Shown one piece after another: positions 1 to 64,000 of a stretch of DNA of 64,000 nucleotides. Source of the stretch: Gammaproteobacteria bacterium (GTDB taxonomy: Bacteria > Pseudomonadota > Gammaproteobacteria > JAABTG01). The notes under the pieces were generated by a model. It searched no databases. It worked only from the letters and a program-made list of their open reading frames with translations, and was not told where the DNA came from. The stretch covers positions 264,549 to 328,548 of the forward strand of contig JAGNLM010000001.1 in assembly GCA_017999615.1 (NCBI GenBank), in the 5' to 3' direction. The position numbers and the translations under genes were made by a program. Positions within the stretch are counted from its first letter, which is position 1; every line of letters begins with the position of its first letter.

Positions 1-1735
1 CCGGTTCAGTCTCGAGTTCTCGCGCCAGCTGGGCGCGCGCGTGGTCCTGGTCGTGAACGGCCGGGAGCGTGAGCCCTCGGAGCTCGTCGACGCCGTGCAC
101 CTGGTCCTCGACAGCCTGTCGGACCGGCAGGGCGACGTGCTGGCGGTCGCCGTGAACGGCGTGGAGCCCGCGGACCTCGTCGAGGCCGAGCACCTGTTCG
201 CCGCCCGGCCGTGGCGGGACGTGCCGGTCTACCTGATCCCCGAGAACCCGGTCCTCGCCATGCCCACCGTCGGCGAGGTGGCCACGGCGCTCGGGGCCCG
301 TTGGCTCTCCCAGGGCAACGACGGCGCGAGCCGCGAGGTGGCCCGCTATCTGGTCGCGGCCATGGAGCTGCCGCACTTTCTCGACCACCTGGAGGAATCG
401 AGCCTGGTGATCACGCCGGGCGACCGCGCCGACATCATCCTGGGCAGTCTGCTGGCGGACTCCTCGACCGCCTACCCGCGGGTCGCGGCGCTGCTGCTCT
501 CGGGTGGGCTCGAGCCGGCTCCCCAGGTGCTGCGTGTGTTCGGCGGGCTGGACCGCTCGCCCGTGCCGGTGCTGAGCGTGCAGACCGACACCTTCACCAC
601 GGCGATGGCGGTCGCCGCGCTCGAGGGGCACCTGACCGCGGACAACCCGCGCAAGATCGCCGCGGCACTTGGCCTGGTCGAGTCGCGGATCGACGGGGCC
701 GACCTGACGCGCCGGCTGGAGATGCCCAGGCCCCAGCGTGTCACCCCGCTGATGTTCGAATTCGAACTGATCCAGAGGGCCCGGCGCCGGCGCATGCGCA
801 TCGTGCTGCCCGAGGGCACCGAGGAGCGTGTGCTGCGGGCGGCCGAGATCCTGCGCCTGCGCGACGTGGCCGACCTGACCCTGCTCGGCGACGAGCGCGC
901 GGTGCGCCGGGAGATCGAGCGCCTGGGTCTGCGGCTCAACGACGTGCGGATCATCGACCCGCTGAAGAGCGAGAAGCGCGAGCGCTACGCGGAGACCTAT
1001 TTCGCGCTCCGCCGGCACAAGGGGGTCTCCCGGGGTGGGGCGTACGACGCGCTCACCGACGTCAGCTACTTCGGGACCATGATGGTCTATCAGGGGGATG
1101 CCGACGGCATGGTCTCGGGCGCGGTGCACACCACCCAGCACACCATCCGGCCGGCCTTCGAGGTGATCCGCACGGCCCCGGGGCGGTCGCTCATCTCGAG
1201 CGTCTTCCTCATGTGCCTCTCCGACCGCGTGCTGGTCTACGGCGACTGCGCGGTGAACGTCCACCCCGATGCCGAGCAGCTCGCCGAGATCGCCATCAAC
1301 TCCGCGGAGACGGCGGCCTACTTCGGCATCGAGCCGCGCATCGCCATGCTCTCCTATTCGACCGGCGACTCCGGACAGGGCGAGGACGTGGACCGGGTGC
1401 GCGAGGCCACGCGCCTCGTGCGCGAGCGCAGCCCCGAGCTGAAGGTCGAGGGCCCGATCCAGTACGACGCTGCCGTGGACATGGCGGTGGCGCGCACCAA
1501 GCTGCCCTCGAGCGAGGTGGCGGGGCAGGCGACGGTGTTCGTGTTCCCTGACCTCAATACCGGCAACAACACCTACAAGGCGGTGCAGCGCTCATCGGGC
1601 GCGGTCGCCATCGGCCCCATCCTCCAGGGTCTCGCGAAGCCCGTGAACGACCTCTCGCGGGGCTGTACCGTCACCGACATCGTCAATACGGTCGTCATCA
1701 CCGCCATTCAGGCCCAGGCCGCCGCCGGAGGCTGA
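1..1735 (+). CDS. pta: Phosphate acetyltransferase (Pta), 5'-truncated by the window edge (C-terminal ~570 aa present)
   Basis: Frame 41..1735 carries the PTA/PTB catalytic C-domain hallmarks (..GDCAVNVHPDAEQLAEIAINSAETAAYFGIEPRIAMLSYSTG.., ..FVFPDLNTGNNTYKAVQRS..). The frame is open back to nt 1 and full-length Pta is ~700 aa, so the start lies upstream. ackA follows directly. Confidence 0.85.
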   Translation, partial: RFSLEFSRQLGARVVLVVNGREREPSELVDAVHLVLDSLSDRQGDVLAVAVNGVEPADLVEAEHLFAARPWRDVPVYLIPENPVLAMPTVGEVATALGARWLSQGNDGASREVARYLVAAMELPHFLDHLEESSLVITPGDRADIILGSLLADSSTAYPRVAALLLSGGLEPAPQVLRVFGGLDRSPVPVLSVQTDTFTTAMAVAALEGHLTADNPRKIAAALGLVESRIDGADLTRRLEMPRPQRVTPLMFEFELIQRARRRRMRIVLPEGTEERVLRAAEILRLRDVADLTLLGDERAVRREIERLGLRLNDVRIIDPLKSEKRERYAETYFALRRHKGVSRGGAYDALTDVSYFGTMMVYQGDADGMVSGAVHTTQHTIRPAFEVIRTAPGRSLISSVFLMCLSDRVLVYGDCAVNVHPDAEQLAEIAINSAETAAYFGIEPRIAMLSYSTGDSGQGEDVDRVREATRLVRERSPELKVEGPIQYDAAVDMAVARTKLPSSEVAGQATVFVFPDLNTGNNTYKAVQRSSGAVAIGPILQGLAKPVNDLSRGCTVTDIVNTVVITAIQAQAAAGG

Positions 1736-1777
1736 GCGGAGCGGGGCGGGGCGCTGCACAAACGCCCCCTGCAGGAG

Positions 1778-2989
1778 GTGTCCGTGAAGGTGCTGGTCCT
1801 GAATTCCGGGAGCTCCTCGGTCAAGTACCGCCTGTTCGAAATGGACCGCCGGGAAGAAGTAGCCGGTGGCGTGGTGGAGCGAATCGGGGAGCCCGACGGC
1901 GCGATCACCCAGCGGGTGCGGCGCGGGGACGGCAGCGTCGACACCTCCGTGCGCCACCTGCCGGTGCCGAGTCACCGCGCCGCCTTCGCCTTGATGGGCG
2001 AGGCCCTGCGCTCGGGCGGTGGTCTGGACGACCCCCGGAAGCTCTACGCCATCGGTCACCGGGTGGTCCACGGGGGGCCCGTCTTCCGGGCCCCCGCGCG
2101 GATCGACGCCGCGGTGGTGGCGGCCATCCGCGAGGTGGCACCCCTGGCGCCGCTGCACAACCCGGGACACCTGGTCGGAATCGAGGCGGCGCTGGAGGCC
2201 GCGCCGGACGTGCCCCAGGTCGCGGTCTTCGACACCGCCTTCCACCAGACCATGCCGGCCCGGGCCTACCGCTACGCGGTGCCCGAGGAGTGGTACACGC
2301 GCCACCGGGTCCGGCGCTACGGTTTCCATGGAACCTCCCACGCCTACGTGGCCCGCCGGGCGGCCGACTACCTGGGGCGCTCCCTCGAGGGACTGAACCT
2401 GATCACCCTGCACCTGGGCAACGGCGCCAGCGCGGCGGCCGTCGAGGGCGGGCGCTGCGTCGACACCTCGATGGGGCTGACCCCGCTCGCGGGGCTGGTG
2501 ATGGGGACCCGGTCGGGGGATCTGGACCCGGCGGTGGTCTTCTACCTGGGGCGCGTCGCCGGCCTGGAGCCGGCCGAGATCGATGCGGCCCTCAACCAGG
2601 AGAGCGGCCTGAAGGGACTTTGCGGCGTCCCGGACCTGCGCGAGGTGCACCGGGCGGCCGACGCCGGGGACCCGCGGGCACTGCTGGCGCTGGATGTCTT
2701 CGCCTACCGTATCCGCAAGTACATCGGTGCCTACACGGCGGTGCTGGGCCGGGTCGACGCAGTCGTCTTCACGGCCGGGATCGGGGAGAACGACGCGGAT
2801 CTGCGCCGCCGGGTCTGCGGCGGCCTCGAGGGTCTCGGCATCACCCTCGACGAGGAACGCAACCGCTCGGCCGCGGGGGAGGTCTCGGAGGTGCACGCCG
2901 CGCGGTCCCGGGTGGCCCTGCTGGTGGTGCGCACCAACGAGGAGTTGGAGATCGCCGAGCAGACCGTCGCCTGCGCGCGTGGCTGCTGA
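1778..2989 (+). CDS. ackA: Acetate kinase
   Basis: MSVKVLVLNSGSSSVKYRLFEM.. is the N-terminal acetate/propionate kinase signature. ..VHGGP.F.. and HLGNGAS are also present. It has a non-ATG (GTG) start and sits 42 nt after the pta stop. Confidence 0.9.
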   Translation: MSVKVLVLNSGSSSVKYRLFEMDRREEVAGGVVERIGEPDGAITQRVRRGDGSVDTSVRHLPVPSHRAAFALMGEALRSGGGLDDPRKLYAIGHRVVHGGPVFRAPARIDAAVVAAIREVAPLAPLHNPGHLVGIEAALEAAPDVPQVAVFDTAFHQTMPARAYRYAVPEEWYTRHRVRRYGFHGTSHAYVARRAADYLGRSLEGLNLITLHLGNGASAAAVEGGRCVDTSMGLTPLAGLVMGTRSGDLDPAVVFYLGRVAGLEPAEIDAALNQESGLKGLCGVPDLREVHRAADAGDPRALLALDVFAYRIRKYIGAYTAVLGRVDAVVFTAGIGENDADLRRRVCGGLEGLGITLDEERNRSAAGEVSEVHAARSRVALLVVRTNEELEIAEQTVACARGC

Positions 2990-3059
2990 GGTTTCGATTG
3001 GCGGCGGGGGCGTCTCGCCCTAACATCCACGGCTCGGAGTGAGGGGAGGAGTGAGGGGC

Positions 3060-4349
<1,290 letters not shown>

Positions 4350-4482
4350 GATGCGGTCCCGGCGGGCATTCCGCTCCGCCGACGCGTGTACCGCGGGGCG
4401 CCCCGCGGCTTGACACAGGTGTAGGCGGGTCGAAGGGGCGCGGTAGTAAACTGAAATCCCTTATGGCTCCCGTGGAGGGCCC

Positions 4483-6003
4483 ATGGCCGTCATTCGTCAG
4501 GACGACTTCGTCCAGAGCATTGCCGACGCTTTCCAGTTCATTTCCTACTATCACCCCGTCGACTTCGTGCGGGCCATGAGCGAGGCCTACGAGCGCGAGG
4601 AGTCGCCTGCCGCGAAGGACGCGATCGCCCAGATCCTGATCAACTCCCGCATGAGCGCCGAGGGGCACCGCCCCGTGTGCCAGGACACCGGCATCGCGGT
4701 CGTGTTCCTCAAGGTCGGCATGGGAGTGCAGTGGGACGCCCGGGCCAGCATCCAGGAGATGGTCAACGAGGGTGTACGCCGCGCCTACACCCACCCGGAC
4801 AATCCGCTGCGTGCGTCGGTGGTCGCCGACCCGGACGGCAAGCGCCCGAACACCCGTGACAACACCCCGGCGGTCGTGCACGTGGAACTGGTTCCCGGCG
4901 ACACGCTCGAGGTCAAGATCGCGGCCAAGGGTGGCGGCTCCGAGAGCAAGACCCGCTTCACCATCCTGAACCCCAGCGACGACCTCGTGGCCTGGGTCCT
5001 CGAGCAGGTCCCCACCATGGGCGGTGACTGGTGCCCACCGGGGATCCTCGGGGTCGGCGTGGGGGGCACGCCGGAAAAGGCGATGGTGATGGCGAAGGAG
5101 TCCCTGCTGGCGCCCGTGGACATCCAGGCGCTGCGGGCGCGGGGCCCGAAGAACCGCGCCGAGGAGTTGCGCCTGGAGCTCTTCGACAAGGTCAACGCGC
5201 TCGGTATCGGTGCCCAGGGCCTGGGTGGACTCTCCACGGTTCTCGACGTGAAGGTGCTGGACTTCCCGACGCACGCGGTCATGAAGCCGGTTGCGCTGGT
5301 CCCCAATTGCGCTGCCACGCGGCACCTGGAGTTCCGGCTCGACGGCTCCGGCCCGGCCCGCTTCGATCCGCCGAGCCTGGAGGATTGGCCGAAGCTCGCC
5401 CTGGACGTCTCGGCGGGCGCGCGCCGGGTGGACCTGGAGCACCTGACGAAGGCCGAGAGCGCCGCCTGGAAGGCGGGTGACCGGCTGCTCCTGAACGGCC
5501 GCATCCTCACCGGGCGGGACGCCGCCCACAAGCGGGTGGTGGACCTGCTGGCCCGGGGCGAGCCCCTGCCGGTCGACTTCACCAACCGCCTCATCTACTA
5601 CGTCGGCCCGGTGGACCCGGTGCGGGACGAGGCGGTGGGCCCCGCGGGCCCCACGACGTCCCGGCGCATGGACAAGTTCATGGACACGATGCTTGGCCAG
5701 ACCGGCCTCCTCGGCTCCATCGGCAAGTCGGAGCGGGGGCCCCAGGGCGTCGAGGCCATCCGGCGTCACCAGGGGGTGCACCTGATTGCGGTCGGCGGCG
5801 CGGCCTATCTGGTCGCGAAGGCGGTCCGCTCCTCGCGCGTCCTCGCCTTCCCCGAGCTTGGCATGGAGGCGGTCTACGAGTTCGAGGTGAAGGACATGCC
5901 CGTGACGGTGGCGGTCGACGCCCAGGGCAACGCCGTCCACGAGTCGGGTCCCAGGGAGTGGAAGGCCCGAATCGCGGCGAAGAACCCGGCTCGCGGAGGC
6001 TAG
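4483..6003 (+). CDS. fumA: Class I (Fe-S, FumA/FumB-type) fumarate hydratase
   Basis: N-terminal ..YYHPVDFVRAMSEAYEREESPAAKDAIAQILINSRMSAEGHRPVCQDTGI.. (the [4Fe-4S] ligand region) and a fused beta-domain at the C-terminus. Length is 506 aa. Confidence 0.88.
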   Translation: MAVIRQDDFVQSIADAFQFISYYHPVDFVRAMSEAYEREESPAAKDAIAQILINSRMSAEGHRPVCQDTGIAVVFLKVGMGVQWDARASIQEMVNEGVRRAYTHPDNPLRASVVADPDGKRPNTRDNTPAVVHVELVPGDTLEVKIAAKGGGSESKTRFTILNPSDDLVAWVLEQVPTMGGDWCPPGILGVGVGGTPEKAMVMAKESLLAPVDIQALRARGPKNRAEELRLELFDKVNALGIGAQGLGGLSTVLDVKVLDFPTHAVMKPVALVPNCAATRHLEFRLDGSGPARFDPPSLEDWPKLALDVSAGARRVDLEHLTKAESAAWKAGDRLLLNGRILTGRDAAHKRVVDLLARGEPLPVDFTNRLIYYVGPVDPVRDEAVGPAGPTTSRRMDKFMDTMLGQTGLLGSIGKSERGPQGVEAIRRHQGVHLIAVGGAAYLVAKAVRSSRVLAFPELGMEAVYEFEVKDMPVTVAVDAQGNAVHESGPREWKARIAAKNPARGG

Positions 6004-6242
6004 GGCGACCGAGGACCTTCCCCGAAAGGCCCGCAGGGCTTACGCCTCGTAACCCATATCCCGACAGGGAGACCCCCGGGTCACCCTGTCGGGATACGAT
6101 GGGTATTCCACAGGGGATAGGCGGTCGCTCCCGGCTTTTTGAGCTAGGTCATAGGGATAGGGGCAACCGCGACTTATAGGTATATAAGAATTACCGATAG
6201 CGGGACCGGCAGTCCGCCGGACTCCCACAGGGGAGAAAATCG

Positions 6243-6977
6243 ATGACTTCCAACTCTACGGGCGCCGTGACCGTGCACACCGCCCCCGTGCCGAGTCGGC
6301 GCGCGAGCCGTTGGCCGGCGCGGCTCGACGTGGCCCAGAGTCTCACGGGGCTCGTCCTGGGCCTCTTCGTGGGGTTCCACCTGTTCCTCGACTCCTCGAT
6401 CCTGCTCGGGCCCGAGGCGGTCGACTTCATCGCCCGCCTGTTCGAGGGCAAGGGCATCCTCGATGAGCCTCAACCCTGGATCGTCACGGTGTTCTCGCTG
6501 GGGATCCTGACCCTGCTCGTGGCCCACGCGGCCCTTGCCATGCGCAAGCTGCCGCACGACTACCACCAGCTCGCCATCTTCCGCCACCACAACGCGACCC
6601 TGCGCCACACCGACACCCGGCTGTGGTGGGTCCAGGCGCTGACAGGGTTCGCGCTCTTCTTCCTGGTCGCCGTCCACCTCTTCATGCCCATCACGGTGCC
6701 GGAGGACATCGGCGGACTGCCTTCGGCGCGGCGAGTCGTCGAGGACAACGCCTGGGCCCTCTACATCGTGCTGCTGCCCATCGTGGTGGCTCACGCGGCC
6801 CTCGGGCTCTACCGGTTGGCGCTGAAGTGGGGCTGGCCGAGCTTCACGATCGGCGCGGAGGGGCGCCGGCGCCTGCTCCTCGCGACCCTGGGGGTCGCGG
6901 CGTTCTATCTCGTGATCGATCTGGCCGCGCTCGTAGCCTACCTGCGGATCGGCCTCTCCCTGGGGGGTCAGCCGTGA
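6243..6977 (+). CDS. Succinate dehydrogenase / fumarate reductase membrane anchor (single diheme cytochrome b subunit, type B)
   Basis: 244-aa polytopic membrane protein with ~5 TM helices and conserved His residues in the helices. It lies immediately upstream of the flavoprotein and Fe-S subunits, overlapping them. RBS GGGGAGAAAATCG precedes the ATG. The assignment rests on synteny and topology rather than strong motifs. Confidence 0.7.
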
Positions 6978-8956
6978 AGCTCATCTACAGCGACGTGCTC
7001 GTGATTGGCGGTGGCCTCGCCGGCCTGCGTGTGGCCATCGGCGCCCGCCAGCGGGGTCTCGATTCGATCATCCTCTCCCTCGTGCCCCCGAAGCGGTCCC
7101 ACTCCGCAGCGGCCCAGGGAGGCATGCAGGCCAGTCTCGCCAACGTGACGCGGGGCATCGGCGACAACGAGGACGTTCACTTCGCCGACACCGTGCGGGG
7201 GAGCGATTGGGGTGCCGACCAGGAGGTGGTGCGGATGTTCGTCCACACCGCCCCCCAGGCGGCCCGGGAGCTCGCCGCGTGGGGCGTGCCCTGGAGCCGG
7301 GTTCGGCCCGGCGACCGGGAGATCGTGGCCAACGGGCAGAGGGTGACGATCACCGAGCGGGCGGAGGCCGCGGGGCTGATCGCCCAGCGTGACTTCGGCG
7401 GCACCAAGAAGTGGCGGACCTGCTACGTCTCCGACGGTACCGGGCACGCGATGCTGTCGACGATGGGCGATCGGGCGATCGCCCACTCCATCCCGGTGCA
7501 CGAGCGCACCGAGGCGCTGGCCCTGATCCACGACGGGGGCCGCTGTTACGGTGCGGTCGTGCGTGACCTCACGACCGGCGAGCTGAGCGCCTACGTCGCG
7601 CGGGCAACGGTCGTCGCGACCGGCGGGGCAGGGCGGCTGTACAGCGTCACCACCAACGCCGTGATCTGCGAGGGTATGGGTCACGCCCTGGCCCTCGAGA
7701 CGGGCGTGGCGCCGCTCGGCAACATGGAGGCGGTCCAGTTCCACCCGACCGCCATCGTCCCCACCGGGATCCTGGTGACGGAGGGATGCCGCGGTGACGG
7801 CGGCCTGTTGCGCGACGTGGACGGCCACCGCTTCATGCCGGACTACGAGCCGGAGAAGAAGGAGCTCGCCTCCCGCGACGTGGTGTCCCGGCGCATGGAG
7901 GAGCACATCCGCAAGGGCAAGGGGGTGAAGGGGCGCTTCGGCACCCACCTCTGGCTCGACATCACGCTCCTCGGGCGTCAGCACATCGAGCACAACCTGC
8001 GCGAGGTCAAGGAGATCTGCGAGTATTTTCTCGGGATCGACCCGGCCGAGCAGTGGATCCCCGTGCGGCCCGCCCAGCACTACACGATGGGTGGGGTGCG
8101 CACCAACCACACCGGCGAGAGCCCCTGGCTGAAGGGCCTGTTCGCCGCCGGTGAAGCGGCTTGCTGGGACATGCACGGCTTCAACCGGCTCGGCGGCAAC
8201 TCCGTCGCGGAGACGGTGGTGGCCGGGATGATCGTGAGCGAGTTCGTGGCGGACTTCTGCCAGCGCCCGGAGAACCGCATCGACGTGCCCATGGGGCTCG
8301 TCGAGGAGTTCGTGCGGCGCGAGCAGGGCAAGCTCGACCTGCTGCTCGACGGCGGCGGCACGGAGAGCGCGGACGCCCTGCGCAGCGCCATGCTCCACGT
8401 GATGACCGAGAAGGTGGGGATCTTCCGTACCGGCGCCGACCTGGCGGCGGGCGTCGAGCAGCTCCAGGGCCTGCTGGTGCGCAGCCGCCACATCGGCCTG
8501 CGCCACAAGGCGCGGGGCGCCAACGCGGAGCTGGTCGTCGCCTACCGGACCCAGAGAATGCTGAAGCTCGCCCTGGCCACCGCCTACGGCGCCCTGCAGC
8601 GTACGGAGAGCCGGGGGGCCCACTTCCGCGAGGACTACCCCCAGCGTGACGACCGCCAGTGGCTCTCTCGGACCCTGGCCTTCTGGCGGGGCGAGGACGA
8701 CACCCTGCCCACCCTCGAGTACGAGCCGCTCGACATCATGCGCATGGAGTTGCCCCCCGGCTGGCGCGGCTACGGGGCGAAGGACTACATCGACCACCCC
8801 GACAGCCCCAAGCGGACGGCAGAGGTGGAGCAGGTGCGCAACGAAATGGCCGGTGCCGACCGCTTCGCGGTCCAGCAGGCGTTGATGCCCTGGGAGGGGA
8901 TGTTGCCCCCCCGTCTCCGGGGCCGTAACGAGCGTGTCGGGGAGGGCCGGGCATGA
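6974..8956 (+). CDS. Succinate dehydrogenase / fumarate reductase flavoprotein subunit
   Basis: [21 protein letters not shown] (FAD Rossmann fold), ..[15 protein letters not shown].. (covalent-FAD His region), ..[21 protein letters not shown].. The GTG start at 6974 overlaps the stop of the anchor gene (GTGA). The track ORF 6623..8956 is an N-terminal over-extension of this frame. Confidence 0.9.
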
Positions 8957-9708
8957 GCGAGAACGCAGTTACGGCCGCCCACCGGCGGCTCACCATCCGT
9001 GTCCTGCGCTACAACCCGCAGGAGCCGGGGAGCGTGCCGCGGATCCAGGAATACCCGCTGGAGGAGGGGGACGGGATGACCCTCTTCATCGCGCTCAACG
9101 AGATCCGCGAGAAACAGGACCCCTCGCTGGTCTTCGACTTCGTGTGCCGCGCAGGGATCTGCGGCAGCTGCGCGATGCTGATCAACGGGCGTCCCGGGCT
9201 CGCGTGCCGGACCCAGACGAAGAACCTGGGCCTCGAGATCATGCTGGCGCCCCTGCCCGGCTTCGAGCTCATCGCGGACCTCGCGGTGAACACCGGCAAG
9301 TGGATGCGCGGGATGAGCGAGCGGCTCGAGACCTGGGTGCACACCAGGGAGCAGGAGCTGGACCTCACTCGGCTCGAGGAGCGGATGGACCCCGAGCTGG
9401 CCGAGAAGATCTACGAGCTCGACCGCTGTATCGAGTGCGGCTGCTGCATCGCCGGATGCGCGACCGCCCAGATGCGCCCGGGGTTCGTGGGGGCGGTCGG
9501 TCTGAGCAAGATCGCGCGCTTCCGTCTCGACCCGCGCGACGCGCGCACGGATGCCGAGTACTATGAGCTGGTGGGGGACGACAACGGCGTGTTCGGCTGC
9601 ATGTCGCTGCTGGGCTGCCAGGACGTCTGTCCGAAGGACCTGCCGCTCCAGGCGAGGATCGCCTACGTGCGCCGCCAGATGGCCAAGCAGGGGTTCACCC
9701 GAGGCTGA
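8953..9708 (+). CDS. Succinate dehydrogenase / fumarate reductase iron-sulfur subunit
   Basis: ..[21 protein letters not shown].. (2Fe-2S) and ..[15 protein letters not shown].. / ..[16 protein letters not shown].. (4Fe-4S and 3Fe-4S cysteine clusters). Its start overlaps the flavoprotein stop (ATGA). Confidence 0.9.
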
Positions 9709-9773
9709 CGAGCGGATCATCAACCGGTAGAAAGAACGAGCCTTTCGACGCCCATTGCTGAGGAGAACGACCC

Positions 9774-10793
9774 ATGAAGCGTAGACACCTCCTGGTAGGC
9801 GCTCTCGCCTGCGCCGCCTCGCTGTCCGCCTACGCGGCGGACGCGCCGATCGTGATCAAGTTCAGCCACGTGGTCGCGACGGACACCCCCAAGGGCCGGG
9901 CCGCCGAGTTCTTCAAGAAGGTCGCTGAGGAGTACACCAAGGGCCGCGTGAAGGTCGAGGTCTACGCCAACAGCACGCTCTACAAGGACAAGGAAGAGCT
10001 CGAGGCGCTGACGCTCGGTGCGGTGCAGATGCTCGCCCCGTCGCTCGCGAAGTTCGGGCCGCTCGGGGTCAGGGAGTTCGAGGCCTTTGACCTGCCGTTC
10101 ATCTTCGACGGCTACGAGGACCTGCACAAGGTCACCCAGGGCCCCGTGGGCCGGCAGATCCTGGACAAGCTCGAGCCGAAGGGGATCCGGGGCCTCGCGT
10201 ACTGGGACAACGGCTTCAAGTCCTTCTCCGCGAACACCCCCATCCGCAAGCCCGAGGACATGAAGGGCAAGAAGTTCCGGATCCAGTCCTCCAAGGTGCT
10301 CGACGCCCAGATGCGGGCGCTCGCCTCCCTGCCCCAGCAGATGGCCTTCTCCGAGGTGTACCAGGCCCTGCAGACCGGCGTGGTGGACGGCACCGAGAAC
10401 CCGATCTCGAACCTCTACACCCAGAAGATGCACGAGGTGCAGAAGCACCTGACGCTCACCGACCACGGGTACCTGGGGTACGCGGTGATCGTGAACAAGG
10501 CGTTCTGGGAGGGTCTGCCCAAGGACGTCCGCGAGCAGCTCGACAAGGCGATGAAGGAGGCGACGGAATACGCCAACTCGATCGCGAAGAAGGACAACGA
10601 CGACGCGTTGGCCGCCGTGAAGGCGAGTGGCCGGACCGAGATCTATACGCCGACGAAGGCGGAGCGCGACGCCTTCAAGAAGGCCCTTTTCCCGGTGCAT
10701 TCGCAGATGCAGGACCGGGTCGGGCGGGAGCTCCTCGAGTCGGTCTACAAGGCAACGGGCTGCCACTGCATCAAGGCGGCCGAACAGAAGTAG
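9774..10793 (+). CDS. dctP: TRAP transporter substrate-binding protein, DctP family (C4-dicarboxylate)
   Basis: Signal peptide MKRRHLLVGALACAASLSAYA, then the DctP-family core (..IVIKFSHVVATDTPKG.., ..YWDNGFKSFSAN.PIRKPEDMKGKKFRIQSS..). Followed by dctQ and dctM. Confidence 0.9.
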   Translation: MKRRHLLVGALACAASLSAYAADAPIVIKFSHVVATDTPKGRAAEFFKKVAEEYTKGRVKVEVYANSTLYKDKEELEALTLGAVQMLAPSLAKFGPLGVREFEAFDLPFIFDGYEDLHKVTQGPVGRQILDKLEPKGIRGLAYWDNGFKSFSANTPIRKPEDMKGKKFRIQSSKVLDAQMRALASLPQQMAFSEVYQALQTGVVDGTENPISNLYTQKMHEVQKHLTLTDHGYLGYAVIVNKAFWEGLPKDVREQLDKAMKEATEYANSIAKKDNDDALAAVKASGRTEIYTPTKAERDAFKKALFPVHSQMQDRVGRELLESVYKATGCHCIKAAEQK

Positions 10794-10800
10794 TCCGACG

Positions 10801-10835
10801 CGAGACACCGCCCGCCCCGTGCGGGCGGTGTCTCG
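10801..10835 (+). promoter_or_regulatory. Perfect 15-bp-stem intercistronic hairpin between dctP and dctQ (candidate attenuator / mRNA-stabilising element)
   Basis: CGAGACACCGCCCGC-cccgt-GCGGGCGGTGTCTCG, 8 nt after the dctP stop and 13 nt before the dctQ start. There is no U-tract, so it looks like partial termination or processing (differential SBP:permease expression is typical of TRAP loci). Confidence 0.5.
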
Positions 10836-10848
10836 TTCAGGGGGCACA

Positions 10849-11502
10849 ATGCTGAAGATCCTAGATCACCTGGAGGAGTGGCTCATCACCTTTCTGATGG
10901 GTGGGGCCACCCTCATCACCTTCGCCGCAGTCGCGCACCGCTATCTCGCCGGACACGCGATACCCTACGTGCAGGACTTCCTCATCGGGCTCGACATGGG
11001 TTGGGCCCAGGAGCTCACCATCTACATGTTCGTATGGATGGCGAAGTTCGGCGCCGCCTACGGCGTGCGCACCGGCATCCACGTGGGTGTGGACGTGCTG
11101 GTCAACCAGTTGCATGACCGCCCGCGGGACCTGTTCATCCTGTTCGGTCTCCTCGCGGGCGCGCTCTTCACCGGTGTCATCGGAACCCTCGGGGCCGAGT
11201 TCGTCTGGGGGCTCTCCCAGACCGACCAGACGTCGCCGGACCTGGAAATACCCGCCTGGATCGCGTACCTGGCGATCCCGCTCGGCTCCTACCTGATGTG
11301 TTTCCGGTTTCTGCAGGTGGCCTGGTCCTTCTGGCGCACCGGCAATCTGCCCCGTCACGAGCACGGCCACGTGGAAGGGCTCGAGGCGGAAGGCGCGGAG
11401 CTCCCCAAGGAAATCAAGATTGAGAAGGATTTCAACTGGTACGCCCTGCAGGACGACTCCCACCCGCGCCCGCCCCGCATGCCACCGAAGGACGAGGTGT
11501 GA
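10849..11502 (+). CDS. dctQ: TRAP transporter small permease, DctQ family
   Basis: MLKILDHLEEWLITFLMGGATLITFAAVAHRYLAG.. with 4 TM helices, ~217 aa. The track ORF 10627.. is an Arg-rich over-extension. The ATG at 10849 is preceded by CAGGGGGCACA. Confidence 0.8.
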   Translation: MLKILDHLEEWLITFLMGGATLITFAAVAHRYLAGHAIPYVQDFLIGLDMGWAQELTIYMFVWMAKFGAAYGVRTGIHVGVDVLVNQLHDRPRDLFILFGLLAGALFTGVIGTLGAEFVWGLSQTDQTSPDLEIPAWIAYLAIPLGSYLMCFRFLQVAWSFWRTGNLPRHEHGHVEGLEAEGAELPKEIKIEKDFNWYALQDDSHPRPPRMPPKDEV

Positions 11503-11505
11503 GCC

Positions 11506-12789
11506 ATGAGCACTGCCTTCATCTTCATTCTGCTGATTGCCCTGATGCTGACGGGCATGCCCATCTCGATCTCGCTGGGCCTGACCGTGCTGACCTTCCT
11601 CTTCACCATGACCCACGTCCCCCTCGAGTCGGTGGCGATGAAGCTGTTCACCGGCATCGAGAAGTTCGAGATCATGGCCATCCCGTTCTTCATCCTGGCC
11701 GGCAACTTCCTCACCCACGGGGGCGTCGCTCGGCGGATGATCAACTTCGCCAACAGCATGGTGGGTCACTGGCATGGGGGGCTCGGGTTGGGCGGCGTCG
11801 TGGCGTGCGCGCTCTTCGCCGCGGTGTCCGGTTCGTCGCCGGCGACGGTGGTGGCGATCGGCTCGATCCTCCTGCCGGCGATGGTCCGGATGGGTTACCC
11901 GAAGCGCTTCGGCGCGGGGGTCATCACGACCTCCGGCGCGCTCGGCATCCTGATCCCGCCCTCGATCGTCATGGTGATGTATTCGGTTTCCACCAACACC
12001 TCTGTCGGCGCCCTGTTCATCGCCGGCATCATCCCGGGCATCATCCTCGCGACCATGCTCGGGATCACGACCTATTACCGTGCCCGCAAGGGCAACTTCC
12101 CGCGCCTGCCGCGGGCGAGCTGGGGCGAGCGGTGGCAGACGTTCCGGAAGAGCGCGTGGGGGCTCTTCCTGGTCGTCGTGGTCATCGGGGGCATCTACAG
12201 CGGGATGTTCACCCCGACCGAGGCGGCGGCGATGAGCGCGGTCTACGCCTTCTTCGTTGCCGTCTTCGTGTACAAGGACCTCAAGTTGAAGGAAGTACCG
12301 CGCGTACTGCTCAACTCGGCCAACATGAGCGCGATGCTTCTCTACATCATCACGAACGCGGTGCTGTTCTCGTTCCTGATGACCCACGAGAACATCCCGC
12401 AGGCCATGGCCGACTGGATGATGGGCACCGGCCTCGGCGTCATCGGGTTCCTTCTCATCGTCAACGTCTTGTTGCTCCTCGCCGGCAACGTGATGGAGCC
12501 GTCCTCCATCGTGCTCATCATGGCTCCCATCCTGTTCCCCATCGCCATCAATCTGGGAGTGGACCCGGTCCACTTCGGAATCATGATGGTGGTGAACATG
12601 GAGGTGGGCATGTGCCACCCGCCGGTGGGCCTCAACCTCTACGTGTCGAGCGGCATCACCAACATGGGGATCACGGAGCTGACGGTCGCGGTCTGGCCGT
12701 GGCTCCTGACCATGCTGGTGTTCCTGGGCATGGTGACCTACATCCCGATCATCTCGACCTGGCTGCCGAAGACACTGGGCATGATGTAG
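11506..12789 (+). CDS. dctM: TRAP transporter large permease, DctM family
   Basis: 427-aa 12-TM protein (MSTAFIFILLIALMLTGMPISISLGLTVLTF.., ..AIPFFILAGNFLTHGGVARRMINFA..). It starts 4 nt after the dctQ stop. Confidence 0.9.
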   Translation: MSTAFIFILLIALMLTGMPISISLGLTVLTFLFTMTHVPLESVAMKLFTGIEKFEIMAIPFFILAGNFLTHGGVARRMINFANSMVGHWHGGLGLGGVVACALFAAVSGSSPATVVAIGSILLPAMVRMGYPKRFGAGVITTSGALGILIPPSIVMVMYSVSTNTSVGALFIAGIIPGIILATMLGITTYYRARKGNFPRLPRASWGERWQTFRKSAWGLFLVVVVIGGIYSGMFTPTEAAAMSAVYAFFVAVFVYKDLKLKEVPRVLLNSANMSAMLLYIITNAVLFSFLMTHENIPQAMADWMMGTGLGVIGFLLIVNVLLLLAGNVMEPSSIVLIMAPILFPIAINLGVDPVHFGIMMVVNMEVGMCHPPVGLNLYVSSGITNMGITELTVAVWPWLLTMLVFLGMVTYIPIISTWLPKTLGMM

Positions 12790-12800
12790 CCGTGGTTTGA

Positions 12801-14657
<1,857 letters not shown>

Positions 14658-14666
14658 AGTAACTGG

Positions 14667-14712
14667 GGACTTCCGTCCGGGCTTCTCTCGGCCTGGACGG
14701 AAGTCCTTTCCG
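14667..14712 (+). terminator. Rho-independent terminator after maeA
   Basis: GGACTTCCGTCC-(16 nt loop)-GGACGGAAGTCC followed by TTTCC. It lies 10 nt downstream of the maeA stop, at a convergent junction with the RND gene. Confidence 0.55.
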
Positions 14713-14999
14713 CAGTTCCCCCCCCATTCTTCGTAAGCGTTGCGTGAACCTCGCGCTTGCGGTGCGCGCTCAGGACTGCGCGTGCCGAGAGGGAGGGGGG
14801 GCTTACCCATCGCGTACGAACGAGCCACACACACCGGGCGTTGCCACCCATTCGTGGGGAGAGCAGCGTGTTGGCGAGAAGGGAGGGTGGTTCCCGAAGG
14901 GTGCGGCCCTGGCGGCCGCTGCTGTTGCAGCGGGACGCCCCCCGAGGGGGGCGTCCGCCGCAAGCAGCTCTCTACGTCTTTCTGTCTGCGATGGCCTGC

Positions 15000-17900
15000 T
15001 TACGAGGCCTTGCTCTGGGCTGCGGAGTCCGGCGTGTTCTCGTCCGTGTCCAGACAGGCGGCACAGCGGAAGGTGTCCTCTCCCACGCTGAGGCATCCGA
15101 GCGGCACCACCAGCAGGGTCAGGATGGTGGAGACGAACACCCCGTAGAGCAGCGAGATCGCCATGCCCTGGAAGATCGGGTCGGTGAGGATCACCATGGA
15201 CCCGAGGACGAGGGCGAGCGCCGTGATCATGATGGGCCGGGTCCTCGCCTTCGCCGCCGTGATGACGGCGTCGTAGAGCGGCAGTCCCCTGCGCACCAGG
15301 ACCAGCGTGAAGTCCACCAGGAGGATGGAGTTGCGCACGATGATGCCCGCGAGCGCGATCCAGCCGATCATGGAGGTCGCCGTGAAGTCCGCTCCCCACA
15401 TCATATGTCCCGGAACGATGCCGAGCAGCGTCAGGGGAATGGGGGCCATGATGACCGCCGGGATGACGAAGTTGCCGAACTGCCACACGACCAGCATGTA
15501 GATGGCCAGCAGCGCGATGGCGTAGGCCACCCCCATGTCCCGGAAGGTCTCGAAGGTCACCGTCCACTCGCCGCTCCACTCGAACCCGGAGTGGCTGTCG
15601 GACGCCGGCGGCCCGGCGTAGGTCCCCGACAGGACGACGTCGTCGGGGGTCCGATGGCTCTGCAGCAGACGGTCCACGTCCATCTGGGCGTAGATGGGTG
15701 CGGCAAGGCGGCCCTTGGCGTCGCCGATCACGTACTCCATCGGCCGCAGGTCCTTGTGGAAGATGATGTCGTCGCGCGTCTCCTCGACAAAGCGGCCCAA
15801 CTCACCCAGCGGCACACTGGCCGTGCCCCGCTGGTTCATGATGGGCAGGTCGTTCAGGTTGGTCAGGACGGAGCGCTTGGCCAGGGGCACCTGCATCAGG
15901 ATGAAGGTGGGCTCCTGGACGCCTTTCTCCTTGACGTCCCCGACCTTGAACTCGCCCATGGCCATCGCCAGGTGCTTGTTGATGCTGTCGATGCTGACGC
16001 CGCTCAGGGCCGCCTTCTCGGCGTCCACCTCGAAGCGCCAGGAGGTCATCGGGGCGCGGATCATCGTCTGCTCTTCGCCCACCAGGTCGGATTCGGCGAA
16101 GGCGCGCTGTATGGCCCGGGCCGAGTCCTTGCGGGTAGCGGCGTCAGGGCCATAGACCTCGGCGACCAGCGTCTGCAGGACCGGCGGGCCCGGCGGCATC
16201 TCGACCACGGTGACGCCTGCGCCGTCGTACTTCTTGATCCCGGACGCATCGATGAAGCTGGCGAGCCGCCCGCGCACGTCGATGGCGATCTCGTGTCCGT
16301 TCCGGTCCCGGTCCTCCTTGTCCAGGAGCACGACCTGTATCTGGGACTGCCAGGGGAACATGCGCAGGTAGTAGTGGCGCACCAGGCCGTTGAAGTCGAA
16401 GGGCGCCCCGGTCCCCACGTAGGTCTGAACGGAGAGGACCTCGGGGACCTGGCGAACGAGGTCGGCGACCTCCGCCGTGAAGCTCGCCGTGTCGGGCAGG
16501 GCCGTCCCGGCAGGCATGTCGATGACCACCTGGAACTCGGACTTGTTGTCGAACGGCAGCATCTTCACCGTGATCGCCGTCGTGTAGAACATCAGGGCGG
16601 CGAGGGCGAACAGCCCGATCAATCCCCACAGGAACAGCTGGCCGTAGAACCGGTTCTTGTAGATTGTCCCGATGGTCTTCTGATAGACCCCCTCGAGCCA
16701 GTTGTCGATCTTCTCGTCGCGGTGGTGCATCGCACGCAGCTTGTCCATGCTGGGCACGATGCGCATCGCCAGCCACGGCGCGAAGAGCAGGGCGGCGACC
16801 AGCGAGAAGACCATGGCCACGGAGCCGAGCGCCGGGATGGGCTCCATGTACGGCCCCATCATCCCGGAGACGAATCCCATGGGCAGCAGCGCCGCGACCA
16901 CCGTATAGGTGGCGAGTACGGTCGGGTTGCCGACCTCGCGCACCGCGTCGATGGCGACGTGGGTGCAGGGCTCCCCGTGCATAAGCCAGCGCCGGTAGAT
17001 GTTCTCCACGATGACGATGGCGTTGTCGACCAGGAAGCCGATGGAGAAGATCAGCGCGAAGAGCGATACGCGGTTGATGGAATAACCCGTCATCATGCCC
17101 GCGAACACGGTGATGACCAGCACCACCGGAATGGTGAACAGCACGACCAGGGAGGGTTTCCACCCCATCGAGACCCACACCAGCAGGGTGACGGCGCCGG
17201 TCGCGATGAACAGCTTCAGGATGAGCGAGTTGACCTTGTCGTTCGCGGTCTTCCCGTAGTTGCGCGTGACCGTGACCTGGACGTTGTCCGGGATCAGGTA
17301 CCCCTTGACGTCCTCGACCTCGGCCAGCACCGCGTCGACGACCGCCACGCCGTTCGCGCCCTTCTGCTTGGCGATGGCGATGGTCACCGCCTGGGCGTAA
17401 TCGACGGACTCACCCGCGTGCGCCGCGCCGGTGGCGAAGGTCACCATCTGGCGTGGCTCTTCCGGCCCCACGGATACCTCGGCCACGTCGTTCATGTAGA
17501 TGGGCCGACCATCCCGGCTCATGCCCACGACCAGGCGCTTGATGTCGTCCGCGTTGTTGAGGAAGGTGCCCGTCACCACGTAGGTGTACTTGCCGTCGCG
17601 CTCCGTCGACCCGACGGTCGCCTCGGCGTTGAAACCCTGTAGCGCCTGGGCCATCTGGCCCATGCTCATGCCGTAGCTCTTCAGCCGCTCGGGCCGGACG
17701 TCGATGCGCACCTGGCGGGCGCGGCCACCGACCACGAAGGTGTTTCCGGTCTTGGGCACCTGCTTCAGGTGCTGCTGCAGGCTGACGGCGAGCGCACGCA
17801 GGGTGGCGTCGTCCACGTCGGAGGACCAGAGGGTGAGCGTCAGGACGGGGACGTCGTCGATCTCCTTGGGCTTCATCTGCGCCTTCTCGGCGCCCGGCGG

Positions 17901-18335
17901 GAGCAGGTCCTCGTTGGTGCGCAGCTTCTCGCCGGTGCGCACGATCGCCGCCTCCATGTCCTCGCCGACGTGGAACTCCAGCGTGATCATGCCCATCTCC
18001 TGATCGCTCGCGGAGTACACGTGCTTCACGCCCGGGATCTCGGACAGCACGCGCTCCTGCGGGCCGACCAGCATCTTGGCGATTTCCTCGGCCGAGGCGC
18101 CCGGCATCCGGTAGAAGATGTCGATCATCGGGACCGAGATTTCGGGGTCTTCCTGGCGCGGAGAGGCGGCCAGGCCGTAGATGCCGAGCAGCATCATCAC
18201 CGCGAAGAGCAGCGGTGAGAGCGGGGAGTGGATGAAGGCCTGGGCGAGCTTTCCGGCGAAGCCCAGTTCCATCTCGGTGACCTGCTGGACTTCCTTGCAG
18301 GAAGCGGTGGGTTCTTTGGGAGTCGGGTCGGTCAT
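15000..18335 (-). CDS. RND-superfamily efflux transporter permease (AcrB/CzcA-like, 12 TM + two large periplasmic loops)
   Basis: 1111 aa. It has the N-terminal TM1 followed by a large periplasmic domain (..ISVPMIDIFYRMPGASAEEIAKMLVGPQERVLSEIPGVKHVYS..), then the duplicated second half. It lies downstream of an adaptor gene on the same strand. The start may be the internal MELGF (18272) rather than 18335. Confidence 0.88.
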   Translation of the reverse strand: MTDPTPKEPTASCKEVQQVTEMELGFAGKLAQAFIHSPLSPLLFAVMMLLGIYGLAASPRQEDPEISVPMIDIFYRMPGASAEEIAKMLVGPQERVLSEIPGVKHVYSASDQEMGMITLEFHVGEDMEAAIVRTGEKLRTNEDLLPPGAEKAQMKPKEIDDVPVLTLTLWSSDVDDATLRALAVSLQQHLKQVPKTGNTFVVGGRARQVRIDVRPERLKSYGMSMGQMAQALQGFNAEATVGSTERDGKYTYVVTGTFLNNADDIKRLVVGMSRDGRPIYMNDVAEVSVGPEEPRQMVTFATGAAHAGESVDYAQAVTIAIAKQKGANGVAVVDAVLAEVEDVKGYLIPDNVQVTVTRNYGKTANDKVNSLILKLFIATGAVTLLVWVSMGWKPSLVVLFTIPVVLVITVFAGMMTGYSINRVSLFALIFSIGFLVDNAIVIVENIYRRWLMHGEPCTHVAIDAVREVGNPTVLATYTVVAALLPMGFVSGMMGPYMEPIPALGSVAMVFSLVAALLFAPWLAMRIVPSMDKLRAMHHRDEKIDNWLEGVYQKTIGTIYKNRFYGQLFLWGLIGLFALAALMFYTTAITVKMLPFDNKSEFQVVIDMPAGTALPDTASFTAEVADLVRQVPEVLSVQTYVGTGAPFDFNGLVRHYYLRMFPWQSQIQVVLLDKEDRDRNGHEIAIDVRGRLASFIDASGIKKYDGAGVTVVEMPPGPPVLQTLVAEVYGPDAATRKDSARAIQRAFAESDLVGEEQTMIRAPMTSWRFEVDAEKAALSGVSIDSINKHLAMAMGEFKVGDVKEKGVQEPTFILMQVPLAKRSVLTNLNDLPIMNQRGTASVPLGELGRFVEETRDDIIFHKDLRPMEYVIGDAKGRLAAPIYAQMDVDRLLQSHRTPDDVVLSGTYAGPPASDSHSGFEWSGEWTVTFETFRDMGVAYAIALLAIYMLVVWQFGNFVIPAVIMAPIPLTLLGIVPGHMMWGADFTATSMIGWIALAGIIVRNSILLVDFTLVLVRRGLPLYDAVITAAKARTRPIMITALALVLGSMVILTDPIFQGMAISLLYGVFVSTILTLLVVPLGCLSVGEDTFRCAACLDTDENTPDSAAQSKAS

Positions 18336-18437
18336 GGTGTGGGCGAACTCGATTTCCGGTGAGAGACCGTGAAGAGGAAGGCAGGGGCCGTGTCAGTGCG
18401 GCCCCTGCCTGTGTCTATAGCGGACGTCCGTTCCGGC

Positions 18438-19610
18438 TCAGGAGCCGGCGCGGGTGCCAGCGGACGGGTTGGCCAGGATGCGGTCGCCGGCCTTGAGCCC
18501 CGAGATCACGCTGATCATCCCGCTGGGCGTCCGGTCCCCGAGGCGGATGAGGCGAAGCTTGAGGTTCCCGCCTTCCTCGACGAGGAACACCGCGGGCAGG
18601 CTACCGCGCCACAGGATGGCGGAGCTCGGGATCACCGGGTGCTCGCTGGACTTCTTCGTCGGGTCTGGGATCAGGACCTCGGCATACATGCCCGAGTGGG
18701 CCCCGGTCGCGTCCGGCAGGTTGAACTTCACCGTGGTGGTGTGTCCGCCGGGGTCGGCCATGGGGAATATCCGGTCGACCGAGACGTCCACGGGCTGGGA
18801 GTCGTTGTCGAGCTTGGCCTGCAGGGTGCCGGCCGACTTGACGGTGTTCAGCAGCCCGGTAGGCACTTCCACCCGGACCTGCAACTTGGTGACGTCGGCG
18901 AAGGTCACGAGCGGCATGCCGGGCTGAACGATGTCGCCCTGCTCGGCCATCTTCTTCAGGATCACCCCGTCGAAGGGCGCGAAGCTGACCGCGTTCTCCA
19001 GGCTCTGGTCGAGCTCGCGGATGGCGGCCCGGGCCTGCTCCACCGCGTTACGCGCGGTCTCGACCTGCACACCCTGGCCATAGAGGCTGGAATGGCGCTC
19101 CACCCCCGGTGTGCCCTGGCCCATCATCGAGCGCATCGGGTCGGTGAACATGCTCGTCAGAGCGGGCATGCCGCCCAGGTAGGACTGGGCCTGGGCGTTG
19201 GGGTTGAGTAACTCCCGGTTGTACTGGACGATGGCGTTGCGGAACCCTGCGTCCGCCGAAGCGAGCTGCGCCTCGGCCTGCAGGCGCTTTGCCCGCAGCG
19301 CGTTCGTATCCAACTCCACCAGGCGGTCGCCCTTCTTGAAGGTGTCGCCCTCGGCGCCCGCCACGAACTTCACGTCACCCGGCATCTGGGCGGAGAGGGT
19401 GACGATCTTCTCGGGCATCACCGTGCCCCCGAGGGACACCACGCCGCCGGCGCTGCCGGATTTGACCTCGATGATCTCCCGCGATACGGGTTGCGGCGCC
19501 GGCGCTGCGCCGGCTGCTGGCTCGCCCTGCGCCTGAACCAGCGTGAGCTTCAAGCCGGCCGCCAGGAGACCGGCGGTCAGCACATAAGTGACCGTTTTGT
19601 TCATGTTCAC
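18438..19610 (-). CDS. RND efflux periplasmic adaptor (membrane fusion protein, HlyD/AcrA family)
   Basis: Signal/anchor MNMNKTVTYVLTAGLLAAGLKLTLVQA, then a coiled-coil hairpin (..LDTNALRAKRLQAEAQLASADAGFRNA..) and beta-barrel/lipoyl motifs. It sits immediately upstream of the RND permease. Confidence 0.85.
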   Translation of the reverse strand: MNMNKTVTYVLTAGLLAAGLKLTLVQAQGEPAAGAAPAPQPVSREIIEVKSGSAGGVVSLGGTVMPEKIVTLSAQMPGDVKFVAGAEGDTFKKGDRLVELDTNALRAKRLQAEAQLASADAGFRNAIVQYNRELLNPNAQAQSYLGGMPALTSMFTDPMRSMMGQGTPGVERHSSLYGQGVQVETARNAVEQARAAIRELDQSLENAVSFAPFDGVILKKMAEQGDIVQPGMPLVTFADVTKLQVRVEVPTGLLNTVKSAGTLQAKLDNDSQPVDVSVDRIFPMADPGGHTTTVKFNLPDATGAHSGMYAEVLIPDPTKKSSEHPVIPSSAILWRGSLPAVFLVEEGGNLKLRLIRLGDRTPSGMISVISGLKAGDRILANPSAGTRAGS

Positions 19611-19910
19611 GATACCCCGAAACTCGATGGACCCGCACGTCGCGGAAACCGGTAAATTCTAGCGGAAAATCAGAAGATACTAAATTAATGTATGTTATTT
19701 CAATTCAGGAATCCGCGTCGGCGATGCGGCCTGATGACAGTCTAGTCCACCCCCCCCTCGCCCTGCATGCAGAGGGTCTGCCGGGGCGGCAAGGGTCCTC
19801 CAGGGTGGGGTCGACCCGTTCAGTCGCCGTTCATTCTCACCTGGGGACAATCCTGCCACGGTTCGGGCTGGTGCCCGTCTCGGTAGGGTGCGCGGGCGCA
19901 CCGGGAGGAC

Positions 19911-21293
19911 GTGGTCGTGAACGCCCTGTGGAAGCGATTCGTGGGACTGACGCTGGCGGTCCTGGTGGGCCTGGCGCCAGTGGCCCGGGCTCAGGAGGGA
20001 GGGGCCCTGTCTCAGCAGGAGCTGGACCGCATCCTCGCGCCCGTGGCCCTGTACCCGGACGCCCTCCTGTCCCAGGTCCTGATGGCCTCGACCTATCCCC
20101 TGGAGGTCGTCCAGGCGGCCCGCTGGGTCAAGGCGAACCCCGGCCTCTCCGGTGGGGCCCTGGGGCGTGCCCTGGAGGACGAGCCGTGGGACCCGAGCGT
20201 GAAGGCCCTGGCTCCCTTCCCGCAGGTCCTGGAGATGATGAGCGAGCGCCTGGAGTGGACGCAGCGGTTGGGTGACGCGGTGCTCACGGAGCAGGACCGG
20301 GTCATGGACACGGTCCAGCAGCTCAGGCGCCGTGCCCACGAGGCGGGCAACCTGGGCACGAACGACCGCCAGAAGGTGTTGGTGCAGCCGGAGGTCATCG
20401 TGATCGAGCCGGCGGACCCCGAGGTGGTCTACGTCCCGGTCTACAACCCGACCGTCGTCTATGGGGGGTGGTGGTGGCCGGTCGCCCCGTACGGGTGGTA
20501 CCCGCGGGGCTACGTCGTCAGCTCGGGCCTGGTCGCGGGCATCTCCTTCGGCCTCGGAATCGCCGTCAGCGATTACCTTTGGGGCGGGTTTGACTGGCAC
20601 CACCATTACATTCACGTCCACCGGCACCGGGACCCGGTGCGCAACGTCACCTTCAACCGGCACGTCAACCTGCACCCGGTGCTCGCCGGCGAGGCCGACG
20701 TGCGGCGTTGGCAGCACGACCCGAGCCACCGGCACGGGCTGCGCTACCGGGAGCAGCAGGCGCGCGAGCGCTTCACGGGGATCCCGGGCGCACGTCCGGG
20801 CGGGCAGTCCGCCCGGCGTATGGACGCGCAGCACCTGCAGCAGAGGCTGGGGGGTCCGCGGGTCGACGGGGGGCTGCAGCCCGAGCGGCCCCGCTCGTGG
20901 CAGACCGGCCGGACGCTGGACCGCTCCGTAGCGCGGGACCGCTCCGCGACGCCGGACCGCTCCGTAGCGCGGGACCGCCCCGCGACGCCGGACCGCTCCG
21001 TAGCGCGGGACCGCCCCGCGACTACGGACCGCTCCCCGCGCGTGGACCGGTCCGTGGTTCGGGAGCGGAGCGTCGGCGGATCCGCGGTGAACCCCGGTCG
21101 CCCGATGCCGGGGGCCGCCTTTGACGGCTCGCGGCCGGGTGGAGCGCGCGTGGCACCCAGTGGCGGCACGGCGGGGCGGGGAGGGAGCCCCCAGGGGTTC
21201 ACTGGGGGTTCCCAGGGGTTCCCCGGGCGCTCGGGGCAGGAGCCCGCTCAGGGTCACGGGGGTCACGGCGGGCGAGGGTGGCAGGTGAGGTAG
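19911..21293 (+). CDS. DUF3300-family secreted protein with C-terminal Arg/Pro-rich 12-aa tandem repeats
   Basis: Signal peptide (..LTLAVLVGLAPVARAQE), then the DUF3300 signature (..LDRILAPVALYPDALLSQVLMASTYPLEVVQAARWV..) and a Trp/Tyr/His-rich segment (GGWWWPVAPYGWYP.., DWHHHYIHVHRHRD). Three copies of PDRSVARDR[PS]AT at nt ~20917-21040. GTG start. Confidence 0.7.
   Translation: MVVNALWKRFVGLTLAVLVGLAPVARAQEGGALSQQELDRILAPVALYPDALLSQVLMASTYPLEVVQAARWVKANPGLSGGALGRALEDEPWDPSVKALAPFPQVLEMMSERLEWTQRLGDAVLTEQDRVMDTVQQLRRRAHEAGNLGTNDRQKVLVQPEVIVIEPADPEVVYVPVYNPTVVYGGWWWPVAPYGWYPRGYVVSSGLVAGISFGLGIAVSDYLWGGFDWHHHYIHVHRHRDPVRNVTFNRHVNLHPVLAGEADVRRWQHDPSHRHGLRYREQQARERFTGIPGARPGGQSARRMDAQHLQQRLGGPRVDGGLQPERPRSWQTGRTLDRSVARDRSATPDRSVARDRPATPDRSVARDRPATTDRSPRVDRSVVRERSVGGSAVNPGRPMPGAAFDGSRPGGARVAPSGGTAGRGGSPQGFTGGSQGFPGRSGQEPAQGHGGHGGRGWQVR
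20917..21040 (+). repeat. Intragenic 36-bp tandem repeat (x3.3) encoding PDRSVARDR(P/S)AT
   Basis: ggaccgctccgtagcgcgggaccgc(c/t)ccgcgac(g/t)cc repeated head-to-tail inside the DUF3300 gene. Confidence 0.8.
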
Positions 21294-21371
21294 GAGCCGG
21301 CACCCCATCCTGGAGTGCCTAGCCTGGAGCGGCGAGTTTGGCGCGGCCAGCCCGGCGCGGTCGTGGCCCCC

Positions 21372-21461
21372 GGAGGGGCCCCACGGGACCGTCTGCCGCC
21401 AGGGACGGCGGCAGACGAGCCTACAGGGATGTACTTGCGGCGTGTCCCGTGGGGCCCCTCC
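21372..21461. repeat. REP-like nested-palindrome element, copy A (between convergent DUF3300 gene and argE)
   Basis: Outer arms GGAGGGGCCCCACGGGAC / GTCCCGTGGGGCCCCTCC enclose the core CGTCTGCCGCCAGGGACGGCGGCAGACGAGCCTACAGGGATGTACTTGCGGCGTGTCCC. The core contains a perfect 10-bp inner hairpin, GTCTGCCGCC/GGCGGCAGAC. The same core recurs at 36007 and 37519. Confidence 0.85.
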
Positions 21462-21496
21462 GGGGGTGACGACCGAAAGGGGTTTTTCAGCGCTGG

Positions 21497-22654
21497 CTAC
21501 TCCCGGCAGAACCTCTCGATCAGTGCCCCCAGCAGCCCCACGGTCCGGGGAACCCGCTCGAGCGCGAGGTACTCGTCCGGCTGGTGGGCCTGGGCGATGT
21601 CCCCCGGACCCCAGACGACCGTCTCCATGCCGAGGGCGGTCAGGTAGGGCGCCTCTGTCCCGAAGGCCGCCGCGCCCGCCGGATAACCCGTCAGATCCTC
21701 GAGGGCCCGGACGAGTACGGAGGCCGCCGGGGTCTCCATCGCCTCGATCCCGGCGAAGAGCGGCCGGGTCTCCCAGGCGAGCCCCCGAGCCGCCGCGACC
21801 CTCTCCACCCGGCGTCGGAGCTCGGCGCGCAGGTCGGCCAAGCGCATCCCGGGCAGTGGCCTCAGGTCGAGGTGCAGCTCGCACTCCCCGCAGATCCGGT
21901 TGGGGTTGTCCCCGCCCCAGATGCGGCCCAGGTTCATGGTGGGCACGGGCACGGCGAAGGTGTCGTCGCGGTGCGCGGCCTGGAGCTCGGTGCGCCAGGC
22001 GAGCAGTTCCGACAGGAGACTGTGCATCCCCTCGAGCGCCGAGTTGCCGAGCGCCGGGTCGCTCGAGTGGCCCGCGCGGCCCACCAGGCGCACCGCCTCC
22101 ATCAGGATGCCCTTGTGCATCCGGACCGGGACGAGGCCGGTCGGCTCGCCGATGACGGCGTAACGCCCCAGGGGGCGTCCGCTCTCGGCGAGCGTGATGG
22201 CCCCGCACATGGACGATTCCTCGTCCGCCGTGGCGAGCAGCACCAGCGGGCGCGCGAGAGGGCTTGGCCCCAGGCCTCTCGCCGCCTCGAGGGCGAGCGC
22301 GAAGAAGGCCTTCATGTCGGCGATCCCAAGCCCGTACAGGCGACCGCCGTCTTGCGTCAGCCGGAAGGGGTCGTGGCGCCACTGCCCCTCGTCGTAGGGC
22401 ACCGTGTCCGTGTGACCGGCGAGCACCAGCCCATTCCCCCCCTGGCCCAGGGTCGCCACGAGGTTCCGCTTGCCGGGGTGGCCGGGCAGGTCCCGGACCT
22501 CCACGGTGAAGCCCAGTCCCTCGGCCCATTCCGCGAGCAGGGCGATGACCGCTGCGTTGCTCTGGTCGAAGGCGGGGCTGACGCTGCTCACCGAGGGCGT
22601 GGCCACCAGCCGTGCCATCATCTCCATCACGTCGGGTGTCGCGCGGTGCATCCG
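21497..22654 (-). CDS. argE: Acetylornithine deacetylase (M20 family)
   Basis: ..LLAGHTDTVPYDEGQWRHDPFRLTQDGGRLYGLGIADMKAFFA.. and ..NRICGECELHLDLRPLPGM.. match ArgE almost motif-for-motif. The remainder of the 839-aa track ORF (22655..24016) is an antisense artefact over the GNAT gene. Confidence 0.85.
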   Translation of the reverse strand, partial: RMHRATPDVMEMMARLVATPSVSSVSPAFDQSNAAVIALLAEWAEGLGFTVEVRDLPGHPGKRNLVATLGQGGNGLVLAGHTDTVPYDEGQWRHDPFRLTQDGGRLYGLGIADMKAFFALALEAARGLGPSPLARPLVLLATADEESSMCGAITLAESGRPLGRYAVIGEPTGLVPVRMHKGILMEAVRLVGRAGHSSDPALGNSALEGMHSLLSELLAWRTELQAAHRDDTFAVPVPTMNLGRIWGGDNPNRICGECELHLDLRPLPGMRLADLRAELRRRVERVAAARGLAWETRPLFAGIEAMETPAASVLVRALEDLTGYPAGAAAFGTEAPYLTALGMETVVWGPGDIAQAHQPDEYLALERVPRTVGLLGALIERFCRE

Positions 22655-22756
22655 CTCATAGTAACGCCTGCGCCTTTTCGCCGTCGCCCGCCGGCCCCCG
22701 TCCCCAGCGAACCCTTGCCGACCCGGTCCTTTCCCCTGGAGGCAGGGGGGCGGAGA

Positions 22757-24022
22757 ATGAAGGGCGTCGTCCCGCCGCGGCCGCGAAGCGACCCGAGCCC
22801 CATGCCCATACCTGCACCCGCATCCGCACCCGCACCCGTACCGACACCTGCCGTGACGCCTGCCCCCGGCACCCCGCCGGCCCCCGCGCGCCGGGTCCAG
22901 GAAGGCCGTCCGCCCTGCGAGATCCGGCGCGCGTCGCTCGCGGACGCGCCGGCCCTGGTGGCCATCGAGCAGGCGACCTTCAAGGGCGACCGGATCAGCC
23001 GGCGGCAATTCCGCTACCTGTTGGCCCGTGGCAACTCGGAGACGCTCGTCTGCGAGCGCGACGGCCGGCTCGTCGCGTACGTCCTGGTGCTGTTCTCGAA
23101 GGCCACTTCCACGGCCCGGCTGTACTCCATCGCCGTCATGCCCGAGTACGGTGGCCAGGGCATCGGGCGGGCCCTCGTGGGAGCGGCCGAGGCGGCGGCG
23201 CAGAGCCGGGAGCGGGCCTACATGCGCCTGGAGATCCGCCGCGACAACGCCCCGTCGCGAGGTCTCTTCGAGTCGTTGGGATACCGCGAGCTCGGGGTCT
23301 ACGACGATTACTATGAGGACCACATGCAGGCCGTGCGCTACGAGAAGTCGCTCGCGCCGCACCTGAACCCGGACCTCGGTCGCGTCCCCTATTACGAGCA
23401 GACGCTCGACTTCACCTGCGGGGCCTCCTCGCTGATGATGGCGATGAAGGCGATCTCGCCCCCGCTGCCGCTCGACCGCACGCTGGAGCTGCGGATCTGG
23501 CGCGAGGCCACGACCATCTTCATGACCTCGGGGCACGGCGGGTGCGGACCGTACGGGCTCGCCCTGTCGGCCCTGCGCCGGGGATTCCGCGTCGAGGTCT
23601 TCGTCAACGACGAGGGCGTGCCGCTGGTCGACTCGGTCCGCAGCCCCGAGAAGAAGGAGGTCATGCGCCTGGTCCACGAGGACTTCATCGGGGAGTGCCG
23701 GCGCCGCGGCATCCCCATCCAGCACGGCACGCTCTCGGTCGCCGAGCTGCGCGAGCGATTCCGGGCCGGCGGGATCCCGCTGGTGCTGATCAGCTCGTAC
23801 CGCATCTACGAGGAGAAGTTTCCCCACTGGGTCGTGGTCACCGGGTTCGACGACCACTTCGTGTACGCCCACGACCCCTACGTCGACTACGCGGAGGGCG
23901 AGCGCCAGGTCGACAGCATCAACATGCCGATCCCCCACCGGGAGTTCGCGCACATGGCCCGCTACGGGCGCGCGGGCCTGCAGGCGGTGGTGATCGTTTA
24001 CCGGAACGAGGGCCATGGCTGA
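22757..24022 (+). CDS. Two-domain protein: GNAT N-acetyltransferase (RimI-like) fused to a papain-like / peptidase-C39-like cysteine peptidase domain, with a Pro/Ala-rich N-terminal leader
   Basis: GNAT: ..LVAIEQATFKGD.. and ..YSIAVMPEYGGQGIGRALVGAAEAAAQSRERAYMRLEIRRDNAPSRGLFESLGY.. (acetyl-CoA-binding Q/RxxGxG/A motif). C-domain: ..YYEQTLDFTCGASSLMMAMKAI.. (candidate catalytic Cys) and ..FPHWVVVTGFDDHFVYAHDPY.. (candidate His/Asp). The stop overlaps the next gene's ATG (ATGGCTGA). Confidence 0.7.
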   Translation: MKGVVPPRPRSDPSPMPIPAPASAPAPVPTPAVTPAPGTPPAPARRVQEGRPPCEIRRASLADAPALVAIEQATFKGDRISRRQFRYLLARGNSETLVCERDGRLVAYVLVLFSKATSTARLYSIAVMPEYGGQGIGRALVGAAEAAAQSRERAYMRLEIRRDNAPSRGLFESLGYRELGVYDDYYEDHMQAVRYEKSLAPHLNPDLGRVPYYEQTLDFTCGASSLMMAMKAISPPLPLDRTLELRIWREATTIFMTSGHGGCGPYGLALSALRRGFRVEVFVNDEGVPLVDSVRSPEKKEVMRLVHEDFIGECRRRGIPIQHGTLSVAELRERFRAGGIPLVLISSYRIYEEKFPHWVVVTGFDDHFVYAHDPYVDYAEGERQVDSINMPIPHREFAHMARYGRAGLQAVVIVYRNEGHG

Positions 24023-25496
24023 GCACGTCCTGCTGGTCGAGCACGCCTCCGATTGGAAGGCGCACTACCCGAGCCTTCCCGTCATCTCCGCGCGGGATTA
24101 CCTGAACCGCCCCGAGTGGTCGGCGCGCAAGCAGATGCGCGTCATCAACCTCTGCCGCAGCTATCGCTACCTGTCCGTCGGGTACTACTGCTCGCTGCTC
24201 GCCGAGGCCCGGGGCCACAAGGTCGTGCCCACGGTGCGCACGATCCAGGACCTCTCGCGCCGCTCCATCTACAGCCTCTCGACCGAGGACCTGGACAGCC
24301 ATGTGCAGAAGATCCTCGGCCGGCGGAAATCGACCCTGCAGCCCACCGCTTACGAGATCACGATCTGCTTCGGTCACACCGAGGTGAAGGAGCTGCGGGA
24401 CATCGCGCGGCAGATCTTCGAGGCCTTCCGCTGCCCGCTGCTGCGCGTGGAGTTCGGGCTGGTGCAGGGTGCGTGGCGGATCGACGAGGTCCGTGCGGTG
24501 CCCGTCAACACGCTCTCCCCCTCCCAGGAGCAGGGATTCTTCGCCGCGCTCGACGGCTACCTCTCGCAGCGCTGGCGCCAGCCCCGGGCGCGCCACCGGT
24601 TCAAGTACGAGCTGGCCGTGCTGCACGACCCCGACGAGTCGATGCCGCCCTCGAACGCGCAGGCTTTGAAGGGGCTCGTCGCCGCAGGGCGCGATCTCGG
24701 CGTGGACGTGGACCTGATCACCCGCAAGGACTACGGCCGGCTCGCGGAATACGACGCGCTGTTCATTCGCGAGACGACCCAGATCAACCACCACACCTAC
24801 CGCTTCGCCAAGAAGGCCGAGAGCGAGGGCATGGTGGTGCTGGACGACCCCGATTCCATCCTGCGCTGCACGAACAAGGTCTACCTCGCGGAACTGCTCC
24901 AGGCCAACCGGGTGCCGACCCCGAAGACCGAGATCGTGCGCCGCGAGAGCCTGGACGAGCTGGAAGCGGAGATCCCGTACCCCATCGTGCTGAAGATCCC
25001 GGACGGCTCGTTTTCCCGCGGGGTCTTCAAGGCCGACAACCGCGCGGAGCTGCAGCGGATCGCGGGCCGGCTGTTCAAGGACTCGGACCTGATCCTGGCC
25101 CAGGAATTCCTCTACACCGACTACGACTGGCGGGTGGGGGTCCTGTCGCGCAAGCCGATCTTCGTCTGCCGCTACTACATGTCGGAGCGGCACTGGAAGA
25201 TCGTCAACCACGACGTCAAGGGCCGCCCAAAGGAGGGCGGTTTCGAGACGCTGCGCGTGGAAGATGCCCCGCCCGAGGTCGTGAAGACGGCCCTGCGGGC
25301 GGCCAACCTGATCGGCGACGGGCTCTACGGGGTGGACCTGAAGCAGACCCACAAGGGTGTCGTGGTCATCGAGGTGAACGACAACCCGAGCATCGACGCC
25401 GGGGTCGAGGACAAGGTGCTGAAGGACGAGCTCTACCGGACCCTCATCGCCGACTTCGTGGAGCGCCTGGACCGCCGCCGCGGGGCAGGCGGCTAG
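24015..25496 (+). CDS. RimK-like ATP-grasp amidoligase with N-terminal RLAN (RimK-like ATP-grasp N-terminal) domain
   Basis: C-terminal ATP-grasp core (..IVLKIPDGSFSRGVFKADN.., ..LILAQEFLYTDYDWRVGVL.., ..GLYGVDLKQTHKGVVVIEVNDNPS..). It is preceded by a ~200-aa N-domain (MAEHVLLVEHASDWKAHYPSLPVISARDYLNRPEWSARKQMRVINLCRSYRYLSVGYYCSLLAEARGHKVVPT..) characteristic of the RLAN family. It is translationally coupled to the upstream GNAT-peptidase gene. Confidence 0.8.
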   Translation: MAEHVLLVEHASDWKAHYPSLPVISARDYLNRPEWSARKQMRVINLCRSYRYLSVGYYCSLLAEARGHKVVPTVRTIQDLSRRSIYSLSTEDLDSHVQKILGRRKSTLQPTAYEITICFGHTEVKELRDIARQIFEAFRCPLLRVEFGLVQGAWRIDEVRAVPVNTLSPSQEQGFFAALDGYLSQRWRQPRARHRFKYELAVLHDPDESMPPSNAQALKGLVAAGRDLGVDVDLITRKDYGRLAEYDALFIRETTQINHHTYRFAKKAESEGMVVLDDPDSILRCTNKVYLAELLQANRVPTPKTEIVRRESLDELEAEIPYPIVLKIPDGSFSRGVFKADNRAELQRIAGRLFKDSDLILAQEFLYTDYDWRVGVLSRKPIFVCRYYMSERHWKIVNHDVKGRPKEGGFETLRVEDAPPEVVKTALRAANLIGDGLYGVDLKQTHKGVVVIEVNDNPSIDAGVEDKVLKDELYRTLIADFVERLDRRRGAGG

Positions 25497-27754
25497 GCGG
25501 CCGACTTCAGCGGCCGGATCAGGTTGCCGAGGCCCGCGTCCTTGAGGGCCGCGTGCACCAGCAGGCGCACCGCAAACGCCTCTTCGAGCTGGAGGGCCTC
25601 CTGGAGCAGTTCGCGCGCGTGGTCCCGGGTGAAGCTGCGCACGACCCACTTGACGCGCGGCAGGCTCGAGGCCGCCATGCTCATGCTGTCCACGCCCATG
25701 CCGAGCAGGAGCAGGGCGGATGCCGGGTCGCCCGCCATCTCCCCGCACACTCCGACGCGTGTGCCGGTCCGGTGGCTCTCTTCGACCACCCAGTTGACCG
25801 TCTGGATGACCGCGGGGTGCAGGGCGTCGTAGAGCGCCGCGACGCGTGCGTTGTTGCGGTCGACCGCCAGCAGGTACTGGATCAGGTCGTTGGTGCCGAT
25901 GGACAGGAAGTCGGCCCGGCGCGCGAGCGCCGCCGTCTGCAGGGCGGCCGCGGGCACCTCCACCATCACGCCCACCGGCGGGCGCGAGACCGCGCGGCCC
26001 TCCTCGCGCAGCTCCGCGACGGTGCGGTCGACGATCGCGAGGGCCTCGTCGACCTCCCGCACGTGGCTCACCATGGGTAACAGGATCTGCAGGTTGTCGA
26101 AGGAGATGTTCGCCCGCAGCATGGCGCGCAGCTGGGTGTGGAAGATCTCGGGCTGGTCGAGGGTGATCCGTATCCCTCGCCAGCCGAGGAACGGGTTGTC
26201 TTCCTCGATGGCGAAGTAGGGCAGGGTCTTGTCGCCGCCGACGTCGAGCGTGCGCATCACCACCGGCCTCGGGGCGAGCGCGGCCAGCACGTGGCGGTAG
26301 TTGCGGAACAGCTCCTCCTCGCTCGGGAAGGCGTGGCGGATCATGTAGGGGAACTCGGTGCGGTAGAGCCCGACCCCTTCGGCGCCGCTCTCGAGGCCCA
26401 GTTGGATGTCGGCCACCAGTCCCGTGTTGACCTGGAGCTCCACCGAGTGGCCGTCGGGGGTGCGCGCGGGCAGGTCCCTCAGCTCGCGCAGCCCCGCGGC
26501 CAGGACCTCCTCGTCCCGCAGCAGGCGCTCGAATTCCACCACCACCCGGCGGTGCGGGCGCACGTAGACCCGTCCCTGGTAGCCGTCGACGACGACCGGC
26601 GCGCCGTCGATGCGTCCGATGGGCAGGTCGCCGAGGCCCATCACCGCCGGCACGCCGAGGGCGCGGGCCAGTATCGCGGTGTGGGAGAGCACCGAGCCGC
26701 GGCTGCAGAGCACACCGGCCAACCGGCCGGCAGGGACCTCCGCGAGGTCCGCCGCGGTGATCTCCTCGCCCACCAGCACGCAGCGCTCGGGGTAGCGGCG
26801 CGGCTCCCGGGCCTCGGACTGCAGGGCCACCAGCACGCGCCGGCCGATGTCGCGCAGGTCGCCGGCGCGCGTGCGCAGATACTCGTCGTTCATCTGCTCG
26901 AAGGCCCGCACGTGCTCCATCACCGTGTCGCGCCAGGCGGCCGGGGCCCAGCTCCCGGCGCGGATGCGGCGCACGGTGGGCTCCACCAGCTGCTTGCTGT
27001 CGAGCAGGAGGGCGAAGACGTCGAACAGTGAGCGCTCCTCCCGGGGCAGGAGGGTGGACATGCGGTCGCCCAGGCTGCGCAGCTCGTCCTGGACCCGCTC
27101 GACCGCGGTGAGGAACAGCTCGGCCTCGGCGTTGGGGTCCGTCGCCGGGCGGTCGGGCACGTCCGAGAGACGGGCGAGGGGATGGCTGACGGCGACGGTC
27201 CCGATGGCGACGCCCGGGGCCCCGGCAACGCCCTGCACGAAGCTCGTGCCCACCCCGATCCTGCCAATCCCGCCGGTGGTGCGTGCGGACCGGATCGCGC
27301 CGGCGAGCTGCGCGGCGACCGCCACCATGAACGCCGCCTCACTGGGATTGAACAGGCGGTGCCCGCGCTGCTGGGCGACCAGCACGCCCAGGACTTCCCG
27401 GTAGTGGACGATGGGCACGCCGAGGAAGCCGTGAAAGCGTTCCTCGCAAGTCTGGGGACAGGGCACGTAGCGGGGGTGGGCCCCGGCGTTCTCCAGGTTG
27501 ACCGGCTCCTTGCGCTCGGCGACGAATCCGACCAGGCCCTCGCCCGGCGCCAGGCGAACCCGCCCCTCGCAGCCGGGGGGGAGTCCTTCGGTCGCCATCA
27601 GGACCATCTCGCCGCTGGCGTCGTCGCGCAGGAACACCGCGCAGGCGTCCACCTCGAGGGCCTCCCTGACCTGGTGCACGATCAGGGGCAACGCTTCGTC
27701 GAGGTTTTCGGCTGTGGAGACGTCCTGGACCAGGCGGCGGAGGGGCTCGAGCAT
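25493..27754 (-). CDS. ptsP: Phosphoenolpyruvate-protein phosphotransferase PtsP (EI-Ntr; GAF + Enzyme I domains)
   Basis: N-terminal GAF (MLEPLRRLVQDVSTAENLDEALPLIVHQVREALEVDACAVFLRDD..), then EI (..GGRTSHAAILARALGIPAV-like ..SHTAILARALGVPAVMG.., ..CGEMAGDP..). 753 aa. Confidence 0.9.
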   Translation of the reverse strand: MLEPLRRLVQDVSTAENLDEALPLIVHQVREALEVDACAVFLRDDASGEMVLMATEGLPPGCEGRVRLAPGEGLVGFVAERKEPVNLENAGAHPRYVPCPQTCEERFHGFLGVPIVHYREVLGVLVAQQRGHRLFNPSEAAFMVAVAAQLAGAIRSARTTGGIGRIGVGTSFVQGVAGAPGVAIGTVAVSHPLARLSDVPDRPATDPNAEAELFLTAVERVQDELRSLGDRMSTLLPREERSLFDVFALLLDSKQLVEPTVRRIRAGSWAPAAWRDTVMEHVRAFEQMNDEYLRTRAGDLRDIGRRVLVALQSEAREPRRYPERCVLVGEEITAADLAEVPAGRLAGVLCSRGSVLSHTAILARALGVPAVMGLGDLPIGRIDGAPVVVDGYQGRVYVRPHRRVVVEFERLLRDEEVLAAGLRELRDLPARTPDGHSVELQVNTGLVADIQLGLESGAEGVGLYRTEFPYMIRHAFPSEEELFRNYRHVLAALAPRPVVMRTLDVGGDKTLPYFAIEEDNPFLGWRGIRITLDQPEIFHTQLRAMLRANISFDNLQILLPMVSHVREVDEALAIVDRTVAELREEGRAVSRPPVGVMVEVPAAALQTAALARRADFLSIGTNDLIQYLLAVDRNNARVAALYDALHPAVIQTVNWVVEESHRTGTRVGVCGEMAGDPASALLLLGMGVDSMSMAASSLPRVKWVVRSFTRDHARELLQEALQLEEAFAVRLLVHAALKDAGLGNLIRPLKSAA

Positions 27755-27872
27755 CTGGGCGGTCGGTGGCGGGTGGTCCCCTGTTCTCCTGTAACGGCCA
27801 TGATAGCGCGCGCTTCAGAGCCGGTCGCGGAAAAAAACCGCCGCCTCCGTGCGCCCGGGTACACTGCCTCTC

Positions 27873-29597
27873 ATGCCCCAGGTCGATGACGTCAGCCCCG
27901 TGCTCGCCCGGATCCGGGAGCTTCCGCCGGCGCTCGCCAACCAGATCGCCGCCGGGGAAGTGGTCGAGCGGCCGGCCTCGGTGGTGAAGGAACTCCTCGA
28001 GAACAGCCTGGACGCCGGGGCGCGGCGCATCGAGGTCGAGGTCGAGGACGCCGGGGTGCGCCTGCTGCGTGTGCGGGACGACGGCGTTGGGATTCACCCG
28101 GAGGACCTGGCACTCGCGCTCTCGCGGCACGCCACGAGCAAGGTCCGCACGGCGGAAGACCTCCTGCGGGTGGGGAGCCTCGGTTTCCGCGGCGAGGCCC
28201 TGGCGAGCGTCGCCTCCGTCTCCCGCTTCACGCTCGCGTCGCGGGCCGCGGGCCAGGAGCGGGGCTGGCAGGTGCGGGTCGACTCCGGCGGTCCCCTCGA
28301 GGGGCCCTTCCCCGTCGCCCACCCCCCGGGCACGACCGTCGAGGTCCGGGACCTCTTCCACAATGTCCCGGCGCGGCGCAAGTTCCTGAAGAGCGAGCGC
28401 ACAGAGACCGCCCACGTGGAAGAGGCCGTGCGCCGGCTCGCGCTCGCCCGTTTCGAGGTGGGTCTGCGCCTGCGCGTCGACCGGCGGGAGGTGCTCGACC
28501 TGCGGCCTGCGGCGGGTGAGCCCGGGCGGGCGCGGCGGGTCGCGGCCGTCTGCGGCGCCGCTTTCCTGGAGGGGGCACTCGAGGTCGATTTCCCGTGGGA
28601 GGGGATGCGCCTGTCCGGCTGGCTCGGTCTGCCCGAGTCGGCGCGCAGCCAGGCGGACGTCCAGTATCTCTTCCTGAACGGGCGCCCGGTGCGGGACCGG
28701 GTGCTGGTGCACGCCCTGCGCGAGGTCTATCAGGATCGGGTTTACCCGGGCCGCCACCCCGCCTACGTGCTGTACCTCTCGGTGGACCCCGAAGAGGTCG
28801 ACGTCAACGTGCACCCGACCAAGCAGGAGGTGAGGTTTCGTGAGCCGAGGCTGGTCCACGACTTCCTCGTGCGGTCGGTGGCGCAGGCCCCGGACGGGGC
28901 CCCGGAACCTCGCCCGAGCGCCGGCGCGGTACTTCGCGAGCCGGCCGCGGTATACCCCCGGGGGATTCCCGAGTCCCGGCTGCGGCAGTGGGGGCCCCGG
29001 GGCGATGGCGCGCCCCCTGCGCCCCGGCGGGTTCTGGGCGTCGTCCTCGGTCGCTTCCTCCTTGCGGAGGACTCGCGGGGTCTCTCCCTGGTGGACCTCC
29101 GGGCCCTCGCCGTGCACCTGGCGCGCCGGGGGGTTGAGGCCGCGCGCGCGGCCGAGGAGCCGCCCTCCCGCCCGCTCCTGGTCCCGGTCTCGGTGACTGT
29201 CGGCCCCGAGGAAGCGCAGGCCGCGGAGGCCCTCGGGCCGCTCTGCGCCTCCATCGGGCTCGACCTGAGCCGTTCGGGGCCCGCGGTGGTGCTGGTGCGC
29301 CGGGTGCCGGCGGCGGTGCACGACGTGGACCCGGCCGGACTGGCGATGGGGGTCCTCCGGGCACTCGCGCACGCCCAGAGGTCGGCGGCGCGGGAGACCC
29401 TGCTGGGGGCCCTGGTCGACTCCGCCGCGGCGGCGGCCGGGACCGGCACCTTCTCGGCACCCGGGGACGTGGATGCGCTGCTGCGGGCGCTCGACGCCCT
29501 CCCCGCGGACGAACGCCCACCCGGGCTGGTGGCGGAGGTGACCACGCAGGACCTCGAGCGTCTCCTCGGCGCCCCCGCCGGGGGCCGCGGACCGTGA
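27873..29597 (+). CDS. mutL: DNA mismatch repair protein MutL
   Basis: ..LPPALANQIAAGEVVERPASVVKELLENSLDAGARRIEVEVEDAGVRLLRVRDDGVGI.. (GHKL ATPase motifs). The start is taken at MPQVDD; the track start at 27849 is probably an over-extension. Confidence 0.88.
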   Translation: MPQVDDVSPVLARIRELPPALANQIAAGEVVERPASVVKELLENSLDAGARRIEVEVEDAGVRLLRVRDDGVGIHPEDLALALSRHATSKVRTAEDLLRVGSLGFRGEALASVASVSRFTLASRAAGQERGWQVRVDSGGPLEGPFPVAHPPGTTVEVRDLFHNVPARRKFLKSERTETAHVEEAVRRLALARFEVGLRLRVDRREVLDLRPAAGEPGRARRVAAVCGAAFLEGALEVDFPWEGMRLSGWLGLPESARSQADVQYLFLNGRPVRDRVLVHALREVYQDRVYPGRHPAYVLYLSVDPEEVDVNVHPTKQEVRFREPRLVHDFLVRSVAQAPDGAPEPRPSAGAVLREPAAVYPRGIPESRLRQWGPRGDGAPPAPRRVLGVVLGRFLLAEDSRGLSLVDLRALAVHLARRGVEAARAAEEPPSRPLLVPVSVTVGPEEAQAAEALGPLCASIGLDLSRSGPAVVLVRRVPAAVHDVDPAGLAMGVLRALAHAQRSAARETLLGALVDSAAAAAGTGTFSAPGDVDALLRALDALPADERPPGLVAEVTTQDLERLLGAPAGGRGP

Positions 29598-30550
29598 CCC
29601 CGGTCCCCCCCGGACCGGCCGCCCCGCCGGTCGTGTTCCTGATGGGGCCGACGGGCGCGGGCAAGACCGACCTGGCGGTGCACCTCGTGGAGCGCCTGGG
29701 CTGCGGGATCGTCAGTGTCGACTCGGCGCTCGTCTACCGGGGGATGGACATCGGCACGGCCAAGCCGGGCCCCGAGGTGCTGGCACGGGCCCCGCACCGG
29801 CTCATCGACCTGCGCGACCCGCGGGAGTCCTATTCGGCCGCCGAGTTCCGGCGCGATGCCCTCGACGCCATCGTGGAGGTGCGCCGGGAGGGACGGGTGC
29901 CGCTGCTCGTGGGCGGCACCGGCCTCTACTTTCGCGCGCTCGAGCGGGGGCTCTCGGCGCTGCCGCCGGCGGACCCCGAGGTGCGCCGGCGCCTCAGCGA
30001 GGAGGGCGGGGCGCTCGGCTGGCCCGCGCTCCACGCGCGGTTGGCCGCGCTCGACCCCCCGGCCGCCGCCCGCATCCACGCGAACGACCCCCAGCGCATC
30101 CAGCGTGCCCTCGAGGTCCGGGAGTTGACCGGGCGGCCGATGAGCGAGCTCCTCGCGGAATCGCCCGGTTCCGCGCTGCCCTACCGGGTCGTCAAGGTGG
30201 TGCTCGAGCCGCTTGACCGCGCAGCCCTGCACGGGCGGCTCGAGGCGCGCTTCCGGGCGATGCTGGAGGCGGGCCTCGTGGCCGAGGTGGAGCGTCTGCG
30301 GTCCCGGGGGGACCTGTCGCCGGACCTGCCGTCGATGCGCGCGGTCGGTTACCGCCAGGTGTGGGCCTTCCTGGCGGGGGAGACCGACCGGGAGACCCTG
30401 GTCGCCCGCGCCGTGGCGGCCACGCGAGGTCTCGCCAAGCGCCAGCTGACCTGGCTGCGCGGGGAGAGCGGGGCCCTGCGGGTCGACCCCTTGGACCCCG
30501 GCGCCGTGGACCTCGTCCTGGGTTTTCTCGCCCGGCAGAGCCTCTCCTGA
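29594..30550 (+). CDS. miaA: tRNA dimethylallyltransferase
   Basis: ..VVFLMGPTGAGKTDLAVHLVERLGCGIVSVDSALVYRGMDIGTAKP.. (P-loop plus the conserved DSxxxY). Its start overlaps the mutL stop. Confidence 0.9.
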   Translation: MTPVPPGPAAPPVVFLMGPTGAGKTDLAVHLVERLGCGIVSVDSALVYRGMDIGTAKPGPEVLARAPHRLIDLRDPRESYSAAEFRRDALDAIVEVRREGRVPLLVGGTGLYFRALERGLSALPPADPEVRRRLSEEGGALGWPALHARLAALDPPAAARIHANDPQRIQRALEVRELTGRPMSELLAESPGSALPYRVVKVVLEPLDRAALHGRLEARFRAMLEAGLVAEVERLRSRGDLSPDLPSMRAVGYRQVWAFLAGETDRETLVARAVAATRGLAKRQLTWLRGESGALRVDPLDPGAVDLVLGFLARQSLS

Positions 30551-30667
30551 GGCCCCCGCGCTTCTCACCCTCCGTGGCAAGAGGAGCGTTTATCCTCCTT
30601 TGGTGGTAAACTAATTGCGTGGCGCGGTTCGGACCGGCAGAAAGACAAGATACGGGGGCACGTTTCC

Positions 30668-30925
30668 ATGAGTAAGGGCCAGTCTTTGCAGGACCCGTTC
30701 CTGAACCAACTGCGCAAGGAGCGGGTGCCGGTGTCGATCTACCTGGTCAACGGCATCAAGCTGCAGGGCCAGATCGAATCGTTCGACCAGTTCGTCGTGC
30801 TGCTGCGCAACTCCGTGAACCAGATGGTCTACAAGCACGCCATTTCGACGGTGGTGCCGGCGCGCAACGTCAAGTTGCCCCGGGGTGCGGACGAGGCCTC
30901 GGAGCCGGAGGAGGAGGAGGGCTGA
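30668..30925 (+). CDS. hfq: RNA chaperone Hfq
   Basis: [64 protein letters not shown], a near-canonical Sm1/Sm2 sequence, followed by an acidic C-terminal tail. Confidence 0.95.
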
Positions 30926-30955
30926 TCACGGCGCCTGCCAGAGGGTCTCGAGCGC

Positions 30956-32212
30956 TTGTTTGAGCGACCGCGGCGGGGTGAGCGCGCGGTCCTCGTGCAC
31001 GTTCGTTTCCCGGACGGGGAGGCGCAGGGCGAGGACCTCGAGGAGTTGCGCTCCCTCGCGGTGTCGGCGGGCGTCGAGCCGGTCGCCGAGGTCAGCGGTG
31101 TGCGGGAGCGCCCCGACCCCCGCCTGTTCGTGGGCAGCGGCAAGGTCGAGGAGGTCAAGGCGGCCGTCGAGGCCTCGGGTGCCGACCTCGTACTCGTCAA
31201 TCACGCGTTGACGCCGGGCCAGGAGCGCAACCTCGAGCGCTTCCTCTCCTGCCGCACCCTCGACCGCACGGGCCTGATCCTCGACATCTTCGCCCAGCGC
31301 GCCCGCTCCTTCGAGGGCAAGCTGCAGGTCGAGCTGGCCCAGCTGCGCCACCTCTCCACCCGGCTGGTCCGCGGCTGGACCCACCTGGAGCGTCAGCGCG
31401 GCGGCATCGGCCTGCGGGGGCCTGGCGAGAAGCAGCTCGAGACGGACCGTCGCCTGATCTCGGTCCGCATCCAGCAGATCGCCCGCGAGCTCGAGCACCT
31501 GGAGCGCCAGCGCTCCCAGCAGCGGCGTGGCCGGCGCCGCGCCGAGCTGCCCACCGTGTCGCTGGTGGGCTACACGAACGCGGGGAAATCCACGCTCTTC
31601 AACCGTCTGACCGGTGCGGGCGTTCTGGTGGCCGACCAGCTCTTCGCGACCCTCGACCCGACCCTGCGCCGCCTGGACCTCCCCGGCGGCCGCGCGGTGA
31701 TCCTGGCCGACACGGTGGGCTTCATCCGCCACCTGCCCCACGACCTGGTGGCCGCCTTCCGCGCCACGCTGGAGGAGACCCGCGAGGCGGACCTGCTGCT
31801 CTCCGTGGTCGACGCCTCCGACCCGGAGCGTGAGGTGAAGGCCGAGCAGGTCCAGCGGGTGCTCGAGGAGATCGGAGCGGGGGAGGTCCCCCAGCTCGAG
31901 GTGCTCAACAAGGTCGACCGCTGCCCCGGGGTCGAGCCTCACGTGGCCCGGGACGGGGACGGGGTGCCGCGCCAGGTCTGGGTCTCGGCGACCGCGGGCC
32001 TTGGGCTCGACGCCCTGCGCGAGGCCATCGCTGAGCGCGTCCTGCCCCCGCGCAGGCGCATGAGCGTGCGCCTGCCGATGACGGCCGGCCGCATGCGGGC
32101 GAGCCTCTTCGCCTCGGGGGTGGTGGTGGGCGAGAGCGTGGGCGACGGGGAGTGGCTTCTCGAAGTGGACATGGCCCCCGCCGACCTCGAGGCCCTGCGC
32201 CGCCGCCACTGA
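30956..32212 (+). CDS. hflX: GTPase HflX
   Basis: ..RAVLVHV.. N-domain, G-domain (..VSLVGYTNAGKSTLFNRLT.., ..DTVGFI..LPHDLVAAFRATLEE..) and hfq-hflX-hflKC synteny. Confidence 0.9.
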   Translation: MFERPRRGERAVLVHVRFPDGEAQGEDLEELRSLAVSAGVEPVAEVSGVRERPDPRLFVGSGKVEEVKAAVEASGADLVLVNHALTPGQERNLERFLSCRTLDRTGLILDIFAQRARSFEGKLQVELAQLRHLSTRLVRGWTHLERQRGGIGLRGPGEKQLETDRRLISVRIQQIARELEHLERQRSQQRRGRRRAELPTVSLVGYTNAGKSTLFNRLTGAGVLVADQLFATLDPTLRRLDLPGGRAVILADTVGFIRHLPHDLVAAFRATLEETREADLLLSVVDASDPEREVKAEQVQRVLEEIGAGEVPQLEVLNKVDRCPGVEPHVARDGDGVPRQVWVSATAGLGLDALREAIAERVLPPRRRMSVRLPMTAGRMRASLFASGVVVGESVGDGEWLLEVDMAPADLEALRRRH

Positions 32213-32355
32213 GCCAATCCCCGGGGTGAGCGCCTTCCGGGCCCTCCGGCCGGCGGGCGCCGGTTGCGGCCCGGGCGGACGGGTCGATAGAATCCGAAGA
32301 CGTACGCGGCGCACAGCGCGCCGTCCGGCATCCAACGCACAGCGGAGCACACCGA

Positions 32356-33543
32356 ATGGCCTGGAACGAGCCGGGCGGGGGACGGGACCCCTGGGGCAGC
32401 AGTGGCAATCAGGGTCCTCCGGACCTCGACCAAGTCATCCGCAACCTGCAGAGCAAGCTCGGTGATCTCTTCGGCCGGGGCGGCTCCAGCGGGGGCGCGG
32501 GCCGGGCCGCCCGGTTCAACTCGCGCGGCCTCGGCATCGGCCTCGGGATATTGGCGGCGGTCTGGGCGGCGGCCGGTTTCTACATCATCGACCCCGCCGA
32601 GGAAGGCGTGGTCACCCGGTTCGGCGCCTACGTGCGCACCGCCGGCCCCGGGCCGCACTGGCTGCCGTACTTCATCGAGCGCGTCCAGAAGGTCAACGTC
32701 CAGCAGGTCCGCACCGCCGAGATCGGCTTCCGGTCCACGGGCCGGACCCAGGGCGCGGTGGGCAGCGAGGCCCTGATGCTGACCCAGGACGAGAACATCA
32801 TCGACGTGAAATTCGCGATCCAGTACCGGGTCAAGGACGCCCCCGACTATCTCTTCAACACCCGCGACCCGGACCGCATCCTGCGCGACGTCACCGAGTC
32901 CGCGGTGCGCGAGACGGTGGGCCGCAGCACGATGGACTTCGTCATCACCGAGGGCCGCAGCGCCATCTCCGCCTCCGTGCAGGATCTGGCGCAGTCGATC
33001 CTGGACCGCTACGGGACCGGGCTCGTCGTGACCAGCGTCAACATGCAGGACGCCCAGCCGCCTGCGCAGGTGCAGGAATCCTTCTACGATGCGGTCAAGG
33101 CGCGCGAGGACGAGGTCCGCTTCCGCAACGAGGCCGAGGCCTACGCCAACGAGATCCTGCCCAAGGCGCGCGGCGACGCCGACGCCATCCGGGAGCAGGG
33201 CGCCGCCTATCGGGCCCGCGTTTCGGCGGTCGCCGACGGTGAGGCGAGCCGTTTCCTGGCGGTACTGAAGGAGTACCAGAAGGCCCCGGGCGTCACCCGC
33301 GAGCGCATGTACCTCGACGCGATCGAGGACGTGCTCTCCCGCAGCACCCCGCTGGTCCTCGAGGCCGAGGGGTCCAACAACGTCCTCTACCTGCCGCTCG
33401 ACAAGCTCGGGGAGAAGGCGCGCGCTGGCGCAGGCACCGGCACCGGCACCGAGCCGGACGCCTCCGTGCGATCGACACTGGGGACGGCGGCCGTCGACGC
33501 GGCGCGGCGCAGCCGTGAGGACCTGCGGCGGAGGGACCGGTGA
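32356..33543 (+). CDS. hflK: FtsH protease modulator HflK (SPFH/band-7)
   Basis: Gly-rich N-terminus, single TM (LGIGLGILAAVWAAAGFYII), SPFH domain (..VVTRFGAYVRTAGPGPHW..). It sits immediately upstream of hflC. Confidence 0.88.
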   Translation: MAWNEPGGGRDPWGSSGNQGPPDLDQVIRNLQSKLGDLFGRGGSSGGAGRAARFNSRGLGIGLGILAAVWAAAGFYIIDPAEEGVVTRFGAYVRTAGPGPHWLPYFIERVQKVNVQQVRTAEIGFRSTGRTQGAVGSEALMLTQDENIIDVKFAIQYRVKDAPDYLFNTRDPDRILRDVTESAVRETVGRSTMDFVITEGRSAISASVQDLAQSILDRYGTGLVVTSVNMQDAQPPAQVQESFYDAVKAREDEVRFRNEAEAYANEILPKARGDADAIREQGAAYRARVSAVADGEASRFLAVLKEYQKAPGVTRERMYLDAIEDVLSRSTPLVLEAEGSNNVLYLPLDKLGEKARAGAGTGTGTEPDASVRSTLGTAAVDAARRSREDLRRRDR

Positions 33544-34412
33544 TGGCGCGCAGCAAGCTGTGGGTCTTCGTGCTGGGGCTGATGGTGGTCATCGGCGTCT
33601 TCTCGATCTTCACCGTGGAGCAGTGGCAGAAGGCCATCCTGTTCCAGTTGGGTAAGGTGGTGAGCTCGGACTACGAGGCCGGACTGCAGTTCAAGATCCC
33701 GGTCATCCAGAACGTGGAGAAGTTCGACGCCCGGCTGCAGACGCTCGAGTCCGACCCCGAGCTCTACTTGACGAGCGAGAAGAAGAACGTGCTCGTGGAC
33801 AGCTTCGTGCTGTGGCGGGTCAAGAACGTGGAGAGCTTCTACACCGCGACCGGCGGCAGCATCGCCCGGGCGGGGGCGCGCCTCGGCGAGTTCGTGCGCA
33901 AGGGCCTGAAGGACGAGTTCGGCAAGCGGACCATCCAGGAGGTGGTCTCGGGCAAGCGCGCGGACATCATGGACATCCTGACGGTGACCGCGAACGCCCA
34001 GGCCGAGCCGTTCGGCATCGAGATCGTCGACGTGCGCGTCAAGCGGATCGACCTGCCGACCGAGGTGAGCACCTCCGTCTACCAGCGCATGCAGGCCGAG
34101 CGCCAGCGCGTCGCGCGCGACTTCCGCTCCCGCGGCGAGGAGGAGGCGAAGCGCATCCGCGCCCGGGCCGAGCGTGAGAGGGAGGTCATCCTGGCCGAGG
34201 CCGAGCGCGACGCCCAGCGCGTGCGCGGCGAGGGCGACGGCCAGGCCGCCGAGACCTACGCGAAGGCGTACGGGGAGGACGCGGAGTTCTACGCGTTCTA
34301 CCGCAGCCTGGGGGCCTACCGGGCCTCGTTCGACAGTCCGTCGGACGTGATCCTGCTGGGGCCGGACAACGACTTCTTCCGCTACTTCAAGAGCCAGAAA
34401 GGCGGTCAGTAA
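33540..34412 (+). CDS. hflC: FtsH protease modulator HflC (SPFH/band-7)
   Basis: MMARSKLWVFVLGLMVVIGVFSIFTVEQWQKAILFQLGKVV.., an SPFH domain. Its start overlaps the hflK stop. Confidence 0.9.
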   Translation: MMARSKLWVFVLGLMVVIGVFSIFTVEQWQKAILFQLGKVVSSDYEAGLQFKIPVIQNVEKFDARLQTLESDPELYLTSEKKNVLVDSFVLWRVKNVESFYTATGGSIARAGARLGEFVRKGLKDEFGKRTIQEVVSGKRADIMDILTVTANAQAEPFGIEIVDVRVKRIDLPTEVSTSVYQRMQAERQRVARDFRSRGEEEAKRIRARAEREREVILAEAERDAQRVRGEGDGQAAETYAKAYGEDAEFYAFYRSLGAYRASFDSPSDVILLGPDNDFFRYFKSQKGGQ

Positions 34413-34517
34413 CGGAGCCGGGTGAGCCGCGCGACCGGGGGGCCAACCCCCGGTCGTCGTTTCCGGGGCGCGGCGTCTCGGGAGTCCTCCGAATGGACCC
34501 GGCGCAACGGAGCAGCC

Positions 34518-34703
34518 ATGTGGGACGACCTCCTTGCCGCGCTCGCCCTCGTGTTCGTCTTCGAGGGTCTGATGCCATTCGTCAGTCCAGCGACCCTGCG
34601 CAGGACGCTCGCCCGGGTCGAGGGGATGAGTGACGGCGCCCTTCGCTTCACCGGGCTCTCCAGCATGCTGCTGGGCCTCCTGATCCTGAATCTCGTCCGC
34701 TGA
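34518..34703 (+). CDS. Small DUF2065-family membrane protein (YjeT-like)
   Basis: 61 aa with two hydrophobic helices ([24 protein letters not shown].., ..[18 protein letters not shown]). It sits in the conserved position between hflC and purA/hisZ. SD GGAG is 5 nt upstream, and its stop overlaps the hisZ ATG. Confidence 0.6.
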
Positions 34704-35914
34704 TGAGCGCCCGCGACCGTTGGCTGCTGCCCGAAGGCATCGCCGAGGTCCTCCCGGCGGAGGCCGCCGCGCTCGAGCGGGCCCGGCGCCGGTTGCTCGA
34801 CCTCTTCGAGCGCTGGGGCTACGAACTGGTCGTGCCGCCCTTCGTCGAGTACCTGGAGTCCCTGCTCACGGGCACGGGCGGGGACCTCGACCTGCAGACC
34901 TTCAAGCTCACGGACCAACTGACCGGCCGGCTGATGGGGGTCCGGGCGGACATGACGCCCCAGGTGGCCCGCATCGACGCTCACAGCCTGCGCCGGGTGG
35001 GGCCGGTGCGCCTGTGCTACCTCGGCACGGTGCTGCACACGCTCCCGGACGGGATTGCCCGCAGCCGCAGCCCGATCCAGGTCGGCGCAGAGCTCTACGG
35101 GCACGCCGGGATGGAGAGCGACGTCGAGGTGCTCTGCCTGATGCTGGAGTCGCTCGCCTCCGCCGGTGTGCGCCCGGTGCACGTGGACCTCGGGCACGTC
35201 GGGGTGTTCCGGGGGCTCGCCCGGGAGGCGCGCCTCGACGCGGAGCAGGAGCGGCAGCTCTTCGATGCGCTCCAGCGCAAGGCGGTCCCGGAGGTGGAGG
35301 AGTGGCTCGCGCGCTGGGAGCTGCCCGCGCCGGTGCGCGCGCGGCTCTCCGCCCTGCCCGTGCTGAACGGAGGCCGTGAGGTCCTCGGCGAGGCGGCCGC
35401 GGTGCTCGCCGGGGCGGGGGAGGCCGTGCGGGGCTGCCTGAGCGACCTCGACCAGGTGGCGCGGGCGATGGCCGCGCGCAGGCCCGAGGTCCCGCTCCAC
35501 TTCGACCTGGCGGAGCTCCGGGGGTACCGTTACCACACGGGCCTCGTGTTCGCCGCGTTCGTTCCCGGGCACGGCCAGGAGGTGGCGCGCGGTGGGCGCT
35601 ACGACGAGGTGGGCCGGGTGTTCGGCCGGGCGCGGCCGGCGCGGGGCTTCAGCACGGACCTGATGACCCTGATCGCTCTCGGCGACGTGCGGGCGCCCGC
35701 CCCGCGCTCCGGGATCCTGGCGCCCTGGTCGGACGCGCCCGGGCTGCTCGCCGCGGTGCGGGACCTGCGGGCTGCCGGCGAGCGGGTCGTGAGCGCGCTC
35801 CCGGGTGCGCCGGCCGACCCGGGGGAACTGGGCTGCGACCGTGTGCTGGTGGAGCACGAGGCGCGCTGGGTGGTCGAGGCGCTGTCCACCCCGTTACTGC
35901 GGGAGCCCGGCTGA
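34703..35914 (+). CDS. hisZ: ATP phosphoribosyltransferase regulatory subunit HisZ (HisRS paralogue)
   Basis: ..[11 protein letters not shown].., ..[18 protein letters not shown].. and ..[10 protein letters not shown].. are class-II aaRS-like motifs without an anticodon-binding domain. ~400 aa. hisZ-purA adjacency. Confidence 0.82.
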
Positions 35915-36006
35915 GGTCTCGGCGTGGCGCGGGCTTCCGGGCGCGGCGCGGACCTCCGGATGCGCTCCCCGCTTCCGGGGGTCGCGCGGACCTCCGGGTA
36001 CGGCCT

Positions 36007-36076
36007 CGCGGGACACGCCGCAAGTACATCCCTGTAGGCTCGTCTGCCGCCGTCCCTGGCGGCAGACGGTCCCGCG
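36007..36076. repeat. REP-like nested-palindrome element, copy B (hisZ-purA intergenic, inverted orientation)
   Basis: CGCGGGACACGCCGCAAGTACATCCCTGTAGGCTCGTCTGCCGCCGTCCCTGGCGGCAGACGGTCCCGCG, the reverse complement of the core at 21390 and 37541. An upstream 14-bp direct repeat GCGCGGACCTCCGG occurs at 35946 and 35983. Confidence 0.85.
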
Positions 36077-36128
36077 AAACCGCACCCGAGGTCCGGCGAT
36101 GGCCCGGCCACTCGATACGAAGGCCTGA

Positions 36129-37436
<1,308 letters not shown>

Positions 37437-37518
37437 GGACCCCGCGGTCCGGTATCCCGTAAAGGAGCGGTCGTGGTGCGCGGGGTGGGGAACGGCGGGG
37501 TGGAGAGGTAGCGGTAGG

Positions 37519-37630
37519 GCAGGGGGTGGGCAGGGGCTTGCGGGACCGTCTGCCGCCAGGGACGGCGGCAGACGAGCCTACAGGGACGTACTTGCGGCGT
37601 GTCCCGCAAGCCCCTGCCCACCCCCTGCCG
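37519..37630. repeat. REP-like nested-palindrome element, copy C (between convergent purA and the EF-hand membrane protein gene)
   Basis: 29-bp outer arms GGCAGGGGGTGGGCAGGGGCTTGCGGGAC / GTCCCGCAAGCCCCTGCCCACCCCCTGCC (perfect reverse complements) flank the same core (..CGTCTGCCGCCAGGGACGGCGGCAGACGAGCCTACAGGGACGTACTTGCGGCGTGTCCC..). Confidence 0.85.
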
Positions 37631-37704
37631 TCGAGCCTCGGCGTGTTCCGCCGGACCTCACGGGCCCAAAATGCTGGGTGTGAGGTCCGGCGCCCAAGCT
37701 GGCG

Positions 37705-40110
37705 TCAGTCCTTTTCCGGTGCCGGCTTCTGGGTGGCCGGTTTCTCAGCCGCTGGTTTCTCGCTCGCCGGCTTGTCGGGGGCGGGCTTTGCCGCTGCTGG
37801 CTTCTCGGCAGGCTTCTCCGCTGCAGGCTTCGCCTCGACGGGGGCGGCCGGCTTGGCCTCAGCCGGAGCGGCCGGCTGCGCCTCGGCGGCGGGCGCGGCG
37901 CCGGCCTCCTGTTTCTTGGCGTCGCCCTGCACCTGGTGCACCCGGGCCGCGAAGGTGTCCCACCACTGCTTCAGGTAGCCCTGGTAACCGAGGAAGCCCA
38001 GGGCCCCCACCAGGATCGCGAGCACCGTGTAGGTCTTCCAGGGCCGCTTCTTCTCCGCGTACGGGTCCTGCAGCGAGCGCTCGGCGCCCGGGGGGAGCTT
38101 CGCGGTCGAGGTGAGGGAGCCGCCGAAGGGGATGTTGATCTTCGCGAGCGTGTTGATGGCCCAGCCGTTGGCGTCGAGGATGGGACCGAGGTTGCGCTGG
38201 CGCAGCTTCAGGTACGCAATCACCATCGACGGCCCGGAAATGGCCAGGATGATGCCGACGATGGCGAGCGGCATCTCGATGGGGGAGAGTGCCAGGAAGC
38301 CCGTCAGCACCGAGGCGATGGCCGTGCCGATGGCGCCGATGGCCAGGCCGATGGCGGCGAAGATACCGGCGAACTTGGCGATGTCGAAGGGCGGTGGCGG
38401 CGGTGCCTTGCCCGCCTCGACCTTCGTGGAGACGTCGACGACCCCGGCAGCGGCCTGGTCCTGCACCGCCTTCTCGCGTGCCCCCGCGACCTTCTCGATC
38501 TGCTCCCCGATCATCCGGGCGATGCGCTTGTACGGTGACCAGAACGCCTGACCCACGCTGATGGGGTGGTCGATGATCTTGGTGATGGTCGCGTCCCAGT
38601 CGCGACCCTTGCGGTCGTAGAAGACGCCGTTGCGCCCCACGAGGAGGTTGTCGGAATCTCCCGCCGTGAAGGCACAGGCGACGGTCATCTTCTCGTCACT
38701 GCCCCGGCGCACACAGTCGCAGTAGGCCAGGTAGGTGCGGCTCAGGTTGGCGAGCGAACCGTGCTTGGTGGCGTCCTCGACGCGTACGCAGAGGTCGCAG
38801 CTGCGGCCGTCCAGGTACAGGGTGCCGGCCTGGAAGATCGCCTTCTTCTTGCCCGTGTAGAAGTCGCGGAAGGAGACGAAGTTGTTGAGCAGCGTGTAGA
38901 GGTCCCGGTAGTAGCGGGCGAGCCGGTCCACCGAGTCGATGGCGCTCGCCTCGGCCTCGAGGGCGGCGTCCTGGGCGAGCAGCGCCTGGACCGTCTCCTG
39001 ACTGCCGTTGCCGAGGACCTCGCGCACGCGGTCGAGGCCGAGCGGCTCGGCGACGGTGCCCTTCTTGCGCGCGAGCCATGCCTCGTGGGCGGCGAACTTC
39101 GAGGAGATCTCGGCCCACTCCGCGGCACTCAGGCTCTTGCGCGACCCGAGAAGCGGTTCGACCACCCGGCTGCGCAGCTGGGCGATGGCGCCGGCCCAGG
39201 CCGGGTTCACCCCGTCGCCGAGGGGCAGGGCGCCGCCGGCCTCGATGCGGGCGAGCGGCAGGGCGGCGACCTCTTCGGTGCCGGGCGAAAGGGTGCGCCC
39301 CGAGAGGGCCTCGTAGCCCGTGAGGGCAGGGTTCAAGGGTCCGGCGGCGCGCGGGTCGAAGACCGCGAGGCCGCAGCGGGTGAAGAAGTCGTCGACCTTG
39401 GCCTTCACGGCCTCGAAGACGGCCGACGCGGCGGCGGTGTCGTCGCCGAGGGGCCGCAGTCCGGCGTCGTTCTCGGACTCCGCCCACCAGTCGGAGTAGG
39501 CGCGGGCCTCGTCGAAGAAGGTGTCCACCAGCTGCTGGTCCACCCCGGGGCCGCCCGAGCGGTCGGTCTTGGCCCCGAGGAGCTTGATCACGTCCTCGAT
39601 GACGGACTTGACGGCGGGGTCCTCGGCCGCCTCGGGCGGGATCACACCGTCACCGTTGAACCGGGTCTGGGCGAAGATCCGGGTGGTGTCGGAGGTGTCC
39701 TCGACCGCGATGGAATCGGCCTTCGCCTTGCCGAGGTAGGTGAGGATCTGACGGGCGGAGGCGAGGAGCTTCTTGCCCTCGGGCTTGCTGTCGTCGATGG
39801 CCGCGAGGGGCAGGGCGGTCCCGCACCGGGTGATGTCGCCGGGGTTCTTCAGCACGGAGCAGGCCCACTTCACCGCGGCGAGGATCTCGGGGGCGCGGAT
39901 GCGGCCGTCCTTGTCGGCGTCCAGGATCGCGAGGGTCTTCTCGTCGAATTCCACGCCCTGGGTCGGGCAGGCGAGCGCCGCCCAGAGCTTCTGATCGAGG
40001 GATTCCAGGTTGCGCAGGTCCTCGGCGGTCTCGAGCCGGACCTGGTCGAATCCGCCGGAGCGGAAGAACCGCCACTTGTGCTGGTGGCCGGCGTTGTTCT
40101 CGTTCGCCAT
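37705..40110 (-). CDS. Large (801 aa) uncharacterised membrane-anchored protein: cytoplasmic N-domain with an EF-hand-like Ca-binding loop, three C-terminal TM helices and an Ala/Lys/Pro/Glu-rich repeat tail
   Basis: Strong SD (GGAGGAGG, 6 nt) before ATG MANENNAGHQHKWRFFRSGGFDQ.. DxDxDG loop ..LAILDADKDGRIRAPEI.. A Cys-rich conserved block ..LYLDGRSCDLCVRVEDATKHGSLANLSRTYLAYCDCVRRG..MTVACAFTAGDSDN.. TM helices ..FAGIFAAIGLAIGAIGTAIASVLTGFLAL.., ..LAIVGIILAISGPSMVIAYL.., ..YTVLAILVGALGFLGYQGY.. The tail is (AxKPAxE)n: ..AEAKPAAPVEAKPAAEKPAEKPAAAKPAPDKPASEKPAAEKPATQKPAPEKD. I recognised no family. The 1447-aa track ORF 37705..42048 is this gene plus an antisense over-extension. Confidence 0.7.
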   Translation of the reverse strand: MANENNAGHQHKWRFFRSGGFDQVRLETAEDLRNLESLDQKLWAALACPTQGVEFDEKTLAILDADKDGRIRAPEILAAVKWACSVLKNPGDITRCGTALPLAAIDDSKPEGKKLLASARQILTYLGKAKADSIAVEDTSDTTRIFAQTRFNGDGVIPPEAAEDPAVKSVIEDVIKLLGAKTDRSGGPGVDQQLVDTFFDEARAYSDWWAESENDAGLRPLGDDTAAASAVFEAVKAKVDDFFTRCGLAVFDPRAAGPLNPALTGYEALSGRTLSPGTEEVAALPLARIEAGGALPLGDGVNPAWAGAIAQLRSRVVEPLLGSRKSLSAAEWAEISSKFAAHEAWLARKKGTVAEPLGLDRVREVLGNGSQETVQALLAQDAALEAEASAIDSVDRLARYYRDLYTLLNNFVSFRDFYTGKKKAIFQAGTLYLDGRSCDLCVRVEDATKHGSLANLSRTYLAYCDCVRRGSDEKMTVACAFTAGDSDNLLVGRNGVFYDRKGRDWDATITKIIDHPISVGQAFWSPYKRIARMIGEQIEKVAGAREKAVQDQAAAGVVDVSTKVEAGKAPPPPPFDIAKFAGIFAAIGLAIGAIGTAIASVLTGFLALSPIEMPLAIVGIILAISGPSMVIAYLKLRQRNLGPILDANGWAINTLAKINIPFGGSLTSTAKLPPGAERSLQDPYAEKKRPWKTYTVLAILVGALGFLGYQGYLKQWWDTFAARVHQVQGDAKKQEAGAAPAAEAQPAAPAEAKPAAPVEAKPAAEKPAEKPAAAKPAPDKPASEKPAAEKPATQKPAPEKD

Positions 40111-40368
40111 CGGATGCCTCCTCCAAAAGCGTTTATCGTTCTGGGGCAGCGCCGTTCCGGCGACCGATTCGCCTGAGTACGCCCCGGGGACGGTGGGCAG
40201 GGTAAGGTCTGCCGCTGCCGACTGCAACGTTCGGGAGGCCATTGAGCCCTGCCTGGAAGTCCAGGGAGAGCCGCCTGAGCCGCTCGATTTCGTAGGGGGC
40301 CAGCGCCGAGTGCCAAGCCCGAGTTGGGCGAGCGCCCAGCGGGCCAGGATTGCCCTACCATCGGCGCC

Positions 40369-46260
<5,892 letters not shown>

Positions 46261-46299
46261 GGCCGGACCGGGAAGGCCGCGCCCGCCCCCGCGTCCCCA

Positions 46300-47373
46300 T
46301 CAGGACGCCTTCGTGAGCAGGGCCCCGCGGCGCTCTCCGTCCGCTCCCTGCGCGAACACTCGAGCGAGGGTGATCGCCACGTGGATCCGGCACCCCGGCT
46401 CGATGCCGTGCAGCAGCGAGCTCCTGCGGGGGAACTGGGAGAAGATGGCGCCGGCCCCGTCGATGACGGCCTCGACCTTCACCCGGTCGCCGAGGGTGGT
46501 CATGCGCGTCACGGTGGCGATGCCGGCGGCGTCGTCGCGCCAGAACTTCAGGTCGTAGAAGCGCAGCACCGCGGTCGCCCGGGTGCCGTCGGGGAGCTCG
46601 GGGACCGGGATGGCGAGCGCGCCGACCCGGATCAGCCCGTCCTGGGCGCTGCCCTCGTAAACGTTGGCCTCGCCGATGAAGCGGGCGACGAATTCGGTCT
46701 CCGGGTAGTCCAGGATGTCGTCGGGGCGACCGGCCTGCTCGAGGCGTCCGCGGTGGATGACCATCACCCGGTCGGCGACCGAGAAGGCCTCCTCCTGGTC
46801 GTGGGTGACGAAGATGCTGGTGACGTGGACCTCGTCGTGCAGGCGCCGGAGCCAGTGCCGGAGCTCCTCGCGGACCTTGGCATCGACCGCGCCGAAGGGC
46901 TCGTCGAGCAGCAGCACCCGGGGCTCGGGGGCGAGCGCCCGGGCGAGTGCGACCCGCTGGCGCTGGCCGCCGGAGAGCTGCGCGGGGTAGCGGTCCCCGA
47001 GGCCCTGCAGGCCCATCAGGGCGAGGAGCTCGGCGACCCGCGCGGCCTTGCGCTTGCGCCGGGCGCCCTGGACGTTGAGCCCGAAGGCGATGTTCTCGGC
47101 GACCGTCATGTGGCGGAAGAGCGCGTAGTGCTGGAACACGAACCCGACGCCCCGGGCGCGGGCGTGCAGGTGGTCGGCGCGCCCGCCGTCGAACCAGATC
47201 TCGCCGGCATCGGCCGTTTCGAGGCCGGCGATGATGCGCAGGATGGTGCTCTTGCCGCTCCCGGAGGGGCCGAGGAAGGCGACGAGCTCGCCGCTCGCGA
47301 CCTCCAGCGTGACGTCGTCGACGGCGAGGAAGTCGTGGAAGCGCTTGGTGAGGTTGCGGACGTGGATGCTCAT
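46300..47373 (-). CDS. cysA: Sulfate/thiosulfate ABC transporter ATP-binding protein
   Basis: [52 protein letters not shown].., [27 protein letters not shown], and the C-terminal TOBE/MOP-like domain. Confidence 0.9.
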
Positions 47374-47377
47374 GGGC

Positions 47378-48256
47378 TCAACGCTCCCGGGCGCGCCGGC
47401 GTTTCAGCCACTCGAGGAGCGCGAGGAGCACCACGCTCGCCAGCGCGAGGACGAGGGCGATGGCGTAGGCGGCGCTCTCCTGGCGCTCCTCGAGGGCGTT
47501 GTAGATGAAGGTGGTGGCGGTCTCGGTGTGCCCGGAGATGGCCCCGCCCAGGATGAGCACGGCGCCGAACTCCCCGAGCGCGCGGGCGGTGGTGAGCACC
47601 ACCCCGTAGCCGAGCGCGTAACGGATGTTGGGCAGCGTCACCCGCCAGAAGGTCTGCCAGGGCGAGGCGCCGAGGGTGGCGGCGGCCTCCTCCTCGCTCG
47701 TGCCGAGCTCCTCCAGCACGTAGGCGACCTCGCGCAGCGTGAACGGGAAGGTGACGAAGAGGGTGGCGAGCACGAGGCCCGGGAAGGCGAAGGTGACCTT
47801 CCAGTCGAGCGCCTCGAGCGCGGGCTCGAGCCAGCCCCCGCGCCCGAACACCAGCAGGAAGGCGAGGCCCGTCATCACCGGCGAGACCGCGAGCGGCAGG
47901 TCGACGAGGGCGTCCAGCACCCGCCGGCCGAGGAAACGGTCACGGGTGAGCACGAGCGCCCCGGCGATGCCGAAGAGGCCGTTCGCGAGGAGGGCGATGG
48001 CCGCGAGCGCGAGCGAGAGCCAGAGGCCGTGGCGGGCCGCCGGATCGGCGAAGACCGCCAGCAGCGGTCCCGGCCCCCGCGCGAGGGCCTGGGTGACGAT
48101 GGCCGAGAGGGGCAGGAGGAGGACCCCGCCGAGGTAGAGGGCGACCGCGCCGACGAGGAGCCACTGCCCGGCGGAGAGGTGGCGGGTCGGGGCCCGGCTA
48201 GCCACGGCCGCGACCTCCCGGCGCCGTGCCCGCCACAGACCGCCGCGGCCCTGCAC
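47378..48256 (-). CDS. cysW: Sulfate ABC transporter permease CysW
   Basis: 6-TM MetI-like permease carrying the EAA-loop region ..[15 protein letters not shown].. It sits between cysT and cysA, with overlapping stop/start codons. Confidence 0.85.
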
Positions 48257-48258
48257 CG

Positions 48259-49086
48259 CTAGCCACGGCGCACCCCGGTGAGGCGCTCGATGGCGTGGGC
48301 GGCGAAGGTGAGCGCGAGGGCGACGGCCAGCAGCGCCACCGAGAGCGCGGCGGCCACCTGCGGGCGCCCGCTCTCGATCTCCCCGAAGACGTAGATGGGG
48401 GCGGTCAGGGTCTGGTAGGGGATGTTGCCCGAGACCACCACGATGGACCCGAACTCCCCGAGCGCCCGGGCGTAGGAGCGGATGGTGCCCGAGAGGATGG
48501 CGGGCAGGAGCGGGGGCAGCAGCACGCGGCGGAACACGGTGAAGGTGCCGGCGCCGAGCGTGCGCGCGGCCTCCTCCTCGGCGGGGTCCTGTTCCAGCAG
48601 CACGGGCTCGACCGCCCGCACCACGAAGGGCACGGTAATGAAGAGGAGTGCGAGCACGATGCTCGGGGTGGCGAAGGCGACCGGCAGGCCCTGGGCGTGG
48701 AGCCAGCCGCCGAGGGCGGACTGGGGGCCGAAGAGGAGCACCAGCATCACCCCGGTGACGAGCGTCGGGATGGCGAAGGGCAGGTCGACGAGGCCCGAGA
48801 GGAGCCCCCGGCCCGGGAACTCGTAGCGCACCAGGACCCAGGCGGTCGCGGTGCCCATCACCGCGTTGACGAGCGCCATCACCCCGGCGGTCCAGAGGGT
48901 GCGGGCGAGGGCGTCGGCGGCGACCGGCGAGGTGACCGCCTGCCAGAGGGCCGTGACCCCCTCGCCGAGCCCGCTCGCCAGCAACGCGGCGAGGGGCACG
49001 GCGACGAGCAGGCCGACGTAGCTGACGACCCCCCAGCGGACGGCGATGCCGCCCGCGCTGGGCTCGACCGCGGGGCCGACCGGCAT
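48259..49086 (-). CDS. cysT: Sulfate ABC transporter permease CysT (CysU)
   Basis: ..[27 protein letters not shown].. EAA motif, 6 TM. Its start overlaps the sbp stop. Confidence 0.85.
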   Translation of the reverse strand: MPVGPAVEPSAGGIAVRWGVVSYVGLLVAVPLAALLASGLGEGVTALWQAVTSPVAADALARTLWTAGVMALVNAVMGTATAWVLVRYEFPGRGLLSGLVDLPFAIPTLVTGVMLVLLFGPQSALGGWLHAQGLPVAFATPSIVLALLFITVPFVVRAVEPVLLEQDPAEEEAARTLGAGTFTVFRRVLLPPLLPAILSGTIRSYARALGEFGSIVVVSGNIPYQTLTAPIYVFGEIESGRPQVAAALSVALLAVALALTFAAHAIERLTGVRRG

Positions 49087-50333
49087 CAGCGCCGGGCGCC
49101 GGTGGCGCGGGCCACCCGGTCGTAGAGGGCGCCGGGGGCGAAGAGGGTCTTCTGCACCTCGGGCCAGCCGCCGAGGTCGCGGACGGTGAAGAGATCGGTG
49201 ACCGCCGGGAAGCGGCCCGCGACCTCCTGCGCCACGCCTGCGTCGACCGGGCGGTAGCCGTACTCGGCGAAGGCGCGCTGGGCCTCGGGGCTACCGAGGA
49301 ATGCGACGAAGCCCGCGGCGAGCTCGCGGGTGCCGTGCTTCTCGGCGTAGCGGTCGACGACCGCCACCGGGTTCTCGATCAGGATGGTGGCGCGCGGGAT
49401 GACGTACTCGTAGGGCTGGCCCGCCTGGCGCGCCGCGAGGACCTCGTTCTCGTAGGTGATGGCGGTATCCCCCACCCCCTTCTCGAAGGTGAGGATGGAC
49501 TCGCGCGCCCCCTTGTCCATGACGCTCACGTTGCCGAGCACCTCGCCGAGGAGCTTCTCGGCCGCCGCGGCGTCGCCCTTCGGGGCCGAGGTCCCCCCGC
49601 GCAGGGCTGCGCCGTAGAGGGCACAGACGTTCCACATGGCCCCGCCGCTCGTGCGCACGTTGGGGGTCAGCACGTTGAGTCCGGGGGCGCGCAGATCGTC
49701 CCAGTCCTTCAGGCCCCTGGGGTTGCCGGGGCGCACCGCGAGCACGACGACCGAGCGGGTGACCATCCCCCCGTGGGGGCCCGCCTTCCAGTCGTCGCTG
49801 ATGAGCCCCGCTTTGGCGATGGCTTCGACGTCGGCCTCGAGCGAGAGTGCGGCGACGTCGGCCTCGAAGCCGCCGACGATGGCGCGGGCCTGGGCGCCGC
49901 TGCCGAGGTAGGACTCCTGGAAGACCACGGTCTCGCCGGTCTTCTCCTTCCAGTGTTTCTGGAAGGCCGGCAGGATGGCCTTGCCGTAGGCCTCGCGCGG
50001 GGTGGTGTAGGCGCCGAGCACCAGGGTGCGGGTGACCGCGGCCTTGCCTGCGTCCGCGCCAGTGCCAGCCCCAGGGCCAGCACCGGTGCCCGTGCCCGCC
50101 GCGCCCGCCGGGGGCTCGCTCTGGCCGCAGCCGGCGAGGGCGGTCAGTGCCAGGGCGAGGAGGATGCCGGCCGCGTGGCGGCCGGGGGCAGCCTGTCCCG
50201 CTCCCGCTCCCGCTCCCGCTCCCGCTCCCGCTCCCGCTCCGGCTCCGGTGCCGGGGCTGATGGCGCCGAGGCCCCCGCAGGGGCTCCGGTCCGGGGCCCG
50301 GACAGGACACAGCCTCGATCTCGGGTGATGCAT
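49086..50333 (-). CDS. sbp: Sulfate/thiosulfate-binding periplasmic lipoprotein (Sbp/CysP family); the N-terminal region contains a (Gly-Ala)n tract encoded by a hexanucleotide microsatellite
   Basis: Lipobox ..[19 protein letters not shown].., then the Sbp core (..[66 protein letters not shown]..). The only in-frame ATG/GTG/TTG upstream of the lipobox is MHHPRS at 50333. That gives a 47-aa pre-signal segment containing GTGAGAGAGAGAGAGAGAG, so the true start is uncertain. Confidence 0.8.
50196..50250. repeat. Hexanucleotide microsatellite (GCTCCC)x8 plus two degenerate units (= (GGAGCG)n on the sbp coding strand, encoding (Gly-Ala)n)
   Basis: cccgctcccgctcccgctcccgctcccgctcccgctcccgctccggctccggt, inside the 5' end of the sbp frame, upstream of the lipobox. 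Confidence 0.9.
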
Positions 50334-50493
50334 CTCGTTGGCCCCCTGGCCCTTCGGGCTTCCGCTCGCTGGCCGTATAGTGGCGAGGCTGCCGGTCGAT
50401 GTACACAACCCGGGCCGGCCCGGGCCGGTTGGGCGGGAGGGCCGGGCGGCCAGCGGCCGGCCACGGGGCGTGGAGGGGGAAAGGAGGGAGTCG

Positions 50494-51129
50494 ATGGACG
50501 CGATGAAGGCCACCAACGTCACCTGGCACGAGGGTCACGTGGACCGGGACCAGCGCTCCCGGAGCCTCGGCCAGCGCGGTGCGACGCTCTGGCTCACGGG
50601 CTTGAGCGCCTCGGGCAAGAGCACCATCGCCTTCACCCTGGAGCACCTGCTGATCGAGCACGGCTGGACCGCCTACGTGCTCGACGGCGACAACATCCGC
50701 CACGGGCTCAACAAGAACCTCGGCTTCAGCGCCGAGGATCGGGCCGAGAACATCCGCCGGATCGGCGAGGTCGCGGGGCTCTTCGCGGACGCCGGCGTCA
50801 TCACCCTGACGAGTTTCATCTCGCCCTACCGGGCCGACCGCGACCGGGTCCGTGACCTGCACCGGGAGGCGGGCCTGCCGTTTCTCGAGATCTACGCGAA
50901 CACCCCGATCGAGGTCTGCGAGCAGCGCGACCCGAAGGGCCTCTACCGCCGGGCGCGGGCGGGGGAGATCAAGTCCTTCACCGGCATCGACGACCCCTAC
51001 GAGCCGCCGCTCGCCCCGGAGATCGAGCTGCGCCCGGACCGGATGTCGGCGCCCGAGTGCGCGCTCGCCATCGTGGCGGAGCTGCAGCGGCGGGGGATCC
51101 TGCCCGGAGACCTCGGCTCGCGGCCGTAG
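50494..51129 (+). CDS. cysC: Adenylyl-sulfate (APS) kinase
   Basis: ..[78 protein letters not shown].., the canonical APS kinase P-loop and motifs. SD AAGGAGGGAG is 4 nt upstream. Transcribed divergently from sbp. Confidence 0.92.
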
Positions 51130-51145
51130 CGCTACAACCCGCGGG

Positions 51146-51835
51146 CTACGGGCGAGGGCTCCCGCCTGGGGCGGCCAGGGTGAAGGCCGGGCCGAGCGCC
51201 CTGCGGATCTCCTCCAGCGTGAGGTGCCGCGCGTACGCGGCCCCGCTCGGGGTCATCTGGTCCCACTGGCAGGTCACCTGCCGCACGCCGGGCTGTTTCG
51301 CCGAGCGCAGCCAGAGGCGGGTCTTGTAGAAGAGCTGCGTCGGTGGGTCGCGCCCCGACCACCACCCGCCGTAGCCGTCGCCGATGCCAATCCCGATCCC
51401 CACACCGGTGGAGCCGCGGCCGCCGCCGATCCCGATGCCAATCCCCACGTCGGAGAGGACACCCACGCCGGTCCCGAGGCTGATGCCGACCGCCGCCAGC
51501 TGGACCGGCTGACTCATCCCCCAGTCGCTGCTCGGGCTGACGGACCGGCCCACCCGCCAGACCTCGAACACGTCCGGTTCCACGGTCTGGGGCGACTCGG
51601 ACACGGTCACGATCTCGAATTCGCAGTACGGGTCCATCTCCCCCGAACCCACGGCCTGGACGTCGGCGTGGGCCTGGTTGGCGGGGATCCGCAGGGGCTC
51701 GTGCAGGGTCAGCGTCCACCCCGGGGCGACCTGCTGGTAGGCCAGGCTGGCGTAGGGGCTGGAGGGGGGGGTGGCGCAGCCGACGAGGGTCAGGCCCAGG
51801 CCGGCAGCGAGGGAGGCGAGCGAAGTACCGCGCAT
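51146..51835 (-). CDS. Lipoprotein with C-terminal glycine-zipper (GIGIGIGGG..GVGIGIGIGDG) segment
   Basis: Lipobox MRGTSLASLAAGLGLTLVGCATPP, then a ~110-aa beta-rich domain, then ..LAAVGISLGTGVGVLSDVGIGIGIGGGRGSTGVGIGIGIGDGYGG.. (Gly-zipper / OsmB-SlyB-like). I can offer no functional assignment. Confidence 0.55.
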   Translation of the reverse strand: MRGTSLASLAAGLGLTLVGCATPPSSPYASLAYQQVAPGWTLTLHEPLRIPANQAHADVQAVGSGEMDPYCEFEIVTVSESPQTVEPDVFEVWRVGRSVSPSSDWGMSQPVQLAAVGISLGTGVGVLSDVGIGIGIGGGRGSTGVGIGIGIGDGYGGWWSGRDPPTQLFYKTRLWLRSAKQPGVRQVTCQWDQMTPSGAAYARHLTLEEIRRALGPAFTLAAPGGSPRP

Positions 51836-52108
51836 GGCCGTCACCTGCAGAGCCGTGTGCCGCTGGATGAGGGCACCATAAGCGTGACGGAAGCGCGCTT
51901 CAAGCGGACTTTCCGGAGTCCAACTCGCGGTGGGGGAGGGGCGGGTTGCCCGGATGCGGGTGCGCAGGAAATCCGGGGGCTTGCAATGTGTTATCTTTCG
52001 CCCCCCACGTGCGGCCCCAGGGCAGGCAGGAGCAGGCCCGGGCAGCTTTCTTTCGAAGGGCTGACGAAGCCACAGTGCTTGAGCTTCCTCGAGCTGTGAG
52101 GGACTGGA

Positions 52109-52573
52109 ATGAGCTCCACCGACGTTGAGACCATCTCCGAGCCAGACCACGACAGTGTCGTGACGGTGACGCTCACGCCCTCGGCCATCATGGACGCGGT
52201 CTTCGCCACTGCCGACCAGGTGCACACCGGCTGGGACTCCTGCGTGGACCCCGCGCTCGTCGTCTCCGACATGACCGTGGGGGACGACTCCAGCGGCAAT
52301 TACTGCCGGCTGGTGGAACAGGCCTACACCGAGGACGAGCAGCCCGACGTGAGCTGGCACGACTGGGCGGTGGAACTGCGTCTGGGGGAGGTCTACGTCA
52401 CCGCCCACTGGCGGAGCGAGGAGGACGCGAGCCCTTCGGACTGGGAGTGGTGCGCCATCCAGGCGGAGGAGGCGTTCTCCCGCGCCTGCGTGCTGCTCGG
52501 CAAGCGCGTCCGCCGGGGTCTCGTGGTCGACGAGCCCGTGCGGGCGCCGAAGCCGGCAAGGACGCATCACTGA
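52109..52573 (+). CDS. Hypothetical acidic cytoplasmic protein (154 aa, pI ~4)
   Basis: SD GAGGGA is 7 nt before the ATG. No recognisable motifs (MSSTDVETISEPDHDSVVTVTLTPSAIMDAV..WEWCAIQAEEAF..). Coding-like GC3 bias, but there is no homology evidence. Confidence 0.4.
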   Translation: MSSTDVETISEPDHDSVVTVTLTPSAIMDAVFATADQVHTGWDSCVDPALVVSDMTVGDDSSGNYCRLVEQAYTEDEQPDVSWHDWAVELRLGEVYVTAHWRSEEDASPSDWEWCAIQAEEAFSRACVLLGKRVRRGLVVDEPVRAPKPARTHH

Positions 52574-52798
52574 GGGGGTTGGCCCAGGGGGCTGGCGCCG
52601 CCGGTCTGGCGCGGGACTGTCGACTGGGGCACGTTTTAGCCTGTCGAGGCCCTTTACAGGGACACGGGGATGGAAGCCTCGTGTGGGCTCGTTCGTGCGT
52701 AACCGATTGAAAAAGCTCTAGAGGCACGGTTCTTGCTGTGGTTGCTGTGGTAGTTCCTGCCGTGCAAACGGCCGGCTGCAAACGGTGGGGTCGGTGCC

Positions 52799-53485
52799 AT
52801 GAGGCTGCCAGGTCTGCTCCTGTTCGGGGCCCTTCTCCAGGCCTCGCTCGCGGCATCTTTGCCCGCCCGCGCGGACACGATTTCGTTCGACGTGCCGAAT
52901 CCCGTTCCCCTGGACGGCCTGACTGCAGGTGGCGTCACCTTCGGGTACCAGGACTCGCTCTGGGGGTCAGCCGTGAACGCCCGGGCCGGGGTGCCGTGGC
53001 CTTCGGGCTTCGAGCCCTCGGTGTTCTCGGGGGGAGTCCTCTACGCCGATGCCCGGGGTGTGCTGACCCTGGACTTCGCCCGTCCCGTGGACCGCCTGGG
53101 CTTCGACCTCGCAGTGAGCACGTACCGGTGGGTGAGCGAGGTGGGCGGGTTCGAGCTCTTCGGTCCCGACCTCGAGCAGAGTTGGACCTCGGTCGTCGCC
53201 GTGGAGCCGGTGCCGGGCGCCTGGGCGGTCTCGGGGCATTTCGAGTACTCCGGGGCACCGGTCTCCCGGCTCGTCGTCCAGATCGACGGGATGGCGCTCC
53301 GGTGGCTGCTCGCGTGGGGTGTGGCGCCGCCGCTGCTGGTGATGGATAACCTGGACTACGGCGTCGCGGAGGCCACTGGCCGGGCCCGGGCCTCCTTCCA
53401 CACGCCGCTTCCGCCTGCCGGGGTCTCTCTCGCGGGGGCGCTGGCTGCACTCCTGGCATTGAGCCGCCGCCCCCGGGGCCGCTGA
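52799..53485 (+). CDS. Secreted protein with a C-terminal VPLPA/PEP-CTERM-like sorting tail
   Basis: Signal peptide MRLPGLLLFGALLQASLAASLPARA. The C-terminus ..HTPLPPAGVSLAGALAALLALSRRPRGR has a Pro motif, a hydrophobic helix and an Arg cluster, which is the exosortase-type sorting-signal architecture. Confidence 0.55.
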   Translation: MRLPGLLLFGALLQASLAASLPARADTISFDVPNPVPLDGLTAGGVTFGYQDSLWGSAVNARAGVPWPSGFEPSVFSGGVLYADARGVLTLDFARPVDRLGFDLAVSTYRWVSEVGGFELFGPDLEQSWTSVVAVEPVPGAWAVSGHFEYSGAPVSRLVVQIDGMALRWLLAWGVAPPLLVMDNLDYGVAEATGRARASFHTPLPPAGVSLAGALAALLALSRRPRGR

Positions 53486-53512
53486 GTCGCCGCTGAGTCG
53501 CCGCTGAGTCAG
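53478..53512. repeat. 11-bp tandem repeat x3 (GCCGCTGAGTC) spanning the stop codon of the preceding gene
   Basis: ggccgctgagtcgccgctgagtcgccgctgagtcagcg. Each unit contains TGA, giving three consecutive in-frame stop contexts. Confidence 0.85.
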
Positions 53513-53544
53513 CGTCTCCTGCGTGTCCGTCTTTCCCGGCGAGG

Positions 53545-54813
53545 CTACCGGGGCGTTGCCTTGCGCCCGCCTGCAGGCCCCTGTGCCCTGGTACGGGAGG
53601 GGGCGCCACTCGCCAGCTTCCGGACCAGCTCGACGTGCCGGGGCAGGCAGCGGGCGAGCGAGTAACGCTCCTCCACGGTCTGCCTCGCCCGCTCGCACAA
53701 GGTGTCCCGCCCGGCGTGAAGGTCGAGCGCCTCGGCGACGCGTCCCGCGATCTCCTCCGGCGAGAAGAAATCCGCGAGGAAGCCATTACGCCCGTCCTCG
53801 ATGACCTCTTCCACGGGAGCCGTGCGCGACCCTACGACCAGGCAGCCCGCGGCCAGGGCCTCGAGCATCGACCAGGAAAGGACGAACGGGTAGCTCAGAT
53901 ACACGTGGGCCCGGGAGACCTGCAGGACCTTCAGATAGCGCTCGTAGGGGACTCGCCCGAGGAAGTGAGCCCGGGATCGGTCCAGGTCCACCTCTTCCAG
54001 CAGGTGCTCGCGCCAGCTGCGTCCGTCGACCGGACGGCTGCCGTAGCTCACCCCGTCGCCTCCGACGATGACGGCGTGACAGCGTGGCCTGCGTTTCAGG
54101 AGGATCGCGAGGGCTCGCATGAAGGACGGAAACCCCCGGTACGGCTCGAGGTTCCGGGCGACGTAGGTCACGACCTCGTCTTGCGCGGACAACGTCAGGC
54201 CGGAGTCGACCTCCAGCCTCGCGGACGGGTCGGGCCGAACGGTCGTCGTGTCGATGCCTTCGTGGAGCACCGTGAGCTTGTCGCGATACTCCGGGGGATG
54301 CAGCGTCCATTGCCAGTGGGTCGGGGTGACCCCGTGGTCGGCGATGGAGAGATTGAGGAGATGGAGCGCGTTCTTGGTGCGGATCCGGCAGACGTCGTCC
54401 AGGCCGACCTCGCGTCCCGGCTCGAAATCCACGTCCGTTCCGAACGCGTGATAGAAATACTCGAAATACCCGAGAAGGGCCGCCCGGGGCCACACGTCCT
54501 TCAGGTACAGGGCCTCGCCCCATCCCATGTGGGCGCAGACCACGTCGGGCTGGAAACCCTCCTTCTTCAGGGCCTGGGCGGCGCGCGCCACCTCCTGGCC
54601 GTTCAGCACACCCTCTTCGAAATTCCGCAGGTACCGGTGCGTCGATGGGGAGGGGGCGCGCCTCGGCACCCACTCGATCTTGCGCACACGGGGAAGCTCG
54701 GGGCGCTTCGGCTTCGAGAAGAAGACGACCTGATTGTCCGGGTCGGCCGCGAGCCTCGGGGCCAGGTGCTTGTATTGCCCCGGGCAGTTGTTGTGTACGA
54801 AGGCGATCCTCAT
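53545..54813 (-). CDS. Glycosyltransferase, GT-B fold family 4 (GT1-group), co-directional with and overlapping the T1SS adaptor gene
   Basis: MRIAFVHNNCPGQYKHL.. N-domain, and a C-terminal retaining-GT4 motif region ..RNLEPYRGFPSFMRALAILLKRRPRCHAVIVGGDGV.. ..EALAAGCLVVGSRTAPVEEVIEDGRNGFL.. (E-x7-E). The start codon overlaps the stop of the upstream HlyD gene. Confidence 0.85.
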   Translation of the reverse strand: MRIAFVHNNCPGQYKHLAPRLAADPDNQVVFFSKPKRPELPRVRKIEWVPRRAPSPSTHRYLRNFEEGVLNGQEVARAAQALKKEGFQPDVVCAHMGWGEALYLKDVWPRAALLGYFEYFYHAFGTDVDFEPGREVGLDDVCRIRTKNALHLLNLSIADHGVTPTHWQWTLHPPEYRDKLTVLHEGIDTTTVRPDPSARLEVDSGLTLSAQDEVVTYVARNLEPYRGFPSFMRALAILLKRRPRCHAVIVGGDGVSYGSRPVDGRSWREHLLEEVDLDRSRAHFLGRVPYERYLKVLQVSRAHVYLSYPFVLSWSMLEALAAGCLVVGSRTAPVEEVIEDGRNGFLADFFSPEEIAGRVAEALDLHAGRDTLCERARQTVEERYSLARCLPRHVELVRKLASGAPSRTRAQGPAGGRKATPR

Positions 54814-56612
54814 CCGTCCGTGACGGCCCGCCGGAAGCTGTCGAGGATGGGCTTCAGCACATAGCTCAGGGCGGTGCGCTGGCCGGTCGCGATGTGGACC
54901 TCTGCGGGCATGCCGGGGCTCAGCACTACGCCCTCCATCCCCTTCATCGAGTCGCTCGTCATCTCGATCCGGGCGAGGTAATACGGGTATCCGGCCGGGT
55001 CCTGCAGCCGGTCGGCGGAGATGTAGGCGAGCGTCCCCTCCGCGCGCGGAGTGGTGCGCCGGCTGAAGCCCGTGAACAGCACATCTGCGCGCATGCCGAG
55101 TTTGAGGGAATCCACGTCGGTCGGTTTGACCTTGACCTCCACCACCTGGGACTCGTCCCCTGCCACGAGGCTCAGGATGCTCGCGCCTGCCGGAAGCACG
55201 ATGCCCGACGCTCGGTACTTGAGCGCGACTACGGTCCCGGCGTAAGGGGCGCGGACCACCGTGCGTTCCAGGATGTCCCGCGCGGCGTTGCGCTTTTCCG
55301 TCGCGTCGAGCAGGTCGGACTGGACCTCCTGCAGCTCACGGCTCACCTCGCTCAGGCGCTGCGTCCGCGCCGACGCCATCTGCGAGCGCGTCTCGCTGAT
55401 GCGGTCGTTGGTGCTCGCGATCTGCGCGGTGTATTGGCCGATGGTCCCCTTCAGCGCGGCCGAGTTGCGCTGCAGCGCGAGCAGCCGCGGCTTCTCGTAA
55501 ATGCCCTTGTCGAAGAGGGTCTTCGCGGCGGTCAGTTCTTCCTTGATGTAGCCGAGCTGCTCCTCGGTGGAGCGGCGCTGGACGTCGTAGCCCGAAATCT
55601 GGTTCTCGTACTGCTTGATGCGTTCTTCCAGGGTCTTGAGCTGCTCGCTCAGTGCGTCGCGGCGGGCCCGGAACAGGTTCTCCTGGGCTGTCATCAGTGC
55701 GGCGGCGTCTCCCCCGTCGCCGGTCATCCCGAGGATCTCCGGGGAGAACGCGATGGCGTCGGTCCCGTCCCGTTCCGCGATGAGCCGCGCCTCCCGCACC
55801 CGCAGGCTCTTGTAGCGGGCGTCGAGCCCCTGGAGCCGCGCCCGGGACTGGGTGTCGTCGAGCCGGGCAAGTACCTGTCCGGCCTCGACGTGCGTGCCGT
55901 CTTCCACCAGGACCTCGCGCAGGATGCCGCCTTCCAGGTGCTGGACCGGCTTGTCGCCCCCCGCGAGCTTGACCTCGCCGGTGACCACGACGGCCACCTG
56001 CAAGGGGACGAGCGTTGCCCAGGCCCCGAAGCCACCGACCACGAGGAGCAGGATCAGCAGGCCCACCGCGATGATGGAGCGATACTCGTGTTTGACGGGA
56101 GGGGCCTCTCCCCGGACGTCGGTGGCGGGAAGGACAACTTCAGCGTCCTCGACCGGGACCGCCGGGCCGGCGGAGGATGGGGACTGGCTGCCTTCGCCAG
56201 ACGCGGCCTCACCCTCGATCGGCTCGGAGGGCGGGCCTTCTGCCCGCGAGGACTTCTCCGTGTCGGCGGCGGGGAGGGCGACTGCCCGGGTTCCCCGGGA
56301 CGGCTGGGGCAGGGCTCCCGGGGATGCGGAGGGAGACGGGGAGGGGGCTGGGCCCGGGGAGGGCGGGGGACCGCCGGCTCCGGCGGGCCTGCCAGGAACC
56401 CTCGGCCGAGGCCTGCCTGCAGTGGTCGGCGTCGCGCCACTGGGCGCCCGGGGGTACGGCGGTAGCTCGAGGGCCTCCGGCTCGCCCTCGCCATGCGTCG
56501 CCGGCTTTGCCGGGCCCCGGCGCCGCTCAGCCTGCTGGCCCTCCAACTCCCTCTCGATCGCGCGCTCGATGATGCTCATGGTATGGCCCGACAGTCCCCG
56601 TTCGTTCTCCAC
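54810..56612 (-). CDS. Type I secretion periplasmic adaptor (HlyD/PrtE family) with an atypically long (~180 aa) Pro/Ser/Gly/Glu-rich cytoplasmic N-terminal extension
   Basis: TM anchor ..YRSIIAVGLLILLLVVGGFGAWATLV.., long coiled-coil (..LKTLEERIKQYENQISGYDVQRRSTEEQLGYIKEELTAAKTLFDKG..) and a C-terminal beta-domain ..ARIEMTSD..GMPAEVHIATGQRTALSYVLKPI.., all typical of T1SS MFPs. The start is ambiguous: GTG at 56612, or ATG MSIIERAIE at 56580. Confidence 0.85.
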   Translation of the reverse strand: MENERGLSGHTMSIIERAIERELEGQQAERRRGPAKPATHGEGEPEALELPPYPRAPSGATPTTAGRPRPRVPGRPAGAGGPPPSPGPAPSPSPSASPGALPQPSRGTRAVALPAADTEKSSRAEGPPSEPIEGEAASGEGSQSPSSAGPAVPVEDAEVVLPATDVRGEAPPVKHEYRSIIAVGLLILLLVVGGFGAWATLVPLQVAVVVTGEVKLAGGDKPVQHLEGGILREVLVEDGTHVEAGQVLARLDDTQSRARLQGLDARYKSLRVREARLIAERDGTDAIAFSPEILGMTGDGGDAAALMTAQENLFRARRDALSEQLKTLEERIKQYENQISGYDVQRRSTEEQLGYIKEELTAAKTLFDKGIYEKPRLLALQRNSAALKGTIGQYTAQIASTNDRISETRSQMASARTQRLSEVSRELQEVQSDLLDATEKRNAARDILERTVVRAPYAGTVVALKYRASGIVLPAGASILSLVAGDESQVVEVKVKPTDVDSLKLGMRADVLFTGFSRRTTPRAEGTLAYISADRLQDPAGYPYYLARIEMTSDSMKGMEGVVLSPGMPAEVHIATGQRTALSYVLKPILDSFRRAVTDG

Positions 56613-56653
56613 CCCCGTTCCCGGCCTGTAAGCGGCACCCGCTGGGCCCCCCT

Positions 56654-58411
56654 TTAGGTGTTCTGACCGAGCACCTGCAGGCGGGCGGCCGGCGCCCCGG
56701 CGGGCAGGCGGCCCACTGCCGGCCCAGGCGGAAGGATCCGGGCCAGGACGTCGGAGCGTGGCCCGAAGAGCTCGACGTTGCCGTTGCGGAGCACCAGGAG
56801 CTTGTCCGCCCCGTCGAGCAGGCTCGGCCGGTGGGTGATCACGATGACCGTCATCCCGGCGGAGCGGGCGGTCCCCAGGGCCCGAACCAGCGCCTGCTCG
56901 CTCTCGCTGTCCAGATTGGAGTTGGGCTCGTCGAGCACCACCAGGCGCGGATTCCCGAAGAAGGCCCGGGCCAGCCCGATGTGCTGGCGCTGGCCGGCCG
57001 AGAGGGCAGACCCGTTCTCACCCACGTCGGTTTCGTAGCCCTTCGGCAGGCGCTGGATCATCTCGTGGGCGCCGGTCAGCCGCGCGGCCGCAATCACCGG
57101 CTTCACGTCCACGGTCGGTGCCATGCGGGCGATGTTCTCTGCGACGGTCCCGGAGAAGAGCTGGACCTCCTGGGGGAGGTAGCCCATGTGGTGTCCGAGC
57201 TGGTCGGGGTCCCAGTGGCGCAGGTCCGCGCCATCCAGTCGGACCGTACCCGATGCCGCCGGGATCACCCCCGCGATGACCCGGCCGAGCGTGGTCTTGC
57301 CGGCGCCGCTCGGTCCGACGATGCCGAGCTGCTTGCCCGGCTCGAGGTCGAAGGACACGCCCTGCAGGATGACCCGCGGTGTTCCCGCAGTGGGGGAGCC
57401 GCTGATGACGGTCACCTTTTCCACCTGTAGGCGGCCTTCCGGCGAGGGGAGGGCGAGACCGCCGGCCTGCCGCAGATTCTGCGCGAGGAGCTCGCTCAGG
57501 CGGCCGAACGCGGCGTGGCCGGAGACGAGCGTCTTCCAGGTCGAGATCGAGGCCTCCACCGGCGCCAGGCCGCGCGACATGATCATGTTGGCGGCGATCA
57601 TGGCGCCGACCAGGAGCTCGTGCTGGAGGAAGAGATAGGCGCCGACGCCGTACAGGGCGACCTGCAGGGCCATGCGGACGAAGCGGGCGAAGGTGCTCAC
57701 GGTCACCGCCCGGCCGCTCGCGACGGAGAGCTGGCGCAGCTTCTCCTGGTTCTGGCGCTCCCAGCGCCGGACGACGGCCGGCACCATGCCCATCGCCTGG
57801 ATGGCGTCGGCGCTGCGCACGTAGTCGTCGACCCGCGAGAAGCCCTTGAGGGTCTCGGTGTTCATCTTCTTCAGGGCGGGCCGGCTCACCACCTCGTTGA
57901 CCACTGCAAGGATCATGAGCACCACGGTTCCGGCCAGGGCGACCCAGGCCAGCGTGGGGTGGAAGAAGTACAGGGCGCCGATGTAGAGCGGCACCAGCGG
58001 GAATTCGACCATCCGGTAGATCTCGCTACCGGTGAGCAGGCCGCGCAGTTCCGTGACGTCCCGCAGGGCCTGGCCGCTGGCCGGGCGCACGATCCCGCTC
58101 GTTCGCAGCACGGCCTCCAGCACGTCCCCCCCCAGGCGGGCGTCCAGGCCCTGGGCCACGCGCGCCAGGACCTTGCCGCGCACCAGCTCCAGGGCGGCGG
58201 TGGCGAGAATGGCGCCCATCACCATCAGGGTGAGCATGAGCAGGGTCTCCCCGCTCATGGTGTTGAAGACCAGTGTGAAGACGCTGAAGATGTAGATGGG
58301 CAGCGCCAGTTGCAGGACGCTGATGCACAAGGAAAAGAGGACGACCGCCAGGAAGGCGCCGCGGAACTGGCGCAGGACCTTCAGGAGCGGGGAGGGTTGC
58401 CTGGGGGTCAT
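56654..58411 (-). CDS. Type I secretion ABC transporter (PrtD/AprD type; 6-TM domain + C-terminal NBD, no C39 peptidase domain)
   Basis: MTPRQPSPLLKVLRQFRGAFLAVVLFSLCISVLQLALPIYIFSVF.. TMD, then an NBD with Walker A GPSGAGKTTL, signature LSAGQRQHIGLARA and Walker B LVVLDEPNSNLD. 585 aa. The track ORF start at 58525 is an over-extension. Confidence 0.88.
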   Translation of the reverse strand: MTPRQPSPLLKVLRQFRGAFLAVVLFSLCISVLQLALPIYIFSVFTLVFNTMSGETLLMLTLMVMGAILATAALELVRGKVLARVAQGLDARLGGDVLEAVLRTSGIVRPASGQALRDVTELRGLLTGSEIYRMVEFPLVPLYIGALYFFHPTLAWVALAGTVVLMILAVVNEVVSRPALKKMNTETLKGFSRVDDYVRSADAIQAMGMVPAVVRRWERQNQEKLRQLSVASGRAVTVSTFARFVRMALQVALYGVGAYLFLQHELLVGAMIAANMIMSRGLAPVEASISTWKTLVSGHAAFGRLSELLAQNLRQAGGLALPSPEGRLQVEKVTVISGSPTAGTPRVILQGVSFDLEPGKQLGIVGPSGAGKTTLGRVIAGVIPAASGTVRLDGADLRHWDPDQLGHHMGYLPQEVQLFSGTVAENIARMAPTVDVKPVIAAARLTGAHEMIQRLPKGYETDVGENGSALSAGQRQHIGLARAFFGNPRLVVLDEPNSNLDSESEQALVRALGTARSAGMTVIVITHRPSLLDGADKLLVLRNGNVELFGPRSDVLARILPPGPAVGRLPAGAPAARLQVLGQNT

Positions 58412-58486
58412 CGGTTGAGGTCTCCGAACCGGTTGGGGACGTCCCGGCCTGAATTGTAGGCCAAGCGGCCGGTCCCGCACCGGGCA

Positions 58487-58527
58487 AAAAAAAGGGCCGG
58501 GGTGGCCGAGGCCCCCCGGCCCCACTT
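58487..58527 (-). terminator. Rho-independent terminator downstream of the RTX gene (minus strand); a second perfect hairpin lies at 58530..58560
   Basis: On the minus strand: GGGCCGGGG-GGCCTCGGCCA-CCCCGGCCC followed by TTTTTTTT. An adjacent hairpin CGTCGGCCGGC-ccac-GCCGGCCGACG lies immediately after the RTX stop. It is placed between the substrate gene and the ABC gene, as in hlyA-hlyB-type attenuation. Confidence 0.75.
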
Positions 58528-58575
58528 CTGACCGCTGCCGTCGGCCGGCGTGGGCCGGCCGACGTTACGGATGGC

Positions 58576-60120
58576 TTACGCGGGCTGCACGTCGTACAGG
58601 TCGCAGTCGCCCGGCATGCCGGGGCATGCACAGTTGCCGACGAAGATGTCCACGCTCTCGCCAGCCTCGATGTCCTCGATCGTCTGGTAAGCGCCGACAT
58701 CGCCGCCCGTCACGCCCTCGAGCTTGATCCAGAAGTTGGACTCGAGCTCGGGATGACCGGGGTTGTCATAGGCAAGCCACGTGGTGTTGTCGAACGCCAG
58801 GTAGGTGTCCACGCCGTTGTCCCACACCTCGATGCCGCGCTGGCCATTCGCTGCGGGGTTGTCGCTCAGCGCCTCGGTGCTCGAGACGAGGTCCGTTACG
58901 TCGTCGAGGCAAATCTTGTCGCCTGCCTCGAGGTCCTTGATGATGTCGTTGCCGTCCAGCCCCATCGTGATCTGGCCGTCTTCATAGCCGAACCACGAAA
59001 TGGTCGCGAAGCGGTAGACGAACGTGTCGGCACCGGCGCCGCCGGACACGTAGTCGTTGTCCGCGCCACCGCCAACCGTGTCGTTGCCGCCTGCGCCGTT
59101 GACGGTGTCCTGTCCGTCGCCGCCGCAGATGCAGTCGTCGTCTTCACTGCCGGTGATGTTGTCGTTGCCTCCGCCACCGGACACGATCTCGCCGTTGGTG
59201 ATGACGTCGTTCCCCTCGCCGCCCTCGATGATGTCGAAGCCGGCGCCGCCGTCCATCGTGTCGTTTCCGGCCTCACCGTACATCACGTCCTGGTCGGCGC
59301 CGCCGTACATCTTGTCGTCCTGGTCGCCGCCGTACATGGTGTCGTTGCCGGTGTCACCGTACATGGTGTCATAGCCGGTGCCACCGAACATCAGGTCACC
59401 GAGGGGCTTCTGGAGCGCATCCTCGCAGGGGTTGCACACGACCGACGTGAAGTCATTGGCGCCGCCATACATCAGGTCGTTGCCTTCCTCGCCGTACATG
59501 GTGTCCTGGCCGGCGTCGCCCTTCATGGTGTCGTTGCCGGTCTCACCCTCGAGGAGGTCGTCACCGCTGCCGCCCCAGATCTTGTCGTTGCCGGCGTCGC
59601 CGTGGACGGTGTCGTCGCCTGCCCCGCCCATCAGCACGTCGTTGTGCGAGCCACCGCTGATGAAGTCACTGCCGTTGTCGCCGGAGATGAAGTCGGTGCC
59701 GCGCTCGCCGAACAGGACGTCGTTGCCCTCGCCACCGTAGATGCTGTCACCGGAGAAGTCGTCGCCGTATCCCGACGGGAGTTTGTTGCCGTAAGGAACG
59801 GCGGCAAGGCCCAACTCGTCCGAATAGGCCTTCACCTCATTGACATACAGGCCGTAGCCGCCGTAGATGACGTCGTCACCGCCTTCGCCGTTCACGAAGT
59901 CGGCGGCGCCGCCCATGGCTGCCCAGTCGTTCGGGTTGGCGACGAAGTCGTCCAGCTCCTGGGTGCCGTACGGGGCGTTGTTGTAGGCATTCTCGAGCTG
60001 CGACAGGTTGTTGGAGCCATCCAGCACCACACCAAAGGTCGGGAGGAACCCATATCCCGGAATCACCCCGGAGGTGGTGTTGGCCTGATTGTTGAACAGC
60101 ACGAACTTCTGCAGTGCCAT
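58576..60120 (-). CDS. RTX calcium-binding beta-roll protein (T1SS substrate), ~20 GGxGxDxxx nonapeptide repeats
   Basis: MALQKFVLFNNQ.. (SD GAGGAAA precedes it), then many repeats of the type GGEGNDVLFGERGTDFISGDNGSDFISGGSHNDVLMGGAGDDTVHGDAGNDKIWGGSGDDLLEG.. and a C-terminal uncleaved secretion-signal region. No enzymatic domain is evident. The track start at 60414 is an over-extension. Confidence 0.85.
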   Translation of the reverse strand: MALQKFVLFNNQANTTSGVIPGYGFLPTFGVVLDGSNNLSQLENAYNNAPYGTQELDDFVANPNDWAAMGGAADFVNGEGGDDVIYGGYGLYVNEVKAYSDELGLAAVPYGNKLPSGYGDDFSGDSIYGGEGNDVLFGERGTDFISGDNGSDFISGGSHNDVLMGGAGDDTVHGDAGNDKIWGGSGDDLLEGETGNDTMKGDAGQDTMYGEEGNDLMYGGANDFTSVVCNPCEDALQKPLGDLMFGGTGYDTMYGDTGNDTMYGGDQDDKMYGGADQDVMYGEAGNDTMDGGAGFDIIEGGEGNDVITNGEIVSGGGGNDNITGSEDDDCICGGDGQDTVNGAGGNDTVGGGADNDYVSGGAGADTFVYRFATISWFGYEDGQITMGLDGNDIIKDLEAGDKICLDDVTDLVSSTEALSDNPAANGQRGIEVWDNGVDTYLAFDNTTWLAYDNPGHPELESNFWIKLEGVTGGDVGAYQTIEDIEAGESVDIFVGNCACPGMPGDCDLYDVQPA

Positions 60121-60583
60121 GGTCGATTTCCTCATGCGCAAAGTCTTGGACGTCCGCGAGACCCAGCGCCCCCCTCCGAAGCCCTTGTCAGGCTCCCGAT
60201 ACGCTCGGCAGCCTCTGTAGAAGGTGACTGGTTCGCTCCGCCGGAGAATGGTCCGTTGTTCGCCCAGAACTGGCGACCTGGACCGGTTCCCCGTCGCCCA
60301 TCCTTTGCAACAGTCGTGCCCGGTGCGCCGGGGCGCTGGAAACCCAGGGAATTCAAATGGGTTACGGGCTCGGGTGAGGGGTGGGAGGAGGCTGCTCGCG
60401 GGGAGTGTAAACAAGTTCGACAGCGTCCCCGCAGCCCGGCCCGACCGGGGGAAGCGATGGCCGCCCGGATCTGTGAGTCAGTTCCCATTTCAGGGGTCTT
60501 TCTGCCGCGGGCGACGTGTCCGGCGGCCTGCCGACACTGTAAATGTTTCCGACATAGGGAGACGAGGGGGCGCCGCGAAAATG

Positions 60584-60611
60584 GAAACGGGCGGTCACCC
60601 GGAGGGTGACC
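60584..60611 (-). terminator. Candidate terminator for the upstream (minus-strand) VPLPA-CTERM gene
   Basis: Perfect palindrome GGGCGGTCACCC-gga-GGGTGACCGCCC. On the minus strand it is followed by GTTTCCATTTTC. It lies ~190 nt beyond the gene's stop, so the association is moderate. Confidence 0.45.
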
Positions 60612-60798
60612 GCCCGCCCCTGCCTCCCCTGGCTCGAGCCACGAACCTTGCTACGCTGCCGACCCCCCTCGTCCTCGAGGGCCGGCCCTGCCGCTACACT
60701 ATCCGCGCAACGCTACCTTCCAGCCCGCCTGCGAGCCCGTTGCGATCCCCTTGCGCCAGGCGTCGTCCTTCCCGCGTGTGTCGTTCCAGCGCGTCATC

Positions 60799-61602
60799 CT
60801 AACCCGCCCGGCTCCGGCGCAGGGCGCCCAGCAGCCCGAGGGCCGAAAGGAAGAGCGGCAAGGCGGCCGGCACGGGCACGGGGCTGGCCTGCCACGTGAT
60901 GTCGCTGGTGTGCGAACCGTCGAAGGCATAATTTGTCCCGCCAACCTTGTTCGTATCGCCATACTCAAGGGTCTCTGAAAGCGTCCCGGAGTCTAGCTGG
61001 AGGTAAAGGGTATATAACTGGTCATAAACATGGGTCCCTGGCAGGGCATCGGTACGAAAGATCTCTGCGTTGATCTGCAGGTAACCGGAACCGGAGTCCT
61101 CGAACGGATTGGCGCCGTAGGAAGCGCTACCGAGGGATTTGACAGCGCCGTTTGTTCCGGGGTCGAGCTCCCAAAAGCTCTGGTCCTCCCAGACCACACC
61201 GGGTACCAGGGGCTGCACAAGGCCAGGGTTTTCGCCTCCAGCGCTGGTGGCGATGTTCGCATCACTCCGATAGAAGACCGGCATGGAATCGTTGTAGACG
61301 TTTGTCGGGGAGTACGGGGGGTTGTTCTCCTGCGCGAGGTAGCCGTTCAGTTTCAGGCTCACGACATCGTTCACGGTCCACTCAACGGAAGCGCCGGCCG
61401 CAGCAGCGTCCGAGAGGTTGAGCGTGAGCACGCCCGAGATGGGCACGGGGGTGTTGAACACAGCCGATGTCGAATCATAGAACCACGCACCGACACCCCC
61501 GGTGAACGTGAAATCAACTTCCACTGCTTGCGCCGCCTGCAGGGTGGCCAAGCTCAGACCGGCCGCCACGACGGCCCCGGTTAGCGTGCGTTTCGTGAAC
61601 AT
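60799..61602 (-). CDS. Secreted protein with a C-terminal VPLPA/PEP-CTERM-like sorting domain
   Basis: Signal peptide MFTKRTLTGAVVAAGLSLATLQAAQA, then a beta-rich body. The C-terminus is ..ASPVPVPAALPLFLSALGLLGALRRSRAG (P-rich motif + TM + Arg cluster). The track ORF start at 61980 over-extends into the tRNA. Confidence 0.6.
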   Translation of the reverse strand: MFTKRTLTGAVVAAGLSLATLQAAQAVEVDFTFTGGVGAWFYDSTSAVFNTPVPISGVLTLNLSDAAAAGASVEWTVNDVVSLKLNGYLAQENNPPYSPTNVYNDSMPVFYRSDANIATSAGGENPGLVQPLVPGVVWEDQSFWELDPGTNGAVKSLGSASYGANPFEDSGSGYLQINAEIFRTDALPGTHVYDQLYTLYLQLDSGTLSETLEYGDTNKVGGTNYAFDGSHTSDITWQASPVPVPAALPLFLSALGLLGALRRSRAG

Positions 61603-61936
61603 CGCTGAGACTCCCTGGGTTCTGGGTGGTTGGCTCGATGCAGTTTGACGAGGGTCGAGTGCAGTCGCCAGGATGCGGTCGGGCCGAAGCATTTCCCGTG
61701 CCTGATGGCGCCCAACCCGCGGAGACTCAGCCATTTGACATAGGCGAGGGTTCGGCCCCGCCCCGTCGGGGTCGCCGGCTGTAAAGTCCACCGACAAGCC
61801 CGTGTTCCCGGGCGCGGGGAGAGGAGGGGAGCGCTCGACGCGCCGAGCACCCGAGGCCGAGCGCCGGGAGGGGAGATCGAGGGGGTGAGGAAGAGCCGGC
61901 CCCGACTCAGGGGCGCGACCGCCGCAGGGCTGCGGT

Positions 61937-62023
61937 TGGTGCCGGAGAGAGGACTTGAACCTCCACGGGGTTACCCCCACTAGTACCTGAAACTAGCGCG
62001 TCTACCAATTCCGCCACCCCGGC
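61937..62023 (-). tRNA. tRNA-Leu (anticodon CAG), class II with long variable arm
   Basis: Minus-strand sequence GCCGGGGTGGCGGAATTGGTAGACGCGCTAGTTTCAGGTACTAGTGGGGGTAACCCCGTGGAGGTTCAAGTCCTCTCTCCGGCACCA. The 7-bp acceptor stem (one G-U), the 5-bp anticodon stem CTAGT/ACTAG with loop TTCAGGT (anticodon CAG), the long variable arm, the TPsiC loop TTCAAGT and the encoded CCA all fit. Confidence 0.88.
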
Positions 62024-62087
62024 AGGTGCGGTCTCCCCTTGCAGGGAGGGCAGAAAATGTACTGTCCACCCCCGGGGTTGTCAACGG

Positions 62088-62209
62088 AAAATGGGGACAT
62101 TCTGGTTTTCCCGCAGGCCAACGCCGCTGCGGGTCTCCAGAGGGCCCTGGTGTGGTCCCTGGGGCCCGCGGCCCGCCTCGCGCTCCCGGAATGCAGAATG
62201 TCCCCATTT
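62088..62209. mobile_element. MITE-like element with terminal inverted repeats, copy 2 (intergenic, between tRNA-Leu and rnr)
   Basis: AAAATGGGGACATTCTGGTTTTCC ... GCAGAATGTCCCCATTTCC. Its termini are identical to the copy inside the UvrA-like gene. The interior is divergent and GC-rich. Confidence 0.8.
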
Positions 62210-62257
62210 CCGTAAGCGGGCCCTACAATGCGCCCCTGCCCCCCGGAGGAACCCCCC

Positions 62258-64000
62258 GTGACCCGCAAGACGCGCCGCCAGGAAGACACCTGGCGCGAGG
62301 CCGACGCCCACCTCGGCCGGGAGACCCGGCTCTACGAGCGGCCGATCCCCAGCCGTGAGTTCGTCATCGAGCACCTGAAGGCGGCCGGCAAGCCCCGGAC
62401 CCGGGAGCGGCTGGCCACGGAGCTCGGGCTCGACGAGTACGAGAGCGACGCGCTCCAGCGCCGTCTCGACGCGATGGTCCGGGACGGCCAACTGGTCCGC
62501 AACCGCCGCGAGGGGTACCTGCTCGTCAACCGCACCGATCTGGTCTCGGGGCGGGTCATCGGACACCCGGACGGCTACGGCTTCCTGGTTCCCGACGACG
62601 CCAGCGCGGACCTGTTCCTCTCGGCCCGGGAGATGCGGGGCCTCGTGCACGGCGACCGCGCGGTGGTCCGGGTCTCCGGGGTGGACCGGCGCGGGCGGCG
62701 CGAGGGGGCGCTGGTCGAGGTCATCGAGCGCAACACCCAGCAGGTGGTCGGCCGTCTCTTCGTGGAGAAGGGCGTCGCCTTCGTGGTCCCCGACAACTCG
62801 CGGGTGCGCCACGACATCCTGGTCCCGCCCCAGGACCTGCACGGGGCGAAGACCGGCCAGATCGTGGTCGCGGACCTGATCGAGCAGCCGACCCACCGGG
62901 CGCCCCCGCTCGGGCGCGTGGCCGAGGTCCTCGGCGACCACATGGGGCCGGGGATGGAGATCGACATCGCCATCCGCTCCCACGGCCTGCCGTTCACTTG
63001 GCCCGAGGGTGTGGAGGACGCGGCGGCCGGCTTCGGCCACACGGTGCCCGAGGCGGCACTCGCCGGGCGCAAGGACCTGCGTGCGCTCCCGCTCGTCACC
63101 ATCGACGGCGCGGATGCCAAGGACTTCGACGACGCCGTGCACTGCGAGCCCACGCCGAAGGGCTGGCGGCTCTACGTCGCCATCGCCGACGTATCGGCCT
63201 ACGTCCAGCCGGGCAGCACCATCGACGCCGAGGCGAGGAGCCGCGGCACCTCGGTCTACTTCCCGGGGCGTGTCATTCCCATGCTGCCCGAGGCCCTCTC
63301 GAACGGCCTCTGCTCCCTCAACCCCGAGGTCGACCGGCTGTGCATGGTCTGCGAGATGCTGGTCACCCGGGAGGGCGAGGTGACCCGCTCGCGCTTCTAC
63401 CCGGGCGTGATGCGGTCCCACGCCCGGCTCACCTACGACCAGGTCGCCGCCGCGCTGGTGGAGGGTGACCGAAAGGTGCGCCGGGAGCTCGGCGACCTGC
63501 TGCCGCACCTGGAGGAGCTCTACGCGCTCTTCCGGGCGCTGCGTGCGGCCCGGGAGGAGCGGGGCGCCATCGACTTCGAGAGCGTGGAGACCCGGATCGT
63601 CTTCGGCCCCGGCAAGAAGATCGAGCGGGTCGAGCCGGTGGAGCACAACGACGCCCACCGCCTGATCGAGGAATGCATGGTCGCGGCCAACATCTCCGCC
63701 GCGCGCTTTCTCGCCCGCCACAAGATGCCGGCGCTGTACCGCGTTCACGACGGGCCGACCCGGGAGAAGCTGGAGAGCCTGCGGGAGTTCCTGACCGAGT
63801 TGGGGCTGCGCCTCCGGGGCGGGGCTTCGCCGGAGCCGGGGCACTACGCGAAGCTCCTGGAGGAAGTGGGCCGGCGGCCCGACCGCCACCTGATCCAGAC
63901 CGTGATGCTCCGCTCGCTCGCCCAGGCGGTCTACAGCCCGGAGAACAACGGACACTTCGGGCTTGCGCTCGATGCCTACGCGCACTTCACCTCGCCCATC
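62258..64000 (+). CDS. rnr: Ribonuclease R (3'-truncated by the window edge)
   Basis: Not in the ORF track because there is no stop within the window. GTG start with SD GGAGGA 7 nt upstream. ..ERPIPSREFVIEHL.. (HTH), cold-shock domain ..GRVIGHPDGYGFLVPDD.., RNB domain ..DLRALPLVTIDGADAKDFDDAV.. ..NGHFGLALDAYAHFTSPI.. Confidence 0.88.
   Translation, partial: MTRKTRRQEDTWREADAHLGRETRLYERPIPSREFVIEHLKAAGKPRTRERLATELGLDEYESDALQRRLDAMVRDGQLVRNRREGYLLVNRTDLVSGRVIGHPDGYGFLVPDDASADLFLSAREMRGLVHGDRAVVRVSGVDRRGRREGALVEVIERNTQQVVGRLFVEKGVAFVVPDNSRVRHDILVPPQDLHGAKTGQIVVADLIEQPTHRAPPLGRVAEVLGDHMGPGMEIDIAIRSHGLPFTWPEGVEDAAAGFGHTVPEAALAGRKDLRALPLVTIDGADAKDFDDAVHCEPTPKGWRLYVAIADVSAYVQPGSTIDAEARSRGTSVYFPGRVIPMLPEALSNGLCSLNPEVDRLCMVCEMLVTREGEVTRSRFYPGVMRSHARLTYDQVAAALVEGDRKVRRELGDLLPHLEELYALFRALRAAREERGAIDFESVETRIVFGPGKKIERVEPVEHNDAHRLIEECMVAANISAARFLARHKMPALYRVHDGPTREKLESLREFLTELGLRLRGGASPEPGHYAKLLEEVGRRPDRHLIQTVMLRSLAQAVYSPENNGHFGLALDAYAHFTSPI

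What the first reader, a model, noticed from the sequence alone, without database searches (positions are those of the whole stretch)
22757..25496. Translationally coupled GNAT-(papain/C39-like peptidase) fusion + RLAN-ATP-grasp (RimK-like) pair: a predicted peptide-tagging / peptide-ligase module with no experimentally defined function
The two genes overlap by 8 nt (ATGGCTGA) and lie between argE and ptsP, with no ribosomal-protein S6 context.
- Gene 1 fuses an acetyl-CoA-type GNAT to a C-terminal domain with papain-like architecture. The GNAT carries ..YGGQGIGRAL.. The C-domain has a candidate nucleophile in ..DFTCGASSLMMA.. and His/Asp candidates in ..FPHWVVVTGFDDHFVYAHDPY..
- Gene 2 is a RimK-type ATP-grasp (..IVLKIPDGSFSRGVF.., ..VIEVNDNPS..) preceded by the ~200-aa RLAN N-domain.
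- RimK itself adds poly-Glu tails to S6. Comparative genomics has predicted that RLAN-ATP-grasp plus GNAT/peptidase neighbourhoods ligate amino acids or peptides onto a target and then trim or acetylate them. To my knowledge no substrate or product has been demonstrated.
- The GNAT protein also has a 50-aa Pro/Ala-rich leader (..PMPIPAPASAPAPVPTPAVTPAPGTPPAPA) encoded by a CCGCACCCG-like DNA repeat.
Basis: partly seen in the sequence, partly recalled or inferred. Interest (0 to 1): 0.75.

Follow-up and report, generated by a model that had tools for sequence, protein, structure and literature searches.

The report
Uncharacterised acetyltransferase-peptidase plus peptide-ligase gene pair
Two overlapping genes encode an acetyltransferase fused to a papain-like cysteine peptidase and a RimK-like ATP-dependent peptide ligase with an extra N-terminal domain; the pair is conserved in hundreds of bacterial species, was predicted from genomics years ago, and still has no known substrate or product.

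Summary
Gene 1 (22757-24022) is a RimI-like GNAT fused to a DUF3335 papain/C39-like domain. Its Gln-Cys-His-Asp catalytic set is kept in 78-82 of 82 diverse relatives, and its model matches cysteine peptidase folds. Gene 2 (24015-25496) is an RLAN domain plus an ATP-grasp ligase closest to RimK, ArgX and LysX, but it is not orthologous to any of them. The genes overlap by ATGGCTGA.

In 80 species genomes the ligase sits next to the GNAT-peptidase in 75. In 31 of 71 same-strand pairs the genes overlap. One lineage has the same system split into three coupled genes (GNAT | DUF3335 | RLAN-ligase). No third gene is consistently linked; bona fide argE lies upstream in 26 of 80.

The linkage is not universal. 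More distant DUF3335 proteins stand alone or follow peptide ABC importers, and a Pseudomonas aeruginosa RLAN-ligase (probably PA1345) lacks the partner.

I found no experimental work. My best guess (about 0.4) is a cytoplasmic make-cap-trim module for a small N-acetylated, probably glutamate-containing, peptide. Protein C-terminal tagging is the main rival.

This is a genuine but already catalogued "conserved unknown": moderately interesting, not new in kind.

The parts
22757..24022 (+). Gene 1: GNAT-DUF3335 fusion protein, 421 aa
   Evidence: ORF and translation; Pfam. 4974 homologues reached E<=1e-3 among the 8000 candidates scored. AF2 model has mean pLDDT 81.7.
22757..22906 (+). Pro/Ala-rich N-terminal tail (aa 1-50); contains an ACCCGC x5.5 repeat at 22810-22842
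   Evidence: pLDDT below 50. Absent or different in most homologues. TRF score 45. Alternative in-frame starts exist at ATG 22802 and GTG 22853 (read).
22919..23356 (+). GNAT acetyltransferase domain (aa ~55-200), RimI/NatA-like
23150..23167 (+). Acetyl-CoA pyrophosphate-binding motif A (aa 132-137, GGQGIG). The first position is Gly here, but Arg in 41 of 43 close homologues
   Evidence: Column counts on A1 and A3.
23384..23998 (+). DUF3335 papain/C39-like cysteine peptidase domain (aa 210-414)
23399..23419 (+). Gln215 (oxyanion-hole candidate) and Cys221 (nucleophile candidate) in YYEQTLDFTCG
   Evidence: Gln in 81/82 and Cys in 78/82 diverse representatives. The Gln-to-Cys spacing of 6 matches papain Gln19/Cys25 (textbook knowledge).
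23825..23875 (+). His357 (FPHW) and Asp373 (HDP), the rest of the catalytic set
   Evidence: His in 81/82 and Asp in 82/82. The spacing of 16 matches papain His159/Asn175 (textbook knowledge).
24015..24022 (+). 8-nt overlap ATGGCTGA between the gene 1 stop and the gene 2 start (translational coupling)
   Evidence: Sequence. The same -8 overlap occurs in 14 of 71 same-strand loci, -4 in 12 and -1 in 3.
24015..25496 (+). Gene 2: RLAN-ATP-grasp ligase, 493 aa
   Evidence: ORF; Pfam. Homologues are 62-98% identical across Chromatiales, Ectothiorhodospiraceae and Competibacteraceae. AF2 pLDDT 77.
24090..24545 (+). RLAN domain (aa 26-177), function unknown
   Evidence: PF14401 at 5.5e-54. An RLAN profile finds no PDB sequence relative even at E<=10.
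24147..24230 (+). Almost invariant RLAN motif NLCRSYRYLSVGYYCSLLAEARGHKVVP (aa 45-72)
   Evidence: Invariant columns in A2 and A4.
24600..25424 (+). ATP-grasp ligase module (aa ~196-470), with Lys327, Gln363, Glu364, Arg373, Asp441, Glu453 and Asn455
21497..22648 (-). argE (acetylornithine deacetylase), divergent neighbour; context, with a possible but unproven link
   Evidence: NF003474 scores 518.8 bits, above its 460 cutoff. Found divergently upstream of gene 1 in 26 of 80 loci.
25493..27754 (-). ptsP (PTS-Ntr enzyme I), convergent neighbour; context only. Its stop codon overlaps the gene 2 stop within CTAG
   Evidence: NF008283 at 771 bits; sequence. A ptsP-like match occurs within the flanks of only 5 of 80 loci, two of them at 27-32% identity.

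Best explanation
The two genes form a cytoplasmic "make, cap and trim" module for a short peptide.

**Proposed steps (all inferred, none shown)**
1. The RLAN-ATP-grasp enzyme uses ATP to activate a carboxylate as an acyl-phosphate. It then joins that carboxylate to the amino group of an incoming amino acid, most likely L-glutamate, as in the RimK/LysX clade.
2. The RimI-like GNAT domain uses acetyl-CoA to acetylate an alpha-amino group. This would either make an N-acetyl amino acid primer that mimics a protein C-terminus, or cap the N-terminus of the growing chain.
3. The fused DUF3335 cysteine peptidase cleaves, releases or limits the length of the product, much as the protease RimB does for RimK.

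**What is shown and what is inferred**
- Shown: the domain identities, the intact catalytic residues, the folds, the conserved coupling and the split-gene variant.
- Inferred: that the two proteins work in one pathway, and probably as a complex, from the conserved overlap of the genes.
- Inferred: the chemistry of each step by analogy, the identity of the amino acid, the nature of the acceptor and the physiological role.

I judge a free, small N-acetylated oligopeptide to be a somewhat more likely product than a tagged protein.
For: **All three catalytic modules look active**
- The GNAT motif is largely intact.
- Gln215, Cys221, His357 and Asp373 are kept in 78-82 of 82 diverse DUF3335 domains with papain spacing, and the domain has a papain/C39-like fold.
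- The ATP-grasp ATP/Mg residues are invariant, and the fold is closest to RimK, ArgX and LysX.

**Functional linkage**
- The ligase is adjacent in 75 of 80 species genomes.
- The genes overlap in 31 of 71 same-strand pairs.
- One lineage encodes GNAT, DUF3335 and RLAN-ligase as three separate genes joined by ATGA overlaps.
- One database protein fuses DUF3335 to RLAN.

**A self-contained, non-mobile module**
- No third gene recurs apart from argE in 26 of 80.
- There are no PADLOC defence hits.
- The surroundings are housekeeping genes.

**Evidence favouring a small peptide**
- Free peptides expose both an N-terminus for the GNAT and a C-terminus for the ligase.
- Distant standalone DUF3335 genes close ABC importer operons: an ABC importer with a 545-aa substrate-binding protein in S. 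meliloti, which looks Opp/Dpp-like, and an iron-siderophore importer in Streptomyces. Two others lie next to SBP_bac_5 genes.
- Structural neighbours include Alr0975 (a phytochelatin-synthase-like protein, from my own knowledge) and PeiR, a pseudomurein endoisopeptidase.

**Precedents**
- RimB protease trims RimK products and stimulates RimK poly-alpha-glutamate synthesis (PMC11957791).
- From my own knowledge: NAT8L plus RIMKLA make N-acetyl-Asp-Glu, and Ngg (a GNAT plus ATP-grasp fusion) makes N-acetyl-Gln-Gln in an operon that also contains a peptidase.
Against: - There is no biochemical or genetic evidence of any kind.
- The three nearest structural relatives of the ligase (RimK, ArgX, LysX) all act on protein C-termini.
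- The GNAT is closest to protein N-terminal acetyltransferases.
- The highly conserved extra RLAN domain could be a module for recognising a macromolecule.
- GNAT-DUF3335 occurs without an adjacent ligase in two sampled relatives at about 40% identity. RLAN-ligase occurs without GNAT-DUF3335 in P. aeruginosa. The partners are therefore not strictly inseparable.
- In the window's own protein, Gly replaces the usual Arg at the first position of the acetyl-CoA motif.
- The importer association of distant DUF3335 genes rests on only four loci.
Confidence: 0.4

Rival explanations
1. This is a protein-tagging system. The RLAN-ATP-grasp enzyme adds a glutamate or other amino acid tail to the C-terminus or a side chain of a specific, unlinked target protein, with RLAN as the target-recognition domain. 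The peptidase erases or trims the tag, and the GNAT acetylates the target or the tag.
For: - The GNAT is closest to RimI, NatA and VipF, which are protein N-terminal acetyltransferases.
- The ligase is unusually conserved, with 70% mean column identity, and RLAN carries a nearly invariant Arg/Tyr-rich motif.
- There is a writer/eraser precedent in RimK/RimB (PMC11957791).
Against: - No candidate target gene is linked in 80 loci.
- A poly-Glu tail offers no amine for the GNAT, so the role of the fused acetyltransferase is unexplained.
- The system is not orthologous to RimK or LysX, with scores far below their cutoffs.
- Distant DUF3335 genes are associated with small-molecule importers.
Confidence: 0.25
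2. This is RiPP-like maturation of a ribosomal precursor peptide encoded elsewhere. The C39-like domain removes a leader peptide, the fused GNAT acetylates the new N-terminus, and the ATP-grasp enzyme modifies the core.
For: - Cleaving first and then acetylating is a natural logic for a peptidase-GNAT fusion.
Against: - There is no precursor gene, transporter or immunity gene in the window or recurring in 80 loci.
- The peptidase is not fused to an ABC transporter.
- The setting is housekeeping genes rather than a gene cluster.
- The ligase belongs to the RimK/LysX clade, not the microviridin/graspetide clade.
Confidence: 0.07
3. This is an arginine or nitrogen-metabolism accessory. The GNAT acetylates glutamate or a related amino acid, and the ligase and peptidase handle an N-acetyl-glutamyl intermediate. 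The function would be tied to the divergently transcribed argE.
For: - Bona fide argE lies divergently upstream of gene 1 in 26 of 80 loci spanning several gammaproteobacterial families.
- The best NCBIfam hit of the ligase is LysX, and LysX/ArgX act in lysine and arginine synthesis (my own knowledge).
- The P. aeruginosa RLAN-ligase lies near the Glu/Asp ABC importer genes and ggt.
Against: - argE is absent from two thirds of loci, and those that have it are related taxa, so inherited gene order explains it.
- No LysW-like carrier gene was noted in the window or in the crude ORF clustering of the 80 loci, although a protein of about 54 aa falls below the length thresholds used.
- The scores are far below the LysX/ArgX cutoffs.
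Confidence: 0.08

Closest known systems
RimK with its protease partner RimB (Pseudomonas RimABK; E. coli RimK)
   Same: - In both, the ligase gene is paired with a dedicated peptidase gene.
- RimB trims the RimK product and stimulates poly-alpha-glutamate synthesis, and RimB-RimK hybrid proteins exist (PMC11957791).
   Different: - The window ligase is not a RimK orthologue: 28 bits against 331 for NF007764, and 78 against 143 for TIGR00768.
- It carries an extra ~195-aa RLAN domain.
- The partner peptidase is a papain-like cysteine enzyme fused to a GNAT, not a retropepsin-like aspartic protease.
- There is no rpsF or rimA context.
LysX/ArgX (LysW-dependent lysine and arginine biosynthesis ligases)
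   Same: - They share the HW...GG segment before the C-terminal lobe.
   Different: - The score is 79.5 bits against the 275.6 cutoff of TIGR02144.
- No LysW carrier gene was seen nearby.
- LysX/ArgX have no RLAN domain.
- LysX/ArgX have no GNAT or peptidase partner.
Acetyltransferase plus RimK-like ligase routes to N-acetyl dipeptides: NAT8L + RIMKLA/B (N-acetyl-Asp-Glu) and Ngg/AsnO (N-acetyl-Gln-Gln amide). Recalled from my own knowledge, not from a paper read here
   Same: - The same pair of chemistries is used: an acetyl-CoA GNAT plus an ATP-grasp amide ligase.
- The bacterial NAGGN operon also contains a peptidase.
   Different: - TIGR03103 (Ngg) scores 32.5 bits against a 569 cutoff.
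- The architecture differs: GNAT is fused to the peptidase rather than to the ligase.
- No amidotransferase is present.
- The product here is unknown.
Peptidase C39 / C39_2 double-glycine leader peptidases and other clan CA relatives (PeiR, Alr0975 phytochelatin-synthase-like, GUCD1/PF09778)
   Same: - The Gln/Cys/His/Asp catalytic set is the same.
- DUF3335 is classified next to PF09778 and C39 in PMC10318531.
   Different: - The window domain is not fused to an ABC exporter.
- The protein is cytoplasmic.
- The Peptidase_C39_2 match is only partial (26.3 bits, aa 328-375).
- The substrate is unknown, and a transferase rather than hydrolase role is not excluded.
RimI / NatA-type N-terminal acetyltransferases
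   Same: - This is the closest GNAT subfamily by HMM, PDB sequence and fold.
- A DYY segment (aa 184-186) is conserved among relatives. From memory, RimI has a similar NYY segment; this was not aligned here.
   Different: - The score falls below the RimI equivalog cutoff (77.3 against 86.4).
- The domain is fused to a peptidase.
- The window protein has Gly instead of Arg at the first position of the CoA motif.

Membership tests
Pfam DUF3335 (PF11814, Peptidase_C39-like) | Full-length match to the family HMM above the gathering score | tested here: met
   296.5 bits against a cutoff of 25, covering profile positions 1-205 of 206.
Pfam DUF3335 (PF11814, Peptidase_C39-like) | Papain-like fold with a conserved Gln/Cys/His/Asp catalytic set | tested here: met
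   [not shown]
Pfam DUF3335 (PF11814, Peptidase_C39-like) | Peptidase (hydrolytic) activity | not testable with these tools
   No member has been assayed in any paper I could find. A transferase role is not excluded.
Pfam RLAN (PF14401) fused to a RimK-like ATP-grasp | RLAN HMM match N-terminal to an ATP-grasp domain | tested here: met
   RLAN scores 182.3 bits against 25 (aa 26-177), and RimK PF08443 scores 38.7 against 21 (aa 287-461).
Predicted GNAT-peptidase + RLAN-ATP-grasp system (comparative-genomics prediction attributed to Iyer et al. 2009, cited in PMC10318531) | Conserved adjacency of the two genes | tested here: met
   75 of 80 loci. The genes overlap in 31 of 71 same-strand pairs. 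A split three-gene variant also exists.
RimK, ribosomal protein S6--L-glutamate ligase | Score above the equivalog or subfamily cutoffs | tested here: not met
   NF007764 scores 28.2 against 331, and TIGR00768 scores 77.9 against 143.4.
RimK, ribosomal protein S6--L-glutamate ligase | ATP-grasp fold of the RimK type with ATP/Mg residues | tested here: met
   [not shown]
RimK, ribosomal protein S6--L-glutamate ligase | Glutamylation of S6 | not testable with these tools
   No rpsF, rimA or rimB lies in the neighbourhood. Activity cannot be assessed here.
LysX/ArgX | Equivalog score and a LysW carrier in the context | tested here: not met
   TIGR02144 scores 79.5 against 275.6. No LysW-like gene was noted in the window or the sampled loci; this part was only loosely tested.
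RimI (S18 alanine N-acetyltransferase) | Equivalog score | tested here: not met
   TIGR01575 scores 77.3 against 86.4, and NF007025 scores 38.2 against 173.
Peptidase C39 bacteriocin-processing domain | Fusion to, or association with, an ABC exporter and a double-glycine precursor | tested here: not met
   There is no transporter or precursor gene in the window or recurring in 80 loci. Only a partial C39_2 match was found.
N-acetylglutaminylglutamine synthetase Ngg (TIGR03103) | Equivalog score and a GNAT-ATP-grasp fusion | tested here: not met
   32.5 bits against 569. GNAT and ATP-grasp are on different polypeptides here.
Known anti-phage defence systems (PADLOC) | Any model match | tested here: not met
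   Neither protein matched any family.

The most novel reading that the evidence does not exclude
The pair is an undescribed bacterial writer-eraser-capper system for poly-amino-acid modification of an unlinked target protein or peptide. In this reading, the RLAN domain is a decayed duplicate of the N-terminal half of the ATP-grasp fold that has been re-used as the substrate- or partner-docking module.

The duplication idea rests on three weak results:
- A weak profile-profile match, with hhalign P=0.003 on 42 sequences and P=0.08 on 75 sequences.
- A colinear order of secondary-structure elements, with RLAN 1-185 matching residues 196-380.
- A marginal HMM signal over shuffled controls.
Probability: 0.2. 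Interest if true: 0.75.

Novelty: new member of a known kind. Interest (0 to 1): 0.45.

Why it matters
- **Breadth.** About 590 or more loci in species-representative genomes encode relatives of the GNAT-DUF3335 protein. Among the 80 closest, sulfur-oxidising and wastewater Gammaproteobacteria, Rhodocyclaceae and Azospirillum carry the pair, and a related RLAN-ligase occurs in P. aeruginosa.
- **Constraint.** The ligase is 62-70% identical across families, so it is under strong constraint, yet nothing is known about what it makes.
- **Possible pay-off.** Solving it would either reveal a new N-acetylated peptide metabolite, such as an osmolyte, a store or a signal, or a new bacterial protein modification with a built-in eraser.
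- **Wider annotation.** It would also assign functions to two Pfam families of unknown function: DUF3335, which is related to eukaryotic GUCD1, and RLAN.
- **What this window adds.** It adds no new architecture. Its value is as a clean, compact test case.

Tried and rejected
1. **Literature.** Ten full-text searches used DUF3335, RLAN, PF14401, the product names, combinations of RimK/GNAT/C39/papain-like/ATP-grasp, and PA1345. They found only a classification paper (PMC10318531), two transcriptome or regulon tables that list PA1345 as hypothetical (PMC12802237, PMC11643048), and the RimB paper used as an analogy. The Iyer 2009 paper (PMC3268129) is not held, so the original prediction could not be read.
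3. **A third conserved gene or a target.** Crude six-frame ORF clustering of 80 loci is noisy in high-GC DNA because of shadow ORFs. It showed nothing recurrent beyond argE.
4. **The extra 425-aa membrane protein** upstream in the split operon is lineage-specific and has no match in any other locus.
5. **Defence system:** rejected.
6. **Mobile element or plasmid cargo:** rejected. The 12 and 11 plasmid-collection matches are mostly records of about 1 Mb or more (Azospirillum, Tistrella, Streptomyces, Microvirga and an Aeromonas record the size of a chromosome); the rest are smaller plasmids.
7. **Regulatory RNA, promoter or terminator.** No Rfam hit lies near the pair, and there are no consensus promoter or terminator sites.
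8. **Bona fide RimK, LysX, RimI or Ngg membership:** tested and not met.


Full report
**1.

Gene 1 runs from 22757 to 24022 (421 aa) and gene 2 from 24015 to 25496 (493 aa), both on the + strand. The junction reads GGC CAT GGC TGA with the gene 2 ATG embedded, so the genes overlap by the 8 nt ATGGCTGA.

Pfam finds these domains:

| Protein | Domain | Residues | E-value |
|---|---|---|---|
| Gene 1 | Acetyltransf_1 (GNAT) | 82-176 | 2.5e-16 |
| Gene 1 | DUF3335 / PF11814 | 210-414 | 1.1e-88 |
| Gene 2 | RLAN / PF14401 | 26-177 | 5.5e-54 |
| Gene 2 | RimK ATP-grasp | 287-461 | 1e-9 |

The neighbours are a bona fide argE on the minus strand (518.8 bits against a 460 cutoff) and ptsP (771 bits). 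mutL, miaA, hfq, hflX and hflK follow. Identical copies of gene 1 with the same neighbouring genes occur on several wastewater-type metagenome contigs.

The Pro/Ala-rich first 50 residues and a short ACCCGC repeat are real. However, the tail is not conserved beyond the closest relatives and is modelled as disordered.

**2. Gene 1**

*GNAT domain.* It is closest to RimI and NatA-type N-terminal acetyltransferases.
- rimI TIGR01575 scores 77.3 bits, just under its 86.4 cutoff.
- PDB RimI 5isv matches at 5e-9.
- The CoA-binding motif is present, but the window protein has Gly132 where 41 of 43 close homologues have Arg.

*C-terminal domain.* It is a papain/C39-like cysteine peptidase domain.
- The AF2 model has mean pLDDT 81.7.
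- An exhaustive HMMER search found 677 clusters at the 50% identity level.
- In 82 full-length domains drawn from the best 150 of these, Gln215, Cys221, His357 and Asp373 are kept in 81, 78, 81 and 82.
- The Gln-to-Cys spacing of 6 and the His-to-Asp spacing of 16 equal those of papain (textbook knowledge).

**3. Gene 2**

The C-terminal ~300 residues form an ATP-grasp ligase.
- Its best profile match in the PDB is Thermus LysX.
- Lys327, Gln363, Arg373, Asp441, Glu453 and Asn455 are invariant in 42 homologues, and Glu364 is nearly so.
- It is not an orthologue of RimK, LysX, MptN or CofF; all score far below their cutoffs.

The N-terminal RLAN domain has no detectable relative of known structure by sequence. 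It contains an almost invariant Arg/Tyr/Cys-rich motif, NLCRSYRYLSVGYYCSLLAEARGH.

A weak profile-profile match and a colinear secondary-structure order suggest that RLAN may be a decayed copy of the N-terminal half of the ATP-grasp module (hhalign P=0.003 and P=0.08). Shuffle controls show the signal is marginal. I record this as a lead only.

**4. Linkage**

The best 80 loci are mostly Gammaproteobacteria: Chromatiales, Ectothiorhodospiraceae, Competibacteraceae, Thiohalomonadales, Sedimenticola and Thiomargarita. Some Rhodocyclaceae and Burkholderiales and Azospirillum are also present.

| Arrangement of the RLAN-ligase relative to gene 1 | Loci |
|---|---|
| Directly downstream, same strand | 71 |
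| Adjacent, opposite strand | 4 |
| Absent because the contig ends | 2 |
| Absent although flanking sequence is available | 3 |

In the 71 same-strand pairs the genes overlap in 31: by 8 nt in 14, by 4 nt in 12, by 1 nt in 3 and by longer stretches in 2. Nearly all other gaps are 61 nt or less.

The strongest single piece of evidence is a lineage (L101/L102) in which a 157-aa GNAT, a 214-aa DUF3335 protein and a 503-aa RLAN-ligase are separate genes joined by ATGA overlaps. The three modules therefore travel together whether fused or not. One database protein even joins DUF3335 to RLAN.

**5. Limits of the linkage**

- One relative at about 40% identity has the ligase adjacent and divergently oriented. 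Two others have none nearby.
- Members at 37% identity or less, whose N-terminal domain Pfam no longer recognises as a GNAT, have no ligase in the sequence available; one of these contigs ends just after the gene.
- Several distant DUF3335 genes follow importer genes. One is the last gene of an ABC importer operon with a 545-aa substrate-binding protein on an S. meliloti plasmid, which looks Opp/Dpp-like. One follows an iron-siderophore ABC importer in Streptomyces. Two lie beside SBP_bac_5 genes.
- One standalone copy lies on a phage-like contig, and some proteins carry tandem DUF3335 domains.
- Conversely, P. aeruginosa has an RLAN-ligase that is 47% identical over RLAN. It lies between pagP/SDR and an aminotransferase, near the Glu/Asp importer genes and ggt. 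By gene order, from my own knowledge, this is PA1345. No GNAT-DUF3335 gene lies beside it.
- PA1345 appears in the literature only as a hypothetical ATP-binding protein with a CpxR box (PMC12802237) and in an expression table (PMC11643048).

**6. Context**

- No third gene recurs in the 80 loci except argE, which lies divergently upstream in 26. A ptsP-like match lies within the flanks of only 5, two of them at 27-32% identity.
- There are no defence-system matches.
- Plasmid-collection hits are few and mostly on records of about 1 Mb or more.
- No Rfam element lies nearby, and there are no consensus promoter or terminator sites.
- The stop codons of gene 2 and ptsP overlap within CTAG.

The module is self-contained, cytoplasmic and chromosomal.

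**7. Mechanism**

*Shown:* three catalytically competent-looking modules (an acetyl-CoA N-acetyltransferase, a Cys-His-Asp peptidase and an ATP-grasp amide ligase) plus one unknown domain, co-inherited and translationally coupled.

*Inferred:*
- The ligase forms an acyl-phosphate and adds an amino acid, most likely glutamate, given its clade.
- The GNAT acetylates an alpha-amine.
- The peptidase cleaves or releases the product.

I favour a small free peptide (about 0.4) for four reasons:
- Only a free peptide offers both termini to the three activities.
- A poly-Glu tail on a protein gives the GNAT nothing to acetylate.
- Distant DUF3335 genes are tied to small-molecule importers.
- Acetyltransferase plus RimK-like ligase pairs that make N-acetyl dipeptides are precedented (NAT8L/RIMKLA and Ngg, from my own knowledge).

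The RimB protease precedent shows that a partner peptidase can both trim and stimulate a RimK-type ligase (PMC11957791).

Protein tagging (about 0.25) is supported by the protein-directed nature of RimK, LysX, ArgX and RimI, and by the extra, highly conserved RLAN domain. RiPP-like processing and an arginine-linked role are minor rivals.

**8. Comparison and novelty**

The pair belongs to families already in Pfam (DUF3335 and RLAN). A 2023 classification of papain-like peptidases notes that DUF3335 is often fused to GNAT domains and cites the 2009 amidoligase survey (PMC10318531). That survey itself could not be read here.

The window therefore holds a typical member of a known, computationally predicted but experimentally untouched system. 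It is not a new architecture. What this analysis adds:
- residue-level and fold-level confirmation of the peptidase;
- a quantified measure of the linkage and its limits;
- the split-operon variant;
- the importer association of distant DUF3335 genes;
- the P. aeruginosa homologue without the partner;
- the RLAN-duplication lead.

**9. Verdict**

The function is still unknown. Interest is moderate at 0.45: the system is a widespread, strongly conserved unknown with clear experiments available, but it would not surprise a specialist and is not novel in kind.

Noticed in passing
window 20912-21054 (inside ORF 19911-21293, +): A 36-nt tandem repeat (3.4 copies, 95% matches) encodes repeated DRSVARDRxATP units in the C-terminal part of a DUF3300 protein (PF11737, 8.7e-86). 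This protein lies just upstream of argE.
   Followed up: partly
window 25493-25496: The stop codons of gene 2 (+) and ptsP (-) overlap within the palindrome CTAG. The convergent genes therefore share their 3' ends, with no room for a terminator, and none was found by the consensus scan.
   Followed up: partly
window 23150-23152 (gene 1, Gly132): The first position of the GNAT acetyl-CoA motif (R/Q-x-x-G-x-G/A) is Gly in the window protein, but Arg in 41 of 43 close homologues and Arg or Gln in 34 of 53 diverse ones. This could affect cofactor binding in this lineage.
   Followed up: partly
window 24015-24599 (RLAN) against 24600-25150: RLAN aligns weakly but colinearly with the N-terminal half of its own ATP-grasp module (hhalign P=0.003 and P=0.08, with matching helix and strand order). 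For example, KELRDIARQIFEAF..LRVEF..WRI aligns with AELQRIAGRLFKDS..LAQEF..WRV. This may be a decayed internal duplication.
   Followed up: partly
L101 4257-8153 and L102 567-4463: A split version of the system has four genes in a row, the first three junctions overlapping by 4 nt: a 425-aa protein with a C-terminal membrane segment and no Pfam match, a 157-aa GNAT, a 214-aa DUF3335 protein and a 503-aa RLAN-ligase. The 425-aa protein has no relative in any other locus fetched.
   Followed up: yes
L094 6902-8491 (P. aeruginosa record NZ_CP133752.1): A 529-aa RLAN-ATP-grasp protein, which by gene order is PA1345, stands without a GNAT-DUF3335 neighbour. It is close to ggt, the Glu/Asp ABC importer genes, pagP and an aminotransferase. 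This gives a genetically tractable organism in which to study the RLAN-ligase.
   Followed up: partly
L096 5986-6654; L097 5545-6663; L089 6001-7044; L086 5860-6948: Distant DUF3335 genes that lack a recognisable GNAT sit at the end of, or beside, ABC importer genes. These are an ABC importer with a 545-aa substrate-binding protein (looks Opp/Dpp-like), an iron-siderophore importer and SBP_bac_5 genes. This hints that the ancestral role is cytoplasmic cleavage of imported small peptides or peptide-like compounds.
   Followed up: partly
L098 6001-6618: A standalone 205-aa DUF3335 gene lies on a phage-like contig among HNH, RNA ligase, Phage_L5_gp82 and T4 Y00F-like genes.
   Followed up: no
window 61940-62023 (-): The only Rfam gathering-level hit in the 64-kb window is a single tRNA gene.
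   Followed up: no

Follow-up and report, generated by a model that had tools for sequence, protein, structure and literature searches.

What kind of protein is encoded by the 801-codon open reading frame on the minus strand of the 64,000-nt stretch of DNA analysed here (the window), and does its combination of an EF-hand-like loop, hydrophobic helices and a Lys/Ala/Pro/Glu-rich tail point to a function? The original prediction had been made from this DNA sequence and was followed up by searches for relatives, structure modelling and a comparison of homologous loci.

Gene structure and domain organisation

The open reading frame is a genuine gene. It translates into 801 amino acids with zero internal stops, and the GC content at third codon positions is 0.89–0.97, in the expected phase throughout, and collapses upstream of 40110. 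The start Met is the same Met as in the homologues. The strong Shine-Dalgarno sequence and the clear coding signal that had been proposed are both present, and the features named in the original prediction were all found where it had placed them, namely the EF-hand loop (D64–E75), the Cys block (G435–G470), the Pro5 run (P570–P574), the hydrophobic helices and the tail (Table 1). No Rfam RNA was found near the gene, and a promoter/terminator scan was uninformative.

Table 1. Positions of the gene, its ribosome-binding site and the regions of the encoded protein within the window.
Feature	Residues	Position	Strand	Remarks
Complete gene	1–801	37705..40110	(-)	801 codons and stop; family large and unannotated
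Shine-Dalgarno sequence GGAGGAGG		within 40111..40130	(-)	6 nt upstream of the ATG
N-terminal beta-hairpin region	10–50	39961..40083	(-)	conserved HxWRFFRxGGFDQV ... LDxKLWxALxCP
EF-hand-like helical region	51–200	39511..39960	(-)	residues 133–199 give a sub-threshold polcalcin match
EF-hand loop DADKDGRIRAPE	64–75	39886..39921	(-)	DxDxDG, Ile at position 8, Arg at position 9, Glu at position 12
Long-helix bundle	201–412	38875..39510	(-)	high-confidence predicted structure
Beta domain	420–516	38563..38853	(-)	D434, R436, H450, Y463, GRNGxFYDRxGxDWDAT; holds the Cys block
Cys block	435–470	38701..38808	(-)	inside the beta domain
Stalk helix	519–561	38428..38556	(-)	single helix of 43 residues, towards the membrane in the model
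Variable linker	562–576	38383..38427	(-)	low model confidence; contains the lineage-specific Pro5 run
TM1	577–606	38293..38382	(-)	glycine zipper; conserved G582, A585, A586, G588, A590, G592
TM2	612–637	38200..38277	(-)	conserved mid-membrane S625-G626-P627-S628; ends in KLR
TM2–TM3 loop	638–690	38041..38199	(-)	structured, net-positive; R639, P643, G649, W650, N653, P673; probably cytoplasmic
TM3	691–712	37975..38040	(-)	poorly conserved, anchor-like
Ala/Pro/Lys/Glu repeat tail	737–801	37708..37902	(-)	disordered, lineage-specific, length-variable; probably periplasmic

A large family without annotation

The gene is one member of a very large family, strongly conserved and without annotation so far. 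Searches returned more than 8000 close relatives, all of them named "hypothetical", which cluster at 50% identity into 2899 representatives (1113 with E ≤ 1e-30), and at least 598 species genomes carry a member. Length is uniform at ~700–790 aa, roughly 740 aa being typical. The family occurs in at least nine diderm phyla, with members in Pseudomonadota, Thermodesulfobacteriota, Planctomycetota, Verrucomicrobiota, Bacteroidota, Chlorobi, Nitrospirota, Myxococcota and Elusimicrobia, and is almost confined to diderm bacteria among the matches listed. Members from different phyla share 57–65% identity and the mean column identity in an alignment of 126 sequences is 45%; judged by these alignments, the family is as well conserved between phyla as core enzymes are.

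The original prediction had recognised no known family, and all subsequent searches agree with this. The 801-aa protein gave no Pfam match at E ≤ 1, EF-hand models included, and zero matches in NCBIfam, PADLOC and PHROGs scans. PDB sequence-profile searches with profiles of 30 and 126 sequences returned nothing below E 0.01; polcalcin was among the best rows, and NCS-1 and CDPK were further sub-threshold matches. A herpesvirus gB transmembrane segment, also among the best rows (E not <0.01), was set aside as compositional. Pfam scans of 54 relatives produced only weak EF-hand signals and noise from transmembrane composition (MFS_1, holin).

Two structure models were available, a poor one (pLDDT 67) and a confident AlphaFold2 model (pLDDT 92.6, pTM 0.76). 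Foldseek comparison of both with the PDB, and of the better one with BFVD, gave no significant match. The top rows for both models were ClyA-family alpha-pore-forming toxins (AhlB, SmhA/B, PaxB, MakA), which were rejected at a best E of 0.55–0.88 (rows ~0.5–3), TM-scores ≤0.18 and an rmsd >20 Å. Bestrophin homologues (E 1.1–3, TM-score ≤0.13) were likewise dismissed. No CorA or MscS chain was among the Foldseek rows listed, and there was no CorA or MS_channel Pfam match at E ≤ 1. A literature search found no paper describing such an EF-hand/three-TM/tail architecture; other bacterial EF-hand fusions have been catalogued, and the displayed passages of that source do not contain the present architecture (PMC7016017).

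The EF-hand-type loop

The loop reads D64-A-D66-K-D68-G69-R-I71-R-A-P-E75. It contains the Dx[DN]xDG start that defines the motif (PMC3123361); further on, position 8 is hydrophobic and position 12 is Glu/Asp. The loop is conserved in orthologues, as the original prediction required, and 98 of the 117 distant representatives have the strict DxDxDG...E pattern intact; D64, D68 and E/D75 are each retained in at least 97% of them, and D66 in 88%, or 96% if Asn is counted. The loop had also been called canonical. This holds for the pattern D-x-D-x-D-G-x-I-x3-E, but the strict PROSITE pattern PS00018 failed because position 9 is the non-canonical Arg72, which lies outside [DENQSTAGC] and is shared by 110 of 118 sequences. 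In the AlphaFold2 model helices are predicted to flank the loop (57–63 and 73–86, with a short strand at 70–72 within it) at pLDDT >95.

EF-hand models are the sole recurring family signal in the 54 relatives scanned, with sub-threshold matches to EF-hand_1/5/6/7 in 12 of them (best E 0.0015). In the PDB profile search, residues 133–199 aligned below threshold with the EF-hand pair of polcalcin (E 0.039). A second clear EF-hand or an internal duplication was not detected when residues 51–128 were aligned with 129–200 (hhalign probability 0.4%). The loop is of the EF-hand type, a putative Ca2+ binder conserved throughout the family. With calmodulin-like domains, polcalcins and bacterial EfhP it shares the 12-residue length, the acidic positions 1, 3, 5 (Asp) and 12 (Glu), Gly at position 6 and Ile/Val at position 8, as well as its conservation and the predicted helices on either side. 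The family differs from these proteins in having Arg at position 9 and one clear loop, which is embedded in a membrane protein of 740 aa whose remaining ~600 residues match nothing known.

The beta domain and its cysteines

The beta domain (residue conservation 0.61) is among the three most conserved parts of the protein, compared with 0.44–0.45 for the soluble helical domains. The Cys block within it had been suggested to bind metal. The pattern of loss speaks against an obligate metal site: C438, C441, C464 and C466 are retained in 77, 85, 92 and 69% of the sequences, respectively, and vanish singly, being replaced by L, I, V, F or M. They lie on predicted beta strands, with residues i and i+2 on a shared face. 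A Cys4 or Cys3His zinc module was rejected, since the ligand cysteines are not conserved together.

The densest invariant polar clusters of the family are found in the beta domain and in the TM2–TM3 loop. The invariant D/R/H/N/Y residues of the beta domain could equally mark a catalytic or a binding site, and the protein might be a membrane-bound enzyme, possibly with lipids or envelope precursors as substrates on the cytoplasmic side of the membrane. Its active site would then be formed by the beta domain (D434, R436, H450, Y463, R493, N494, D499, D504, D506, K511) and the cytoplasmic loop, with the EF-hand as a regulatory or structural metal site. The cross-phyla conservation, which matches that of core enzymes, is in keeping with this. 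However, comparisons with Pfam, NCBIfam and the PDB show no likeness to any catalytic family, a nucleotide- or cofactor-binding motif could not be recognised, and a metabolic gene neighbourhood is absent from the 87 loci compared. We regard an enzyme as improbable.

Genomic context

The 258-bp divergent spacer reported previously is confirmed, extending up to the ATG of the UvrA-like gene at 40369. The idea that the two genes form a conserved or co-regulated pair was not upheld: among 86 homologous loci just 1 has a UvrA-like gene in its flanks, the spacer holds no LexA box, and the arrangement reflects lineage synteny only. The locus concerned belongs to a 72%-identical relative (L004) with the same purA-hisZ-hflKC synteny, and no UvrA-like gene adjoins the homologue in a 77%-identical relative (L005). 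All-against-all BLAST of the flanking ORFs of 87 loci revealed no conserved neighbour, the recurrent ones being generic ABC-ATPases (13 loci), histidine kinases (12 loci) and synteny specific to Gallionella. In the comparison of the 87 loci no neighbouring Ca2+ transporter or regulator came up in support of a Ca2+ role, and no ExbBD/TolQR genes were seen in the flanks.

These data bear on the reading of the protein as an anti-phage or conflict effector, in which a sensor domain would be linked to a hairpin that disrupts the membrane, as in abortive infection. A single gene whose product has a "sensor" at the N terminus and TM helices towards the C terminus would suit such a role, as would the ClyA-family toxins in the best, non-significant Foldseek rows, with which the protein shares a long helical bundle and a hydrophobic helical hairpin. 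Those rows nevertheless have E ≥0.5 and TM-scores ≤0.18, and ClyA-family toxins are secreted, unlike the present protein, which resides in the membrane and lacks a signal peptide. PADLOC and PHROGs returned 0 matches. The flanks consist of housekeeping genes (purA, hisZ, hflKC, dapF, mraZ and others) and are not defence islands; the family is a chromosomal, stand-alone gene, with no phage record and one plasmid fragment, and its very high conservation and uniform length are unlike those of fast-evolving defence genes. An anti-phage role is already disfavoured by these context data, and we give it next to no credence.

Membrane part, topology and tail

Three closely spaced TM helices had been proposed. 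Three helices are indeed present, but TM3 lies 53 residues beyond TM2. TM1 and TM2 are predicted to form a hairpin. Residue conservation is 0.62 in TM2, 0.57 in the TM2–TM3 loop and 0.51 in TM1, whose small residues are spread over several helix faces; P627 is present in 117 of 118 sequences. Across the family the net charge of the TM2–TM3 loop is +5.2 and that of the tail is close to zero, and no signal peptide was found. From this charge bias, the N-terminal 576 aa are probably cytoplasmic and the tail periplasmic.

The tail, 65–74 aa long in the 801-aa protein, had been written as (A-x-K-P-A-x-E)n. An A/P/K/E repeat tail is present, but it is better described by units resembling a KPAxx pentapeptide, which rest on imperfect DNA repeats of 12–27 nt. 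Lengths in the family range from 0 to 155 aa, with fewer than 25 aa after TM3 in 35% of the members, and even a 99%-identical relative differs in the tail by repeat indels. Across the sequences compared, neither the KPA/E tail nor the Pro5 run is a feature of the family; both are lineage-specific. Resemblance to TolA/TonB, also suggested, proved to be one of composition only. Like the corresponding segments of TonB and TolA, the tail is a Pro/Ala/Lys/Glu-rich, net-neutral and presumably extended segment predicted to be periplasmic and following a TM helix; unlike them it has no C-terminal globular domain, no TonB/TolA Pfam match and no ExbBD/TolQR neighbours, it is dispensable in many members, and its repeats gain or lose units even at 99% identity. 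The notion that low-complexity tails are a local theme was not reproduced: a simple screen of every long ORF in the window, in C-terminal segments of 30–40 aa, picked out this gene and one other. The second ORF is a putative stop-to-stop frame of 161 aa at 29643..30128 (+).

Topology and tail would also be compatible with a pore-less, membrane-anchored scaffold, tether or signal transducer that depends on Ca2+ or is stabilised by it. Here the TM hairpin would pack on a partner encoded elsewhere, the cytoplasmic module would recruit or regulate proteins, and the tail would reach into the diderm periplasm. The sizeable helical cytoplasmic module and stalk helix of the model, the near-restriction to diderm phyla among the matches listed, the extended, TonB-like tail composition of many members and a TM conservation compatible with hetero-oligomeric packing all fit. 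On the other hand, no conserved neighbouring partner exists in the 87 loci, the tail is missing or very short in about one third of the members, and the exceptionally conserved SGPS and glycine zipper would be unusual for a mere anchor. We consider such a scaffold possible, if rather unlikely.

A putative Ca2+-responsive membrane device

Our best guess, offered tentatively, is that the protein is a Ca2+-responsive, probably oligomeric, channel-like device of the inner membrane. It would comprise, on the cytoplasmic side, the beta-hairpin, the EF-loop helical region, the long-helix bundle, the beta domain and the 43-residue stalk, followed by the glycine-zipper/SGPS hairpin, the basic cytoplasmic loop, the anchor-like TM3 and the variable Ala/Pro-rich periplasmic tail. 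Binding of Ca2+ or another divalent cation to the DxDxDG...E loop would change the cytoplasmic module; the change would pass via beta domain, stalk and cytoplasmic loop to the TM1–TM2 hairpin, which, tightly packed in a homo-oligomer, may act as a gated pore or other membrane-active element. The tail would serve as an accessory periplasmic spacer outside the core mechanism. The pore is suggested by TM conservation and the small-residue patterns, which tight packing with a partner would fit equally well. Counted against a Ca2+ channel are the Arg at loop position 9 and the lack of a second clear EF-hand, of a supporting Ca2+-related neighbour and, for the 801-aa protein itself, of a Pfam EF-hand match at E ≤ 1.

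Two classes of channel offer partial analogies to this proposed device. CorA/ZntB-type channels combine a large cation-binding domain at their cytoplasmic N-terminal end with a long stalk helix and a C-terminal pair of TM helices, which a very short turn in the periplasm joins and basic residues follow. The family resembles them, in architecture only, by its N-terminal, probably cytoplasmic domain, stalk, short-turn TM hairpin and basic residues after TM2; it has, in contrast, no CorA Pfam match, GMN motif or fold match, and it differs further by a flexible linker between stalk and TM1, by the additional structured loop, by TM3 and by the tail, probably periplasmic. MscS-like channels include EF-hand-bearing members, e.g. 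fission-yeast Msy1/Msy2. Shared with them are a TM helix that is rich in Gly/Ala and packs tightly, the number of TM helices in each chain (three) and the joining of an EF-hand to a small membrane module, whereas in the present family the order is reversed, the soluble part coming first, and there is no MS_channel Pfam match and no fold match.

Bacteria show regulated cytoplasmic Ca2+ transients, and to our knowledge no widely conserved bacterial sensor or channel for Ca2+ has been identified so far. The family is a good candidate for the missing sensor or channel. We think it unlikely, on present evidence, that it founds a new class of inner-membrane Ca2+ sensor/channel in which an undescribed cytoplasmic fold is coupled to a glycine-zipper pore; if it does, that class would supply a long-sought, widespread component of bacterial cytoplasmic Ca2+ signalling or flux. 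Should Ca2+ gating prove wrong, a large annotation gap would still be represented by the family in environmental and wastewater bacteria (Competibacter, Nitrosomonas, Gallionella). Azospira oryzae, Thauera butanivorans, Magnetospirillum, Allochromatium and Thiocapsa, all culturable and some of them amenable to genetics, carry homologues, and the Ca2+ hypothesis is therefore directly testable.

Gene model and family

Translation of the window ORF (37705..40110, minus strand) gave 801 residues. Upstream of 40110 the frame stays open to 42048 or 42129 in mechanical ORF listings, where the open stretch 40111..42129 (-) adds about 670 codons to give a 1447-aa ORF. Between 37801 and 40200 third-position GC stays at 0.89–0.97 in the phase expected for this frame, beyond which the phase of the plus-strand gene takes over. 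GGAGGAGG lies 6 nt ahead of the ATG at 40110 and all aligned homologues share the same starting methionine. Therefore, 40110 is taken as the true start; the high-GC extension, on the strand opposite the UvrA-like gene, is a shadow ORF and lies outside the window gene. The Shine-Dalgarno and coding signals of the original prediction were thus recovered, as was the 258-bp length of the divergent spacer (MSDDCIRIRGARQNNLK...) up to the UvrA-like ATG.

The protein had no match in Pfam, NCBIfam, PADLOC or PHROGs, the tail giving low-complexity noise only. A word-indexed search returned more than 8000 relatives, the best 120 all being at least 60% identical, and an exhaustive search gave 2899 representatives at 50% identity (E ≤ 0.001), 1113 of them at E ≤ 1e-30. 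Most of the exhaustive-search matches listed are single full-length matches of 700–790 aa; the shorter ones look like fragments. Homologues occur in at least 598 species-level genomes, and every one is named ‘hypothetical protein’ in its source, RefSeq WP_ records included. The taxa include Competibacter, Nitrosomonas, Allochromatium, Thiocapsa, Azospira oryzae, Thauera, Magnetospirillum, Gallionella, Sideroxydans and Methylovulum; others belong to Desulfobacterota/Syntrophobacterales, Planctomycetota, Verrucomicrobiota, Bacteroidota, Prosthecochloris, Nitrospirota, Myxococcota and Elusimicrobia. The taxa listed are nearly restricted to diderm lineages. Identity between phyla is 57–65%, and mean column identity is 45% in 126 sequences filtered to <80% pairwise identity. 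Apart from the EF-hand motif, the searches tied these database sequences to no curated family and turned up no structure or paper on them, nor any fold relative. By the searches made, the family falls outside known kinds, and the function discussed below is a proposal.

The phage collection held no homologue, and the plasmid collection (72,556 records) a single match. This is an unannotated 145-aa fragment on the conjugative Aeromonas salmonicida plasmid NZ_CP060033.1 (61373..61804, minus strand), 42% identical to residues 342–486 and probably a gene remnant.

Predicted structure and the EF-hand loop

AlphaFold2 with a 30-sequence alignment gave a poor model (pLDDT 67). Adding more divergent relatives, to 126 sequences, raised pLDDT to 92.6 (pTM 0.76, residues 1–737). 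All features originally listed (EF loop, Cys block, Pro5 run, hydrophobic helices, A/P/K/E tail) were found and their coordinates verified.

Features of the window protein and its neighbours (regions: conservation as mean frequency of the commonest residue; loop positions: share of 117 representatives 35–61% identical to the window protein)
Feature	Position	Basis	Conservation
N-terminal beta region			0.60
Beta-hairpins	aa 15–24, 45–49	AlphaFold2 model	
Helix / EF loop with short strand 70–72 / helix	aa 57–63 / 64–75 / 73–86	AlphaFold2 model	
EF loop	aa D64–E75	verified	
Loop position 1	D64		97%
Loop position 3	D66		88%, plus 8% Asn
Loop position 5	D68		97%
Loop position 6	G69		88%
Loop position 8	I/V/L71		99%
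Loop position 12	E/D75		98%
Further short helices and strands	aa 90–214	AlphaFold2 model	
Long helices	aa 192–411	AlphaFold2 model	
Soluble helical domains			0.44–0.45
Beta domain including one helix	aa 429–513	AlphaFold2 model	0.61
Cys block	aa G435–G470	verified	
Stalk, single long helix	aa 519–561	AlphaFold2 model	
Low-confidence linker	aa 562–576	AlphaFold2 model	
Pro5 run	P570–P574	verified	
TM1	aa 577–606	AlphaFold2 model; hydrophobic in sequence	0.51
TM2	aa 612–637	AlphaFold2 model; hydrophobic in sequence	0.62
TM2–TM3 loop	aa 638–690	AlphaFold2 model, confident (pLDDT 90–98)	0.57
TM3	aa 691–709 (model), 691–712 (sequence)	AlphaFold2 model; hydrophobic in sequence	0.32
Helix after TM3	aa 712–736	AlphaFold2 model	
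Tail	aa 737–801	first AlphaFold2 model, pLDDT < 50	0.07
purA (+)	36135..37437	convergent neighbour	
UvrA-like tandem gene (+), 1963 aa	40369..46260	divergent neighbour	

Ca2+ sites of this type are recognised by their hallmark motif, Dx[DN]xDG (PMC3123361). The strict pattern D-x-[DNS]-x-[DNS]-G-x-[ILVM]-x3-[ED] is kept in 98 of the 117 representatives, most exceptions being altered at Gly6 alone, so that the predicted conservation in orthologues extends to distant members of this uncharacterised family. The description of the loop as canonical needs qualifying, since a near-invariant Arg at position 9 makes it fail the strict PROSITE pattern PS00018. EF-hand Pfam models, the only family signal to recur, matched 12 of 54 relatives below threshold (best E 0.0015). 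Sub-threshold PDB profile hits linked residues 57–96 to NCS-1, CDPK and polcalcin, and residues 133–199 to polcalcin Che a 3 (E 0.039). A second conserved loop, F-N152-G-D154-G155, lacks the acids at positions 1 and 12, and hhalign detected no internal duplication. We therefore regard one conserved, slightly non-canonical EF-hand loop as established and probably functional, whereas a four-EF-hand domain was not established. A rival reading, in which the protein is a scaffold or transducer that depends on Ca2+ but forms no pore, is in our view rather unlikely.

Beta domain

The Cys block had been proposed to bind metal. Its cysteines (C438, 77%; C441, 85%; C464, 92%; C466, 69%) are lost one by one to L, I, V, F or M while the remaining ones are kept, which argues against an obligate metal site. 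Because all four lie on predicted beta strands and have hydrophobic replacements, this behaviour fits buried core residues. H450 is conserved at 97%, and D434, R436, Y463, G492-R-N-G495, D499, W505 and K511 are invariant or nearly so; the pattern clearly points to a functional beta domain. Together with the TM2–TM3 loop it could supply the active site of a membrane-bound enzyme, a reading we hold to be improbable.

Membrane part and topology

Small residues are conserved on several sides of TM1 (G582, A585, A586, G588, A590, G592), giving a glycine-zipper pattern. TM2 has S625-G626-P627-S628 at mid-membrane and K635-L-R637-x-R639 after it; P627 is present in 117 of the 118 sequences. This conservation indicates that the helices pack tightly and functionally rather than serving as mere anchors. 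The three predicted helices are present, but only the first two are closely spaced, a 53-residue loop separating TM3 from TM2. Since the window protein has no signal peptide, the loop carries a family-wide net charge of +5.2, the TM1–TM2 turn has 5–6 residues and the post-TM3 segment is near neutral, the positive-inside rule would place the N-terminal 576 residues and the loop in the cytoplasm and the tail in the periplasm. The near-restriction to diderm lineages is consistent with a periplasmic tail, without proving it.

In CorA a cytoplasmic domain binds cations, and the layout also includes a stalk and a TM hairpin. The window protein is alike in layout but outside the CorA family; the layout of EF-hand-bearing MscS-like channels is likewise analogous, again in a family to which it does not belong. 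We tentatively prefer to read the protein as a channel-like device of the inner membrane that responds to Ca2+ and forms homo-oligomers. Ca2+ would be bound by the cytoplasmic module, this module would be coupled to the TM hairpin, and the homo-oligomer would act in a channel-like manner.

Tail

The last 74 residues contain 26 A, 15 P, 12 K and 9 E. The A/P/K/E-rich repeat tail thus exists, but its units are KPAxx-like over imperfect 12–27-nt repeats rather than a regular (A-x-K-P-A-x-E)n. Across the family 0–155 residues follow TM3 (median 32; <25 in 44 of 125 members), with a pooled composition of 31% Ala and 21% Pro, and relatives have a variable ‘AGKAPxAPFD’ linker in place of the Pro5 run. 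Tail and Pro5 run are both lineage-specific decorations. A TolA/TonB-like tail is accordingly no defining feature: the likeness is one of composition only, and the family lacks the C-terminal domain and the ExbBD/TolQR partners. A 99%-identical metagenomic relative (P0001) has five substitutions, all conservative, in residues 1–727, whereas its tail, compared with window 37708..37902 (-), is 23 residues longer through repeat indels with PAAEKPA-like insertions. Tail length therefore evolves very rapidly, in contrast to an almost unchanging core. Low-complexity tails as a local theme were not reproduced, since a C-terminal screen of all long ORFs of the window flagged only this gene and a candidate 161-aa stop-to-stop ORF (29643..30128, plus strand).

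Genomic context

Past purA the window holds hisZ, hflC and hflK. The UvrA-like protein is double-length, with UvrA_DNA-bind, UvrA_inter and at least four ABC/P-loop segments. Locus L004, with a 72%-identical relative, has the window's order (mutL-miaA-hfq-hflX-hflK-hflC-hisZ-purA, homologue, UvrA-like orthologue of 1944 aa), differing by a 1.5-kb spacer and an additional small ORF. Flanks are unrelated at L005, with a 77%-identical relative, and in Competibacter (L001), Nitrosomonas (L002, L003) and a planctomycete (L006). When the flank ORFs of 87 loci were compared all against all by BLAST, the only shared neighbours were generic clusters of ABC-ATPases (13 loci) and histidine kinases (12 loci). 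A tblastn search with the UvrA-like protein of the window located a UvrA-like gene in 1 of 86 loci, and no LexA box was found in the 258-bp spacer. We therefore consider the pairing local synteny and the family stand-alone genes, contrary to the suggestion of a co-regulated UvrA-like partner. Context and conservation also disfavour a conflict or defence effector, which we regard as highly improbable.

Window 30926..37436 has the classical synteny of the housekeeping genes hflX-hflK-hflC-hisZ-purA. Here the 474-aa ORF 30926..32350 (-) has no Pfam match, and codon-position GC suggests that it is a shadow of ORF 30956..32212 (+); L004 has an HflX-like GTPase at the equivalent position. Gallionella and related iron-oxidisers (L042, L043, L050, L054, L070) share a local block of 3–5 conserved flanking ORFs (about 290, 620 and 210 aa), the one case of multi-gene synteny observed among the 87 loci apart from that of the window's lineage.

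What the first reader, a model, noticed from the sequence alone, without database searches (positions are those of the whole stretch)
52799..61602. Secretion island: PrtD-type T1SS + RTX beta-roll substrate + overlapping GT4 glycosyltransferase, bracketed by two proteins with VPLPA/PEP-CTERM-like sorting tails
On the minus strand the order is RTX protein (terminator hairpin + T8), then ABC, then HlyD, then glycosyltransferase (GT start overlaps HlyD stop). This implies that a GT is co-transcribed with the T1SS apparatus, which is unusual. It hints at a glycosylated secreted RTX or S-layer-like protein, or at coupling to exopolysaccharide.

On both sides sit secreted proteins whose C-termini (..TPLPPAGVSLAGALAALLALSRRPRGR and ..PVPVPAALPLFLSALGLLGALRRSRAG) have the Pro-motif/TM/Arg-cluster architecture of exosortase (PEP-CTERM or VPLPA-CTERM) substrates. 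That links the locus to an EPS/exosortase system located elsewhere.

The HlyD homologue has a ~180-aa Pro/Ser-rich cytoplasmic extension. The RTX gene has a 680-bp non-coding leader (60121..60798), which suggests complex regulation.
Basis: partly seen in the sequence, partly recalled or inferred. Interest (0 to 1): 0.55.

Follow-up and report, generated by a model that had tools for sequence, protein, structure and literature searches.

The report
RTX secretion operon under PEP-CTERM control
An uncultured wastewater bacterium has an operon for a secreted calcium-binding protein, its export pump and a sugar-adding enzyme, related to a known rhizobial slime-making system, and it appears to share an on-switch with two neighbouring cell-surface proteins of the PEP-CTERM type.

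Summary
On the minus strand lie a 514-aa RTX protein, a strong terminator, a PrtD-type ABC exporter, a HlyD adaptor and a GT4 glycosyltransferase whose ATG overlaps the HlyD stop (ATGA).

The arrangement is not a one-off. RTX, ABC and HlyD are the commonest neighbours of this GT family in 80 genomes, and the same gene order recurs in Sedimenticola, Thiobacillus and Hydrogenophilaceae. The GT is the homologue of Sinorhizobium meliloti WgcA/ExpC. That gene sits beside ExpD1/ExpD2 (T1SS) and ExpE1 (a secreted Ca-binding RTX protein), which are required for galactoglucan (EPS II) production.

The new result is regulatory. The RTX gene and both flanking secreted proteins each carry the published "PEP-CTERM box": a 17-nt motif ending in TTTACA, a 63-84 nt spacer, and a sigma-54 -24/-12 element. 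Motif 1 occurs four times against 0.07 expected. This explains the 678-nt "leader" and supports the proposed link to an exosortase system better than the tails do: one tail is borderline against the HMMs, the other fails.

The HlyD N-terminal extension is real and conserved. What the GT glycosylates is unresolved, and no exosortase could be looked for outside the window.

The parts
52642..52658 (+). PEP-CTERM box motif 1 (TGTCGAGGCCCTTTACA) upstream of P228
   Evidence: Exact match to TGTCG-N6-TTTACA. There are 4 matches in the window against 0.07 expected. It is conserved in the related species L095 amid diverged flanks. It fits the 17-nt motif ending in TTTACA of PMC1569441.
52722..52737 (+). 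sigma-54 -24/-12 element (AGGCACGGTTCTTGCT), 63 nt after motif 1 and 61 nt before the P228 ATG
   Evidence: GGCACG-N4-TTGCW occurs twice in the window against 0.05 expected.
52799..53485 (+). P228: a 228-aa protein with a signal peptide and the tail ..TPLPPAGVSLAGALAALLALSRRPRGR
   Evidence: ORF and GC3 0.86. No Pfam or NCBIfam hit, including the tail scored alone. Orphan: only 3 clusters of >=75% identity. The tail is conserved in two of the three relatives; the third looks frameshifted.
53545..54813 (-). GT4 glycosyltransferase of the WgcA/ExpC (PF12000 + PF00534) family, 422 aa
   Evidence: More than 7900 homologues. 43.6% identity over 95% of its length to the S. meliloti GT next to the MarR regulator. 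The model has a GT-B fold, pLDDT 87, with best matches MshA, PglA and BshA.
54810..56612 (-). HlyD-family T1SS adaptor, 600 aa. Residues about 1-178 form the N-terminal motif MSIIERAIEREL followed by a Pro/Ser/Ala/Gly-rich linker; the TM helix and the periplasmic part follow
   Evidence: TIGR01843 at 363 bits, matching residues 180-596. Start-codon analysis. The extension is kept in frame in L095, and analogous extensions occur in L096 and L098. PGAP's 418-aa call starts inside the TM helix.
56654..58411 (-). PrtD-type T1SS ABC permease/ATPase, 585 aa, with no C39 or CLD domain
   Evidence: TIGR01842 at 612 bits against a cutoff of 510. The gene call is 585 aa. A GGAGA ribosome-binding site precedes the ATG.
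58486..58564 (-). Intrinsic terminator or attenuator between RTX and ABC: two GC-rich hairpins followed by T8
58576..60120 (-). RTX beta-roll protein, 514 aa, with two repeat blocks, no enzymatic domain and a Cys-rich C-terminal tail
60306..60321 (-). sigma-54 -24/-12 element (GGGCACGACTGTTGCA), 185 nt upstream of the RTX ATG
60406..60422 (-). PEP-CTERM box motif 1, proximal copy (TGTCGAACTTGTTTACA), 84 nt before the sigma-54 element
60538..60554 (-). PEP-CTERM box motif 1, distal copy (TGTCGGAAACATTTACA)
   Evidence: PMC1569441 states that motif 1 is sometimes repeated.
60584..60620 (-). Terminator hairpin of the P267 gene (17-bp stem followed by a T-rich run)
   Evidence: dG -43.8 kcal/mol, z -3.7.
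60799..61602 (-). P267: a 267-aa protein with a signal peptide and the tail ..SPVPVPAALPLFLSALGLLGALRRSRAG (PEP-CTERM/VPLPA-CTERM class, borderline)
   Evidence: Orphan. Its only tail-level relative, P0270, carries SPVPVPAALPLMLSGLGLLGFIARRRKG, which passes TIGR03370 and TIGR02595.
61688..61703 (-). sigma-54-like element (AGGCACGGGAAATGCT), 85 nt upstream of the P267 ATG
61780..61796 (-). PEP-CTERM box motif 1 (TGTCGGTGGACTTTACA), 76 nt before the sigma-54 element

Best explanation
The locus is a sigma-54-controlled cell-surface or matrix module with two layers.

Core. The core is an ExpE1/ExpD1/ExpD2/ExpC-like operon. A Ca2+-binding RTX protein is transcribed from a PEP-CTERM-box/sigma-54 promoter. 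Most transcripts probably stop at the strong terminator behind it. Read-through supplies the PrtD-type ABC exporter, the HlyD adaptor and, translationally coupled to HlyD, a cytoplasmic retaining GT4 enzyme of the WgcA/ExpC family. Together with an unlinked TolC-like channel, the T1SS exports the RTX protein. The GT builds or decorates an extracellular glycan that works together with that protein, as in S. meliloti, where ExpE1 secretion is needed for galactoglucan.

Periphery. Two lineage-specific Sec-exported proteins with PEP-CTERM-type tails (P267, P228) are single-gene units. They carry the same activator box and sigma-54 promoter, so all three units would be switched on together by a PrsR-type activator encoded elsewhere.

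Shown: domain identities, gene order, the overlap, the terminators, the conserved synteny, homology to the exp genes, and the cis-elements with their spacing.

Inferred: co-transcription, RTX as the T1SS substrate, PrsR/RpoN dependence, presence of an exosortase, and the GT acceptor.
For: Family assignments.

ATGA overlap, also seen in L010, L013, L095, L097 and L098.

Neighbour clustering over 80 genomes: RTX in 24 loci, ABC in 21 and HlyD in 16 are the top neighbours of the GT. The identical order RTX-ABC-HlyD-GT occurs in L010, L011 and L013.

S. meliloti pSymB carries Ca-binding protein, HlyD, ABC, MarR regulator, GT4 (the match), DUF6212, GT, pyruvyl transferases and rfbACBD. Identities to the window are GT 43.6%, ABC 41% and HlyD 31%. 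None of the other GTs in that locus is hit by the window GT.

The reviews state that ExpD1/D2 secrete ExpE1, that expD mutants are blocked in EPS II, and that ExpC/WgcA is a predicted galactosyltransferase.

The same triad, plus a pyruvyl transferase, is on a Phaeobacter plasmid.

PEP-CTERM box: motif 1 occurs 4 times against 0.07 expected, and the exact sigma-54 core twice against 0.05 expected. All copies lie in the three upstream regions in the right orientation. Spacers are 63, 84 and 76 nt and distances to the ATG are 61, 185 and 85 nt. These fall inside the published ranges of 32-92 and 23-221 nt.

In about 1.8 Mb of other loci, the composite pattern hits only genes for proteins with PEP-CTERM-type tails (L031, L036, L096) and one more RTX gene heading an ABC-HlyD-GT operon (L097).

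RpoN-dependent transcription of a PEP-CTERM gene has been shown experimentally in a sludge bacterium (PMC9850573).
Against: - No other glycan-synthesis or export genes are in the locus. S. meliloti needs about 20 more.
- There is no TolC, exosortase, PrsK or PrsR in the 64 kb.
- The similarity between the RTX protein and ExpE1 is limited to the repeats.
- The P228 tail matches no HMM and the P267 tail is borderline.
- I could not see the published motif-1 logo. Only its length and its TTTACA 3' end were checked.
- There is no expression data.
- The strong terminator could mean that ABC-HlyD-GT have a promoter of their own.
Confidence: 0.6

Rival explanations
1. The GT is a protein glycosyltransferase. 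It glycosylates the unfolded RTX protein in the cytoplasm, possibly docked on the long cytoplasmic arm of HlyD, and the T1SS exports a glycoprotein comparable to the glycosylated cyanobacterial RTX proteins oscillin and SwmA.
For: - The conserved unit is only four genes, with no lipid-carrier, polymerase or glycan-export genes.
- In cyanobacteria the GT homologue lies directly next to RTX genes without T1SS genes (L032, L033, L041, L062, L071, L085).
- Glycosylated RTX proteins are documented (PMC3034196).
- TPR-GT41 and TPR-GT9-like genes lie near the GT in L096, L026, L059 and L076.
- The GT is translationally coupled to HlyD, and the HlyD cytoplasmic arm is extended in several GT-linked systems.
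Against: - The characterised homologue WgcA/ExpC is assigned to polysaccharide synthesis.
- Other homologues sit in rfb, Wzm/Wzt or GT2 polysaccharide clusters.
- The fold matches are small-molecule or lipid-linked-sugar GT4 enzymes.
- No motif outside the repeats is conserved among GT-linked RTX proteins.
- The literature searched reports no T1SS substrate glycosylated by a GT4.
Confidence: 0.2
2. S-layer-type arrangement, as in Caulobacter. The RTX protein forms a surface layer or Ca2+-bridged coat. The GT adds the LPS or O-antigen sugar that anchors it.
For: - The protein consists mainly of RTX repeats, with no recognised enzymatic domain, and its gene has a strong terminator of its own, suggesting high expression.
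- A GT homologue lies next to HlyD and ABC in Asticcacaulis, a member of the Caulobacterales (L058).
- RTX S-layer proteins are known (PMC3034196).
- The presence of O-antigen genes next to rsaADE in Caulobacter is from my own knowledge and was not checked here.
Against: - At 514 aa the protein is small for an RTX S-layer protein.
- No S-layer domain was hit.
- Sigma-54/enhancer control implies conditional rather than constitutive expression.
- Nothing here tests the claim directly.
Confidence: 0.1
3. The GT has no functional connection to the T1SS. It is a general LPS or EPS glycosyltransferase that merely sits at the end of the operon.
For: Context varies among close GT relatives, and many loci have no T1SS (for example L012, L014, L017). 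Several homologues lie in ordinary polysaccharide clusters.
Against: - The 4-nt overlap with HlyD is conserved in at least six loci from different lineages.
- T1SS and RTX genes are the top three neighbour families of the GT across Alpha-, Beta- and Gammaproteobacteria and Cyanobacteria.
- The same triad occurs in S. meliloti and Phaeobacter.
Confidence: 0.07
4. The ABC/HlyD pair exports the glycan or a glycolipid made by the GT rather than the RTX protein. The RTX protein would be an accessory.
For: Some reviews assign wgdA and wgdB to EPS II polymerisation or export. MFP-dependent ABC exporters for glycolipids exist, for example DevBCA and HgdBC (paper listed).
Against: - The ABC and HlyD proteins score well above the curated cutoffs of the protein-T1SS models TIGR01842 and TIGR01843.
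- An RTX gene lies immediately upstream, as in classical T1SS operons.
- ExpE1 is reported to be secreted by ExpD1/D2.
Confidence: 0.06

Closest known systems
Sinorhizobium meliloti exp/wg galactoglucan (EPS II) cluster: ExpE1/WgeA, ExpD1/WgdA, ExpD2/WgdB, ExpC/WgcA
   Same: - A GT4 of the same PF12000 family (43.6% identity over 95% of the length).
- A PrtD-type ABC (41% identity) and a HlyD adaptor (31% identity).
- A small secreted Ca-binding RTX protein with no enzymatic domain, all within a few kb.
- Genetic evidence there that secretion of the RTX protein is needed for EPS production.
   Different: - The S. meliloti cluster is 27-32 kb with five further GTs, pyruvyl transferases, dTDP-sugar genes and a MarR regulator. 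It is controlled by WggR, PhoB, MucR and ExpR.
- In S. meliloti, expC is a separate operon on the other side of the regulator.
- Here there is a four-gene operon with the GT fused to the end of the T1SS genes, no other glycan genes, and sigma-54/PEP-CTERM-box control.
PEP-CTERM/exosortase system with the PrsK-PrsR-PrsT regulon (Haft et al. 2006; PepA of Zoogloea and Aquincola)
   Same: - Single-gene units with long upstream regions.
- A 17-nt motif ending in TTTACA, a spacer of about 63 nt, then a sigma-54 promoter.
- A stem-loop terminator after the gene.
- Small signal-peptide proteins ending in a Pro motif, a TM helix and an Arg cluster.
- An activated-sludge habitat.
   Different: - The tails are VPVPA/TPLPP variants that are borderline against, or fail, the HMMs.
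- No exosortase or Prs genes are in the window.
- A T1SS substrate gene that has no PEP-CTERM tail carries the box, here and in L097. The papers I could read do not describe this.
Classical protease/lipase-type T1SS operons (PrtDEF, AprDEF, LipBCD, PrsDE)
   Same: A PrtD-type ABC without a C39 domain, a HlyD adaptor, an adjacent RTX substrate, and a terminator between the substrate and transporter genes.
   Different: - No OMP gene in the operon.
- HlyD has a cytoplasmic extension of about 150 aa.
- A GT is translationally coupled to HlyD.
- The substrate ends in a Cys-rich tail after the usual acidic-hydrophobic end.
Glycosylated cyanobacterial RTX proteins (oscillin, SwmA)
   Same: RTX proteins associated with glycosylation. 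GT homologues lie directly beside RTX genes in Phormidium, Microcoleus and Nostoc genomes.
   Different: No evidence that this GT family modifies those proteins, and no evidence that the RTX protein here is glycosylated.

Membership tests
Type I secretion system, PrtD/PrtE type | ABC exporter with TMD and NBD, without an N-terminal C39 peptidase or CLD | tested here: met
   TIGR01842 at 612 bits against a cutoff of 510, matching residues 51-596 of the 623-aa ORF. The called protein is 585 aa. The HlyB and LssB models fall below their cutoffs.
Type I secretion system, PrtD/PrtE type | HlyD-family membrane fusion protein | tested here: met
   TIGR01843 at 363 bits against a cutoff of 208.65.
Type I secretion system, PrtD/PrtE type | TolC-type outer-membrane channel | not testable with these tools
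   None in the locus or the 64-kb window.
Type I secretion system, PrtD/PrtE type | Substrate with RTX nonapeptide repeats and a C-terminal, uncleaved signal | tested here: inconclusive
   The repeats are clear (PF00353 at 164.7 bits; 19 motifs). The C-terminus has ..ESVDIFV followed by a 21-aa Cys-rich tail. Secretion itself was not tested.
S. meliloti exp/wg galactoglucan system | WgcA/ExpC-type GT4 | tested here: met
   43.6% identity over residues 1-402, E 1e-103. It is the only GT in the 29-kb S. meliloti locus hit by the window GT. The identity of that gene as expC/wgcA is inferred from its position after the MarR regulator and before the wga genes.
S. meliloti exp/wg galactoglucan system | ExpD1/ExpD2 T1SS and the ExpE1 Ca-binding protein | tested here: met
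   ABC 41% identity, HlyD 31% identity, and repeat-level similarity to the Ca-binding protein. Orthology as opposed to general T1SS homology is not resolved.
S. meliloti exp/wg galactoglucan system | The remaining biosynthetic set (wga and wge GTs, pyruvyl transferases, dTDP-sugar genes, WggR) | tested here: not met
   Absent from the locus and the window. The flanks are RNase R, tRNA-Leu, an APS kinase and the sulfate transporter.
PEP-CTERM proteins (TIGR02595 / PF07589) | The C-terminal domain passes the HMM cutoff | tested here: inconclusive
   P267: 17.7 against 16 for the tail alone, 13.8 in the full protein, and PF07589 at 16.5 against 20.7. P228: no hit.
PEP-CTERM proteins (TIGR02595 / PF07589) | N-terminal signal peptide, then a Pro motif, a TM helix and an Arg cluster at the extreme C-terminus | tested here: met
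   Read directly from the sequences: MFTKRTLTGAVVAAGLSLATLQAAQA... and MRLPGLLLFGALLQASLAASLPARA..., with the tails as quoted.
PEP-CTERM proteins (TIGR02595 / PF07589) | Upstream PEP-CTERM box (motif 1, spacer, sigma-54 motif), as in Proteobacteria | tested here: met
   The pattern is validated on canonical PEP-CTERM genes in L031 and L036.
PEP-CTERM proteins (TIGR02595 / PF07589) | Exosortase (EpsH/Xrt) and PrsK/PrsR/PrsT present in the same genome | not testable with these tools
   Not in the window, and the rest of the MAG (744-kb contig and others) could not be read. Presence is inferred only from Haft's statement that the DNA motif and PrsR/K/T have the same phylogenetic profile.
VPLPA-CTERM (TIGR03370) | The tail passes the HMM cutoff of 25.35 | tested here: not met
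   P267 tail scores 19.5 (14.9 in the full protein). P228 has no hit. The near-identical tail of P0270 passes at 28.8.
GT4 retaining glycosyltransferases (GT-B fold) | Glycos_transf_1 C-terminal domain and a GT-B two-Rossmann fold | tested here: met
   PF00534 at 64.2 bits and PF12000 at 216.6 bits. The model has pLDDT 87.3. Foldseek gives MshA at E 2e-21, plus PglA, BshA, PimA and HepE.

The most novel reading that the evidence does not exclude
The WgcA/ExpC-type GT acts on the T1SS substrate itself. It would be held at the secretion complex by the conserved 'MSIIERAIE' helix and the long disordered cytoplasmic arm of HlyD, and would glycosylate or glycan-prime the unfolded RTX protein just before export. 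The resulting secreted glycoprotein, together with exosortase-processed PEP-CTERM proteins switched on by the same PrsR/sigma-54 signal, would build the floc or granule matrix. This would make it a T1SS-coupled protein glycosylation pathway. It would also explain why ExpE1 secretion is required for galactoglucan in S. meliloti.
Probability: 0.15. Interest if true: 0.8.

Novelty: new variant of a known kind. Interest (0 to 1): 0.5.

Why it matters
Two matrix-building systems have so far been studied separately. One is T1SS-secreted RTX proteins coupled to exopolysaccharide synthesis (the S. meliloti exp cluster). The other is the PEP-CTERM/exosortase regulon needed for floc formation in activated sludge. 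Here they appear to be wired to the same predicted switch, in an uncultured gammaproteobacterium seen in many wastewater and granular-sludge metagenomes.

The stripped-down four-gene form (RTX, ABC, HlyD, GT) recurs in several genera. It points to ExpC-type GT plus T1SS plus RTX as the functional core of the exp-like systems. That gives a simpler model for an old open question: why secretion of a Ca-binding protein is needed to make an exopolysaccharide.

The work also gives a practical rule. The composite PEP-CTERM-box pattern identified divergent sorting-tail proteins that the HMMs miss, such as P228.

Tried and rejected
- Genomic-island reading. A tRNA-Leu(CAG) lies next to P267, but no direct repeat of its 3' end (att-like) was found in the window. 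Composition is only mildly atypical: GC3 is 0.75-0.88 against 0.92-0.97 in neighbouring genes. Not pursued.
- Riboswitch or sRNA in the 678-nt region. No Rfam match beyond noise.
- The simple terminator scan missed the RTX terminator because its loop is longer than 8 nt. Direct folding was used instead.
- A shared 10-mer search among the three upstream regions gave nothing useful. The motif became visible only after reading Haft 2006.
- PF12000 in the literature: only two incidental mentions. Searches for papers on a GT linked to a T1SS or on glycosylated T1SS substrates gave no direct precedent other than the exp cluster.
- Homologue searches for P228 and P267 found only near-identical sequences, so neither has a recognisable family.
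- The HlyD extension (167 aa) and the RTX C-terminal domain (155 aa) match no NCBIfam model.
- The structure and fold search of the GT gave only generic GT4 matches and no clue to the acceptor.
- Becker 1997 (PMC178839) is not held.
- The MutL search did not place the organism in a named family: identity to named genera is below 50%.

Full report
**Source of the window**

The window is 70% G+C. Its proteins match exactly those of an NCBI MAG labelled "Gammaproteobacteria bacterium" (MBP7711077-MBP7711112, 744-kb contig). They also match many wastewater and granular-sludge metagenome contigs. MutL is less than 50% identical to any named genus, so the lineage is uncultured and poorly placed.

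The rest of the window is housekeeping. It holds pta-ackA, TCA-cycle genes, a TRAP transporter, malic enzyme, an RND pump, mutL-miaA-hfq-hflXKC, purA, a giant UvrA-like gene, cysPTWA, an APS kinase and RNase R. No exosortase, PrsK, PrsR or TolC is present.

**Checking the observation**

| Gene | Coordinates | Size | Key evidence |
|---|---|---|---|
| P228 | 52799-53485 (+) | 228 aa | signal peptide; tail matches no model |
| GT | 53545-54813 (-) | 422 aa | PF12000 216.6 bits; PF00534 64.2 bits |
| HlyD | 54810-56612 (-) | 600 aa | TIGR01843 363 bits (cutoff 208.65) |
| ABC | 56654-58411 (-) | 585 aa | TIGR01842 PrtD 612 bits (cutoff 510) |
| RTX | 58576-60120 (-) | 514 aa | PF00353 164.7 bits; 19 nonapeptide motifs |
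| P267 | 60799-61602 (-) | 267 aa | signal peptide; tail borderline |

- The HlyD stop and the GT start overlap as ATGA.
- Behind the RTX stop lie two GC-rich hairpins and a T8 run. Folding gives dG -74 kcal/mol and z -5.9.
- The 678 nt upstream of RTX are non-coding: stops in all frames, GC3 of 0.64-0.70, and no Rfam family.

**The HlyD extension is real**

Within the 600-codon frame the only start codons are 1 (GTG), 12 (ATG, giving MSIIERAIEREL...) and 23. The next is codon 183, which lies inside the TM helix. PGAP chose codon 183, giving 418 aa.

In a related species (L095, where P228 is 88% identical) the whole extension is kept in frame with an in-frame deletion. It starts with the same VENERGLSGHTMSIIERAIEREL.

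Two more distant systems have HlyD proteins of 583 and 579 aa (L096, whose GT is 65% identical to the window's, and L098, whose GT is 62% identical). They begin MNIFERAIEKLE and MSIIERAIEHEQ, followed by a Pro/Ala/Glu-rich linker of about 150 aa. This is a conserved subfamily feature, not an annotation artefact.

**GT plus T1SS is the commonest context for this GT family**

The GT has more than 7900 homologues. They are 50-65% identical across Alpha-, Beta- and Gammaproteobacteria and Cyanobacteria.

I fetched 80 genome loci and clustered all neighbouring ORFs. The three most frequent neighbour families were:
- RTX proteins, in 24 loci;
- PrtD-like ABC exporters, in 21 loci;
- HlyD adaptors, in 16 loci, at a median of 21 nt upstream of the GT.

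Recurrence of the arrangement:
- The exact order RTX-ABC-HlyD-GT recurs in Sedimenticola (L010), Thiobacillus (L011) and a Hydrogenophilaceae MAG (L013). It also recurs in L097 and L098.
- The 4-nt HlyD/GT overlap is seen in L010, L013, L095, L097 and L098.
- ABC-HlyD-GT without an adjacent RTX gene occurs in Aquipseudomonas, Methylovorus and a Syntrophaceae MAG.
- In Cyanobacteria the GT lies directly beside RTX genes without transporter genes (L032, L033, L041, L062, L071, L085).

In other genomes the GT sits in ordinary polysaccharide clusters. These contain rfbABCD, GT2 genes, Wzm/Wzt-type transporters, sulfotransferases and methyltransferases.

**Closest characterised relative**

A tblastn search of plasmids hit S. 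meliloti pSymB at 43.6% identity over 95% of the GT. The annotated region is the exp/wg galactoglucan cluster. Its order is: GTs and a methyltransferase, a Ca-binding protein, HlyD, an unannotated ABC, a MarR regulator, the GT4 match, DUF6212, a GT, two pyruvyl transferases and rfbACBD.

By position the match is ExpC/WgcA. None of the other GTs in that locus is hit by the window GT. The window ABC and HlyD are 41% and 31% identical to ExpD1 and ExpD2.

The reviews state three things:
- ExpD1/ExpD2 secrete the NodO-like Ca-binding ExpE1.
- expD mutants are blocked in EPS II.
- ExpC/WgcA is a predicted galactosyltransferase needed for low-molecular-weight EPS II.

The same triad, plus a pyruvyl transferase, is on a 70-kb Phaeobacter inhibens plasmid. 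So the window holds a minimal operon-fused version of a known kind of system.

**The flanking proteins**

Both have typical signal peptides, and both end in a Pro motif, a hydrophobic helix and an Arg cluster.

P267:
- Its tail reaches TIGR02595 only when scored alone (17.7 against 16).
- It fails TIGR03370 (19.5 against 25.35) and PF07589.
- It has weak similarity to the flocculation protein PepA (20 bits against a cutoff of 80).
- Its only tail-level relative, P0270, carries SPVPVPAALPLMLSGLGLLGFIARRRKG, which passes both models.

P228:
- Its tail matches nothing.

Both proteins are orphans outside close relatives.

**The cis-regulatory evidence**

A scan for the sigma-54 consensus found its two best matches upstream of P228 and upstream of RTX, with a third, weaker match upstream of P267. 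The exact core GGCACG-N4-TTGCW occurs only at those first two sites, against 0.05 expected.

Haft et al. 2006 describe a regulatory module upstream of proteobacterial PEP-CTERM genes (PMC1569441):
- a 17-nt motif 1 ending in TTTACA, sometimes repeated;
- a spacer of 62.8 +/- 10.6 nt (range 32-92);
- a 17-nt sigma-54 motif;
- about 71 nt (range 23-221) to the start codon.

The phylogenetic profile of that DNA motif equals that of PrsR, PrsK and PrsT.

In the window, TGTCG-N6-TTTACA (17 nt) occurs exactly four times against 0.07 expected, and no shuffle gave more than one match. All four copies lie in the right orientation in the three upstream regions.

| Gene | Motif 1 position(s) | Spacer to the sigma-54 element | Distance to ATG |
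|---|---|---|---|
| P228 | 52642-52658 | 63 nt | 61 nt |
| RTX | 60406-60422 and 60538-60554 | 84 nt (from the proximal copy) | 185 nt |
| P267 | 61780-61796 | 76 nt | 85 nt |

Both elements upstream of P228 are conserved blocks in L095, where the surrounding sequence has diverged.

As a control, I scanned about 1.8 Mb of unrelated fetched loci on both strands with the composite pattern. Hits occurred in only two kinds of place:
- upstream of signal-peptide proteins with canonical or VPLPA-type tails: L031 ..LPVPEPASLALLG...RRRR, L036 ..GVPEPASLALLG...RRRK and L096 ..EVPLPASVLLLG...RRRR;
- upstream of one more RTX gene heading an ABC-HlyD-GT operon: L097, TGTCGCGTTTCTTTACA-62-TGGCACCTTAAATGCA-86-ATG.

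The pattern is therefore specific. It also marks the RTX gene of this operon type in two separate lineages.

RpoN-dependent transcription of a PEP-CTERM gene, with a terminator behind it, has been shown experimentally in the sludge bacterium Aquincola (PMC9850573).

**Anatomy of the "leader"**

Reading 5' to 3' on the minus strand:
1. P267 stop at 60799.
2. A 17-bp-stem terminator at 60620-60584 (dG -43.8 kcal/mol).
3. Distal and proximal activator boxes.
4. The sigma-54 promoter at 60321-60306.
5. A 5' UTR of about 175-185 nt, with a GAGGA ribosome-binding site before the ATG at 60120.

**Most likely mechanism**

A PrsR-type enhancer-binding protein and sigma-54, both encoded elsewhere, would switch on three units together: P228, P267 and the RTX operon. 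The terminator after RTX would give high RTX expression and lower ABC-HlyD-GT expression.

The T1SS, using an unlinked outer-membrane channel, would export the Ca-binding beta-roll protein. The GT would make or modify an extracellular glycan that functions with it, by analogy with ExpC, ExpD and ExpE1. The two CTERM-tail proteins would be processed by an exosortase.

What is shown: domains, gene order, overlap, terminators, conserved synteny, homology to the exp genes, and the motifs with their spacing. What is inferred: everything about expression, secretion, the GT acceptor and the presence of an exosortase.

The GT model is a standard GT-B/GT4 fold resembling MshA, PglA and BshA. It does not reveal the acceptor.

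**Rival readings**

The main rival is direct glycosylation of the RTX protein. Three observations favour it: the four-gene core has no other glycan genes, GT and RTX genes are adjacent in Cyanobacteria (where glycosylated RTX proteins such as oscillin and SwmA are known), and TPR-GT41 or TPR-GT9-like genes lie nearby in some loci. The polysaccharide role assigned to ExpC and the polysaccharide contexts of other homologues count against it.

The S-layer-anchor, coincidental-adjacency and glycan-export readings are less likely. The rival entries of this report set out the evidence for and against each.

**Verdict**

The locus is a real, conserved and partly precedented system: a new variant of the exp-like T1SS/RTX/GT module, wired into the PEP-CTERM-box sigma-54 regulon.

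The "unusual" label is not justified for GT-T1SS coupling as such. The proposed link to an exosortase system is supported by regulatory DNA rather than by the tails. It still needs the rest of the genome to be checked.

Noticed in passing
window 58576-58650 (C-terminus of the RTX protein); also L011 and L098: The RTX protein ends ..ESVDIFVGNCACPGMPGDCDLYDVQPA: a typical acidic-hydrophobic T1SS end followed by a 21-aa Cys-rich tail. Similar Cys-rich tails occur in the RTX proteins of L011 (..NVLVDANCDCCNAPGNTFPGA) and L098 (..VACGYEYDCCCGLPT). L013 stops at ..HVLVD. The function is unknown.
   Followed up: partly
window 56070-56612 (HlyD residues 1-180); L096 1396-1950; L098 4245-4800: The N-terminal motif M(S/N)I(I/F)ERAIE, followed by a disordered Pro/Ala/Glu-rich linker of about 150 aa, is conserved in the HlyD of several GT-linked T1SS. 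It matches no Pfam or NCBIfam model. It could be a docking arm.
   Followed up: partly
window 50494-51129 (APS kinase) and 46300-50400 (cysPTWA); L097 16116-20479; L093 2056-4880: A recurring sulfation theme surrounds this GT family. A stand-alone APS kinase and the sulfate transporter lie next to the window locus. There are three sulfotransferases in L097, sulfotransferase genes next to the GT in Microcoleus and Phormidium, and cysD/cysC in an Azospirillum plasmid cluster. No sulfotransferase was recognised in the window.
   Followed up: no
window 61937-62023 (-): tRNA-Leu(CAG) lies directly upstream of the P267 promoter region, with a sigma-70-like promoter at 62084-62056. The locus genes have a somewhat lower GC3 than their neighbours (0.75-0.88 against 0.92-0.97). 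No att-like repeat of the tRNA end was found.
   Followed up: yes
window 50196-50246: A hexanucleotide repeat (TCCCGC x 8.5, 97% matches) lies in the 5' part of the sulfate-binding-protein gene, on the opposite strand, and encodes (Gly-Ala)n. The called protein is 411, 415 or 417 aa in different metagenome strains, so the array looks length-polymorphic.
   Followed up: partly
window 53478-53510: A perfect 11-nt tandem repeat (GCCGCTGAGTC x 3) spans the P228 stop codon and runs into the 59-nt convergent gap before the GT stop. No hairpin terminator is evident there.
   Followed up: no
window 52733-52751: TTGCTGTGG is repeated twice, starting within the -12 element of the P228 sigma-54 promoter. 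The second copy is missing in the related species L095.
   Followed up: no
window 40324-46260 (+): A very large (about 1963-2033 aa) UvrA-like protein with UvrA DNA-binding and interaction domains and many faint NTPase hits. This is about twice the length of a normal UvrA.
   Followed up: no
L097 1549-6134: Two paralogous RTX genes (619 aa and 530 aa) lie in divergent orientation upstream of ABC-HlyD-GT. The intergenic region holds two motif-1 copies (3771 and 4361) and one sigma-54 element (4440). The gene caller placed a probably spurious 174-aa ORF over this promoter region.
   Followed up: partly
L096 4490-14466: In this relative, ABC-HlyD-GT is followed by a methyltransferase-GT fusion, an EryCIII-like GT, a VPLPA-CTERM protein with its own PEP-CTERM box, and then TPR-GT41, TPR-GT2 and methyltransferase-GT2 proteins. 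This is a much larger glycosylation cluster than in the window.
   Followed up: partly
window 51146-51835 (-) and 52109-52573 (+): Two further conserved hypothetical genes lie between the APS kinase and P228. One is a 229-aa lipoprotein (lipobox LVGC) and the other a 154-aa acidic cytoplasmic protein. Neither has a family match or a PEP-CTERM box. They are syntenic in L095.
   Followed up: no
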